64,000 nucleotides of DNA from Rhizophagus irregularis (Eukaryota), in contig NC_089430.1 of NCBI RefSeq assembly GCF_026210795.1, forward strand, positions 3,472,001-3,536,000, read 5' to 3'. The notes below the pieces were generated by a model, which saw nothing but the letters and a program-made list of their open reading frames with translations, was not told where the DNA came from and ran no database searches. The position numbers and the translations under genes were made by a program. Shown here in pieces: positions 1 to 64,000 of the stretch; the first letter of the stretch is position 1; each line of letters starts with the position of its first letter.

Positions 1-32
1 TAGACCAGTATGATACTACCGAATCTAAATCA

Positions 33-1139
33 TTGGAGGATGATAGAGAGACGGATTCTTTCTTAGATGAGGTGCATAGGAAGAAGGTTAGTAATGAGAT
101 AAGGGAGAGAAAGCGGAAAATAAAACTTCAGCATGAATTAACTACCCAAGACTCATCCTCAGTTACTTCTGTCTCATCCTGTCCACCCACTAGTTCGTGT
201 TCAGGGAAAAATGTTGAGAAACTATGTTTGAAGGAGAGAGACAAACAGAACACTCCGTCACATCAAAAAATCCTCTATAGGGAAAAAGTGGAGCGAGGTT
301 TAAGGCAGGAACTATCATCTTTTTGCAGTAAGGACAGCGATGGTAGGGTGTTTGACATTCAGATTCCCGAATTCTCCTTAGAAGCGATTCTAACAGGATC
401 TAGTAAAATTACAGCACAAACCATAGTCGAACTATTTAATGTAGCAATGAAGGTCAGACATAAGGAGATACTATGCTGGTATTGTTACTATAAAGCGTAC
501 GAGGATCGAATTAGGGATTTTAAATCTACGAATAAGATTGACGACCAATCGGCAAGGACATTGGTATACAGCGAAATCAAATCCCTTCTTCCAGACATTA
601 CTGACGTGAACTTGCGTAAAATCACTTCTAGAGCTAAAAAGGTTTATGTATTATTCGAGGGGATAGGAATAGATAAAATTCAAGCAGTTACTTATAGCGC
701 AAGTGCTATTTCAAGTTTGATAGAAATTCAGATCCAAGGCATTATAAGTTGTTTTCCCAAGACTTATAAGTCTTCTACGGATGATACAGATGAATGCCAA
801 AAAATGATCAGCGTGACAAATCGTCACGCGCACGTGACTGAATCTTCTGAGGTAAGCGCATCAATGATTTCATCAGTCACACCTCAAGCAAGTAGGACTC
901 ATGACCGCACCTATTTTCGCAACAAGATATTGGATCAATATCCTAATCTATATAGAGAATGTAGTAGTGAAAATTTCGATTATTATGGAATTACTGATGA
1001 GACATCATGCGGAGTCTCGAGAGAGACCATCTGCCCATTATGCAAATTAGGTCATAATGATGAAGAAATAGAAGGTAGGTATAAAGCCGGATCTTACTTT
1101 ATTAAGTGTGAACAGCATGAAATTGAGATAACTGCATAG
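33..1139 (+). CDS. Uncharacterised protein, possibly 5'-partial; helical domain plus C-terminal Cys/His motif
   Basis: 368-codon intronless ORF. Contains a WYCYYKAYEDR...ARTLVYSEIK...RAKKVYVLFEGIG block and a C-terminal CPLC..H...C..H motif. Confidence 0.6.
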   Translation: MEDDRETDSFLDEVHRKKVSNEIRERKRKIKLQHELTTQDSSSVTSVSSCPPTSSCSGKNVEKLCLKERDKQNTPSHQKILYREKVERGLRQELSSFCSKDSDGRVFDIQIPEFSLEAILTGSSKITAQTIVELFNVAMKVRHKEILCWYCYYKAYEDRIRDFKSTNKIDDQSARTLVYSEIKSLLPDITDVNLRKITSRAKKVYVLFEGIGIDKIQAVTYSASAISSLIEIQIQGIISCFPKTYKSSTDDTDECQKMISVTNRHAHVTESSEVSASMISSVTPQASRTHDRTYFRNKILDQYPNLYRECSSENFDYYGITDETSCGVSRETICPLCKLGHNDEEIEGRYKAGSYFIKCEQHEIEITA

Positions 1140-1314
1140 TCTTACCCCCTCAATCAAAGATTTCGGGGTGGGAGAAAAGTGATATATTTCTTACTTGCAG
1201 GCTCGCAGGCTCGCAGGCTCCGTATAACAGATAGGTTTTTTTTTCTCACCCTGCAGTTCGAAGAATAAAGGGGCGGGGATTTAAATTGATCTGTGATCAT
1301 AGAAAAAAGGAAAC

Positions 1315-1866
1315 ATGAGCGAATCCAATAAAATATTAACTCCCGAATACCTAGATTGGCATGCCAAATTAAGTGGGCTACCAAGCGTTTTGACAGATAA
1401 AATTCGCTTCAAATTTTACAAAAGATATAAAAAAGAAACTGGATGTGAGCCATGGCAATTATCAGAAGATCGCCTTCTCATAAATTCGAAACCAGAAAAC
1501 AAAGTATCCTATTTAACTTCTCCTGAGCAATGTGAAGAAAAAGGGCCCATCACTTTCGAAGCCAGACCCGATCCAAAATTAATTATTAAGTCCGTCTTAA
1601 AGCACTTCCCATACTTGAAATTCGGAAATAGTTTCAGAGGGATTGATAATTATGATTTTACATCACCTCAGCCGTGGAGCTCACCATGTCCTATTTGCGA
1701 TGGAAAACATGGGAATTATGGATTACATGGCTCATGGTACTGCGAAAATGGGAATCAGTTCCCTTATGATCCTGAATTAGCGAAGTTGTATTTCCAGGAT
1801 AAGTTGGAATATTGTCTTACCTGCAATACTTCAAGCAATAAACTAAAGTTCGCAATTGTACTGTAG
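1315..1866 (+). CDS. Uncharacterised protein with CPIC..H zinc-binding-like motif
   Basis: 183-aa ORF. Its C-terminal part (YPYL..D.YD...CPICDGKH) resembles the C-terminus of the upstream ORF (YPNL..DYY...CPLCKLGH). Confidence 0.55.
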   Translation: MSESNKILTPEYLDWHAKLSGLPSVLTDKIRFKFYKRYKKETGCEPWQLSEDRLLINSKPENKVSYLTSPEQCEEKGPITFEARPDPKLIIKSVLKHFPYLKFGNSFRGIDNYDFTSPQPWSSPCPICDGKHGNYGLHGSWYCENGNQFPYDPELAKLYFQDKLEYCLTCNTSSNKLKFAIVL

Positions 1867-2027
1867 CATAGGACAAAAACAGATCATGTGAAATCAATCA
1901 CCCGAAAAAATGTACTCATTGCCATGATAAATGCACTGCTGAAATAATAGGACTGTGCAAATTCCAAGGTAAATGAAATTTTGGTCATATGAGAATTTTT
2001 TTTTTATTATATTAATATTTATATATC

Positions 2028-2252
2028 ATGCCGAATCTCTTAACAAACAATCAGGATAGTACAGCTTATAAAGAGCTGGAAGGCGCTTTGCTAAGGCAGA
2101 ACTACTTTGAAAAATGGCATATATTTAGGGGATGGAAGCATGGATGTAAGGTTTGTGAGGAATGTGATCATCACTCACATCTGTATTGCAAAAGGTGTAA
2201 GAAGGTGGCGGAAGGAATTTATAAGCGATGTGAATGTCCTCAAGTAATTTGA
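2028..2252 (+). CDS. Small Cys/His-rich protein, putative zinc binder
   Basis: 74 aa with CKVC-EEC-DHHSH-CKRC-CEC; the ATG follows a T-run/AT-rich leader. Confidence 0.4.
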   Translation: MPNLLTNNQDSTAYKELEGALLRQNYFEKWHIFRGWKHGCKVCEECDHHSHLYCKRCKKVAEGIYKRCECPQVI

Positions 2253-4115
2253 TCAATAAAGTAATGGTGCAAATTTACTAGACATTTTATAATTTTTTCG
2301 CATGGAATGAGTGATAGGATTGTGTGAAGCAAAGTGCGTACTATTATTTGTTTGATCAAGTATATTGTAGCTTGATAAATAAATACGCAGTAATATTATA
2401 GTAATTATTACATGTATGATGTATCACAGGAACAAGTAATTGTGCATTCTCAAACTTTCTCGCACATTCTCAAAATTATGTATAGCCCCTTGATGATCTT
2501 TACATATGGATTATGGATAGCGTTAAATTCTTTATTGTTAGATTTAAGGAGAAGCCGTTGATCAGATTTTCATGATGTGTTCATATTAACGTAATTTTCC
2601 CCAAAAGCGTATTCCAAGATCGATCCTGCAAATTGTATAAAAAGGTGATGTCCTGGCTAGTGAATCCTTTTATCTGCCTCATGCAAGTAAAATAAAAATC
2701 AAGCAAAAAAATTCAAATCAATCAAGCTTACCATTATTAAAATCATTGATATTAACAATCAAACGAACTTGCATTTTCCACAAAGTCATAATAAAGTAAG
2801 TTAGTTTATTGCTTGGCTAGCTTCTTAAAACATGTCATCACAATGTTAATCGATTTTCCCGCCTCTATAGATGTTCCAAAATAAAACGGACATATTACTC
2901 TTCTTGTTATGTATCGGCATTTTGATCTTCGCCGAGAAAATCACTGACCATAATCACGCGTACAACTGGAGCAGTATCACAAAAATAAATCCCCGTGATG
3001 GGATATTATCTTATCTAATCAATTACATGTGCATCATCGACGCAGTAAAATTAAGCATCTTCACGTGCCGAATTCTTGATACTTGACGCAGTATATACTG
3101 ACGATAAAAAAATCGAATTACCTTTATTGTAATGTATTAAGCAACAAATTTCAGGCGGAATGGAATGTTATGAAAATGAATCGTAGTGGTGAGTATGAAT
3201 CGGAAATACGTCTGCATTGATTATTTTTTATATCTCATTGCTAATCTTCGAATTCTTTCTATAGAATCGAAATTACTTCCTCTCAGAAAACTTCTCTTGT
3301 GGGAAATATTATTTTACATAGTCTGTGCAGGTGGTAGTGATATAGATAGGCGTAGATATGGGTGGGATAATATATTTAGAAAATCTAGAATAGTAAAAGA
3401 GCGTGGGGTGAGAATCTTGCAGTTAGCTATATTGATAGAAATAAATTAGTTATATTTTTGAGAGCAAAGAAAAACTTGATGCTGGGACTCGCACTAAATG
3501 GCCTAGGATCCGCGTACTCCCTCCCTCTTTGATAGCATCATACATTTCGCTTGCTACCTCCACTTTTTTATAAAGGAATCGAAAAATAAATCATTGTTTA
3601 TGTAGTTCTTTCATATGTAAATATGTATATCTTTGAACTCCGAAATATAACATCAGTAAAATCCAATGATGCATAAAAAAAGTATACAAAATCAATTAAT
3701 CAAATGATGTCATCCTCATAAGATATATAATAATTAGTATTCAAAAAAAATGTTTCTTAAACTTCTTTCTTAAAATTTTAATCAATGTCTTCTTCTTTCA
3801 TTGATAAAGAAAGTTTTACCGATATCATATCTATCATTCTCGTGATTTTTATCGCGTTCGTGGTCTGTGTGATTATTAAGATATCTGAATTTACTATTTG
3901 GATTATTACTTATCTAAGGCTTTCTTTTTGTCGCTTTTAGTTCTTTCCTATTACTTTCGTTCTTCTTTTGATCGCTATTACGTCATACATTGGATATAAT
4001 ATTAGTAAGGGGATTACTTATATCTTCAAGTCATTGGCTTGTTCACTTGTGTAACGTAAAGTCGTTAAAAACGGATTTCTCGTATTAAAAATTTTCATAC
4101 TCTATTCCAATAACC

Positions 4116-5044
4116 ATGGCGAACATGTCTAAAGTTTATTGCGAGAAAATAGATCTTGAAAACATAGACCTCAAGAAGGTTTATACCTTTGAAGAGTTCG
4201 AGTATATAAACAACCAACTTAAGACTCGCACTATACAACTTAACGGAAAACCAGTTAACCTCTTCGAATACAAAAACGGAAAGTTAATCCCAATGCCTCA
4301 GACTCCATACGCAAGAGAAAAGGTTGTTGCCGAGATTGTAAGACAGTTAGGCAACTGGAACTTCGAAACCCATCAAAATGGAGGCGTTACCTCTTCGCAA
4401 GGTGGCTTTGATTTTAATGTCGGGGGACAGAGAACAATTCGAGCACCCGACGTTTCTTTCACTCCAAAACAAACAGACCGCGGTTTGAACGCACTACAAA
4501 ATTGGACCTTCCAAGGTCAACCCTTCACCCCAATATTTGTTGTTGAGGTTGATTTTATTGAAAGTGAAGCACAATTCCAAGTATTTGACGATAGATTCAG
4601 AAATGAAATTTTTGCACAGGGAACATCTGTGGAGTTAGGATTTCTAGTTAGCATCGGCCAAGATAATAACGGCCAACTGGCGGGAACTATCCATTCGTGG
4701 AGATGGTACGAAAATAGTAATGCTGTACGTCATTATGAACATGGATGGCGAAATATGGATACCAGGGTCGGCGGTCGAGAAATTCTTCCAGGCTTCGAAT
4801 TGAATGTTAGGATGATTGAAGAATCTATTTCGCAAGTATGTTGTGATGATTTACCATTGATTATTTTATTTTAATCTTATCACTTATTTATTTCATGAAA
4901 TGATTACAGCAAGATTCAGGTTCATCATCGTCGGATGATGATAATACTAGCTTTTCTTGTCCTAAATGTACGAAAACCTTTACTAATAATCACAGATTTA
5001 TGAAGCATTTTCAAATGGAACATGCACTTAAACGACGTACATGA
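4116..5044 (+). CDS. Uma2/DUF820 PD-(D/E)XK endonuclease-fold protein with C-terminal C2H2 zinc finger (exons 4116-4835, 4910-5044)
   Basis: Uma2-like motifs FEYKNGKLIPM, IRAPDVSF, PIFVVEV and ILPGFELN. GT-AG intron at 4836-4909. Exon 2 encodes CPKC...HFQMEH. Confidence 0.8.
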
Positions 5045-5649
5045 CGTACACAACAGATCTTAATGTTGCTAATTTTTTATGTGCAGTAATTTGATTATGT
5101 AATATTCATCTTGTAGAAATTTCGCATCATCTAACAACAATGCCATTTCTATTTTTCCATGTAATAAAAATAATAATAGTAGTTTTCACAAGCCATAGGC
5201 ATTATATAATTGCCCACTGATTTTTATTTTTCCGTAATGTGACTTATAATGCATATATATATTCGAATTTTTCCTTCTTTGCAATATACTGTATTAAATG
5301 CAGATCAATTAAGATCATATATATAGTACACACGTACACACACAATTCAACTACTGCGCCCAGCGGTCAGATTTTTCATTTTGGTGTATTAAAGTATAAA
5401 TAATAAAAAAAGGTTTGACCAGTGCCAGGGGAGCTAGGGTGATACCTGTGATACGATTACGTAATGCCATAAATCGAAATACCGCTGTAAATATAGCCAC
5501 TATATAAATCCCCGATATGCTTGTAATCGAATAAAAATGAATATGATATTTTATTATAATATACTTGCTATAAATTGCTATAAGTCTTTAAAACCGCTAT
5601 AAATTATCAAATTCACTATAAATTGCTACAAAGTCCCTATATCCGTAAA

Positions 5650-6819
5650 ATGGTTAAAACTAACTATTCTGGTTTAAATCCTGTAGTAGTGCAGGCGTTA
5701 AACAATCTGCAATATAGGTATAGTGGCGAAACACCAGAAATGTGGTGTTCTCGTGTTCGTTATCCTTTTAAGAAACTTCTTGAATATAACCCAAAATACT
5801 TTTCCAAGAATGGATTTATCCAAATGGTTGAAAGGGTATATATAGATGGGGAATTTAAAGCTGGGAGACGCTCATTTAATATTTATTGCACTGTATGTGA
5901 CTCCTTGGTGTTTATCCATGAAAATACTATTGAATGTGCAAATATTCACCTAAATGAGTGTATTGCTAAAACAGTCAAAAGGCGGATTGAATATTCTAAA
6001 CCTGTACAGAAAAATGTGAAAAAAAGAGGAGTGCCAAGCCGAAATAGTGTATTATCGCTTAGTTCTGACGAGATAGATGAGATTTATCGAACATATTGTT
6101 TTACATTAAGTAATTACTGGACTAAATATAGTTATCATTATTTACCTGAAGATAGGAAAAGGGTTGTAAATCATTTAATCGAAAGTGCAAAAGTTGTCCA
6201 ACGGGCTTGGAGGACTTTCAAGTTGAGACCTGAAACATGGGCGAAACGAGTTTGGAATATGGTGAGGAATGATGGTACTCCTGATGAGAAGAAGTTTCTA
6301 TCTCCTCGTGGTAAAAGAGATATTTATGATCCATATGTATGGTATATTGATCGAAAAATTCTAGCTAAAGATTTACCTGAATCTTTTCTGAATAATCTAT
6401 ATGATGGTCATATTCCACGCGAGTGGGCAGAAAAGAAGAGTGATCAGTTACATAATCGATTAGGTAATATAGCATATATAGTTGCTTTTATAGTATTACA
6501 TCAGCAAGGCTATAGAATCGTTACGTATGGTGATTGGTCTTATATGTTAAAGTGGCTATCGAATCCTGAATATTACCGTATTAATGAATATTATAACAAT
6601 GGCAACGTAAACTTTGTTAAAAGTTCAGAATATGCGCGTTATAGATGTAAAATAACAGGCAAACCATATCCATGTGATTCGCTAGAAATTGACTATTTTA
6701 AATCTGAATATGGTTTTACTATTGAGGGAAAGTTTAACATTATAGATTTCTCAGATTCAAATAATAATTGTGAATATGTGTGCCGAGTTTTTCGGGCCAT
6801 AGATTCTTTATCAAAATAA
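5650..6819 (+). CDS. Uncharacterised intronless protein with CxxC...H motif and IQ-like motif
   Basis: About 390-aa open frame with CTVC..C..H and AKVVQRAWRTF. Confidence 0.6.
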   Translation: MVKTNYSGLNPVVVQALNNLQYRYSGETPEMWCSRVRYPFKKLLEYNPKYFSKNGFIQMVERVYIDGEFKAGRRSFNIYCTVCDSLVFIHENTIECANIHLNECIAKTVKRRIEYSKPVQKNVKKRGVPSRNSVLSLSSDEIDEIYRTYCFTLSNYWTKYSYHYLPEDRKRVVNHLIESAKVVQRAWRTFKLRPETWAKRVWNMVRNDGTPDEKKFLSPRGKRDIYDPYVWYIDRKILAKDLPESFLNNLYDGHIPREWAEKKSDQLHNRLGNIAYIVAFIVLHQQGYRIVTYGDWSYMLKWLSNPEYYRINEYYNNGNVNFVKSSEYARYRCKITGKPYPCDSLEIDYFKSEYGFTIEGKFNIIDFSDSNNNCEYVCRVFRAIDSLSK

Positions 6820-7556
6820 TATAGTATTATATTTATGTATAATTATTAGCCAAAGACGCTTTACTTAATAATACAATAAATCATTTTTTTTACTTTCATT
6901 CGCTTACTCCACTACAATGTATGGGTGATCGCCTAGTGAAATGTATCACCTTCATAATTTATGTGAAATAAAAATTGTGATCTGCCTAATCTGGGTTAGA
7001 CCAGCCATGCGACAGAAAATAAACGTGTTTCTGATCCCGTTGAGTGGATATGATGTAATAAGTGATACTCTATGCTTGTGCGACGAAATAATTTTACACA
7101 CCCAAAAATATTTCGAATTTTTTCCCTAGCAACGTTTAGTGGAATAGCATTTATTTGTGAGTTTATTTCTCCAGAGCTACAGGCTATTTCTACTATATGG
7201 GGTTCACTAATTTCGACAGAAATACATTATATAACGTTGCCAGGTCTTAGTATTAAGCGGTCAGGCGAAAAAAAAAAGTTCGTATATGCATATTCCCCAA
7301 CGCCTTTGCAATGTTGAGATCTACAATGCACATTCCGCATGTCTTACTCTTAAACATAAAATTTTGGCGTAAAGTGCCTCGCATATTTCTTCTATCTCTC
7401 CAAACATGAATGTGAGTTAGAGAGGACGTGAATGGGAAATGCAAGACATTTAAAAAGGCAGTATGGCGAAAAGGTATTAAAATTTACCATATATTGTTTT
7501 TTTTACTTCGCCTAGCAAGCTTTTCACTAACAATTATCTTCTTATTTTATCTAAAC

Positions 7557-9456
7557 ATGGAAGAGTTCCTTTTAACCAGAGAACCCCTTGATATCGTCAG
7601 AATTTCTACGGCATTATTTGTACGAGTAGAGAAAGGTGAATGGACAGGCAACCTCGAAAAGGAGGTGGAGAACTTTGAAAATATTTTGCAAAAAGTTTTA
7701 GAGCGAGTCCCCTCGGAGGATGTTGAACGAAAAAAGAAGCTTCGAAATTTTGGTACCGGGAAAAAATTAGCTAAACGGGTAAGGCGATAAACTATTTTCA
7801 TGTATTTGAATATATGGATATTGTATTTACATACTTTTTTAGGTTTTCTAGTATAGTATAATCACTAGCGAAGAGACTGATGTCCGTTGTAATATTATTA
7901 CTTCCCACTCAGTAGTAACTAGTTTTATACTATATCTACATATCAAATATTTTGCCGGCACTTGAGACTTTATGAAAATGGAAACCTAATCTGATCCCGC
8001 GATGTAAAATGAAATTATTTTGTCAAACGAGTCTTGGAAACTAATTTTAAATATATTTTAGGTCACAACTGCATTCGAAGATCTATGTTCACTCTCAGAA
8101 ATGGAAGCGTTAGTAATCGATACAGAAGCCTGGTATGAAGATGCAAATACAAATTTACGATCTTTGAAGCGTGACGTTGGACGATGTATGACTGAGAGCG
8201 CTAGTTATGAGAAAACCATGTGGGAGAGAATAGAAACAGAACTTGAGGAAATAAATGTGGAGAATCTTGGATTCGATCATCCGATTTGTTCAGGTGTTCT
8301 AGATATCAAGTCAGAACCCTTTACAAATATGCCTACTTTGCTTCGATATTTTTAAGGAACCATTTCGAAAATATAAGTTAAAAGCGAATAATTACGATAT
8401 AATGGAAGCTTGTAAAGAATTTATCCAAAATGAAGAATCGAAAATTAACATAGACGAGGTTTTGGGTAATATTAATTATGGAGAATGGTTGGATAAGCCC
8501 GAAGAATTACAAGATCTAACAAAACGGATGTTAGAATCTATATAAGTCACTGGCGAGAAATTCTTGCCAAAATCTGTTTATATGATTTTTTACTTTGCTC
8601 ATTAACCAATAAATAATTATAGGCTCAAGGTTTGGAAATCGCCAAAATATGATGCATATATAAAGAAGGGGAAATCAATAAACGAAGGATCATATGTTTG
8701 TGAGGTGCTTGCGCCATTATTAAATATAGTGATGAGCGATTTACCAGGAAACCCGATAGCATGGGATATATGGTAGGCTTAGCTCAAAAAGTTTCATTAC
8801 TCCACTATCATATCTGCTATAATTAATGTTTTCTAAATTAAGGGGTGAAGAAGGGAGTTCAGCTAGTGCCATACGAAAAGGTTCTCGTAAAATTGCCCGA
8901 AGAGCCGATTATATGATGGTAGCCCAGTTCAGAAAAAATGCTGAACTTGAAATTGTTTATCTTGAGACCGGTAGACCTAATTCCAGTCAAGATAAGCGGG
9001 ATCGTGATCACAAAAAATTAATACGTTTTTCCAAAGATTCTATCGACACCACGAGGAACATAAAAAACCTTAAAAAGATATTTAACCAACCATCGAGGAG
9101 GCAGAATCTGACCATATTCACTATTAACATCGCAGGTACGAATAATTTACTTCTATTTTTTTATATATTCATAAATCATTTATATTCCGCTCGATCCATT
9201 TCTAGGCGATGTTATAGAACTTTATGCTATGCGAAAAGAATCAGGAATTTACAAGTACTGTTTAATAGAGGAGGCAACAATTCCGTTGCATATGACTTCC
9301 CCAAGTGCCGTATACCCGCTTATACATGCATTGATAACTCTGAGAACGGCCGTCGCATGTACGATTCACAAAATATTATATAGTTCTGACTCTGGGGATA
9401 GTGAGCATAGTTCTAGTGAAATGGTAGTAACGGTTACGACCCCCAAAAATTCATAG
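7557..9456 (+). pseudogene. Intron-containing restriction-endonuclease-fold (Crinkler/CR-REase-like) gene, disrupted
   Basis: Spliced fragments read ...YVCEVLAPLL..WDIW|GEEGSSASAIRK..RRADY..EIVYLETG..RDHKKL, a PD-(D/E)XK-like pattern. In-frame stop/frameshift near 8353. Confidence 0.55.
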
Positions 9457-9785
9457 AATAGAGATTTCATACATGTAATTTTTATTAAGTTATATTATTA
9501 ATAAAGCAGTGTATTAGATAATAAAAAAATTCTTGGCATTTTCCTCGAGAAACATCATTATGTCCCGGAAAATTTTCTTGGCAAAATTTCGGTGAACTCG
9601 GTTCGCCCAAAATCACTAACAATATAAAACTGTTAAGATCTTCTGGTGACCATTGATCACGTGATCTGAGCCTAAACCAATCCCTTACCAGATATGACGC
9701 AACCCGCGATATAGGCGTGTACCACTATAGTCTATAGATGAATTTTGCATGCAAACTTTTTTTGCGCAAACCTATATCTAATAAA

Positions 9786-10340
9786 ATGTTCCATTCTGAC
9801 TATAAACATATTATTGATAGACTACCTGAAAGTCTTGTCAAGAGAGCTTGCCAGAGACTCTTGCACCATTCTAAAGACCCTGTTCCATTAGAATCTATTT
9901 CCAAGAAGTCTGAACGAATTGAATCTTATTTGAGGCGCATATTAGAGGTTTATGAGAATTCGTTAAATAAGAAGAAACGTAAAACTATGACTCATGAAAT
10001 AAAAAATATTGCGCCCTCGAAGCTGGCCAGAATGTAATGTATCCCCAGCATTACCGACTATACATGTTGTAGATAATTGGTCCTAAACCAATGATATTAC
10101 TTGGCCAGAGGCACTAAAGCATGATTATGAAGAAGAGAATAATCGCCGGGTTATGAATGAGCTTAAAGTACTATCCCAGCACCTGATCGATTATAATAAA
10201 CGAACTTTTGAGAAATTTATGCATGACATAGAAAAGGAATATAGAGAGTGGATTACTGCAAATAAGAAAATGCACTATGAGATCAAAGATCTGAAGATGC
10301 AAGTGCTGGAGGCAGAAAAAGGAGCTGGCATCTATGAAGT
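9786..10340 (+). pseudogene. Disrupted coiled-coil ORF upstream of gag
   Basis: ORF fragments 9786-10037 and 10153-10340 are separated by a frameshift/stop; helical, charged composition. Confidence 0.45.
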
Positions 10341-10482
10341 CGAATTCTATTCATTAATAGACTTGGCCAGAGGATTTTTCCTTGTATTTCTGCAAAGTAA
10401 GATCCTGGTCAAGATTATGCGCTTTCTGAGGATCAATATAAATCAAAGGTTCTCCCATTCTCTTTTATAATCACAAAAAAGA

Positions 10483-13182
10483 ATGGCATTTCGGAGGCCC
10501 CATCCAAGGCAGAGAAGAACATGTGAAGAATATAAAGCTGAATCCTGAGGAGATAACTACCATCTTTGTAGTGAATTGCAAGCAGAAGTTGATAGTAACT
10601 GCCAAAATGAAAAGCAGATCAGGGAGCTAGTACGTGAATGTGTCCGTTGTGGCAAATCCAAACTCTTAATGGTGAGATAGAACGTCTTGAGAATGCTTCG
10701 AAAGAGGAGATAGTAGAGCTAAAATCCGAAATTTCCAGCCTAAAAAAGCAACTATATCAAGCTAAGAAGGATATTCGTGATAATGAAAAACATATTTCTA
10801 GTATAGAGAGTCTGTTAGTAGATTCTGAGGAGCAGGTAGAGAAATTGCGATGCCAGATCAGAACCATCTCATCACGAAAAAATTTGCCAGAACGAGGGAA
10901 TTCTCCAGACTTGTATAATCCTAATATTAACTTAGAAATGGCTAAGGTTGCTTGTCTAAACCTCTTCAAAATCCTACGATTAGTTTCGTCAAAATTTTAC
11001 TATAGATTTATTATAGTTTCGGCAGAGTTTCGGCAGTTTCGGCATTTATAATAAGTTTCGGCAGTTTCGCCTTTCTCCAAAGTTTCGCCAGTTTTTTAAT
11101 ATAACTTTAATATAGTTTCGGCAGAATTTCGCTTTTCGGCGAAACGCCATCTTGCCTAAACCCCTAGGTTTCGGCAAGCAACCTTAGAAATGGCTACCAT
11201 CACGGAGCTAGCAAATGCTATAGATGGTTATCTGAATAATACAACAATAGGTAGAGAAATCTTAGCTGATCAAATAAAAAGGGCGACAAGGCAGATTCGC
11301 CGAAAAGAGAATAATTGGCATCAGGATTTAGTCCGTGAGCAACGAAGGCGATATGATGCAGAGGCTGAGCGTGATAATGAAATTATACGAAGGCAAAATG
11401 CTGAAGGAGTGGAACAAATGGTTATTGCTGACCTTTATCAGTTGCGGACCAATGCTCAAAATCAAGTAAATAGAATGTTAGACAATATAACAGGAAAGCG
11501 AACCCGTATTGGTATATTGCTACAGGAAAAATTTGCCTTACAATTGCTGTATCAGCGAAATGCCCATCACTTACAGCGAAGTAGAGGGAATATAGGTCTG
11601 TTAGAATTTAATCGTGACAGGCTCTATGAGCGATACGAGAAATGGAAAAATAAGACCCAAGCAGAGCGACAGAATAATTTAAATTTGTAAGGACAAATTT
11701 TGGCGCTTCAGAATAATCCACCTAATCAAGTAAACATGGCAGGAATATCTCATCCATATTTTGACTGGGATGATAGTATCCCAGACTTTCTTGCGCAACT
11801 TAGACTAGACTTGCAAAATCGGGGAATAGATCCAGCAGGTGCAGGGGGCAATGGAAGAGCTCAGGCACTAGGACATTTAAGAGCATGTATGAGGGAAGAA
11901 CCTTAGAATGGTTTGATGAAGAGATTACTACAAAGACAAATTGGGAATTAACTAATCTGACTGATGGTACAGGACAAGCCAATTTGGTAGCTGTAAACGG
12001 GCGTACAGCTATTCAGATCGGTGCTGATGGATTAAATGAGGCACTCGGACAACCTGGAAATGCAATAGTAAAATTAAGAGCTGTAGAAGGTCCATGGGAC
12101 GAGGACTGGCGCATAGCAGGAGGTCGTCCTACTAATCTTCCTGTTAATTTACCGAATGCTGGTAATGGAACTACAGTAGTTGTAGCTGGTATTCGATTTG
12201 GTCAAGCCGTATGGTGGCTAAAAACTCATTTTCCTACAGTAGAAGAGGAACTTCGGGATTTGATGTATGGAACAATCAGAAAGGGAGATACGACTATAGA
12301 TGAATTATATAGAAAAATATTACGAATAGGTAGACGAGCCAACTATAGACCTGAAGAATTACGTAGAAAGTTCTTAGATGCTTTACCACTTTTATGGCTT
12401 GAAAAAGCTGAAGATATTGGTGAACATTTGCCATTAGATGAATTAGCTAAAAAGCTTTATGAGATAGAATTACGCCGAATAGCTAGACATAAAAGAGATA
12501 GAATATCTGATCCGCTAGTATCTAATCGAACATCTTGGCAAATATATGAACCTTCACCTGTTTCAGCCTCACAACAGCATGGAATATCTTTAGAAGATAT
12601 GCAAAAAGCAATCCAGAATGCATTAGCACAGCAAAAAACTGAATACCAGTCTTTATTAGAAAAACAAAAAGCCGATTTCCAATCACAAATGGCCCAGCAA
12701 ACTAAAAAGATACCTCCACCAGTTCCTCCTAAAAATATGGAACAGCTTCTTTGATACATATGAAAGCGCTAATCCTTTCCCCGATACACTTACTAGGGAA
12801 GAAATAATGAGAGTGGTCGCAAAAGCTTATGGGCCACCTCCTAAACCGCAAAAGCCAGAAAAGTTGCAATCATCTAGAATCGATAGATTAGAGTCAAAAA
12901 TAGATGAAATTGGTCAAAGAATGACATAAGTTTGGTAGGATATCACTTAATGATCAATCTCGAAAGCCTTTTTATTGCAGTAATTGCGGACAGGAAGGGC
13001 ATAAGAAAAACAATTGCCCAAAGTTAAATCCTGTAGCTAAATCCAATTTTACTCAATGTTACTATCCTCAACTTCCATCTACACAGCCCCAATATACGCC
13101 TCCAGATTCAGATAATGAGGAAAATGGTTATGACAAAGTAGAAAATAGGTGGTATTATGCACCGGAAAAAAAAAACAGGTAA
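10483..13182 (+). pseudogene. Gag-like polyprotein: N-terminal coiled coil, Ty3/gypsy-type capsid-like region, CCHC zinc knuckle; disrupted by a MITE, stops and frameshifts
   Basis: FDWDDSIPDFLAQL..LRACM(RG)RTLEWFD and TIRKGDTTIDELYRKILRIGRRANY..LRRKFLDAL resemble retrotransposon Gag. CSNCGQEGHKKNNC (CX2CX4HX4C) at 12976-13017. TAA at 13180-13182. Start position approximate. Confidence 0.7.
10943..11186. mobile_element. hAT-type MITE (244 bp) inserted in gag
   Basis: TIR TAAGGTTGCTTG/CAAGCAACCTTA; perfect 8-bp TSD GAAATGGC at 10935-10942 and 11187-11194. Confidence 0.93.
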
Positions 13183-13841
13183 ATGATAAGTTGGCCAGTG
13201 ATACTAATGCAATCTCACCCCTAGAATCTAGCCAACCTGAAACGTACGATCAGCTATTGTCTAAGCTCTCACCACTGATACGAAAAATGTGCTTGTCTCG
13301 AAAGGCTCAGGAGGAGGAATCGAAAGAATCAGATGAGTGGTTGTCATCTTTACAATATCTGAATGCTAATATAAATGACTTAACTATTTCTGAATCTTTT
13401 TTAGATCCCGGCAGTGAGTTCGGTGGTATAAATGACCCAGCAATTAAGGTGCTTGGATGGAAGGCTGATAAACCATCTAATTTTGCCATAAAGGGCAATT
13501 CTAAGCATATCACCGATTCATTAGGATGGTATACAGACGTGCCAGTTACTTTGAAGGATAAAGAAGATAAGACGATCACCATTATTGGAAATTTTGTTCG
13601 TATTGATAATGGTGAAACAGAACCAATGCTATTTTTTGGTATGTCAAACATTCAGAAGGTTCAAGGCGTCCCCGAGCCGAATAAAAATCAGTTTCGCATA
13701 AAGTTACATGGAAAGGCATATATTATCCCAACCTTTAGCAAGGCTCCGGTAGTCAAAGATCCGCCAAAAAAAGATCAGGACCAAGTATCTACCGATTCTT
13801 CTAGTCTAACTGGTGAGAAGAACTTAAAAAAAAATGCATAA
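13149..13841 (+). CDS. Retropepsin-like aspartic protease, in the -1 frame relative to gag
   Basis: Active-site-like FLDPGSEFGGI, flap-like IKGNSKH..SLGW and C-terminal MLFFGM, lying directly after the zinc knuckle. Confidence 0.7.
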   Translation: MVLCTGKKKQVNDKLASDTNAISPLESSQPETYDQLLSKLSPLIRKMCLSRKAQEEESKESDEWLSSLQYLNANINDLTISESFLDPGSEFGGINDPAIKVLGWKADKPSNFAIKGNSKHITDSLGWYTDVPVTLKDKEDKTITIIGNFVRIDNGETEPMLFFGMSNIQKVQGVPEPNKNQFRIKLHGKAYIIPTFSKAPVVKDPPKKDQDQVSTDSSSLTGEKNLKKNA

Positions 13842-13975
13842 ATTGTATGAGTTATGAAGATATGGCAATTCGTATGAAAGAGCTCGAAAAGGCATTATTT
13901 TCTAGCATTCAATCGAATTTGGAAATCATAGAATACTATAATAGTTCGCGCAGTCGGATTGAATAGGACGAATAA

Positions 13976-14305
13976 TTATTTGGAAATAAGAGGACGACCT
14001 GATGCTTTAATTTTTTCTAAAGTATTATCAGTTCTCTTATACAAATCCAAGACATCTTCAGAGGAGTCAGTAGGCGAAATAATTTCTTTTTTTGTTCCAG
14101 GTATTGATTGACCCCCTTGGGATCGTTTCTTTCCTCCAGTCTTTTTTGCCTTACTACCTGCACTTTCTTCTGAAACCGGATCAGTAGATTTGCTAATTTC
14201 AGCATCTTGTATCTTGTTTTCTAGTGCTGTAAAGGCAGTATTAAATTTATTTTGAAAATCTCTTTCAGCTTGGTGCTCTTCATTCTGTTTATTTATAACA
14301 TTCAT
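13976..14305 (-). CDS. Small basic/helical protein of unknown function
   Basis: 109-aa ORF with a lysine-rich NLS-like segment, KAKKTGGKKRS. Confidence 0.45.
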   Translation of the reverse strand: MNVINKQNEEHQAERDFQNKFNTAFTALENKIQDAEISKSTDPVSEESAGSKAKKTGGKKRSQGGQSIPGTKKEIISPTDSSEDVLDLYKRTDNTLEKIKASGRPLISK

Positions 14306-14370
14306 ACTTGCTGAAAGAAAAATACGGATTAGTGCTCATCATTTAATTGTTCTTCCCTCTACCTGCTCCT

Positions 14371-14604
14371 TCATCGGTCGTGTTGTTGGAGTAATGTGAC
14401 TGCTAAATCATTCCATTGAATGCTATTAAACTCTTGTCCTCTCCAAATTTGATATAAGCGACTATTCGATATATTATATTTTTTACTTAGCTGAGCTAAA
14501 GGTTTAGACTTCATATCACGATATTGCATGATATCTTTGTAATCTGCGGAGGATAAGTATCTAGCCCTGGAACTAATATGTGTTTTAAGCGGGGGTGTAA
14601 TCAT
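14371..14604 (-). CDS. Small helix-turn-helix DNA-binding protein
   Basis: PLAQLSKKYNISNSRLYQIWRG fits the HTH pattern. Confidence 0.6.
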   Translation of the reverse strand: MITPPLKTHISSRARYLSSADYKDIMQYRDMKSKPLAQLSKKYNISNSRLYQIWRGQEFNSIQWNDLAVTLLQQHDR

Positions 14605-14664
14605 ATTAGTAACTAATCTCTAAAGATTTTTTTTTCACTATAAATAAAAAATCCACAAAAAATA

Positions 14665-14870
14665 TTGATACTATGGTAATATCAGTAATACAATAGTATC
14701 AGTACTATGCTAATATCGGTAGTATTGATAGTATTAGTATCAGTTATATGGTAGTATCAGTACTATGCTAGTGTCGATAATATAGTAGTATCGATAGTAT
14801 CGGTAGTATTAGTATCAGTTATATGGTAGTATCAGTACTATGCTAATATTGGTAATATGCTAGTATCCAT
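14665..14870. repeat. Degenerate short tandem repeats (AGTATC/AGTACTATGCTA units) in a divergent intergenic region
   Basis: CAGTACTATGCTA occurs three times and TATTAGTATCAGTTATATGGTAGTATCAGTACTATGCTA twice. Confidence 0.8.
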
Positions 14871-14950
14871 AAAAAATAAAGTGCTTACTGCGCAGTCTCA
14901 AAATTTTGCTCATATTTTTTTAGTATACTAATGATTAAGCCGAAAAAAAT

Positions 14951-15912
14951 ATGCCCAATGTACATACTTTAAGAGATATCGAAAATAGAGGGGTGGTTGA
15001 GGGTCCACTAAGTAAACACACCTCCTCGGGTAATCGGCTTGGTAGCATCCGTGAATCAGAACTTGAGAAAGCATTGCGCGGTAACATCAAAACTGCTTCT
15101 GATATTGCTAATGATTATAAAGACCTGCAGGACATATATTTAGAGCGAGTGAAGGATTTTAATCGTATCTGTTCAGGCTTTAACAATAAGTTTAGTCGGC
15201 TGAATACAGCTAATACTGAGCTCAAAGCCAAATATTCTGCTGAAATCAAATTGCTCAAATCCAATATTAAAATACTAAAGAGAAAGGCAACTTTGGCCCA
15301 GAAAGCTTCGTCTGCTGACAAGGTCCAGATTCTTTCTCTTAGGTTAAAATACGTGAATTGGAAGGTAAGTTGGAGGACATAGATCTAGAGCGTACGTATT
15401 ATGATTTGGATGTAATGGGAGGAGTGATAGAAAAGCCAGTAGAAATGCCAAAGTTACCAGATTGGCTTCATGATAATTTAAGAAGTATTGTCTGCGAGCT
15501 CGGGCTCAAAGATAAAGTAATGGAACTTGATAAAAAACTTGCTAAGGAAGATATATTGGAGGTGTTGCAAAAAGTAATATTAGAAAAAGACCACCACCTT
15601 CAAGATGCCAATGCTCGCCTAGAAAAGGCATTATCAGAGAAAGATTCCCTCCTTCATGAGGCCAATACTCATATAAAAAAACACTTAGCCAGTTTTGAAA
15701 AAAAAACCAGTCCTGATTCTTTTGAGACCCTGCAGGTAATTGGGGGAACTGATATCTCCAATACTACTTTAGCATTACCCCACTTGCACTCTATTACTGG
15801 ACCAGAAGCAGGTGAAACTAATTCCTTCTTTTTTCAGTATGCAATCATCTTCGTAATAGTATTACTAATCATATGCATTTTATGGTGTGTATTCTCTCGT
15901 AGAAATTCTTAA
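14951..15912 (+). pseudogene. Long coiled-coil protein with C-terminal transmembrane helix; one frameshift near 15340
   Basis: ORFs 14951-15382 and 15358-15912 overlap and are heptad-rich. The protein ends FFFQYAIIFVIVLLIICILWCVFSRRNS. Confidence 0.6.
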
Positions 15913-16016
15913 CTACAAATGAAGAAAAAAATATTTCGAACTATAAAATACCGCTTAAATAGAAATCAGAGTTATGCCCAATCCGATACGCGGAAGGACG
16001 AACCGGGACTCCTCCT

Positions 16017-16814
16017 ATGAAACTTCGTCTTTTGGATATGGATGAGGTCACTAAACATGAATCATCCCGAAATATTGGACATCCAGCAATGACATGGCCT
16101 TTCAGCATGTTGGTCACTGGGAGAAGTGGTTCAGGTAAGACTAATTTACTTGCGAATCTTGTTCTTAATGATAAGGATGAATATGTGCAAAGAGGGAAGA
16201 AAGGTGGGTCTCGCTACATCAAATGTGATGATCTAATTATTTGTGGGTATCATCCTGATGAACCGAAGTGGGCATATGTGAGATACGTATATAATATGAT
16301 TTTGAAAGACCCAAGAGCGCCTTACTATGAGAATATTAGTTTCAGTTATATTCCACCCGAAAGAATTCCTAGTACAAGAACATTCTCACCCGAAAGAAGT
16401 AAATTATTTATTTTTGAGGATCTGTGCCTCGCTCCAGATCATATACAAAATCGTATTGGTCAGTTTTTTGGGAATGGGCATCACCGAAATATTTCATGTA
16501 TATATATTACGCAAAAGTATCATAAAGTCGATACATTCAAACGTGAAAACTCGACTCATTTAGTATTATTTAACTCTGGTAGCAGTATCCAAGACGTGTC
16601 TAAGATTGTTGGACGATATATTGATGATGTAAAGGGTGCATCTATGGTTATTAATAGTTACCTTCGAAAAGGCGAGTTTGTTGTATTTGATCTCACTAGG
16701 CCAGAAGATGATCCTCTTGCAATCCCCCTAAGGTTTGACACTCCACTGAACTTACAAAAGGAGATAGAGGCTAGGCAGAAGCGCAAGAAAAAGAGTGCCT
16801 CAGCTAATGAGTAG
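16017..16814 (+). CDS. A32-like (FtsK-HerA superfamily) viral DNA-packaging ATPase
   Basis: Walker A MLVTGRSGSGKTN, Walker B LFIFEDL, and the A32-type motif G(H)HRNISCIYITQKY. Confidence 0.85.
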   Translation: MKLRLLDMDEVTKHESSRNIGHPAMTWPFSMLVTGRSGSGKTNLLANLVLNDKDEYVQRGKKGGSRYIKCDDLIICGYHPDEPKWAYVRYVYNMILKDPRAPYYENISFSYIPPERIPSTRTFSPERSKLFIFEDLCLAPDHIQNRIGQFFGNGHHRNISCIYITQKYHKVDTFKRENSTHLVLFNSGSSIQDVSKIVGRYIDDVKGASMVINSYLRKGEFVVFDLTRPEDDPLAIPLRFDTPLNLQKEIEARQKRKKKSASANE

Positions 16815-16864
16815 AATCTAACTTCATAGATACTAACTTTTTTTCGTAATTATAAAAAATTGGA

Positions 16865-17997
16865 ATGGGGGAACCAGTTATTTATATCGATCCTCAAAAA
16901 GCTCATGATTTAGACTGGCATCTTGCTTTGCAAAAAATATATTATCGTCCTGAAGGTCTTTATCAAAATGTTAAGAGATTATGGGATGCTTGTAAAAAAG
17001 CCGGCTACAGCTTTCCATTTATTGATATAAAAAAATGGCTTGAGGGCCAAGCAATGTATCAAATTTTTCGTCCTTCGCCAAAGCATATACCTTATACCAG
17101 TTACTCTAAAATCACAAAGCCAAATACTGTGCACCAATGTGATTTAATCGAAATACCATATGATGAAGATGTGGATACAAATTTACTAGATGATGGTCCA
17201 ATATATTACTATGTACTATTGGTTATAGACTGCGCGACTAGATATAAAGATTTCGTTTTTTTAACATCAAAGAGCAGTGAGGAAGTTGCGGAAGCATTTA
17301 AGAGTATATATAATAATCCCGATAAGCCTCTCAACTGGCCTCGAAAATTGCAATGTGATAAGGGCACTGAGTTTATGGGATACGTAACTTTATTAATGGA
17401 TGAACGTAGGCGTTGAGATCCGAAGAATTATAGCACGTTTCAGGCATACAAGCTTGGCTATGGTCGACCGTTATGCTGGATTATTCGAATTAAGAGTTTT
17501 TAAAAATCAGTATTCAATAGAGTTTCTCCTGCCTACTGGTAAGCGCTGTAGAGAATGTGAGCGGTTTGCAAGAAAAATTGTTGATAATATGAATGATAGC
17601 CCAAACTCGATTGATTGGGATGAGTCCTAATGACGCCACAAAACTTGAGCAGATATATTCCAAACCATCAGTAAAATATAATCGCCCAATAGGTGTTGAT
17701 GAACCACAACTACCAAAGGGTACTACTATCCGATTTTTGCTCGCTCCTGGAGAGTGGGAAAACGATCCTTTCGAACGACGCAGAATAACAGATCCGATAT
17801 GGTCTCCCAGCCTGCATAAGATTCGGAAAATTGTTGTTGGAAAGAATCCTCCAATGCCTATTTTATATTATTTAGATGAATCAGGACCCCAACGCCCTTT
17901 CGTGAGAGAACAATTGATGCATATTAAGGAAGAGCCCATGTTACCTCCTAGGTGGGTATTGGGAGATAACCGAATGCGTACAAGGCGCTCCTTATAA
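16865..17997 (+). pseudogene. Polinton/Maverick-type retroviral-like (rve) integrase with two frameshifts (~17410, ~17605)
   Basis: LQKIYY..G..., IKKWL..Q, HQCDL, YVLLVIDCATRY, PRKLQCDKGTEF, N..MN...TRLIGMSP, and a C-terminal DPIWS...FVREQL segment. Confidence 0.85.
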
Positions 17998-18462
17998 AAG
18001 TTTCTAAGTCTACTACACAGTAAGGGATTGTAATAAGGATTACTCCTTCCCGATAGCATAACGCTTTCTTTTTCCAATCACGCCAGATTTGTGCGTCTAG
18101 ATTCATCTGACCTTGTGGGTGAAAAAAGGGACGATTTGGTAATGTTGATTGCCACTATATTCAAAGGCCAAGCCTAACTCTTCATTGTATCCATCTAGAT
18201 GTAATCCCTCCAAGAATTTAGGCTTTCGGGGTGGAAATTTTTTATGTAATAAATCCTCAAATATATACCGGCATGTTCTTTTTGGTATATTAGGACAAAT
18301 ATTGCACCATCTATAATTCTGTTTCATATTTTTATATGGCGCCTCCCATTGATGGCCTTTTTTACATGCCCATAAATATGTATTAGAACTAACTTTAGCT
18401 AAGCATCTTCCTTCACGCTTTTGGGCATATGCCAAAGCTTTAGTGTTAATATCATCTTGCAT
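17960..18462 (-). pseudogene. Zinc-ribbon + Vsr/PD-(D/E)XK nuclease of the type found in large DNA viruses; frameshift near 18120
   Basis: WACKKGHQW...WCNIC, then LHLDGYNEELGLAFEYSGNQHY, continuing in another frame as RDWKKKALCYREGVILITIPY. End position approximate. Confidence 0.7.
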
Positions 18463-18489
18463 TTTATAGGTGACAATAATAATATCACG

Positions 18490-19185
18490 TACAGAAATTT
18501 GCGGTAGTGATCATTAGCTCTGGACTAGTTTGGTCAGAAGAATCGATCTGGATATATGCAAATCCAGGTGCAAGTTTGAAAGTAAAATTAAACTTGGCTA
18601 CTACTATTGCATAAGTAAAAAAATAAATATCACCAATATTCTTAGCAGGAAGTGGCAATTTCGGCTAAGAGTACTTGACAATACAGCTCAACAATCTTGT
18701 CTATATATTCGCTCTTTTTATGTATTATTGATATTATCAAGTAGATCGATATCTTTTAACAATTTTTTCGTTTGTTTATAAAGATTTTGCCATTGTACAT
18801 GAAATTTGTTTCGTAAGACAGAAGACTTAATAAGACAGGGAAGAATACTTGTAAGATTATTTATATGGGATTTGATTACTGCATGAACATTTGCAATTTC
18901 TTCTCCTGCTGTAATCCAATCATAACGCGGAGTATAGAGAACTGTATAAATATGGGTTATTTCTTGTTCACTACAGTCTAGCCGATATTTGATAAAATCA
19001 AGATCTTCACGAAATTCCCTTTCTTTTTGCTTTAAAATAACTCAAAATGCTTCAGAATTCCATTGATAATTCACAATAAGACAGGAATATAGTATATCCT
19101 TAATCTTGAGATTACTAAAAATTAATTCAAGCAGTTCAGAACAAATAAATGGGCTAGACCCAGCATTTTTTTGCGCAAGAAGCAT
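18490..19185 (-). pseudogene. F-box protein pseudogene (absent from the ORF track)
   Basis: From ATG 19185 the frame reads MLLAQKNAGSSPFICSELLELIFSNLKIKDILYSCLIVNYQWNSEAF*, an F-box pattern, and continues past in-frame stops. End position approximate. Confidence 0.6.
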
Positions 19186-19577
19186 GGTGTATATGCAAGA
19201 AAGCAGTATAAAATAACAGAGAAACTAGCAAAGTTCAAAATAAAAATTCTATATAATTTTGAGCGAATATGCTTACTAGCGCGGGCAAAATACTGGATCA
19301 GTAGTAGTACCAAAAGTAATCAATATAATAATGCCTAAAAGTAATCGATGTAGTAGTACTCCAAAGTATCCCAGAGTAGAAACTATACAGGAACAAGAGC
19401 TAGAAGGCGAAAACAAGCAAGTTTATGGAATACCCACTCAAGCAGAATTATATATAGGAAAGAAAAGAGAAATTTCACTTGAGTGGCCTACCACCGATAG
19501 GCAGGAAAGAGACCGGAAAGGCAGAAAGGTTCAGGAGAATACACGAAAAAAGATATGAAAGCGATATAGCCTGAACC

Positions 19578-19852
19578 AATTCGACACTTCGCACAGAAAC
19601 CTCACACAGCAATCAGAAAGGGCATATAAAGGGCGGGATTGCAAGAATGGGCACAAATTCGGCACTTCGTGCCTCATCCTCGGCAATCAAAAGGGTTATG
19701 GAAGGCAGGATTGCACATCTAGGTCACCAATTCGGCACTTCGTGCTTTCATCCCCTAACTTAATCAAAAAAGTGAGGGAATGGATTGTGAAATGTCTTCG
19801 GCAAATAGATGGATTGCAAATTCGGCATTTTGTGCCTCATCCGGCAATCAAG
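19578..19852 (+). repeat. Four degenerate direct repeats, AATTCGGCACTTCGTGCCTCATCC
   Basis: Copies start at 19578, 19656, 19729 and 19819 (spacing 78/73/90 bp); GGATTG also recurs in the intervals. Confidence 0.8.
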
Positions 19853-20541
19853 AAATGGCAATTGAGAGGGAAGCAACTATGTGAGGGTGTTCCGGCACCA
19901 GAACAGTATCACGTGACTGGCACAGTAAGGCGCAGTATAGATTCGCTTAATTTTGCTTAGCACTATAATCCATATTTTTTTCCAAAACTTTGAGACGCAA
20001 TAACTCGGCATCCAGGCATCCAATTCATGCGATCTTAGCATCATTAGAAAGCTCTCAACGTCCTCTTTCAAATGACCACAAAACCGCACGAAGCTAATCA
20101 CAGGAAGCCAAGATATTCCACCCTAAAGATCAGCCAGAAATTATGCCATAGTGCCGGCCAAAATCTGATCCGCAAATTAACTGCGCCACCCGATGATTTT
20201 TTTACACCATTTCAGCAACTTAAAAGGCCAGCGAATGGGCCACACCCTCGACCTCAAATATGGCAACCAAAAGGGTCATAGAGTGGAAAACCCAACTTTA
20301 CTCCTATACAATTGTTAAAAGGCTTCAAAATGGAAAAACAAACCTCCGCCCTGTTTAGCAACCAAACAGTCACAGACCAGTGAAAACAGATGGGTAGCAA
20401 TAAAGCATCAGAAGGGGCATAGACACGTAAAAATAAGTAAGTAGGTATTAATATCTATAAGTAGGCATCACTATGGTGTAAGTAGATAGATCAAGTATAA
20501 GATCACTATAATTATAGCGATGCCTACTTGATCTATCTACT

Positions 20542-20946
20542 AGTATACTTAAACTAAAATTTAAGTACAATATAAGTGTATTTTTTACATGTTTAAAATA
20601 TTCTTAAAATGTACTTAAAATTCAATTTAAGTATATTTTAAGTATATTTTAAACATGTAAAAAATACACTTATATTGTACTTAAATTTTAATTTAAGCAT
20701 ATTTTAAGAATATTTTAAACATGTAAAAAATACACTTATATTGTACTTAAATTTTAGTTTAAATATACTTTAAGTATAATTTAAGTACTTGGGCAAAAAA
20801 CAAGTATATTAAAAGTATATTTTAAGAGTATTTTAGACATATTTTAGGTATATTATAAGTATATTACAAATTAAAATTGATACTTATTTTAAGTATATTT
20901 TAATAAAATTTTAAGTATATTTTAAGTATAAAAACTTTTCATAGGG
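20542..20946. repeat. AT-rich foldback/MITE-like repeat, left end missing
   Basis: Many AAGTATATTTT units in both orientations and an internal ~70-bp duplication. It ends ...AAAACTTTTCATAGGG, with no matching CCCTATGAAAAG seen in the window. Confidence 0.6.
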
Positions 20947-21052
20947 ATAACTGTACACACTGATATACCATGATGCAGTCCACGCTAATCTTATGACTCC
21001 ACTTTAACGATATAGTATTTTGTACGCAGTAAAATTCAGTGTAAATTCTGGG

Positions 21053-21388
21053 ATCAACCAGAATTGAACCTACATCTTCACTAAGGTTGCTTGTCTAAAC
21101 CTCTTCAAAATCCTACGATTAGTTTCATCAAAATTTTACTATAAATTTATTATAGTTTTGGCAGAGTTTCGGCAGTTTCAGCATTTATAATAAGTTTCAG
21201 CAGTTTCGCTTTTTTTCAAAGTTTCGCCAGTTTTTTAATATAACTTTAATATAGTTTTGGCAGAATTTTGCTTTTCGGTGAAACACCATCTTGCCTAAAC
21301 CCCTAGGTTTCGGCAAGCAACCTTAGTCTTCACCATAATTAGGCTTCACAAAGAAATTCACAGATTAACCAATGAGCCAAAGGTGATC
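21053..21388 (-). pseudogene. tRNA-like / SINE-head sequence split by a MITE
   Basis: After removing 21082-21325, the minus strand has A-box TGGCTCATTGG, B-box GGTTCAATTCT and partially pairing ends GATCACC/GGTTGATC. Confidence 0.45.
21082..21325. mobile_element. hAT-type MITE, second copy of the 244-bp family
   Basis: Same TIRs as 10943-11186; 8-bp TSD ATCTTCAC/GTCTTCAC (7/8 match). Confidence 0.92.
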
Positions 21389-21964
21389 AACCCTATTACC
21401 TAATAATGTAATAATATTTTTAATAATATATAAGTCAAAACTTTAAATGAGTCAGGTTAAATAAATTAAAAGGTAATTTGTACTTGACTCAATAAATTAA
21501 ATTAAGTAATTTGTACTCAATTTAGCAAATTGAATTAATTTAAAAGAATTGCTAATCGTCGCTTAGATGATTATCGCCTAAGTTTTTTTTTCGAATATGT
21601 CACATGATGTATAATATATAAATATAACTATTATCCATTTATAATTATTATTTTGCTCAGTTAGTTCAATGGTTAGAATGCTCAATAATTTTTTTTTATT
21701 TTAGAAACACAGGTTCGATTTCTGCACTGGATCTTTAATTTTTTTTGTTAACGATATAAATATATAATACCATGTGTAAAAACGCGTTAGTACGTTATGA
21801 TACTAATGATCATATGATATATCACGATATCACGTATTATTGTATGCTGCACACTAGAAGCATACTGTTAATGCTAAAATCGGCAAGAAAAAACAAACTT
21901 CTTTATCCAAAACTAATCACTTTTCTCCATCATAGACTACAAAATTACAAAATAGAAATATCAA

Positions 21965-24900
21965 ATGGATAATGTGTATAAGCGTCACCTTTTTAAGGTG
22001 TACTCCTCAGCAGATGAAGGGATAGATGACGTTAACGAATTACAAGATGAATATAAAAGTATGTCTAGTGAAGAAGATTGTGTGTTATTTGGCCTTGAGG
22101 TTGGAGATGTGTTTGAAAGCTGTGATTCTGCCGAAAAACAAGTTGTATACTGTGCAAAAAATAATGGCTTTGAAGTAAAGAAGTTTCGGCTTAAGAAAAA
22201 CAAAAAAGAGATTGTATGTCGAACTTTTAAGTGCAAGTTTTTTGGAGTATATCGTGTACAGAAGAAAGCTGACATAGAAGACACCCATGAATGTAAAAGT
22301 GTAAGAATGAATTGTCCCTGGAATATTAATCTTCAGCTCACTGGTGACCTCATATATGTTACCTTACTATGCAACAAACATAGTAACCATTCTCTTGAAA
22401 AGGAAAATTTCGTATCAAATCGTCAACTCAGTTCAGAAATTCTTGAGGAGATCAAATTTCTCGTAAATATTGGTTGTGAAGCAAGTCTAATTATCCACGC
22501 ATTTCAAAAACATTTTCCTGAAACAGTAATACACCTAAAGTATGTATATAATGCGATTTGTCACTTTTGGAACATTCAGAATAAATCAAAATTGGATGCT
22601 GCCAAAACGTTTAAAAAATTAATGAAATTACAACGTGAAGAACACAGGTGATTTGTCAAAGCGAGGCTGGAAGGCGAAGACAACCACCTTACAGGTTTTT
22701 TTTGGATGAGACCATCGCAGATAGAACTGTGGTGTAGATTTCATGATGTTGCGATTAATGATAATACATCACAAACAAATAAATATCGAATGTATTTATC
22801 CCTTACTATAGTAGTAGATAATCATGCATGCTCGCGTATGGTCGCAATTGCTGTTGTATCAGACGAAACTAAAGAAACCAGAAACCTATCAATAGATTTT
22901 AGAATGTTTACTGTCTGCCACAGACAATCTTGCGCCAAATGTTTTATTCATCATTGATGCAGATCCCACGATGGTTTCAGCTATTCATGAAATACTGCCA
23001 TCAACAAAACATAATTACTGTATCTGGCACCTGTGCAAAAATCTTGACAAAAATTTGAGAGGTCAACTTCGTAAAAATTACAATGAATTTGTGAAAGCAT
23101 GAAATAAATGCTGAAATTTCTTTTCAGAATATTAATTTCAAAAATGATAGCGTGAACTTCTTGCTAGCTTTCTGGCAGCAAAAAATACCTAAAGCGTGCA
23201 CTTGGACAAGTTGTAACTAGCTGGGCATTATGCCATACTAGTCGATCATTTAATGCAGGAATTCAGTCAACTCAACGCGTTGAAGGTTATAATTCGCTAA
23301 TTAAACGATCAGTTAAAAGTTCAGCAACATTGTTTGAATTGAATACACATATTCAGTCACTTCTCAACAAAGAAGAAAAATTTGAACAGCATGAACAATC
23401 AAATCAAAATCTAACAGTGGATTTACCGAACGTTGTCAGGAGGTACTTTAAAAGAATAAACGTCATCATCAAAAAATTTCTTACCTCTCGTATTTTAAAG
23501 ATGCAACACAATCAAATGAATGAAAATTTACTTTATCGTGCAAATAAAGTAGAGAATTGGAATGATTTGCTCAAAAATAAAGTATAAATCGTAAAATATT
23601 AGCATTTTTTTGCAAATCACGCAACATTTTTATTCTATTTTCTACCTAGATTACCATTAGTGAAGGACAAGATGAAGACGGTGAAGATGATAAAGATTAT
23701 GAAAATAGTGAAGATGGTGAAATTGGTGATTATGGTGATGATGATGATGATTATGAACAATCCGATAATGAAGAGTAATCCGATAATGAAGAACAATCCA
23801 ATGATGAAGAACAATCTGATGGTGAAGAACAATCTGATAATGAAGAGCAAGATGATAATGAAGAGCAAGATGATATTGATACACGATCCGAAAAGTTAAA
23901 TTTTTCTGAAGACGACTATGAATCCTATAAATCATCAATAGTTAATTTACATGCTCTAATTACATACCTTAATCATGCTAACATTCATGATGTTTAGCAT
24001 ATAACAATATTGAATATAAGGATGGCCCTGAAATTGATTTGGCAAAAATCCAAAATCTGAAATTTCGAATCTAAAATCCGAAATTTTTCTGAAATTAATT
24101 CATAATTTCGGCTAAATTCATAATTCCAGCTGAAAATCGTAATTCCGGTCAAAATGGATACATCGATCATTTCTATATTTGGAGATAGCCATTCCACAAA
24201 AATCGATTTTAGTAGGAACGAATATGGAATTTTGTATAACATCGATTTCTATTTTAGGAAATTCTATAATTCCTGCCAGAATTAAGTGCATAATTCTGGC
24301 CAAATTTACATATTTAATTTCGGCATTTCGGCTGGAATTTCAGATTTTGGAATTTCGGATTTGGCTGAAATTACGGCTACGGTTTCGGAATTTTAGCAAA
24401 TCTGAAATATTTCAGTTTCGGGGCCATCTTTAATTGAATAAAACAAAGAGTATTTCGTGGTGATATATGATAATGCTAATCACTTGTGTACATGCATGTG
24501 GCTTGTAGCAAGAGGATTAGTTTGTCGACATTTCTTTTCAGTGATGTTCGAATTCAGATAAGGTTATATTTCATATCGGAACTTTCATTTCAGATCGATG
24601 TTACAATGAAAAATTTCCTGATTTTCGAAGAAGCACTTGCAATCGCAATTTACGGTGAAAAGAACGCTGTCAAGCACCATGTATGAACGTCAAATTAGAA
24701 CAGATTTTAGTTTATTATATATTTATATGAGATTCGCCATACATAAGTATTTTTGGAAACTACCAAGCAAAATTTATCTCACAAAGCCAAATATAATCAA
24801 GGTTTTGACTACATGAAAAAAGCAATTTGACTAGCCCTTGAAATAGGCTGTGAAGACGAATTAAATGGAATATTGCAAAGGTGGATAAGAGAGAAGGAAA

Positions 24901-25387
24901 ATGAAATTCGTTCTAGGCAACTGGAGATCGACAAAGAAAATTTGCCGAATATTAGCAACCCTTATCAAATGCGTACAAAAGGTGCTTCAAGAAAGCGTAT
25001 AAAGAGGACTCTAAAATATACATAAAAGGGTCAAGTCAGAGTTTGCGTATAATGAGTCAAAAAAATCATGTAGATCATTCCTTTTATAGATAATCCCAGC
25101 CAAAATAATATTTCCTAATTTAGATAATGGCTGAAATTATCGTAATTCCAGTCCTAAAAGAATGCGTATTTTGGACCATTTCTGAACCTGATCTCTACAT
25201 ATATATTTCGGGGTTCTGTATAAAGAATGCATTAGAAGATAATCAAAAGCAAAAGTTAAGTAGATCTGCTAGTACTCAACGATCACAGTATGTATGCAAT
25301 CACTGTAAAGGCATTAGACATAATGCATGTAAATGCGAACTTAAAAAGAATCTAAAGAAGCGTAAATCTAAACAACTTATAAAATGA
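21965..25387 (+). pseudogene. MULE transposase (FAR1-like DNA-binding domain, MULE DDE core, acidic tract, SWIM finger, C-terminal zinc knuckle) with many stops
   Basis: SVRMNCPWNI..H, NDNTSQTNKYRMYL, HNYCIWHL, QSTQRVEGYN, HLCTC..RGLVCRHFF and CNHCKGIRHNACKC. Confidence 0.85.
24017..24432. mobile_element. hAT-type MITE (416 bp) nested in the MULE transposase
   Basis: TIR TAAGGATGGCCCTGAAATTGA versus TAAAGATGGCCCCGAAACTGA; perfect 8-bp TSD ATTGAATA. Confidence 0.9.
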
Positions 25388-26361
25388 TTAGTTTAGAATT
25401 TTAGGATAGCAAATTGTTATTGTTTATTTTAATAAAGAATTGAAAATGCATTTATGATTAAACATGTAACTTCTGATTGTAATTAAATGCGTAACAATTT
25501 ATTAATGAATGCGCATTATTCAGAATTTAAAGTTCAAACTCAAATTCAAACAAAAGTTCGAAACGATGAAAAATTTGAAAAAATTAAAGGCCCAGTATAG
25601 AAATCGAACCTGCGTTTCTAAGATAAAAAAAAAAATTATCAAGTGTTCTAACTACTGAACTAACTGAGCAAAATAATAATTATAAATGGATAATAGTTAT
25701 ATTTATATATTATACATCATGTGATATATTCAAAAAAAAAACTCCAGACGATAATCGCTCAGATGACGGTTAGCAATTCCCTTAATTTAAATACTAAGTT
25801 AAAATCATAAAATTAAAAATATTTTAACTTGAATTTGAATTAACTTAACCAAATTACATTTTAATCTAAATTAAACTTTATTTTTTTTTCTGCAGCGTAT
25901 TTGCAGTATTATTAAAATAAAAAAATTAAGAAAAATATATACTAAGTAAAATTCCCTAATAATTACTCTAATATAATTAAATTACAAACCACTCATCATA
26001 CTAATAGTATCTCACATATGCACTGTTGAGTGATTGTTTGATTCTATAAGTAGACTTTATTTAGTAACAGATTTTCTTAGTACTCTGAATGAGTTAAATT
26101 AAGTCAAGTTATATGTAAATTCAACTCAACTCATGTTATATCAAGTTGAATCGAGTTGAGTTAAAATTATAAAAAATATAAACTTGAGTTGAGTTAGCTG
26201 ATCAAACTGAATTGAACTGAATTGAATTAAATTACATGATTTACTTTCGGTTATACTGATCATTTTCTTTTTTGGTGTTAAAATAGAAATGTGGTGCAGT
26301 AATTTTATGTAGATTAATTTTGTAGATCATTTTGTAGATCCCTTGATTTTTTTGATTTTCT

Positions 26362-26640
26362 TGATAAATTTGATAAATCTGATAAATTTGATAAATCTGA
26401 TAAATCTGATAAATCTGATAAATCTGATAAATCTGATAAATTTGATATATTTGATTTATTTATTTTATTAATTTTATTTATTTTATTTGTTATATTTTAT
26501 TTATTTGATATATTTGATTTATTTATTTTATTAATTTTATTTATTTTATTTGTTATATTTTATTTATTTGATATATTTATTTTATTTTATTTATTTATTT
26601 TTATTATTATATTTGATTTATTTATTTTATCAAATATTCT
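26362..26640. repeat. GATAAAT(C/T)T 9-mer tandem array followed by a duplicated T-rich low-complexity tract
   Basis: About nine tandem 9-bp units, then a ~60-bp direct duplication. Confidence 0.85.
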
Positions 26641-27031
26641 TGATTTTTATTTTATTATAAATAGTGATAGGATTTTACCAAGTAGAAGGGGGAGGTCAGT
26701 TAGTTAGTGAAGAATTGTATTGTAATTTTCAAGTTATACGAAAAGAGTATTATTTCCAGTAGTATAATTCAAGATAGTTAATTTCGCAACCAAGAGATTA
26801 TCTATATTTTTGTCGTATTCAAAATCTTACATTATTTTAATAAAAACCTATTTTTTTTAACTGAACATTCAACATTATTTCACGTGATTATTTGTGATTA
26901 ACTTAAGACTCTCCTATTAAGTTAAACTCCAGTTAACCTGTTAAAGTGTTAAAGTTTTTCAGTCGGCTTTAATCGTTGACAGGATAACATTGGTAATAAC
27001 TACTTCACAAAATTCCATTTTTATAAATTTC

Positions 27032-27900
27032 TTTTTTTTTTTTATTTTAATTTGATGGTTTATATATGCTTATATTAAAATTAGTTAACAACAATGAAAA
27101 TTATTTTTAAACTAGCTATACCCACCCATAAGGATGCAACCATCAAATATCTCCAGGAATCCATATTACTATTGTATTAATATTAAAAACAAACAAAAAT
27201 AAAAGCCAAACTCCTTCATAATCCCTACGAAATCCTCATATAGAGGAGGCATGAAATGGAATGAAAGTCTACAGCGGTAGGAGATGCATTTTCTAATGCT
27301 ACAGTATTTCACTAAATCCAAGCGGATATACCAAATCCAGCCAATGATATTGTAAGCAATCTAATATTAGTACTTTTGATGGATCAACTGCTGATCAACT
27401 TGATTAGTAAAAATTAAAAACTAAAATCCACCAATCCCATCAGCCCTCCTAAATAGACCGATCTACATAAATCCAAAAAAGTTAAGTAACATCAAACCTC
27501 CAGCCCAGATAATCAACATTCCAGTACCTCCAGTTTTCCCAAAAGAAAACTAAGAGTAAAAACGCTGAAATTCCAGGAAAATGAAAAAACTAAAAAAACA
27601 AAAAGGAAAGTTATAACTTCAAAAAACCCCTAAGGGAAAAACTGAGTAAAAAGAATAATAAACATCAAGCCTCCGTCTACCACTTCAAACCCCTCAAACA
27701 ACAACTAATAATAAGAAGAAGCCCACTTTCCAAGTGGCTACCTCTACTTCAACTAATACTCCATAGGAAAAATTTTCTCAACACTTCTAAAAGTAAAGAA
27801 ACCAATAGGAAAACTTCACACTAGTGCAGAGTTCAAAGTCCAGCCACCCAATGCGTAACTGTTACAACTTTTAGGAATCTGGTGGGAGAAAAACTTCGCA
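27032..27900 (-). mobile_element. 5'-truncated non-LTR retrotransposon (LINE/retroposon) insertion
   Basis: Poly(T) at 27032-27043 (poly-A tail on the minus strand); perfect 16-bp TSD CATTTTTATAAATTTC at 27016-27031 and 27901-27916. Confidence 0.85.
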
Positions 27901-28574
27901 CATTTTTATAAATTTCAAAAAAATTTCGTTTTGAATTTTGTATAATACATCTTCCAAAAAAGGAAATTCCATAATTTTAGCCAGAATTATAAATTAATTT
28001 AACTTGATTTGACTTGACTCGATTTTATTAAATTATTAACTCAACTCGACTCAATTCAATTTAATTGTAATTTTCAATTTGATTCAATTCAACTTAACTC
28101 AATTTGATTTGACCAATTCATGAGTTAATTTGATTTATTTTGGAACACTAAGTTTTCTAGATCCTATCTTCAATGTCTGGTGATCACAGGACCTACTAAG
28201 TTAAATTTTTATTGATGTTTATTTACTATTTTATATTTAGGGTTTAAAATTTGTGCCACACTACGCTGTGCGCGCCCCATGGATATATTATATATAAAAG
28301 TCAAAAATGACATTCTAAACCCTTCATGGCTCATTAAGTAAAGTTGTAGAATAGGCAAAAATACGCATAGTAAATAAATTTTTAAGGCTCTATAATATGT
28401 ACGTGAGAGTTGCGGCATGAATATTTAAAAAAATCGGGATTTTACTAAAATCACGTGATAATTAATGATCGACAAATTTACTATATAAAAATTACCAAAA
28501 ATGGAGGGGTGCGCACATGCGCGGGTGCGCACAAATTTTATTTCCTTATATTTATATCAATATACTTTTTAATA

Positions 28575-31228
28575 CAGTACACCCTTACTATAGCGAATTT
28601 TTTTATAGCGAATAACTTACTATAACGAAGAAAAGTACGGGTACATATTTTTTAATAATTAAAAATTCTTATTATACCGAATTTTAAAGTAAAAATTCTC
28701 TAACTCGTAATACGAATTTAAATGTTAAGACAATTATAATAAAATGACCCTTCATATAGCGAAGAATTTTGCTATACCGAATTTTTAAAATGTTACACAA
28801 TAATTTAGCGAATTTTTGATCACATGAAATTTTATTTGAACAATTCGAACAATTCGATTTTGCCTTTAAAGGTTAGAATTTTTGTGATTAAAGTTAAAAA
28901 GGAAAATTATCATAAACAAGATCATGATTTATTTTTATTATAATACGGCAAATATAACGTCGATCAGTTAGTTCTTTTTTTACACGTCACTACGCCCAAA
29001 ACTAAAAGTGCACTAAATAAATATTCCCAAGCTAAAGGTAAAGATAAAATGAGAACTTTACCGAAAAGAGCATCTTTAACTATTGCCCAAAAGCATGAAA
29101 TATGTTTTAAAAAAATCAACGAACCTTATATAAAAAATAAAGAACTTGCGGAACTATATAATGTTAGTGAAGGATGCATTAGTGATACGTTAAAAAAATC
29201 ACAAAAATGGCTTGAAATTGACCCTCAAGCACCCGAAGCCCAAGGGAAAAGACAAAATAAGTTGAATTTTCCAGAAATTGAAGAAGCTCTTACATTATGG
29301 GTATTGAAGGCTCTAGAAAATGGTGTTGATATTAGTGATCAGGTTTTACACGAAAAAGCTATAGCATTTGCTTCTCTATATAAAGTTGAAAATTTTAAAG
29401 GAAGTAATGGTTGGATTGGTGGATTTAAAAAAAGACATAATCTTTCTTGCTATTTAAAACAAGGAGAAGCTGCAAGCGCACCTCTTGATAAACTTGATGA
29501 ATTCAGAAAAAACCTTGAAGATTTGATTCGTAATTATAGTCTTGAAGATGTTTTCAATTGTGATGAAACTGGTTTGTATTGGAAAATGGAACCCAAAAGG
29601 ACGATCTCCAATAAACCTGTATCTGGAAAAAAACAATCTAAAGATCGGGTAACAATTCTCCTTTGTTCTAATGCAACTGGTACTGAAAAGCTCAAACCAG
29701 TATTCATTCACAAATATAAAAATCCTCGTCCTTTAAAGAATTTATCCAAAACATCTTTACCAGTAGAATATTATTGGAATTCAACAGCTTGGATGCAAGT
29801 TTCTATTTGGAATGATTGGATTCGTAAGTTTGATGCACAAATGAGATTAAAAGGAAGAAATATTCTTCTTCTTATAGACAATGCTCCTGTCCATGCTTTA
29901 TATGAAGGTGTGGAATTGACCAATATAAAAATTGAATTTTTGCCTCCTAACACAACTGCACACTTACAACCATGCGACAAGGGTATTATAAATAGCTTTA
30001 AGGTACTAAAATTTCAATATAATTTTAATAATTAAGAAATTCTAACTTACAATATTTGATTTTGCAGGCACAATATCGAAAATTGCTCCTTCAAAATCGT
30101 ATCAAGGCTTTTGACTTTCAACAATTAACAGGAAATAGTAAATCTCCAATCAATATCAAAAAAGCTATTAAATATGTTGTGTCAGCCTGGAATAAAGTTC
30201 TTCCTAAAACTATATTTAACTGCTGGAATAAAACGGGAATTTTGCCAGATGATACGAATTCTTATAATGAAATTAAAGAGAATAGGCATAATGAGACAGA
30301 AGAAAATGAATATAGAGAAATTCAAGATTTAATCAATAAGCTTGAGTATACACACCCTCTTACTGCTGAAGAATACATTAGATTAGACCAGGAGAATGAA
30401 AATGCCGGTATACCCCCATCTGAAGAGCAGATCGTTGCTATTCTTAAAGAAAATAATACTATGTCTGATGATGAAGGTGATAAAGATATTATTTCAGTAA
30501 CGAGTTCTGAGGCCTTAATTGCATTTGATACAATTTTTAACTATGTAGAGCAAAATGATAGTCAAGATATTTTTGATAAAAGTGCATTAAAGGTAATGAA
30601 AAAAATTAGAAAAATTGTTTATAGAAATAATTTTTTTTCTAAAAAACAATCAAGTTTAGATTTATTCGTTACAGATAAAGGTAGTAAACTCAAGCCAAAT
30701 AACACTGCTATTGATCCAGTTGATAATAATACTATGAACAGGGAAAGGGAAGGCGATAATAATATTATTGATATTGAAAATTTTGATTTTGAAGCTTTGT
30801 ATTTTAATGAGTTTGATTTTTATAATTATGAAGAAGACCAAGGTTTTATTGAATATCAAATCGATGAGAATAGTCTTTATAAATGATGTACGACAGTATT
30901 ACAGTACTCGTATCATACTCAATTAAGTAATAGTCATTGAGTAACAAAAATATAAAAAGTATTTTGTATGTGAGTTCATAATAAATAAGCAAAGAACGCT
31001 CGTTAATTGAATATAATTGGTTTTGTTTTATTGTTTTTTTATCTTTATTGCCAAATAAATTTGGTTGGTATTTAATAATAGTGCGATAATGCATTTATCA
31101 CGTGATTATATGATTTTTTTGATATAACGAAAATCTTATGTTTATTCGTTATACACTATAACGAATTTTCTTACTATAACGAATTTTGATCTTCAGCCCA
31201 CAAGATTCGCTATAGTAAGGGTGAACTG
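28575..31228 (+). mobile_element. pogo/Tigger (Tc1-mariner superfamily) DNA transposon, full length
   Basis: 24-bp TIR CAGT(A/T)CACCCTTACTATAGCGAAT; TA TSD on both sides; subterminal TATA(G/A/C)CGAA repeats. Confidence 0.95.
29049..30886 (+). CDS. pogo/Tigger transposase (CENP-B-type HTH + DDE_1), 590 aa; exons 29049-30002, 30068-30886
   Basis: FKGSNGWIGGFKKRH, FNCDETGL, LLIDNAPVH and LQPCDKGII. A 65-bp GT-AG intron joins the two ORFs in frame. Confidence 0.93.
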
Positions 31229-31283
31229 TATATTTATATATTTATACTTTTTTATTATTTTATTTTATATATATATTTAATAG

Positions 31284-31526
31284 TAAGATTGTTTGTTTAA
31301 AATTTTCCAAAATTCTATAATTAGTTTTTTCAAATTTTACTATAATTTTAATATAATTTCGGCATAATTTTAGCAGTTTTAGCATTTATAATAAATTTTA
31401 TTAGATTTTGCTTTTCTATAAAATTTTGCCAACTTTTAATAAGACTTTTATATAATTTTAATAAAATTTCACTATTTCAGCATTTTGTTAAACTGCTAAA
31501 ATCCTCTAATTTTTCCAGCAACTTTA
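31284..31526. mobile_element. Heavily decayed relative of the 244-bp hAT MITE family
   Basis: Starts TAAGATTGTTTG, ends CAGCAACTTTA, has the same length and is collinear with 10943-11186. Confidence 0.7.
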
Positions 31527-32204
31527 CTTAATTATATAGATTATTTATTATGTAAAATAAATTAAAATTATTTTTTCAATTTTATTTTTTACTAAGATTT
31601 TAAATATATGCAAGTACAAATTGTTTTAGTTAAGAGACTGCATTTTTTTTTAACTTATAAGATCAGTACTATCTGAAAAAGCTTTTTTAATTAATGTACT
31701 AGTTGCTAAAATAAATTTAAAATTAATCTTAATTTAAACAATAAAAACTTAAATTTTAAATAATGTATTATTACCAAAAATTGTAAACTAAATACAGGTT
31801 ATTACTTCAAGTGTAAATATTGGAATTCATTCATCTATTAGAATTCAATTATAAAACAATTTATTTTTTTATTTTTTTTTTTTCGCAGCGCATTTGCAGT
31901 TTTATTAAAGTAAAAAAATAAAGAAAAAATATATACAAAGTAAAATTCTTTAAATTAAAAGAAATTTAAATTGTAAAATTTATTTATAAAATTATTTAAT
32001 TAGTATATTTTTCACTATTATAATAAATATTTCATTAGAACAATTAAACTTTCTAAATATAAATTCAATTCATTTTTATTTCTTGATAAATGCCATTTTA
32101 TATATATATAACTAAGAAGATCATCATCAGTGATAAGATTTTCATCTTAAATATTTTGGTTTATTTTTAGTATATATAATATATATATATATATATATTT
32201 TAAA

Positions 32205-33200
32205 TTGCTGCAGCATATTCAGCAGTTTATTAAAATAAGTGATATATTAACACTACATATATGATATAACATAAAACTTAGATTAACTTATTAACTACTA
32301 AACCATTCGTCATCCAATAAAGAATTCCATATGTATACTGTTAGGCGAAATTTGGACTAGTATAAGAGTAAGTTCAGTATAAAACTGCCCTTTCTTAAAG
32401 AAGATTTTCTCCTCTCAGTTTATATCTTTAGAAAAGATTTCATGGGACTTATTATGAAATAATAAAAACAAAAAAAAGGATTTTAACAAAAAAAATCAGG
32501 GTAAAAAAAAGGGTTAATAATTAAGACTAGATAGCGAGTATTCTATCATCCCAAAAACTCCTATTTGGCCTAAACTCCTGTGCCTTAACTTTAGCTAAAA
32601 TTGTTAGTTTGTTATTGCCATCAAAGTCTTTTTGTTTCAAAGTAGATTGCTTCTTTTTTTTTTCAAAGACTTTCCTTTCTGTTTTTTATTCTGATTCTTG
32701 TTTTAGTTCTGCTTCTAAGTGGAATCAGTTTTTTTTGGTAGCTTATTACTAGGCCAATTCAAAGTAAGCGAAAAATAACAAGTCCAAATACCTTTAAATT
32801 CTTTGAAGTTGAATTCTGTATTAAGTGTTTTATCCAAGCTTGCCCAAGTATTGAAATATACAATCAACTTTCTGTATTCACAGTTTTGAATAATTTTAGT
32901 AATAGATTTAAGTACATCTATAACAACAGCCTGAAATCTCTTACATTTTTTACGCTGCTTTAAATTCCAGAATGCAAAAAACCATTGTATAGGCATTCCT
33001 TCAAATGGAACAGTCTAAACTCCATTATTCTAATTCAGCAAAGCTTACTTGTTGAAGTTTATAAACACAGTCACAGTCAAATATTTTTTTTGTCTTAATT
33101 TTGAACACAATTACTTGATTCCATTTTCTTAGATTCATAAGAATATCGAGTTGCAACATGTAATTGTTTTAGAGCATTAGCCTGAAATCGTTTCTATTCT
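32205..33200 (-). mobile_element. Degraded non-LTR retroelement remnant
   Basis: Shares the end motif GCAGC(G/A)..TT..CAGT.TTATTAAA with poly(T)-preceded copies at ~25881 and ~31872; decayed coding remnants on the minus strand. Confidence 0.4.
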
Positions 33201-34319
33201 TTCTTTATTTAATATTCTAATTGGCTAAAAATTATTATACAGATAGTTTTCCAAAAGAAGCAGTTTATATTCCATTATTTTATAGCTTTATCGCTATTTT
33301 ATTAAGGTCTACTAATACTATATAAATAGTAATATACTTCTGTTGTGATTTAAATTTAATTACAATTATTTAATCTCAAGCTTTTAAGTGATTAAATATA
33401 TCGAATTGGATCCATTTTGAGGAGATATTTATACTGTAATTTTTTAGACATTATTCTTAATTTCAGAAGTATATTTAATTATCCTTTAAATTATAAGAGC
33501 TAAAATTAATTTAAAAAATTTTTAAATCTTTAAAATATCTTAAGATCTAGTAATTATAGAAAGATAAAATTAGATTTGTTAAATTCCTTTTATTAAAACA
33601 TATTATTTAATGGTAATAAAATCATAATGCTAAAATTAATAAATAGAAAGTTATATTAATTTACAAATTTTTAGATTTAATAAAATATTCTATCATATAA
33701 TATTTATAGAAAAGTAATTTTTATTATATCAGATTCTTCTCATTAAGATATATCAAATGGTAGTATTTTTATATTTCTAATAAAAGATATTTTAATTTAA
33801 AAAATTTAGTTACTATTTATTATAATTTGTTAATTATTTATTTTTAAAATTATTAATCATATTAAACTTTTTTTCGATTTTTATTTAAAAAATACTATAG
33901 AATTTATCATAAAAATATTGGTTTATGTAATAAAATATTTTAAGATATTTAAAAGTGTCTTTAATTAAAAAATGAAATTGCAGGCAAATTTGCTTGTAAA
34001 ATAGTTTAAGAAATAACAGTACTAATAGTTTTAAGTGCAGATATAGCTAGTTATTTTTTGGTAGTTGTAGAATGATTTTTACTAGTAAAAGCTAAGCTGA
34101 AAAATAGGTGCTATTTTTTTTTTTATTCTTATTAAAAGTGAATAAATTCAGTTTTCTAAAGTTACTATTCAAGTTTTATTTAACTATTTCTGTATAAGAA
34201 ACTTTCCTGTTCTTTTTTTTAGTCGTAAAAGAATTAGCACTTACATTAAAAGAATTGATAGGTTTTTTAAGTTGTGCTACAGTTTTTGATTAATGTGTTA
34301 GATTTTCAATAATTTTCAT

Positions 34320-34733
34320 ATTTACAGAAACTTCAAGCTTTCAAATGATATCATTTTGATATCATTTTGATATTGATTCAATATCAATTTAATATCAATA
34401 TAATATCAAAATAAAATATTATCATTTCAATATCAAAATGATATCAAAATAGTATCAATGATAATTGAAATGATATCAAAACAATATATTTAAGTTTAAC
34501 TTAAAGATGTCATTTTGATGTCATTTCAATTATTTTTTTGATATCATTTTGATATTAATTTAATATTAATTCAATATTAATATGATATCAAAATAATAAT
34601 ACTTTATTTCAATATCACATTGATATTAAATTGATATTGAATCAATATTGAAATAATGTCAAAACAATACTGTTAAAATAAACTTAACAATATCAATTCT
34701 ATATTGATTAAAAATGGTAAGTTTCTGTAAAAT
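34320..34733. repeat. AT-rich MITE-like foldback element built from GATATC/ATATCA units
   Basis: Terminal inverted repeat TTTACAGAAACTT/AAGTTTCTGTAAA; internal TTTTGATATCA repeats in both orientations. Confidence 0.6.
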
Positions 34734-35462
34734 ATCTATCAATATAGCCTCTTTTGAATTGGATTGTTATGATATATTACATTATAAGTTATATTTTCTC
34801 TGAAAATACCATTAAAAGTTTAAAACCATTATTAATGTTGAGTTGTAAATACTGAAAAAACCCAAGTATAATATAAAGAAAATAATAAAGCTTGTAGTTC
34901 ATATCCTTCAATTTAAAGGTTCTAAGGATATCCTGATATAAAGATAATATTTCTTCATAAGGTCCTAATTTACAGTTACTATTATTATTTATTATTGTAA
35001 AAAAATAATAAATATTGATAGTATATTAATAAAAAATATATTACTACATATTCATAAAGATTAATATTTAACAAATAATATATTTTAGTTATTTGGTTAA
35101 ATCTAGAAGCTTTACTTTTTAAAATAATTGTAGTAAAATAAAGATATTTTTTTATTTAAGTTTGCAAAATGATTAATACTTTTTAATATTGATACTATTT
35201 TATAATTCTAAAAATTTAGATATTTTGTATTTAAAGTGAATTATATGAAAAAGCATTATTTCGATTTTGCCAACAAAAAATTAAGACATTTTTTGTTATG
35301 TAGTTAACTTGTTAGTGTAGCTTAAAAAATATACTGCGCCATCAATCTTAACCGACTTGACGACTCTTGACGTGCATATTTATATCATGACGTAAGACGT
35401 GATCTAGACGTTTATAATCCTTATTATTTGTATCTTTTGCCAAATGATTGAAATATGCGAAC

Positions 35463-36927
35463 ATGAGTAGTCAAAATTTTCAGAACCCTTTTCAAATTAG
35501 CCCAATTTTTTTCACGGTATAATTTTTTTCATATTACTTCTATTTGAATAGTTCAAATAATTTATATTATATTTAATTATAGAAACATAATAAAATCAAT
35601 AAAATCGAACAAGTGTATAATAAAGAGAATATTACGAAAGGTTTCATAAATAATAAAGAATATGAACTGAATAAAAGAAAACTTGAAAAAGTCAATGCGC
35701 CGATTAGTCCTACAATAAGGTATAATAAATCAGCAGTTCTAATGAACTGTACAAGCCATTTATTTATTTATTTATTTATAATAATAGAACGCCACCTTTA
35801 TGGACGTTGAATAACTTTGATCTTGGATCTGGTCTCGGTAAAGGACAATTTGGTCGTGTTTACCTTGCAAGAGAAAAAACGAGCGGGTTTATTGTTGCTC
35901 TCAAAGTATTAAATATATCTGAACTGATTAAGAATAATGCGGAAAAGCAATTGTTGCGCGAGGTTGAGATTCAAAATAATCTAAGGTAAATAACCTTATT
36001 CCTCTGTTTCTTATATTATAATCCTTTAATTTTAACTTACATAACCTTACAGGCATCCAAATATTCTCCGACTTTACGGTCACTTTTATGACAAAAAATA
36101 TGTCTTCTTGATTCTTGAATACGCAGCTAAAGGAGAACTTTTCCGACATCTCAGAAAATGCACCAGATTTACAGAAAAAAGAGCTTCGAAAGTATGCATT
36201 AAATCTTTAGTTCTTAGTGAAATTAAGAATTTAATTTCACATTTTTGTGCGAAATATCTTTCTCTTATTTATTAGTATATTGCGCAAATGGCTGGCGCTT
36301 TGGGGTATATTCACAAGAAACATGTGATTCACCGAGATATCAAACCCGAGAACTTATTATTAGATTTGGATGATCAACTTAAAATTGCAGATTTTGGGTG
36401 GTCAGTACACGCTCCAAGTCAAAGGTATGCAACTAAGCAATATTTGTATTCACTTTTTTATTAGTTTTTTAACCTCATTATTCGTTTTTAGACGTAAAAC
36501 ATTGTGTGGCACTAAAGATTATCTTCCTCCAGAAATGGTGGAAAATCAACCTCACGATGAAAAAATCGATCTTTGGTCATTAGGTGTTTTATGCTATGAA
36601 CTTTTGACTGGAAATGCCCCGTTTGAAGAATCAGCTAATGGAAGAGACACAACCTACAAACGGATAGCTAAGGCTGATTTTACAATTCCAGATCATGTAT
36701 CAGTTGACGCCAGAGATTTGATCAGTTCGGTAAGATGTGTAATTTTTAATTTTTAACTATTCTTTGATTTAGAATTAATTTAATTTATACTTCTTTATTA
36801 ACAGTTATTACAACGAGATCCAAATAAACGTTTACCAATAAAAAATGTGTTAAATCACCCTTGGATTCTTAAACATCAAAAGAATTCCAATGTTCTTCGA
36901 GTGACTAACAGATATTATTGTTTGTAA
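35463..36927 (+). CDS. IPL1: Aurora-family Ser/Thr kinase (Ipl1/Ark1-like), multi-exon
   Basis: [70 protein letters not shown] and HPWI, joined across short GT-AG introns. Confidence 0.93.
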
Positions 36928-37250
36928 ACATGTTTTAAAAATAGAAATTTTTGAATTACTAATAAGAGTTGATGTCATACGGGTCAATAATACATTTTTC
37001 AATTCTTTATATATATTACTATTTGGAATGCACCAACAAAATAATGTTGAAACTTCAGATAATAAATAAATAATAAATAAACAAGATCTTTTTTACAAAT
37101 CTGCAAATATCTAGTATCTACACTCATTTCTACATGAAGTTATGGTGTGATGGTTAAAGTTAAGTGGTTCTACTCAGTCCTACGTGGTCTTTGAGATTGG
37201 ACCGTCACTGCAGACTATATGTGGCGCAGCGGGACCGAGGTGACTTCCCT

Positions 37251-37473
37251 AGCGTAACCTGAAAAAAATGTCACGAAATGGCCGGCATTACGCAACTTGA
37301 CTGAAATTAAGTGTGGCGCACTTGTGACGAATAATGTGTGACGAATAAGTTTTTACCTACTCGAAAAAAACTGAGTCCCTCGGATACTTATAGAAAATGG
37401 AAACGCAGTGGAATGTGACGGTTGTGACAAAAAAGTCACGTGATTTTTCATGACATTTTTTTCAGGTTATGCT
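37251..37473. mobile_element. MITE-like element with ~29-bp inverted ends
   Basis: AGCGTAACCTGAAAAAAATGTCACGAAA versus AGCATAACCTGAAAAAAATGTCATGAAA (reverse complement of the right end); internal GTGACG repeats; no clear TSD. Confidence 0.65.
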
Positions 37474-37566
37474 GGAAAAGTCGACCAAGGTGATTACCTG
37501 CAATTTAAAACAAGAGAAAACTTAACCTAGGCCAAGGGTTTAGGCTTCTTATCCTAGACCTGGAGG

Positions 37567-37689
37567 TAGTGCTTCGATCCGGATGGGTTTTTAACAAATC
37601 AATCCGTGATTTATTACGGTTTGGCAACGGTTTATTTGAGTTGGAGCTATAAGTTTGGCCAAAATTAATAAAATTTGTAGAAGTATAAC
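37567..37689. mobile_element. Left half of a TAGTGCTTCGATCC hAT MITE, truncated at the P-like element
   Basis: Same TIR and a similar internal AGTTTGGCCA.AATTA motif as 52683-52906. Confidence 0.7.
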
Positions 37690-40600
37690 AGGACCCCGAA
37701 CAATATATATATATGTCAGATGAAAATTTCAAATTTTATTAAGATCAATAAGCAAACTATTTTCAATCCTGCTAAGCAAACTCTTATTATAACATTAAGA
37801 TTTTTTATACTACTAAGCAATTTATTTTGTGACTTTATAAAATTTTATCTTTTATTTATTGATTACTTTATTAACTAAATTGATATTATTACATCATATT
37901 AATAATACTATTTTTAATAGTATTACGGTTAAAATAATTAAAAGTATCACGTGCTACTCCTGTTAAAGTTAATGAACTATCACCAATTATTACACCATTT
38001 GATTTAATATGATATATAATATTTTGAGGACAATGATGAGTAAATAACGTATAACCTTCCACAGTTTGGCTTGCAAAAATATTGAGATGAATAGGTAAAT
38101 ATACTTGTAACGAAATATATGATAAATCTTCAATCTGAGTTACCGCATTTTGACTATAACAATTGTTACCATAACCTTCATAATACATTGCTATTACTTT
38201 AGCAATACAAATTTTCATCCCATATAGTACAATTACATAGTCACCTTGCTGTAATGGAAAATCTTGAGTAATATTTGCTGATTCAAGATAAATGACTAAA
38301 TAAATAGCAAATTATTAATATTAAAATTATGTAAATAAATTATATATTTGATATTATATTTACTTTTGTTTGTAATTCTATCAATTTGTTTTGTCTTGAT
38401 AATTCAAATTGTTGTAAATTTGCAAGATTAGCTGTCATTGTTTTCCAATTTTCTTTCCATCGCTTTTCACGTTGTTTTACAAATCGTATTTCAGGATCAT
38501 CGTTGTTTGTAAGATGTGAAATTATATGACTAGCCTTATTTGGATTAATAGTATTTTCTTTTTCATAACCAATTATATGTGCACGATTTTGTCTTTCAAT
38601 TGGTCTTGAATTGTATGCTTCATGATGCTTTCGTAATGCAATCATAACCGAATAATTTAGCTCTCCTGTTTGAAAAATATATCTAATAGTAGGATCTTTT
38701 AAGATTATGTTAATACTTAATAATGTATTATTAAAAGTTTCAATAAATGTATAAAAAAAAATAATAATAATACCATGAGTAAGTTGCTCATTATAAAGTA
38801 TTCTTGTATTATTTAAAGTTGAAATAATTTGTGTCTGGATTTGATCATCGATATTCTCAATATTTGATAGATCAAGAATATCATCAACTGTTTCAATAGC
38901 ATGTTTGGAAGCTTGACTAACTGCATCAGAAATTTCTCTATCAATTTCAAAAAATTCATTTGGATCATTTCCAAATTCCGAACTTGACTTATTGATTCCA
39001 GTTGATATTTCCAAATTTTGCTCCTCTATTATTACAAATGGCTGTAATAATGAATTATTCGTATTTGTAGTAGGTTTCATATCAAGTGCTTTGGCGAGTT
39101 CAAATGCCAATTTGTAAGAAAATTTAACAGTTGAAGTAATATCAGTATCTGACGGCCAAGCACATAATTTTGTTAATTTGCTTGAACTAATATTTCCCAT
39201 ATTATAATCAAAATGATAACCTATTTGAAAGTAATATAAAGAAGGGAGATTTAATTAGTCAGCAAAGTTTAATCTAATTATAAACTTAATTTTTATTAGT
39301 AGTTTTGGCTTCTTTCATTAAATTAAATAGAATCAATAATCATAATTATGCTAATTTGCCTGCTTACCATCACGAACCGATTTTTCTTTTTCCAATGTAA
39401 TATTTCTTGTTCTTAATGCTTTGGCGCATTGAGAAATTTTTGGAACTAATTGTAACAATTCTGAATAATTAAAATCAGAATTAATTTGACGCGCCATACC
39501 AAAAAAGTGTTCACAGGCCTCCAATCCATGCATCCATGGTAAAAATGGATAATTTGGGTAATATTCCCGATGTGCTTTTACCAACAAAACCATAGACTCT
39601 GCAAGAGAAATAAAAATTGCAAAGCTTTGGTCCGCTAAAAAATTTTTACTAACAGAAATAAAATCAGGATACTTTTCACTCATATTCGTTACATATTTTC
39701 TCCAAAATCGTAAAAAGAAAAAGGACGTCATTGACATTCTAATTCTTTCTAAAGGAGTTATTTCACGATTTAGGTAACTATCGATAAGTTCGCCTAATTT
39801 TCAAATTACAATTAAATTATGAAAAAATAAATTGTAATAATTATATTATAATAACAAAATTATTTTATCTAACCCATTATGAAAAGGTATACAAAAAGTC
39901 CTCGCATGTCCTCTTCAATATTATGAGTTCCATGACAATTTCGTAAATTTTCTGAACAAAATACACGATATGCCACACCATCGTCTTGGCGATCAAGCTT
40001 TATTACATCATGATGATACATTACGGAATTAGAAAGATTTGACAATTTTAACAATTGTTCAAATCGTGCAGTTGAACTTCCAAGGGTAAGAAGATGGGCG
40101 CCAGACATAATTGCATTACGGCTAGTTTTTTTAGCATGCTTAGGATCTTGTACACGAATAACAGGTCCTACGTTCGGAAAAATTGGGCAGCTGAAATCAA
40201 CTCCAAGTTTATTATTTTTAAAAGTCAACCGTTCGTCTGTTGAATATGACTGAATTGCAACTTGGGCTTTAAATTCAACAATAGCACCATCTAATCCGAT
40301 TGATAAAATTGGAAGGTTAAGCTGTGGTGCTATCTGAGTTAATAATTCTTGATGAAAGCTGGTTATGGTTGACATGTTATCGGATCCGTTATTGGCAATT
40401 AATGCAATAACTACTGGAGGAAAGTTCGGCAATGGTATCTAATAATTTAAATAGTAAGTATCGTTACTTACATTATATAATTATTTTGAATAAACAAATT
40501 ACCTGCAATATATAAGCGCGCACATCTTTTGCAATCGCTTTTTTTGTTTTAATATTATTAATAATTGGTTGAATGTCCTCATATTTATTGATTTTAGTTT

Positions 40601-42429
40601 GTTCAGTCGATAGTGTTGACCCAACAATACAACCTAAAACAGGATTATAGCGAAGGGCAGGTTTCAATTTGGTATTATCGGACATAGCAACAATAGGTCC
40701 CCGATAATTTAATGTATCAATTAGCCTTTTAAATTTGGCAACATTTTCAAATGAAAGGTTAGGATTTGTGAGGATGTCTTCATTATTAGTCCGAAGTTTA
40801 CTAATTTTTATAAAAATTGTTAATATTTTAGAAAGGTTAACAAATGAAGCAAGCAAACTGAACTGAAGGATACCGTATATTTTGAATTGTACGTCCTTCC
40901 AAATTTTGGCGAAAGAGATCAAGGGCTCGAGTACTGAAACTTCCTAATATAATAAGAAAGTTTGTAAAATCTTCATTATATTGAATATTTTGCTTGCCCT
41001 TATTATTATCTTTACGAATTGCAGCTTGGACCATAACTTCACAGAGTCCTGTAAATACAGGTTTTTCTTTAAATGCACCATTGGTTGCTTTATCTGCTAA
41101 TATAATCCATATACTTGAATCATAATTGTCCTTAATAACAGACCAAATTTCATGAAGATCCTGATTTTGCAAATGTTTTTTTAAAGAATTATTTTCAAAA
41201 TAGAATTTTGGTGTAAATTTAAGATTTTCAGGTGCCGGTTTTGGTATAGTAAGACGATGTGCCAATATAGGATTGTATTTTAGTAAATAACATTCATTAC
41301 AAATCGTTTTTCCAGAATCGGAATATCCTGTGCATTCTTTAGCGCGTACAGCAATGCCTATTAACAATATTTGGAAAAGATTTTCATTAATTGATCAATT
41401 AGAATAAAAAAATAACGTAAATAAATATTTACAATCTTTATCAACACGCCATTGAGATTCTGCATAAATTTTTCGATTTAATGCACGTTTCTGAAATGGC
41501 TTAAGTTTTTTTCTTGTAAACTTATGAGGAAATTTTCCAGGATATATTTCCTTAGCAATTATTTCAACACGACGAGCTCCACCATAACATGCAGGTGTTC
41601 TATCAACATATTTTGCAATCAAATCTGAACGCAATCCTAAACATGGCTTTCTTTTTCTACCAGTTTGATTAGTTGCTGGATTAATAATCTCTATATTAGC
41701 ATTTTCTTTTTCATTAATTCCATCCTCATTTTCATCTACTGTAATAATATCGTCATCATCCATTGCATCTTCTACCTCACTTTCCCAATCATTCCAATCA
41801 TCATCTGAATTTACATCATCGTCATCTTTTTTATCAGTTGTTGTAGGATTAAAAAAGCATAAAATACTTTTTTGTTCATTTCGTTTACATCCCGGACCAT
41901 TTGCATGGCGGTTAATGTAATCTTCGTCATATTTCCTATTAAGTTTTATTACAACTCCACATATGCAGATTACCTTTTTAGCACGTACAACTTTAGCAAC
42001 AAATGGATGTCTTTGTAAACGTTGTTTTGAGTATTTCCAGCCACCCATAATGTGCATAAAAAATGTGTGTATATGAAAATAAAAGATAACAAATATGCAA
42101 AGATGATAACGATAATGTGTAAAGAATATGTATAGATAATGATAATATGCAAAGACAAAGATAATATGCATAAAAAAACGAAGAAACATTTTTTTATACT
42201 ATTTTTATTATTTAATATATATAAAATATGATAATTGCCAGATTAGGTATTTGCTACGCAAACTCATAACCGAGTTTAGTTAAATTCATATTTTGTTACG
42301 CATCTAGAAATCTGACCAATTTAAAATTTAACTATTGGTTAAGCAAATAAAAATCTCACATGGGGTAAAATTTCTTATGACCGTTATGCAAATATAAATC
42401 TAACCTATTTATATATTGTTCGGGGTCCT
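37690..42429 (-). mobile_element. P-element-like DNA transposon
   Basis: 20-bp TIR AGGACCCCGAACAATATATA at both ends, enclosing one multi-exon transposase gene; no TSD. Confidence 0.85.
37889..42048 (-). CDS. P-element/THAP9-like transposase, multi-exon (intactness not verified)
   Basis: Ordered motifs SDNTKL, AKDVRAYILQ, LDGA, QDPKHAKKTSRN (DxxHxxKxxRN), DRQDD and ACEHFFGMARQ (ExxFGxxRQ). Confidence 0.75.
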
Positions 42430-43882
42430 CTTATGCTTCTATTTCTCTATCTAAAGTTTCGGTAAAATTTTCCCATTGTACATTGGTTATTTTACTGAAA
42501 TCTACTATTCGTTTGTTTTAATGTTTATCTCCTAAATCTGGATCCTGTAATTGATCTGGGACGCAATACCGGAAATTATTCCTAATGAATCCTGATATGT
42601 TTAGTGTTGTTGAAATTATACTATAATGACTGTTGGTGATCATCTGTGATGAATGCACCGAAAACTCTACTGGAATCACATCGGGTTCATGTGTAATTTA
42701 GATTTGATCAATCCTCGATTTTGAGATAGGACCTGATTTGCTTTTATTTTTATCCCATTTCTCATGTGCGAATATTTCTGCATCCAGATAAAGACTTCTA
42801 CACACATCATAAAAACCTAATTGCGATAGTTGTATTAAGAATTGAGATCCTGGTTGTCCGGTACTGGGTGATCGGTCTATCCTATTATTAATTGTGTCAT
42901 TGAAATCCCCTAAAATAACGTGCAATACTACGGTGTTGTGAACTGATCGGTCATGTCCCTCCATAGCTATTATCAATTCGTCAATCAAATTTTTTCTCAT
43001 GTTTTGATTGTTAGGAGCGGCGTATATTGACCAGACCCATATTTCTCTCTGTATGAATAAAAATTTAACTACTAGAATATATGGGGATATGCGTACTACT
43101 GAGTAATAATGTTTCATCCATTTGTTATGGATCACAAGTGTCATTTCCGATCCATTAGTTTTTTGATCACGTTCACTAAAGATTATCGAATAGACCTTTG
43201 ACTTAATGTCCTGGTTTATAAAATATTCTTGACGATAGTCTGTATTGGTTTCTGATATAGCCGTATTGGTTTCGATATAGCCATAATGTCGATATTATTT
43301 TCTTTACCAAATTCCAATAAATTATGAAGTTTCTGTATAGACGGGACACTAGCAATCCCATCTATATTATGTGCTGCAATGTGCATTTCTAAAAACATTG
43401 AATTTTTCGTCTCTTGGTCATTCAATTTTCCCTTAACAAATCTTAGCCTTTGTTTTGCTAAGAATGCGTTAATACTTTCTTCGTTTGTCAAGGACTCGAC
43501 TACTTCTTCTATGTTGTCTTGATCCTTTCGGAAATCCCCCTTTTCAAACGTTAGTTCATTTGTTTCTCGTAGTATATCATTGTCTGCTTCACCACCCACT
43601 AAATATTCTTTTTGTTTTTGTTGTTGTGATCATTCGTCACTTGTGTGTTGTATTGAGGACGCGTTATTGTCCTGATTATTCTTGTGGAGATTACCCAGAG
43701 CTTGGCATTTTTCCCTCCCTTCCATTCTTACTACGTGTGTAACTTCGTTTATCATCTTGTGTAACCTTCGTTGTTTTTTGTTTAGACCGGCTAAAAAAAA
43801 CCTTAGTTCACTTTCGAAAGTTATAATATTCCACAATATCACAAATTGCAATTATTTTATAATTATCTATTTGCAGCACCAT
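42430..43882 (-). mobile_element. LINE fragment: end of ORF1 and the APE endonuclease of ORF2, truncated before RT
   Basis: APE motifs HNIDG, IYAAP, ILGDFND, SRIDQI and TDDH across frameshifted ORFs. Confidence 0.85.
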
Positions 43883-45223
43883 AGGACCCCGAACATTATA
43901 TACATAACTCAGATCTAAGGTCAAAAATTTTAATATAACTTTATACACTTAATTTTATTAAAGCTTTATACAAAATCATCATATAAGTTTAAATTTTACC
44001 TGAGTTTATATAAAACAAAAATTATTTTATTTATTAATTTTATGTAATTATTTCAATAATGATTATCAATTCAAAAATTCATAATTTTAAAAAAATTTTA
44101 AAAAAACTTACTTGTCATAATTCAAAAATTAGTACTGTTGTGAAAAATACAAATGTTTCCACAAGTATTATACTAATGATTACGAAAATTTAAATCTAGG
44201 TAGTTTTTTGAACCTGCTGAACAACTTTCAATTAATAAAGATAGTCGATTTCATTTAATAAAGGTGCCGAAATTACGCTCTAAAGTTACTGATCGGTGAT
44301 TAAAAAATATTGAGAATGCGAAAATTGCTCGTATTCCATAAGCATTACTCCGATTACTATAAAAATTTAGGTGTATGTAGTTCTGACCTTCGTGAACAAT
44401 TTTCTCTTAATAAAGGAAGTCAATTTCATTTGACTAAAATGCCGTAATTATGCTCCAAAATTAATAAACGAAAAAAGCAAATTTAAAATTAATATAATTA
44501 TAAAAATATGCGTGTACTCCATAAGTATTACTCCAATTGCTATGAAAATTTAGATTCAAGTAGTTTTGGCATCGTTAAACAACTTTCTCTCAATAAAGAA
44601 AGTCAATTTCATTTGGCTAAAATGGTAAAATTACACTCCAAACACACGTCAAATGATCAAAAATAGGCAAAAAAAATGGCACGAATCGCATAAACTATTC
44701 GCAAATTTGTATAAACTATTTACAAATAGTATAGGTTAATTCGTAAATAGCCAAAAACAGCCAAGAATAGCCAAGAATAGCCAAGAATAGCCACTGTTTT
44801 TCGCGCCATTTTTTTTGCCAATTTTTAGCATTTCGACCTGTGAAAGTTTGACGAAAGTAAAAAGAAAAAATTTAGGAATAAATGTATTATGAATTATATA
44901 AAATACCCATATCTTCACAAAATACAGGTAATAAAAACTGGGACAAAAGTATTTAATATGTGCTAATTTGTAAATTTACAAAGTTTTTAAAATTTTTTTA
45001 AAGAAAAATTTTTTATATACGTATATATAATTTATTTATACAAGTATCGTTATACAAAATAAAGATCTCACTTGATTTAAAGATTATCACTGTTATACAA
45101 ATACATATCTGACTTACCAAAAAATTACTAACAGGCTATACAAAATTAAACATATGATTTATTGAAAAATTATATAATAAGTTTATACAAAACTGGATCC
45201 CAGTGTTATATGTACGGGGTCCT
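43883..45223. mobile_element. Non-autonomous element with the same AGGACCCCG termini as the P-like transposon
   Basis: TIR AGGACCCCG(A/T)ACAT; 8-bp TSD AGCACCAT/AACACCAT; three internal ~180-bp degenerate repeats (44150-44640) and AGCCAAGAAT 10-mers. Confidence 0.8.
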
Positions 45224-46194
45224 AACACCATCCTTAGATGATACTATAAGACATTCAATAAAATTAGTGATTTTAATTGCTAATAAAAAGATTGAACAAT
45301 TAATTTTAAAAAAACTCAATGCTAATTAATACTTCTTGGTAAATTCTATTTAATTATGTTAAGATAATTATGGATTATTGTATCAAAAGTTATAAACTAT
45401 GAAATTTTATATATTTGATTCTAATTTAACCTTAGTTTACATTATAATATTTTAGCCAAAATTACATGTATATCAAATTTAGTCTAGTTTGCATTATAAA
45501 TTTAGCCAGAATTATATATCATATGTGCCGATTTTTGGAATTAGTCTAAATTAAGATTTTTATAAAAATTTAATATTTTAGTAAGATTAACATTACACAA
45601 ATCTAAATTAAATATGTGTTACATATTTACGTAACTCAGATTTAATAAAAAATAAAAAAATTTTTTTAATCAATATTCAAAAATAACGGTAATAACCACT
45701 TCTTTTTCCCCATCACTCCCATCACTTTTCCATCATTTTTCTATTCACTTTTATTAAATATGACAAAAAAGTTTATAAGCAAATATAGCAGTTATTTTTA
45801 AGTGGTAAGTAAAAGAAAAAACTTAATATTTTATATACATAGATAAGACATATTTTTTCATAATTTTTAGCTTTAATTTATTGTTTTTTCTTTGTAAAAA
45901 ATACATGCAAATAAAAAATAATTATGATGTAAAATAGTTGTAAAATGAATAATAAGATATTCTTTTTTTTAAAATAACTAATTATATATTTGTTTTTTAT
46001 CTTTTAAAATTATTTCATTAGATTTATTCTACTAAAATCCTTAAATGGCAAATAAAATCTTTTAAATAAAGTAAAAGAATTTGGGATTCTTTTATGAAAG
46101 CATTTTTTGGTAAGAAATAAAATTTTCAGATCGGACTTTATGCAGGTGACAAAATCGTGCATTATTATTCCTGGAGATATGCTAACGTCATCAT

Positions 46195-46760
46195 TTTACA
46201 TTCATTTGAAAGCTGAGAATTTGCTCTATCGTAAGAATCAAAGATCAGGAAAATTGGATCACTGGATGAGGCGTAATTAACGATCAAAGTCAAATCAAAT
46301 TTAAAAATTAAAAATAAATATATTAGACGTAATTATTCACAATCCAGTGATTCAATTCATTCGATTTTAGGCTTATTAGATAGACCTCAATTTTCTCTTT
46401 CAAATGAATATAATTTCATTCGTGTAGCTTGCATCTACAGGTATTTAATAAATTTTTTTATATCAGATTTTATCAAATTTATAAAATTTTATATTAATAA
46501 TATAATTGATGATTCCTAAACATCTACATATATTAAACGAATTATTTTAAATTTATTTTAAAGATAAAAGTTGGCATCACCTTAGGGAGCAAAGATCATT
46601 CAAATTGAATCACTATATGTGAAGTAATTAATGATCAAATTTAGATAAAATTCAATAATATACTGAACGTGATTACTGAACAACTAGTGATTCAATTCAC
46701 TTGATTTTAGATTCATTAGATAGATCTCGATTTTCTCTTTCAAATGAATGTAAATTTATT
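46195..46760. repeat. Degenerate palindromic units with TCATTTGAAAG/CTTTCAAATGA ends, duplicated; probable transposon remnant
   Basis: 46195-46415 is imperfectly self-complementary and partly repeated at ~46590-46760. Confidence 0.5.
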
Positions 46761-47988
46761 TGTATAGCTTATTTCTACGAAGAATTATCAATGATTTTGT
46801 CATGAGAGTTATATTTGATCTTTTAAATTTTAATGATATCTTATATTAAAAAAAAATTAAAAATTATATAATTAATTAGTTTTTTTTGCATTATCTGGTA
46901 TAAATTTATTATTCTTATATAAATGATAATTTATATTTGCTTTAATAAAATTATTTTTGTGTAAAAAAATTAGATTCCAAGGATCGGCCCATATGTATAT
47001 AACAAATACTTAATTATGATTGGTTTTAATATAAGGTCATATGATTAATATAGTTATGTAATATATTATATGTAAAAATAAAATTGGCTTCTCAAATAAA
47101 AAGTGAATGTTTTATGCTGTCACCTATTATAGATTTTGGAAAAATAAAGATCAGTAAGTATTTTTAGAGAGAAAAGCAGGTTTTTAGTTTTTTTATATAA
47201 AAATATTTATTAATATTTTTTTACTTCCTCTTTTTTTGTAAATATCAGTTTAAAACTTAAAAATGGAAACTAATAGGTATTTCTAGAGAAGAAAGTGGGA
47301 GAGTTTTTTTTAGTTTTTTTATATAAGAACATTTATTAATGTTCTTTTACTACTTTTTTACTTTTTTTGTAGATTCTAATCTAGAATTTTGATTAGTAGT
47401 AATCCTTTAAGCCTTTAAGTTCATTATTATTATTTGTTAAATAAATTGTTTGATTTAGTTTTTAATGCAGTTACGCTATTTCAGAAATTATAGTTTTATT
47501 ATTTCTAATAAATAATTAATAAATAAATTTATATTTATAAACTGGTGTGTTTTTTATTAAATTATCATTTAAAGATATTAGAAAAAATTTAATTATCAGC
47601 CAACCAGAATTGCAGAATTGCAGATTACTACAATTCAATTCCAAAATCTGCAATATTGCGAATTTTGAAAATTATTTGCAGATTTATTCTTAAAAATTAC
47701 CAAATCTATTACTAGAAATCAAAAGTAAAAATTGCCATCAAAAATCAAAAATAAGTTTATTAAAGATTGAGAATGAAAGTTATATTACTAAAAAAATATA
47801 AAATTATTATCAAAATATAAAATCCAAGTACTTTTCAAGCTGAAATTTGGATTTTTCTAAAAAAAAAGAAAGAAACATTAATGATTATTCAAAATCAAAA
47901 AAAAAATAAAACAAAAAACTAATTACCAAAGTCTGAGGTTTTATAATTGCAAAATTCATGCTAAAATCCATAAAAAAAAATAAATTAA

Positions 47989-50900
47989 GTGACAGATCGG
48001 AACTCGATAGGATAAAATGATCGACAATCTATAATTAATTTTACGGGTTTCGTTATTAATAAAAAAACTTTTTTTGGAATTTCGGTTTCTTTGTTATAAA
48101 AACTTTTACAATGAGCAAAAAAAAACAGTATATAGTAACTCTTTTAGCTAAAGGAATTATTTCAGAAGACTTGCATTATGGAATATATGCACGAAATTGG
48201 TGGGAACCGTGCAAATTTAACGAAAACTGCATAAATCCAATACCTTATCGACTATTTATGTCTGTTAATTGTTGTCTTAACGGTAAGAACTTTGCAATAA
48301 CAGTTATTAATGATGAGCAAACACATAACCCATGTTTTCATTGTATTTGTGATGGTAAAGATTCCGGAACTCAACTAACAGCTACTGCAGCTATTAATAA
48401 CACGTATAGCCAAATTTTTAGTAATAAAACAAAGTATTCAGGATTAGCTGTAATGGGATTTGATAATGAAGTAATTGTTCGTGAGTTAGTAGCTGATATT
48501 TCATTTATTCCAATATTTATTCGCTTAGATCAGATATTAATTGTAGTTAGTAAAATTGGTGTTTAAATGCTCCGTGAAGGATGTTATGGTGCTGGTCATG
48601 GATATCTTTCTACACTTATAACAAAATATGCAGACAAACGTTCGCTTTTGTACAATGCATAGAAGATGAATGCAGTTTAGATATTTATAACGAAGGTATA
48701 AAATTATATCATAATAAGGATACTACACCTAATAAAATTTGGGAAACTATCGGTATTCTTAAAAAATATGATGGTGCGACTTTATTTGGAATTACTGATT
48801 ATAACATTCAACAAATATTGACAGAATTGAATAAATTAGAAAAGAGTAAAAATTTAATTACTTGTACGAGTGATAATTGGAAAAACATTGATATATTGAA
48901 TTTTATATTCGAACAAAATATAAAAAAACGTAAAATTGCCAACACATTTTCAAGTTGGTCAAAATTATTCACAAACTGGTACGATCAAACTAATACAATA
49001 ATTCAATTTCCTACAATTTTATATCAGATTTATCCAAAAAATTATCAATTTCAAGAAAAAGAATTAGGTGCATGGCGAGCAATGTTTTGCGCTTTTGGTT
49101 GTACAAATATTACACCATTTATGAAAAAACGGCATTTGATTGAATTTTGGACAAAAGCACCAGATCCTTCATCTGATAGGGAAAATCTAGCAAAACTCTT
49201 TGAATCAGGAATGTTATTAGTAATAGAAAATAAATCTTTTTCTCAACCTCGATAACGAAAGTGAAACATTTTGGAAAAGTTTACAAAAAGCTTTAGAAAC
49301 AAATAAAAGAGGAATTGATGGAAATGTTAGGATTCTTTCAATAATTGCCGAAAATTTTACATACAAAAAACTCAAAGAAAAGTTTAAGGTAAAGATAAAA
49401 TTCATATTGAATTCATTATAAAATAAATCTTAAAAAATCTAAATTATTACAGATAGGAAGTGATATAATTAATTCTGCACGAAAACATGCAAGACTTAAT
49501 GGACCAGGTGCACAAGCCTAATAAAGCCAAAAAGAATTGTTAAACGGATGTCTGAAATTAAAGAAAGACAATTTCTAATTTTTTTTCAGGATCGAAGTGT
49601 AGTTGCACAAAGTTCCTACCAGGTGGATAAAAATGGATCCCCAATATTATATATGTGTGATCAAAAAATCAAATTGTGGAAAAAATTTGAAGAAACCTTT
49701 CCTAACGGTATGAAAAAGACATCATTTATGGGCTGATTAGCAAACTGTAGTAACATTAAATATCGGGATGATATGGGTGGACTTTGTCTTACTTGTAATG
49801 AATATGGCTATACTCCATTTGAATCTTTAACAGCCATTGCACGCAATACATTTTTGCAAAAGGAGCAATTAGTAAGTGGAATCTATTTTGATAAATAAAT
49901 TATTTAGTTTGATTATATTATAATTTACCTTTTCTAAATATCTTTAGGATAATATATTGCGAAAAATTGATGATTTAAAGCGTCATCTGCGTCGTGGTTA
50001 TGAAAAAGAATTAGTGGTTAATGCTGATGGTACAACAATACATAATCCCTGTATTTCCTATTGTTTGCCATATGTTTTTGGAAAGTGTTCTGAAAAACAT
50101 ACTTCACGGTGCTCAGAATGTGATAAATTTTTTGAATTTTTTGAATTTATGCACCTACATATAATGGAGGATCAAGTTGCTTCTTTAGACGAAATAAAGG
50201 AACACTTGCAATATTTTTTAGCCCATACAACACGAAAGATATACTTGAATGCTCAATTTAAAGCTACGTTGGTTCCAGTCTTGATGAGAATGGTGCATTA
50301 TTTATTGTTGATTATAAGATGAGAATTTTGCCAAGATCTGCTCGGGAAACTAAAGCAGAATTTTTTGGAAAACGTGGATGGACTCTTCATACAATTCTGG
50401 TTTTTACAAAAAAAAAAGATTGCAAAGAGTTAGATGTAAGGGCCTACGATCACTGGTCAACTGATACCAAACAGGATGCTTGGTTTACAGCCTCCTCATT
50501 TGAAGCTGTTTTTGAAACAATAAAACATAAACCAAAGTGGATTAGAGTAATTTCAGATAATGGTGCACATTACCATTTATCAGAACTTATGGCTATAGTT
50601 GCACATTGGAATGAGTGGTATCAAATTGAGGTTCGTGATTGGCAATTTCTTGAACTAGGCGAAGCTAAAACAACTATTGATTCGCATCATGCTGCAGTAA
50701 GTATTATTGTTATAGTCATTGCAATAAATTTCATATTAAAATTACCTTTTCTTTTTAGATTTCCCATTCAATCAAACGATATATTCGGATTGGATATGAT
50801 ATTCGTGATGGAGAGAATATAGTGGAAGCAGCTAAATATTTAGCTGGTACATCACTGGCAAATTTAGAACCAAATCGAAGTCAATTTGAACCTGAAGATA

Positions 50901-52119
50901 AAAAAATATATAATATTAGCAAAAAAGAACAAAATTCAAAGCCCAATGTCAAAACTATAAAAGTTATTTCAAATTTGTTTTACTGGAAATGGCCAATTTC
51001 TGGCGAAATGACAGGTTATGTATGTGCCCAATCACTTCCACATTTTGGTCCATGGAATAATTTTTCTCCTGCTGCAATTGCCAAACTATGCACCAAACCA
51101 ATTATTCGTCCCCATCCAAAGATTTCTGAACAAACTGAACCTGAATTAACTTGGACAATTCCTCTGTTAGGTGATTGATTGAAATAAAATTTTTTCATCA
51201 TAACATTTGACTAATAATTTTCTATATATAGATACATCTAGCATACCAGAATTCATGGATAATAATAATAATGGTGATGGTGAATTAGAAGATGTAAGGT
51301 AAATAGATGTGAAACTTAAACAAACATAATTCAAATTATAAACCTACATGATTTGTATTGAATTAGTTCTGTTGACATGAATTTTCAATTTCCTATGGGA
51401 TGGACGCTAAAAAGCAATCAAAAAGTAGGGGAAAAGGAAAGGGAAAAAGAATGACAAAGCAGGTAAAGGAGTTGTTGAAAAGTTTTTTTTTGAATGGAAA
51501 TCTTAATCAAAAGGATAAGATGTCAGCAAAGGATATGTATAATGAACTGCTGACATTTGTTGAATCTGGTGAATTGAAAGCTGAAGACGTCCCTAAGATA
51601 ATAACAATACAAAATTGGATCTCAGCTTATGCACGAACGTTCAAGGAACAAGCTACAGAAAATATGGTAAATAACGCACTATAATATAATAAATAAACTG
51701 GTAGAAAGTAAATGTTTATGATTAAACACCGCTCAGTATGTTTTAAAAAAAAAATAAAATAAAAGAACGATACCTAAATAAACTATATATAGGGTTAACC
51801 CAAAAAAAAAATCTAAAACTAACCGATTTTGGTTAAAATTGCTCAAAAATAATTTATTTAAAGCTTGAAATAGCCGAAAATATATGGTCAGAATCTTACG
51901 TTCTTCCATAGTAAAATCGAAGACGTGGAACTCTGGCGACTTCAAACTCTTCAAGTGGCTTAGTTAGGATCGACATTATTAATTACTGTATTTAAAATTT
52001 GCATATTATATCAAATGATGAGACGACGATCTGGTAAAATAGGAGTTTTAGCCATTTTCGGTAAAGATTTGCATAAATCGTAATTAATAAATTTCACCTA
52101 TTGAGTCGCGATCGGTCCT
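47989..52119 (+). mobile_element. TTAA-flanked DNA transposon, Sola-like (probably Sola3-type), decayed
   Basis: TTAA at 47985-47988 and 52120-52123; imperfect 23-bp TIR (17/23: GTGACAGATCGGAACTCGATAGG versus AGGACCGATCGCGACTCAATAGG) tightly enclosing the gene. Confidence 0.65.
48111..51684 (+). pseudogene. Large DDD-type transposase, multi-exon, with frameshifts and stops
   Basis: GGLCLTC, C..H...CSEC, IVDYKMRILP..ARETKAEFFGKRGWTLH, ISDNGAHYH and GEAKTTIDSHHA; HTH-like C-terminus. Confidence 0.7.
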
Positions 52120-52682
52120 TTAATAATATTTTAAAATCAAAAAAAAATACTAATATAAGAGATATTTATTGCAATTTTAAAATCAATACCAAAGTTCAAG
52201 TTAAAATATCTTTAAATAAAAGAAAGAAAAGCTATCCTTAAATAAAAAAAAATAATTTCAAAATAAAAAAGAAAAAAGAAACTTATATCTATTTGTGATT
52301 TTAAGATTTCTTGAAATTCAAGTTTACTCCTAAAAAAAAAGAATATTAATAAATAAAAAAAATATAAAAACAGTAAAAAAATTAGAAATAATATTTTTAT
52401 ATTTATAATCTTTTCATATCTATAATTTCAAAAATCTGTACTAATATCTAGAATGTTTTGTTTTAAAAAAAGGAAAAGGGAAAAAAGTATTATATATTTT
52501 AAATAGTAAATATAAAAATAATGAAATTTCTACCATTCCTACTTATAATTTTAGAATTTATACTATTCTAAAGAGAGTAGAAAAAAAAAAATTTAAAATA
52601 AATTTTTTTCTTTATGTGTTGCAAAATCAAGATCTTTACTAATGAAAACCTGTAATTTAACAGGTAAAATTATTACAAGTAC

Positions 52683-52906
52683 TAGTGCTTCGATCCATAG
52701 CGGTTTTATCCGGATTTTCATCCGGATTGAATTTCATTAAATTTCGCTGGCACTATGAGTTTGGCCAGAATTAGTATAAATTTTTGGGATAATAATACTT
52801 TAATGTTGGTTTAAATTATAGTCTGTTTAAATCTGAAATTCATAATCTTTCTCAGCCATAATCGTCACATGAAAATATTCAAGTTTTCATCCGGATCGAA
52901 GCACTA
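52683..52906. mobile_element. hAT-type MITE (224 bp)
   Basis: Perfect 14-bp TIR TAGTGCTTCGATCC; perfect 8-bp TSD ACAAGTAC. Confidence 0.93.
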
Positions 52907-54117
52907 ACAAGTACAATAAATATAAAGCAAAATACTAACTGTTAAAATATACATTTTTATATTAAATTTATATATGATCTTGAATTTTTATCTGAAATTT
53001 TATACTTTTTTTACTATAACACTCAGTGGTTATATTATATGATATATCAATCACTAATTAAAAAATTGTATTGCAAAAATGATCTGCACAAAGTCACAAA
53101 TGTTACAAAGTTTTCTCTTAAGTAAAACCTTTATAAACCTTAGTAAACTTTTATTCTTCAGATTTTTACCTACTTGTTTCAACCTTTTATTTAACAAAAT
53201 AATGCTTATTTGAGAAATTTATATTAGGTTAACTTTTCCTACTTTTTTGATTTCAACCCAAATGCAAATTTGTATAAGAACTAATTATTTAAAGTACTTA
53301 AATATATGTAAATTTTTACAAGAAATCGAAATGCTTAGTGAGGAGAAGGTTGGTTTGATAATAAAAGTTTTATTAAATTCATGATTTTTGTTTTTTTATG
53401 TAGTTTATCTATATTAATATTGTAAAAATTACATGTATAAATTTAATTTTAATAGCATAAAAAGAATATTTGACGTAAATTACATATTGTAATCAAATAA
53501 TAAATAAGTATTTTTCAAATTTAAAAATCTTTTATATATTAAATAAAATGTAAAAGTCATCTTTAATAAAAATTTTTCAATATGTATCCAATTTCAATAA
53601 AAATTGACTTATAAAGACTTTAAATATTTTGAATTATGTGCAAAATTTCAGTATATATTATTATGTGGGATGGAGCAAAAAGTTACTGTTACACAGATTT
53701 TATAGTAAAAAAGTCCTTATGTCTGATCTATGATATGACCGGTGTTTGATAATCTATTTTTATATTTTACTATTTTTGAATATAATATTTTTTTAAAATA
53801 TATAAAATATACATTTTTTTATATAACCTACTTATTAAAAATATAAAATTTTATATTTATTTACATATGATCTCTATTATAATTATCTGGGATTCTGCTA
53901 GTATTAACTTTCAATGTCTTCAAGTAAAAAAAGAATAAAAAGTACTATAAAGACTTCAGAGAAAAATGCAATACATAATATTACAAATCAAATTAGCATT
54001 CAATAGAATAATAATAATGGTATAATATTAAGATCATAATGAAAATACGATTTTTGTGAAAAATTAGATTATTATTAAAAAAGATGTCCAAATGGTAAAA
54101 GTAAATATAAAATTAAT

Positions 54118-54838
54118 TGTGATAAAATTCAAGAGGTCGTGCAGTATATAATTAAAGGATTTAAATTATTTTTAATGAATATAATTTTTGAAATTTCAAA
54201 AAAAGATTTAGATAGACATTAAGTTGAATGTAAAGTTGAAACATTAGATATATAGGATCTTAATAGTTTATATGATTTTACATTTTTATTAAAAAATCAA
54301 GTGAGTCATCAATTGGTTGATTTATTGAAGTTATATATAATAACAGATACAAAGGTGCTGAAAAAATATTAAAACTAATAATTAGCAAAATAATTTTAGA
54401 TTTTAAGATATTAATTTGAGAATATAGGAATGAGTTACAAGTGGAAAAAGAGAAAAGATGTAATATTAGTAGTATAATAAAAAAAATGAAGTTGAAGTAT
54501 AAGAAATGTGAGGATAATAACGTTCATGTAGTAAACTTTAATAATGAGACTAATCAGAACAAATGGAATGATTTAGCATTCCATTGGAGTGGTTACTGGA
54601 CAAATTTTTAAGCAGATCTTGACAGTCACCTGAGAATTTAGGTTGTATCATCGTTTTTAACGGTGATATGATTATTTAGGTAACAGGTTGACTTTTTCTT
54701 TAGAAAAGTAGTTTTGTTTCATAATACTTAGTTCTTATATATATTTGTAATCTTATTTTAAGTTTATGTATGTAAGTAAATATAGTTATATTAAGACAAG
54801 ATCGCATTTAAAATAAATGAATAAAAAAAAAAAAAAAA
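54118..54838 (+). mobile_element. 5'-truncated LINE 3' end
   Basis: A16 tail at 54823-54838; TSD GTAAATATAAAATTAAT of at least 17 bp at 54101-54117 and 54839-54855; decayed I(W>*)EYRN ORF2 C-terminal motif. Confidence 0.88.
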
Positions 54839-57800
54839 GTAAATATAAAATTAATATATAATATGATATAGATTCATTAAATTATTTAATTATCTAATAA
54901 TTGTTAAAGTAATTTATATATATTATTAATTAATAATTAAATTGCATTATATATTATTTAATTAGTATAAACATAAAATTGTATAATATTGCAATGCATT
55001 TATTAAGAGAGAGTCAACAACTATATAAAGAATTGCTAAGTAGGAAGTTTGAAAGATTTGGAAAAAAAAATAAAGTCTTTTCTAAATATTTTTTATTAAT
55101 TCATTACCTCTAATAAAACTTAATCATTTTTTACTTAATAATCATAATAAAATATTCATTAAAAAAGAGAGAAAATTTTAATATTTTTATTCATTATATT
55201 GTACTTTTTACATATTCGCTGATCGGTAGAATTAAAGATTTAAGTTACGTGATGTTTAATTAGTTGAGTGCAACGTTCATTAAAATCAAACTGTTTCTAA
55301 ATAAAAAAAAAATCAAACATTATATTAAAAATAATAATTCTTTCAAAATTTCTATTACAATATTTGCTTTTTCAACCTGAAAATAATAAATACATTCTAA
55401 AAAATGAAGGAAAAATATTATAGTTAGTTTATTAAAAAAAAAGAAAATTCATAATAATTTAACAAAAAAAAAATTAAAAAATAATAAATTATTTAAAAAT
55501 AAACTTTAATTAAATAATTTATTAATTCATATTTTAATTGATTACAATTTAATAAATTAAACTTAAAACTATTAATTATGATTTCTTAAATATTTCTATT
55601 GAATAATGTATTGTTTTTTTACAGAATATTAAAAAAACTTTTAAATAAAAAAAAGAGAACTACTACTTGTATATAAAGTAAAAAAACTACTATATATATT
55701 TTCAAAACTATTTAGTTTACCTAACTTAAAAAACTGATGGGAAAACTGATGGAAAGACTAACAGAGAGTTTGCGAAAGAAAAAAATACTTTTATTGTTAT
55801 AAATAAATTAAATTCATATTACATGACTTTGTAATACAATATAATTTAATTTGTGAAATGTAATTTATATTTGATTGTATTTTAATTATATAATATTATG
55901 TCAAAAATTGTATTTTTTTTAAAAAACAAATTTTAATGTAATAATTATAAATTATATGATACAGTAAAAATCATTTCTGATGAATTTTATTTCTGGTGAA
56001 TATTAAAATGATCTAAAACTTAAAAATTATAATTGATTATTAATTGCATCCAAATCTTTTTTAAATTAAAAAATTTTTTACTGTATAATAAAATTCTTAT
56101 ATTGTATATTTCATATATTTAAAAAAATTATATATATACTATTATGTACAGTATATTATTAGTGTAATGTATTCCACACCTTTTTATGCATCACATCTCT
56201 ATTAGACTTCACAACTATTCATTTTATTTTTATTATCTTGGTATCCTTAATTATATTTGGAAAGTTACAATTAATCCTAAAAAATGATTAGAATTCAAAA
56301 ACTGCACAAACATACTAGCAACTATTTAAGAAAAATACCACAATATTATTTCACTTAATAAATGTGAAAAAATGTGTTAAAAAAAGTTAATTTTATTTGT
56401 ATTTTACTTAAAAAAATATTTTAAATTAAATGTACTAATAGTTGCATATAATTTTAATAGTATTCATTAGTTAAGAATATTAGTAATTTACAATGTTAAT
56501 CATATTATTTTATACAGATATACAATACAATTTTTTTTTGCAGGCATTATCAATTAACTATTACAGTATTATTCTTTGCTATAGGCCTATAGCTAAACTT
56601 AAAATAAGTAAAGACAGTTTTAAAAAAAAATTTTTTTAATATGTAATATTGTTTCAGATTAAACATTTTTTTTTCTCAAGGTGTTTGATTATGCAGAAAA
56701 ATTCTTAATATAGAACGAAATAATACAATTTACAAGGTAAAAGCTAGTTTTTGAAAAAAAAAAGTTTTTTTTTTTGGGAGTGAAAAAAAAGCCATAATAT
56801 GGGACAATAGGTTAATATAATAGTTCATTCAATAAATCATATACAAGCCATTTAATTTTCACATTCACAAGGGGTAAAACAAATTAAACCTACATACAGT
56901 ATTTATTTATTTATTATTACAAAAAAGATAAAAAAACTATATAAATGACATGGGTTCTTATGGGGCGAAAGAATATATAATACAGAATCGATACTAATCT
57001 AAGTCTAAATAGAATAGATTACCTACTCTAAATCTAAGATCTAAGATATTAAATTTACAACGAACTTTTTCCTTTTTCGTATATGAAGATCCAACCTAAT
57101 AAGAATATACGTTGCAAGTGTTTTGATGATCTCAAGTCAGGAACCTCATGAGAACTTATAATAAATCAATACCTTAACAAATGTGTAGAACGACACACAA
57201 AACACTAATCAGGAAAAAGTACCTCTTATTATTAACCCGCTACGATAAAAGGCAACTAAAATACCAAAACTTACTCTCTAAATTAAAATATTCTGACTAA
57301 TGATTAACATAACAGATAAACGGATTTACATTACTCTAGCACAGCTAGTCATCAGTATCAGTTTGCTTTTTAAAAGCGGTTAATAATTTTGGCCTGGATT
57401 AAAATGAAAATCCAACTTCATTATAAAAAAGTCGATTTTATAAATGCCGTTTTATAATCGAAAAATCGAAAAAAAAAAACGATTCTCAAAAGAGGCCGGG
57501 CCGTCTAAAAAAATCTTGAAATGATCATAATAATTATTGAATTAGTTATCCAAACCCAAGATGAATTTATACAAGTTTACTTCCGTTTTTTAGAAGGCTA
57601 TTAGTAAATTTCATATTTCAGCCCATCTTTCAGATTTAAAAATCTTTGGCCAATCAATACTCTGCTTCAAATCACAATGTGGGTTACTCATTTGAAATTT
57701 TGACCAAAAAACTTTTTTTTATAGTTTTTGTAGACGCTAAATTCTGTCACGGAACGAATAGAAAAATGTACAGCCGGACTCCTGTGACTTAGAATTTAGA

Positions 57801-58172
57801 TGCCGAAAATCGCCGAGATCTCAAAATTATTTATATTAATAAGCTTTTTTTTTAAAAAAAAACCAGGTTCATCTTGCAAAGTAAAAAAAAAAAATATACC
57901 CCGATGGTATAGCCCCCTAAAAATCTACGATAATCAAAAAATCTTCTCAAATTACAACTGAACACGAAAAATTAGGATACACAGAAAATGGCTGATAAAA
58001 AGAGACTAAATTATCAAATTATCAAAATTCTCTTTTAATTATCAAAATTTTTTTAATTTTATTAAACGGGACGTAATTGTATTATCTGAAAAAAAAAAAA
58101 ACTAAAGTATGATATAACAACTTATATAAGGTAACTTTTCTTACAACTTTCTAATAATTTTTCTCTAAATAG

Positions 58173-59803
58173 ATGACGTCAGAAACCAGCGGTTTAAAAC
58201 TCAAAAACTGGGCTGCCATAAAAAATCCACCATATCCTGCTGAAGGAGCTGGTAACCAAACCTTCAGCTCTTATACACTTTTTGGAATAGTTTTAGGAGG
58301 TCCTTTATTTCTTATTATATACTTTCGCTTGAGTTTATTGTTTTATCCTTTCTTATTACCTCTTGGTTTGCCTATTTTCGCTGGCTATTTTTATTTATCC
58401 TCAAAATACTCCGCTCCATATAACAACAAGGTTCAACTTCCAGGCAGAAAAATTGAAGAGTATATTATTATACAAGATTCATCATTAGCTATCTACTCCA
58501 ATCGTAATAAGATTCCAATGGAACTTTTTTTTGAGAATTATTTTGATGGAAAAATTGATCTTCGTGGTGATGCTCTCGAAATCCTTGAATCTCGTCATGA
58601 TTGGGCTTCATTTGAATTTACAATGGGTCAATTTAAATTCTTTTTAACCCAATGGATACCTGAAACTTTGGTACATTCTAAAAAGCAAGATGAAGAACAA
58701 GTCAGGGATCATTACGATCGTGGTGATGATTTCTATGCTGCATTTTTAGGGCCTAGGATGGTTTATACATCTGGCATTATTTCAGATCAGAACAAATGTG
58801 AAACACTTGAAGAAATGCAAGATAATAAATTAAAACTTGTTTGTGAGAGAATGCGTATGAAAGAAGGTGAACGACATTTAGATATTGGATGTGGATGGGG
58901 AACACTTGTAGCATATGCCGCTAAACATTACGGTGTAGATTCTACTGGTATTACCCTTGGTCGTAATCAAACTCAGTTCGGTAACAATCGAATTAAAGAG
59001 TTTGGTGTCGACGGACAACAAGCTCGTATAAAGTGTATGGATTATCGTGATATACCTAGAAGTCCAAAGTATCACAAGATTACCTGTCTTGAAATGGCTG
59101 AACACGTGGGTGTTAGACTTTTTACAACATTTCTAGAACAAGTTAGAGACATGCTTGAAGACGATGGTTTGTTCTTCTTGCAAATTGCTGGGTTACGGCG
59201 GTAAGCTGTTATTTTATATGGGCAACTTAAATACTTGCAATGTATTAATCCACTCTGCTAATATCCAGCACATGGCAATACGAAGATTTCATATGGGGAT
59301 TATTTATGGCCAAATATATTTTTCCTGGTGCTGATGCCTCTTGTCCTTTGGGATGGGTTATTGATAAGTTGGAAGTTTCAGGGTTTGAGATTCAAAGTGT
59401 TGATACAATTGGTGTCCATTATTCGGGTACAATCTGGCGCTGGTATCAGAATTGGCTCAAAAATAAAGACACTATCACCGCGAAATATGGCAAGAGGTAA
59501 ACTATAGATTTATTGATGTTTATGATTATTTCCATTTATATTAAAATTTTGAATTCTCAAAAAATTTTTTATATTGCTTTTTGTTAATTAGATGGTATCG
59601 GTAAGTAAACATACTTTTCAGATGCATATTAAATATTTTAATAACAATTCTTTATACGTTACAGGATTTGGGAAATTTTCTTAGCATGGTCGACTATAAT
59701 TTCTCGTCAAGGAAGTGCTACTTGTTATCAAATAGTAGCTCATAAAAATTTGAACGCTTTTGATCGTGCTGAATTGATTTCGAAAAAACTTTTATCTTTT
59801 TAG
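58173..59803 (+). CDS. MTS1: Sphingolipid C9-methyltransferase (cyclopropane fatty acid synthase family); exons 58173-59200, 59269-59496, 59592-59600, 59665-59803
   Basis: N-terminal PAEGAGN and two TM segments; HYDRGDDFY, LDIGCGWG, CLEMAEHVG, YIFPGADAS and SRQGSATCYQI. Confidence 0.9.
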
Positions 59804-59994
59804 CTCATACATACAAAAAAAAAAAAATAATTTGTAAATAATACCTATTTATTTGTATCAAATTCATCATCATTAAGAAGTAATAATATTATATTTATTA
59901 TACATAAATTTGCGTCTTATCGATGTTTTAACAAATTTATTCTAACAAATACTTAAAATTTATGAGTAATAGAACCCTTAACATATAATTTATT

Positions 59995-60643
59995 TTAAAT
60001 TTCAATTTCGCGAACCCCATCCTTGTCTGCGACTTTAATCTTAAAATCAGCAAGATTAATGATAAATCTAGATTTTAATTCATCTATACACTTTTTAATG
60101 AGTATTTTTGCTTCGTCTAGAGAAAGATCTGGGCGATGATATCTATCCAAGAGCGATAAAGTATAATAAGCACCATACCCATGAGCAGCGAAAGGTACAC
60201 TAATAGAGGAACCAAGATAATCGATCCAATAAAGTTGTGATGTTAATGTTGTTACATCATAGCCTGCAATAAGTAGGTTAACGGCGTACGGGTGCTAAAT
60301 AAATTGAAAGATATTAATTTATTGCGAACTTAAATTATGAACGTACAAGAATACTCACTCGGCTTCTCAAACTTGTAGCTAATTCTTTTCGAGTAAAAGT
60401 GGCAGCGGCCTTAGGTGTCAACTCGATTCCATTTTTAATCTCGTAAAACCTAACATTTCTCTGAATATATTCAGCAAAGTGTACAGTGTCTCCTGGTTCA
60501 CCAGAATACAACATTACTATATGCTTATTAAGGTCTCGAGATTTATCCTCATTAGACTTCATAACAGTAATAGATCTTGCTGCCGAGGTATCCGCTGCAG
60601 TAAGTACGAAATCTTTGCCTACCATTCCGATAAGAGTCTCCAT
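59995..60643 (-). CDS. PRE1: 20S proteasome subunit beta-4 (PSMB2), 194 aa; exons 60643-60359, 60294-59995
   Basis: METLIGMVGKDFVL..GEPGDTVHFAEYIQRN..LATSLRSR|HPYAVNLLIAGYD..LYWIDYLG..AHGYG..DKDGVREI. Confidence 0.95.
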
Positions 60644-60786
60644 TTTTTTTTTATTTTTTATTTAGTAAGAATTGAGAAATGAGTTTTAAAGCTCAATTAA
60701 CAAAAAATGATCAGACCGCTCAAAAAAAAAAGCTTGTCGCCTGCATTATGGCGTTATGCATTAACACGTGAAAGCTACAGTTCATT

Positions 60787-61789
60787 ATCTTCCCCAGTAT
60801 TACCGTCACTTTTCTACCCCCACGTGATTTTGTGCCACATCAGCCTCATTGATTTATTTATTTATTACGTTTAACAACAGTGATTTTGTAACTTTCGTAA
60901 CTTCTTTCTTCTTTTTTCTCTTTCTTTCTTTAATGTCAGACAAAAATTTTATAAAAAGCTGTAAATATCGAGTTTAAATAATTATTTAAGTATAAAATTT
61001 ATTGTTGGTTTATTTTTAACTACTATATTAACTGTTTTTTATTTTTTTTGTTTATCTTCTTTATACAAAGATTAGAGTGTAATTTTGGTACTTTGGTCAT
61101 TCTTTGAAGGCTAAATAAAGTCTTAACAAGTATAGCATTACTCAAATAATTATTTTTATTGAATTATTTTACATATTTGTGGAGTTATAATTATACTTTG
61201 TAACAATATAAGTGCAATATACATTTTTTAAATCTCTTTAGGCAACGCGCGCGTTTATATATTTATTTAGGTTATTTATCATACTTGTTTTATTATATTT
61301 ATTAGGAGAGTTAAGAGTTAGGAGAAGACGCGTTTTTATATTTATTTAGGTGTTATTTATTATATTTATTTTATTAGTAGATACGGTGTTATTTATTGTA
61401 TTTGCTTTATTATATCTATCAGGAGACATAGGAGACGCGCGTTTTTATATTTATTTAGGTGTTATTTATTATATTTATTTTATGGGTTACGCGTTTTATT
61501 TTATTAATAAATAAGCAGACATAAATTTCCAAGTAAAAATCAAACGAACTTATCAAATAATTTTTTTATTAAATTTAAAAACAAATTCTAAGAGCAAGAA
61601 ATCAATATTTTTTATACTTTAAATTTAAGTATGAAAATTTAATTTTTTAATATTTTAAAAGTGCGAGAAGTGAAAAATTTTGCAATTAAAATTTTTCTAA
61701 GATAAATGTTACGCAAAAAAGCAAATGAGGCTGATGCGCCACAAAAAATCACGTGGGGGTAGAAAAGTGACGGTGATACTGGGGTAAAT
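60787..61789. mobile_element. Non-autonomous TIR element with 9-bp TSD (MULE-like)
   Basis: About 65-bp TIRs (CCCCAGTAT(T/C)ACCGTCACTTTTCTACCCCCACGTGATTTT...CATCAGCCTCATT); TSD CAGTTCATT at 60778-60786 and 61790-61798. Confidence 0.88.
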
Positions 61790-61905
61790 CAGTTCATTAT
61801 ATGAAGTCACGTGTAGAGAAATGTCTTACGAATTCTGATGATGCACATGGTACATCGCAATAAAAAAAATGAATACTTCTGTCGAAAGTTGGGAACTATT
61901 CAACG

Positions 61906-64000
61906 ATGTCAACGATGTCAGTTGACAACGTTGTAAAGGTAAAATATATAAAGTATTTAAATAAATAATCATTAGAACTTTCATTGATCGGTTTTATTAT
62001 GTTATTATTCGCAAAGGTCGCAAACATTTCTCCTCTTGTAACTGAACCAGTATTGAAACAATTGTTTGAATTCTTGGGTGAAGTTACAACAATCAAATTG
62101 TACAACAGGTATTAATCATATCTAATTAACTGCAATATATTTCTGTTTATTATTAAAAAAAAAGAAAGAAATTTTTTTAACTTTAGTTAAAACTTGTTTA
62201 GTCCTCACGGTGACGGTGTACAAGAATGCACTATAGAATTCAAAGAAGCATCAGCAGCAGTAACGGCCCTTCACCTAACTGGTGTGGAATTAGGTGATCG
62301 CACATTGATGGTTTCATCAACTACAGCACCTGCCGGTATACATAATACTTCATATCAACCACCAGTTATACCTCCTTCATTACCCCCTATACCTCCATCA
62401 ATATCTCCTCCTAGACCACCACAAACTTCGAAAACTCCACAATCTATTCCTCCTAAACCTATTATTCCTCCTCTAGCTCTTCCTCCTTTTTCATCTAATT
62501 CTCTTGCAGCGATTAGGTCTAATCCGGCTATTTCACCAACTGTTGCTCAATTCGACCCTGCTAAAGCTGAAGAAATTTCTAGAACTGTATATATTGGTAA
62601 TATTAACTCTTCGATTTCTGAACCTGAATTGACTCAGTTTTTCTCTGCTTGTGGTCCGGTTGCGTATGTAAAGATGGCGGGCGATCCTGCTCAACCAACT
62701 CGGTTTGCATTTTTGGAATTTGCTACTTATGAAGGTGCACAAGCAGCCATGCAAATGAATGGGGTCATGCTTGGAGATCGTCCTTTAAAGTATGTTTATT
62801 TTCAAGTCAATAAAATATTGTGTCTATTCTTTTAGGGTTAAATGTTTTTTATCTTAGGGTGAACCATTCAAAAAATGCAATCAACAAGACACCAAAAAAG
62901 ACTGATGCTCCGGACGTGCAAGCAACTATGCGTCGTGTCAGGGAGGCTCAATTAAGAATTGCAAACCGATTAAATACTGATGGCACTACTCCCGACAATG
63001 AATCTCCTTCAGCATCTATTCAACAGGATGTAGAAATGCGAGATGCGACATCGCCCACTAAAGAAGTTATATCAGCTCGTAGCCGCTCTAGGTCTATCAG
63101 ACGTAGTAAAACTAGGTCAAGAACAAGAAGTAGAAGTAAAGCTAGAAGACGAAAAACAAGAAGTAGATCAAGGTCTAGAGGTACGTTTTCAATTATCCTA
63201 ATAATTTTTTAATTATTGTAGATAACAGCAACATTTATTAATGTAGATTTTTATTATCGACGACGAAGAAGTCGTTCTAGAGGTTTGACAAATTAATATT
63301 ATTTAAAACAATTATTTTTTTTTGGAATATTTTATTAATTCTTTTATTTAAGTAGGCGATCGATACAGAGAAAGAGATCGTGAAAGAGATAGAGAGAGAG
63401 AGCGCGATATTAGAGAAAGAGATAGAGAAAGGGAACGTGATAGGGAACGAGATCGAGATCGAGATAGGGATCGGGGTAGAGATCGTGATAGAGAACGCGA
63501 TTGGGATCGTGATCGTGATCGTGATCGAGACCGTGATCGGGATAGAATTAGAGATAGGGACAGGGATCGAGATAGGATTCTTGAAAGAGATCGTGATAGA
63601 GATCGTCGTGATAGAGACAGAGAAAGAGATAAAGAAAGAGACGCAAAAGAAAAAGATCGCGATAGGGAAAGAGAAAAGGAAAAAGAACGTGATAGGGAAA
63701 GAGAGAGTGAAAAGGATCGCGATAAGGAAAGAAAGGATCGTGATAAGGAAAGAAAAGATCGTGATAAGGAAATCAACAAGGAGAAAGACCGTGAAAAGGA
63801 GAACAGTAAAGATAAAGATGAAAATGAGAGAGAAAAGGACGGAGAGAGGGAAAAAGATAAAGAAAGAGATCGTGACAGAGATAAGGATCGAGATATAAAA
63901 GAAAAGGAACGGGATAAAGATAAAGATAGAGATAAAGAGCGGGATAGAGACAGGGATAAAGAAAGAGAAAAAGAAAGAGAGAGAGAGAGGGATAGAGAAA
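61906..64000 (+). CDS. SR-related splicing factor (SRSF11/SREK1-like): two RRMs, Pro-rich linker, RS and RD/RE/KE tail; runs off the window
   Basis: [56 protein letters not shown] and an RS domain, across GT-AG introns. Confidence 0.88.

Follow-up and report, generated by a model that had tools for sequence, protein, structure and literature searches.

A Gag–retropepsin module conserved beside a Polinton-type packaging ATPase and integrase in a mobile element family of arbuscular mycorrhizal fungi

We analysed a 64,000-nt stretch of Rhizophagus irregularis DNA (the window), which carries a decayed member of a family of repeated mobile elements from arbuscular mycorrhizal fungi. An open reading frame (ORF) and Pfam check found all parts of the cassette that a first-pass annotation had placed at 9786..18462: a gag-like gene, an aspartic protease gene, antisense ORFs, a coiled-coil protein gene, a packaging ATPase gene, an integrase gene and a zinc-ribbon nuclease gene. 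For comparison we used 65 related metagenome loci (L numbers; 168 kb in total, median about 2 kb) and homologous proteins (P numbers). Every close homolog with a named source comes from an arbuscular mycorrhizal fungus; scans of IMG/VR with the ATPase, Gag and an ATPase alignment, and of prokaryote genomes, returned no relative, and an Rfam search of 9000-21500 gave no match.

The cassette begins on the plus strand with a conserved helical ORF of unknown function, orfAB (9786..10470), which is in two pieces here and has homologs in L003 and P0017. It is a single 197-aa ORF immediately 5′ of gag in L003, is joined to Gag in the R. clarus gene model P0017, lies close to the ATPase in L020, L053-55 and L056, and has a dN/dS of 0.22 between the window and L003. 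The gag gene (10483..13182, plus strand) encodes an N-terminal coiled coil and helical region, a capsid domain and a CCHC knuckle, and is disrupted in the window by stops, frameshifts and one miniature inverted-repeat transposable element (MITE). ORFs at 10483-10941 (coiled coil) and 11190-11690 had been annotated as separate; both are present, but they form the N-terminal part of Gag, which is a 773-aa ORF in L003 (intact Gag homologs P0001, P0007 and L003 have 718-813 aa). The MITE (10942..11187) has short terminal inverted repeats and a 6-bp target duplication; a second copy, 95% identical, lies at 21081-21326 and also has a 6-bp duplication. MITE depth was very high in four of four DNA runs, and the insertion is missing from L003.

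Pfam found neither capsid nor protease in the window ORFs, and both were identified by folding. The capsid (CA) domain (11736..12500, plus strand; an N-terminal domain with a long insertion, then a C-terminal domain (CTD), with a frameshift near 11900) was modelled on a stand-in, P0140, which is 87% and 71% identical to two window pieces (pLDDT 87). When this model was compared with 48,161 chains, rows 1-36 were all retroviral, retrotransposon or Gag-derived CA, including the PEG10 CA-CTD (Z 10.1, r.m.s.d. 2.8, 85 aligned), both domains of MLV CA (Z 9.4, r.m.s.d. 5.8, 170 aligned) and Copia CA (Z 9.2); the first unrelated row had Z 4.8. With Foldseek alone, no CA chain reached E ≤ 0.001 (the best had 0.034). 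The doubt originally attached to the Gag-like region is thus answered by the intact homolog, whose model is a two-domain retroviral capsid. The nucleocapsid (NC) knuckle at 12973..13023 (plus strand) matches Pfam PF00098 (zf-CCHC) above the cut-off (E 4.7e-05).

The protease ORF, pro (13149..13841, plus strand), is open, lies in the -1 frame relative to gag and ends in a stop with no reverse transcriptase (RT) after it. Its catalytic Asp, at 13404, sits in an atypical D-P-G motif. Structural matches of the protease model (pLDDT 56) include the Ddi1 retroviral-protease-like domain (E 2.9e-04) and FIV protease; homologs P0224 and P0247 pass Pfam Asp_protease_2, and a PDB sequence search with the protease alone gave nothing. 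As modelled, the window protease folds as a retropepsin. A predicted -1 ribosomal slippery site, an A-run ending in C, lies between gag and pro (13166..13176, plus strand), and site and frame relation are alike in the window, L003 and the divergent L049; the RNA fold downstream is not above shuffles (z -0.93). A-runs are common in the AT-rich DNA of the window. The pro stop, a second A-run that is predicted to be another -1 slippery site, and a helical stub of about 45 aa in the next -1 frame, where pol would be expected (13826..13966, plus strand), recur in five copies (window, L001, L003, L008 and L025), and the stub is clearly similar between the window and L025 despite proteases that are 40% identical.

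Antisense to these genes is a helix–turn–helix (HTH) region (13976..14619, minus strand; weak Pfam HTH_28, E 0.03). The antisense ORF pair annotated there is correctly positioned, but instead of two separate genes it is probably one broken gene, which is a single 173-aa ORF in L001; single antisense ORFs of 148-193 aa occupy this position in L001, L008, L015, L019 and L025. A tandem repeat (14661..14871; 2.7 copies of a 75-nt unit) separates it from the divergent gene for a coiled-coil protein with a C-terminal hydrophobic segment (coil-TM; 14951..15912, plus strand, frameshift near 15340). The coil-TM ORF is open, with 317-441 aa, before the ATPase in L001, L002, L003, L005, L007, L008, L013, L015, L019, L027 and L039. 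Because both genes are in frame in L025, we considered a programmed frameshift from coil-TM into the ATPase and rejected it: the ATPase is in the +1 frame in L003, L009 and L021, and in L003 a stop codon immediately precedes it.

The A32/FtsK-HerA packaging ATPase (16017..16814, plus strand) is open and matches Pfam PF04665 (Pox_A32) above the cut-off (E 4.3e-10); a profile search of the PDB returned P-loop noise only. By alignment, Walker A and Walker B are intact and the G-R-H motif has His for the conserved Arg. This substitution is common to the deepest contigs of runs X1 and X2, and the subfamily may therefore have spread without a working ATPase. Between the window and L003 the ATPase dN/dS is 1.07, on few changes.

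The rve (DDE) integrase follows in three pieces (16865..17997, plus strand), the N-terminal of which matches Pfam rve at E 6.8e-07 and 29.9 bits, just below the 32.6 cut-off. The integrase is open with a D-D-E triad in L008, L017 and L058; in the window it is broken and has Asp at the third catalytic position in place of Glu. A PDB sequence search with the integrase alone gave nothing; by eye, it resembles the Polinton-1_GI integrase row (INT-1_GI) in the supplement of PMC3671162. An inverted relic of the integrase 5′ end lies upstream of gag (10387..10480, minus strand; 78% identity over 97 nt to 16840-16936), and in the divergent L049 the gag and integrase starts are head to head. A zinc-ribbon and nuclease-like ORF in two pieces (17948..18462, minus strand) has a homolog in L053 that matches phage homing-endonuclease families (E 1e-18). 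Of the 65 loci, 12 have a nuclease homolog close to the ATPase, and in eight loci the nuclease, not the integrase, is directly 3′ of the ATPase. Another zinc-finger ORF follows the integrase in L004, L008 and L029 and the ATPase in L048; by eye it looks like the N-terminal region of PolB proteins of Polintons. Among proteins of 652-2000 aa there was no longer form of the L008 ORF fused to PolB, which is weak evidence.

Such an ORF is what one might see if the copies were fragments of an ordinary Polinton-like virus with its jelly-roll capsid and PolB elsewhere in the genome and gag-pro as an extra gene. The shortness of the loci would fit, as would the naming of Rhizophagus as a host of adintovirus-like PolB in PMC8502044. 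Yet no double jelly-roll major capsid protein (MCP), penton or cysteine protease was found by Pfam or PHROGs in the scanned ORFs, all from incomplete copies; nothing capsid-like occurs among the 28 locus ORFs of at least 300 aa (most assigned by similarity and Pfam), nor a jelly-roll capsid gene in 20 kb of the window. Across the window and the 168 kb of short loci, neither a helicase nor PolB turned up. Glomus Polintons have no MCP, penton or cysteine protease recorded in Table S1 of PMC4028283, where P_Gi1.2 keeps an A32 ATPase, and their MCP had still not been found in 2021, when PMC7805220 stated the missing capsid as a gap. We consider this alternative decidedly improbable.

The cassette had been described as a unit. 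Its gag-pro, coil-TM, ATPase and integrase genes form a conserved core, but the repeated unit is larger: contig cover is high and unbroken from 5400 to about 20400 in four DNA runs. Upstream on the plus strand are accessory genes (1..9456), comprising ORFs at <1-1140, 1303-1866 and 5584-6819, a Uma2 nuclease (4089-4874) and an intron-bearing gene (8823-9456). Given the cover from 5400 onwards and L051, in which homologs of 263-1148 and 1278-1852 adjoin an ATPase fragment, these genes probably belong to the same unit. Downstream, an accessory region with an F-box remnant (18506..19589, minus strand) is 77% identical over 1094 nt to sequence immediately after the ATPase in L046. The unit is thus 15 kb or more, and its left end falls beyond the window. 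No terminal inverted repeat pair was found within 1-22000, and a 60-nt hairpin (20482-20541), tried as the right end, was rejected because neither the window nor any of the 65 loci contains a partner for it. The unit has genes on both strands, GT-AG introns and a gene order that varies between copies; strand distribution and introns fit transposition as DNA rather than RNA.

Retroelement hallmarks beyond gag-pro were sought and not found. The retropepsin lacks a downstream RT in every copy seen, as the first-pass annotation had noted for the window, and its observation that no LTR pair surrounds gag-pro likewise stands in direct-repeat checks of the window and L003. RT and PolB catalytic motifs (three regular-expression motifs only) were absent from all six frames of the window and 65 loci; no RT domain occurs in any of 28 long Gag homologs scanned or in the Pfam annotation of 18 Gag homologs of 554-2000 aa; and no direct repeat >26 nt links the DNA before gag with that after pro or after the cassette. 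One could still imagine a large non-autonomous retroelement in which Gag packages the element RNA through an RNA-binding CCHC knuckle, RT is borrowed from the Ty3/Gypsy elements that are abundant and expressed in R. irregularis, and the stub is what remains of pol; gag, pro and the third -1 frame do recall the arrangement with two frameshifts in beta- and deltaretroviruses. The lack of LTRs, the both-strand genes, introns and variable gene order, and a unit of at least 15 kb argue against it, and the ATPase is left unexplained; we regard it as unlikely.

If gag-pro were incidental, other copies of the ATPase and integrase should lack it. Thirteen loci with at least 1.9 kb upstream of the ATPase were testable, and eight have gag and/or pro beside the ATPase: pro in L001, gag and pro in L003, L025 and L049, the pro tail in L008, and the gag 5′ end in L053-55, counted as one because they are 98-99% alike. 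Neither gene was seen in the other five: L040, L051 and L063 (ATPase or coil fragments), L062 (barely long enough) and L015, which has another ORF at the position of the pro tail and is possibly a true exception without gag-pro. ATPase and protease diverge from the window in step, with respective identities of 97 and 92% in L003, 70 and 40% in L025, and 43 and 26% in L049, whose lineage keeps the linkage in a different gene order. In a quick ATPase tree (59 rows, leaving out matches with <190 aa after Walker A), copies linked to gag-pro are spread over five separate branches. In R. irregularis, four accessions separate Gag CAB4418762 from ATPase CAB4418758, and their contigs are of equal length (204,094). 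Two gene models, P0046 from R. irregularis and P0008 from R. diaphanus, join gag-pro by splicing to the ATPase or to the sequence leading into it. The association of gag-pro with the ATPase is therefore old and family-wide.

dN/dS was 0.12-0.31 in 11 of 12 pairs: gag and pro are under purifying selection, and the ATPase and coil-TM genes show purifying selection or open frames in most copies. Taken together, these data support gag-pro as a native, conserved component of the ATPase–integrase element. The window copy by itself, decayed and with a MITE within gag, could suggest that a deleted LTR retrotransposon recently inserted in a Polinton remnant and that the chimera was passively amplified, and nested insertions are frequent in these genomes. 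This is highly improbable and, given L025 and L049, largely refuted: linkage persists where ATPases are 43-97% identical and where the gene order differs, selection maintains both genes, no LTR or duplication flanks gag-pro, and the integrase relic lies upstream of gag.

Selection could instead preserve gag-pro as long-held cargo of a DNA transposon or capsid-less Polinton, for example as a dominant-negative capsid restricting LTR retrotransposons or rivals, with the ATPase serving DNA handling or left over. Two CA classes, about 18% identical, are exchanged between cassettes with 97%-identical ATPases, as expected under conflict; the Gag-derived restriction factor Ty1 p22 and its like are among the CA fold matches; and one amplified subfamily has the substituted ATPase motif. 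However, restriction factors are usually CA fragments, whereas this family retains the full Gag-NC-Pro layout, two slippery sites and the active-site Asp over large distances, and constraint extends to the ATPase and coil-TM genes. We therefore view cargo as possible but rather doubtful.

Our preferred reading, to which we assign a probability of about one-half, is a Polinton-related element that likely moves as DNA by its integrase, with Gag and retropepsin as a likely particle module replacing the jelly-roll capsid and cysteine protease of other Polintons. It builds on the observed folds, the linkage across distant copies, purifying selection and the absent RT and LTRs; from these we infer a possible mechanism. 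Gag would be the more abundant product, -1 frameshifting would yield Gag-Pro, a further -1 shift would append the short stub where pol once lay, and the retropepsin would cleave Gag. Perhaps anchored by the coil-TM protein encoded next to it, the ATPase may load or hold element DNA in the particle, and replication might rely on PolB or helicase from other copies or the host. A bolder version, which we hold tentatively, is a Polinton descendant that swapped its jelly-roll for a retroelement Gag–protease but kept the ATPase; it would fill a retrovirus-type shell with double-stranded DNA, with no reverse transcription involved. Several points weigh against the preferred reading. Gag shells usually assemble together with RNA and lack a portal, and A32-family motors are known from jelly-roll virions (PMC4028283). 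One amplified subfamily carries the substituted ATPase motif, five of the 13 testable loci show no gag-pro, and eight loci have the nuclease after the ATPase. Because the loci are short, full elements may carry a jelly-roll gene elsewhere.

The Gag-Pro genes and A32 ATPase are kept together under selection with no RT, which breaks a usual pairing: capsid type normally goes with motor, A32 ATPases with jelly-roll capsids and Gag with RT. If the bolder version is true, a retrovirus-type shell for a DNA element would make the virion itself a chimera of two virus realms. It would also explain the absence of a detectable capsid gene in mycorrhizal Polintons, a testable answer to the gap raised in PMC7805220. 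Some of the unclassified repeats of mycorrhizal genomes (24% unclassified repeats in 10.1101/2021.03.30.436303) and of their orphan multi-copy genes may also belong to this family.

Among known systems, Ty3/Gypsy and Ty1/Copia elements and retroviruses share the CA fold, CCHC knuckle, retropepsin and predicted -1 frameshift; the window family differs in having no RT, RNase H or LTR found, a separate Polinton-type integrase, and an ATPase. Caulimoviruses, a coat cluster of which was a low-ranked Atlas match (0.88), hold double-stranded DNA in a Gag-like shell and encode an aspartic protease, but their DNA arises by reverse transcription within the capsid, and they lack both an integrase and a packaging ATPase. 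Polintons/Mavericks, adintoviruses and Tlr elements share the rve integrase, A32/FtsK ATPase, 15-25 kb length and both-strand genes; according to PMC4028283 they carry genes for a double jelly-roll MCP, a penton protein and, in most cases, a cysteine protease, along with PolB or, in Tlr, a helicase, whereas the window family was found to have Gag and an aspartic protease. Closest in host are Polinton-1_GI, P_Gi1.1 and P_Gi1.2, which have the rve integrase (by eye, INT-1_GI), an ATPase in P_Gi1.2 and no capsid genes; gag and retropepsin go unmentioned for them in the sources' relevant sections, and PolB was not found in the window family. Glomus/Rhizophagus A32 genes have been reported to group with Maverick-Polinton ATPases. 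Finally, the gene set had been called undescribed. It is apparently uncharacterised, but the legend of Fig. 5 in Starrett et al. 2021 (PMC8502044) includes, among MELD viruses and related elements, an unnamed 'related element' with Matrix, Capsid, NC and Pro similar to retroviral Gag and retropepsin and, by its title, with PolB; the text of that paper gives no host, gene map or ATPase for it. Because Glomus Polintons without a jelly-roll capsid were known and that legend lists Gag and retropepsin, the element is apparently a partly glimpsed, uncharacterised variant of Polinton-like elements.

The association of gag-pro with the A32 ATPase is real, family-wide and under selection. We put at about even odds a model in which the element would move as DNA by its own integrase, with Gag-Pro supplying its particle module and the ATPase handling its DNA. 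All open reading frames (ORFs) of the first-pass annotation were recovered in the window; Pfam confirmed the zinc knuckle and A32 ATPase it had named, and matched its rve integrase on a fragment just below the Pfam cut-off. The absences that it reported also held, with neither RT nor PolB motifs in six frames of the window and no LTR-like repeat around gag-pro. The window cassette is a decayed copy: gag carries stops, frameshifts and a 246-bp MITE flanked by a 6-bp target duplication, and frameshifts also break the coil-TM gene, the integrase and the nuclease. Because contigs from four DNA sequencing runs lack several breaks (15340, 15953, 17408 and 18472), these are peculiar to the window copy or its assembly. 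Contig cover was unbroken from 5400 to around 20400 in all four runs compared, and in run X2 cassette contigs had a depth of around 1300, against 7–14 for rare variants; depth gives no copy number, and from depth and cover we conclude no more than that the repeated unit extends beyond the cassette; its ends were sought but not found.

A 60-nt hairpin at 20482–20541, whose pairing is more perfect in the X1 and X2 contigs, runs directly into an AT-rich palindromic repeat (20542–20930); together they are possibly an element end or a separate repeat. The MITE is very abundant, with a partial copy at 31332–31476 and full copies at 10942–11187 and 21081–21326, both flanked by 6-bp target duplications. 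This is the length of Polinton-type target duplications, so an rve integrase might mobilize the MITE. Further transposon remnants (21581–25743, 28944–30886, 37678–42441 and 48063–51178) are, we assume from motifs, a MULE-like element flanked by 117-nt TIRs, an element of Pogo/Tigger type and two other decayed elements; host genes (36364–36756, 58173–59204 and 62191–64000) are presumably, again by motif, an exon of an Aurora-like kinase, a methyltransferase resembling cyclopropane-fatty-acid synthase, and an RRM/SR protein.

The suggested check, whether gag-pro is syntenic in separate copies, came out in favour: a metagenome scan with the ATPase yielded 65 loci, and gag and/or pro was present in 8 of the 13 whose sequence reaches 1.9 kb or more upstream of the ATPase. 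Locus L003 has an intact run of orfAB, gag, pro, antisense gene, coil-TM gene and ATPase, and L001 and L008 have pro or a pro tail followed by ATPase and integrase. In L025 gag-pro is in frame (protease 40% and ATPase 70% identical to the window), and L049, with a 43% identical ATPase, carries a 724-aa gag and pro that lie on the opposite strand and face the integrase head to head. L053–55 are three near-identical copies in which a repeat cuts the gag 5′ end. The five loci without gag-pro comprise fragments (L040, L051 and L063), the barely long enough L062, and L015, in which a different ORF occupies the expected position of the pro tail. Annotated assemblies place Gag CAB4418762 four accessions away from ATPase CAB4418758, with contigs equally long, and gene models P0046 (R. 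irregularis), P0008 (R. diaphanus), P0070 and P0017 (R. clarus) join adjacent cassette genes by splicing. That gag-pro is a recent nested insertion fits worse than the particle model and is scarcely credible.

Of the 65 loci, 19 have an integrase adjoining the ATPase, and in 8 that position is taken by the nuclease. Directly upstream of gag in the window, 97 nt of integrase 5′ end survive as an inverted relic, a finding that fits descent from an L049-type head-to-head layout. Nuclease homologues directly after the ATPase (L031:744–2006, L021, L022, L050, L064 and L065) carry treble-clef zinc fingers (DUF4379) in repeats of up to five or more, a pattern resembling that of a mobile homing endonuclease. 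An antisense C2H2 zinc-finger ORF follows the integrase or ATPase at L008:4002–5150, L004:2573–3942, L029:2014–2469 and L048:1119–1748; its C-terminal part resembles by eye the N-terminal region of Polinton PolB, but no polymerase domain follows before its end. Repeated occurrence beside the ATPase of members of an orphan gene family with many copies (window <1–1140, L051:1500–2282 and L055:8379–8729) suggests that some orphan gene expansions in mycorrhizal fungi are cargo of these elements.

Pairwise dN/dS for gag, pro, the ATPase, the integrase and orfA (from the helical ORF before gag) was 0.12–0.31 in 11 of 12 pairs; the exception, window versus L003 ATPase (1.07), is computed on around 1% change. 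Protease and ATPase identities to the window drop together, whereas that of the capsid (CA) domain does not. The window, P0007 and P0017 form one CA class and L003, L025 and L049 another, 16–20% identical, despite window and L003 ATPases being 97% identical; CA domains have therefore been exchanged between cassettes. The main rival, in which gag-pro would be cargo kept by selection, for instance as a restriction factor, we consider rather unlikely. Counting against the particle model, no replicase was found in the window or the short loci, the ATPase has an Arg-to-His change in the window and in the deepest contigs of two runs, and we know of no mechanism by which an A32 motor could load a Gag shell.

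The proposed capsid-like Gag and aspartic protease both found support in structural models. CA was folded through the intact homologue P0140 (87% and 71% identical to two window CA pieces; 64-row alignment; pLDDT 87). Foldseek returned nothing at E ≤ 0.001, its best rows being PEG10, Copia and MLV capsids. When the model was searched against 48,161 chains, its top 36 rows were all CA of retroviruses, retrotransposons or Gag-derived genes, including the PEG10 CTD (Z 10.1) and MLV CA (Z 9.4, 170 residues across both domains), with the first unrelated row at Z 4.8. For a helical protein, Z values at this level are moderate, and the modelled CA assignment rests on the uniform match list; Retrotrans_gag clusters also ranked top for Gag in the Atlas (0.92). 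The window protease model, of low confidence (pLDDT 56), aligns with retroviral-protease-like domains of Ddi1 (E 2.9e-04) and with FIV protease, consistent with a retropepsin-like fold; its motif is an atypical D-P-G, against D-T/S-A/C/G in homologues.

In the window, L003 and L049, an A-run closes gag and pro follows in the −1 frame, and KK lies near the stop in 15 of 32 long Gag homologues without protease, against 13 of 120 ATPases. In five copies, a second A-run at the pro end opens a conserved 45–55-aa stub, shifted by a further −1. We predict −1 frameshifting at gag/pro and pro/stub; RNA structure downstream of the gag/pro slippery site was not significant. An RT domain was found in 0 of 28 long Gag homologues scanned, and a borrowed RT, which fits worse than the particle model, is improbable.

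All Gag homologues shown with an organism (18 matches, 16 named) and all such ATPase homologues among the 120 of 151 matches listed are glomeromycotan (Rhizophagus, Glomus, Diversispora, Cetraspora, Acaulospora and Gigaspora). More distant A32 ATPase groups (P0130–P0138 and P0116–P0123; 35–43% identical), some from R. irregularis, may come from PolB-bearing Polintons. The gene set had been suggested to be undescribed. In full-text literature, a scope outside which most subscription papers fall (including the first Polinton/Maverick descriptions), no description of a gag-pro/A32/rve family was found; a figure legend in PMC8502044 names Matrix/Capsid/NC/Pro genes. The combination was probably glimpsed once before, in that figure. 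The accessible parts of PMC5294986, PMC7017919, PMC10640383 and PMC6431247 contain nothing on Gag in Polinton-like elements. Accessible text elsewhere describes Glomus Polintons that lack MCP, penton and protease and of which one has an ATPase (PMC4028283), no MCP found for G. intraradices (PMC7805220), Glomus and Rhizophagus A32 genes grouping with Maverick-Polintons (10.64898/2026.06.19.733378) and a recent Maverick expansion (10.1101/2021.03.30.436303). A jelly-roll virus carrying extra genes fits worse than the particle model and is quite improbable. The INT-1_GI integrase row in the part of PMC3671162 available looks like the element integrase by eye, and primase-helicase homologues, abundant in R. 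irregularis according to the accessible part of PMC11296320, are a possible replicase source.

Tentatively, and short of even odds, the elements could be a Polinton-derived lineage whose jelly-roll capsid was swapped for Gag-protease, loading dsDNA into a retrovirus-type shell without reverse transcription. The element is not an LTR retrotransposon, because it has neither RT nor LTRs; its integrase and ATPase are Polinton-like, whereas its shell genes resemble those of retroelements.
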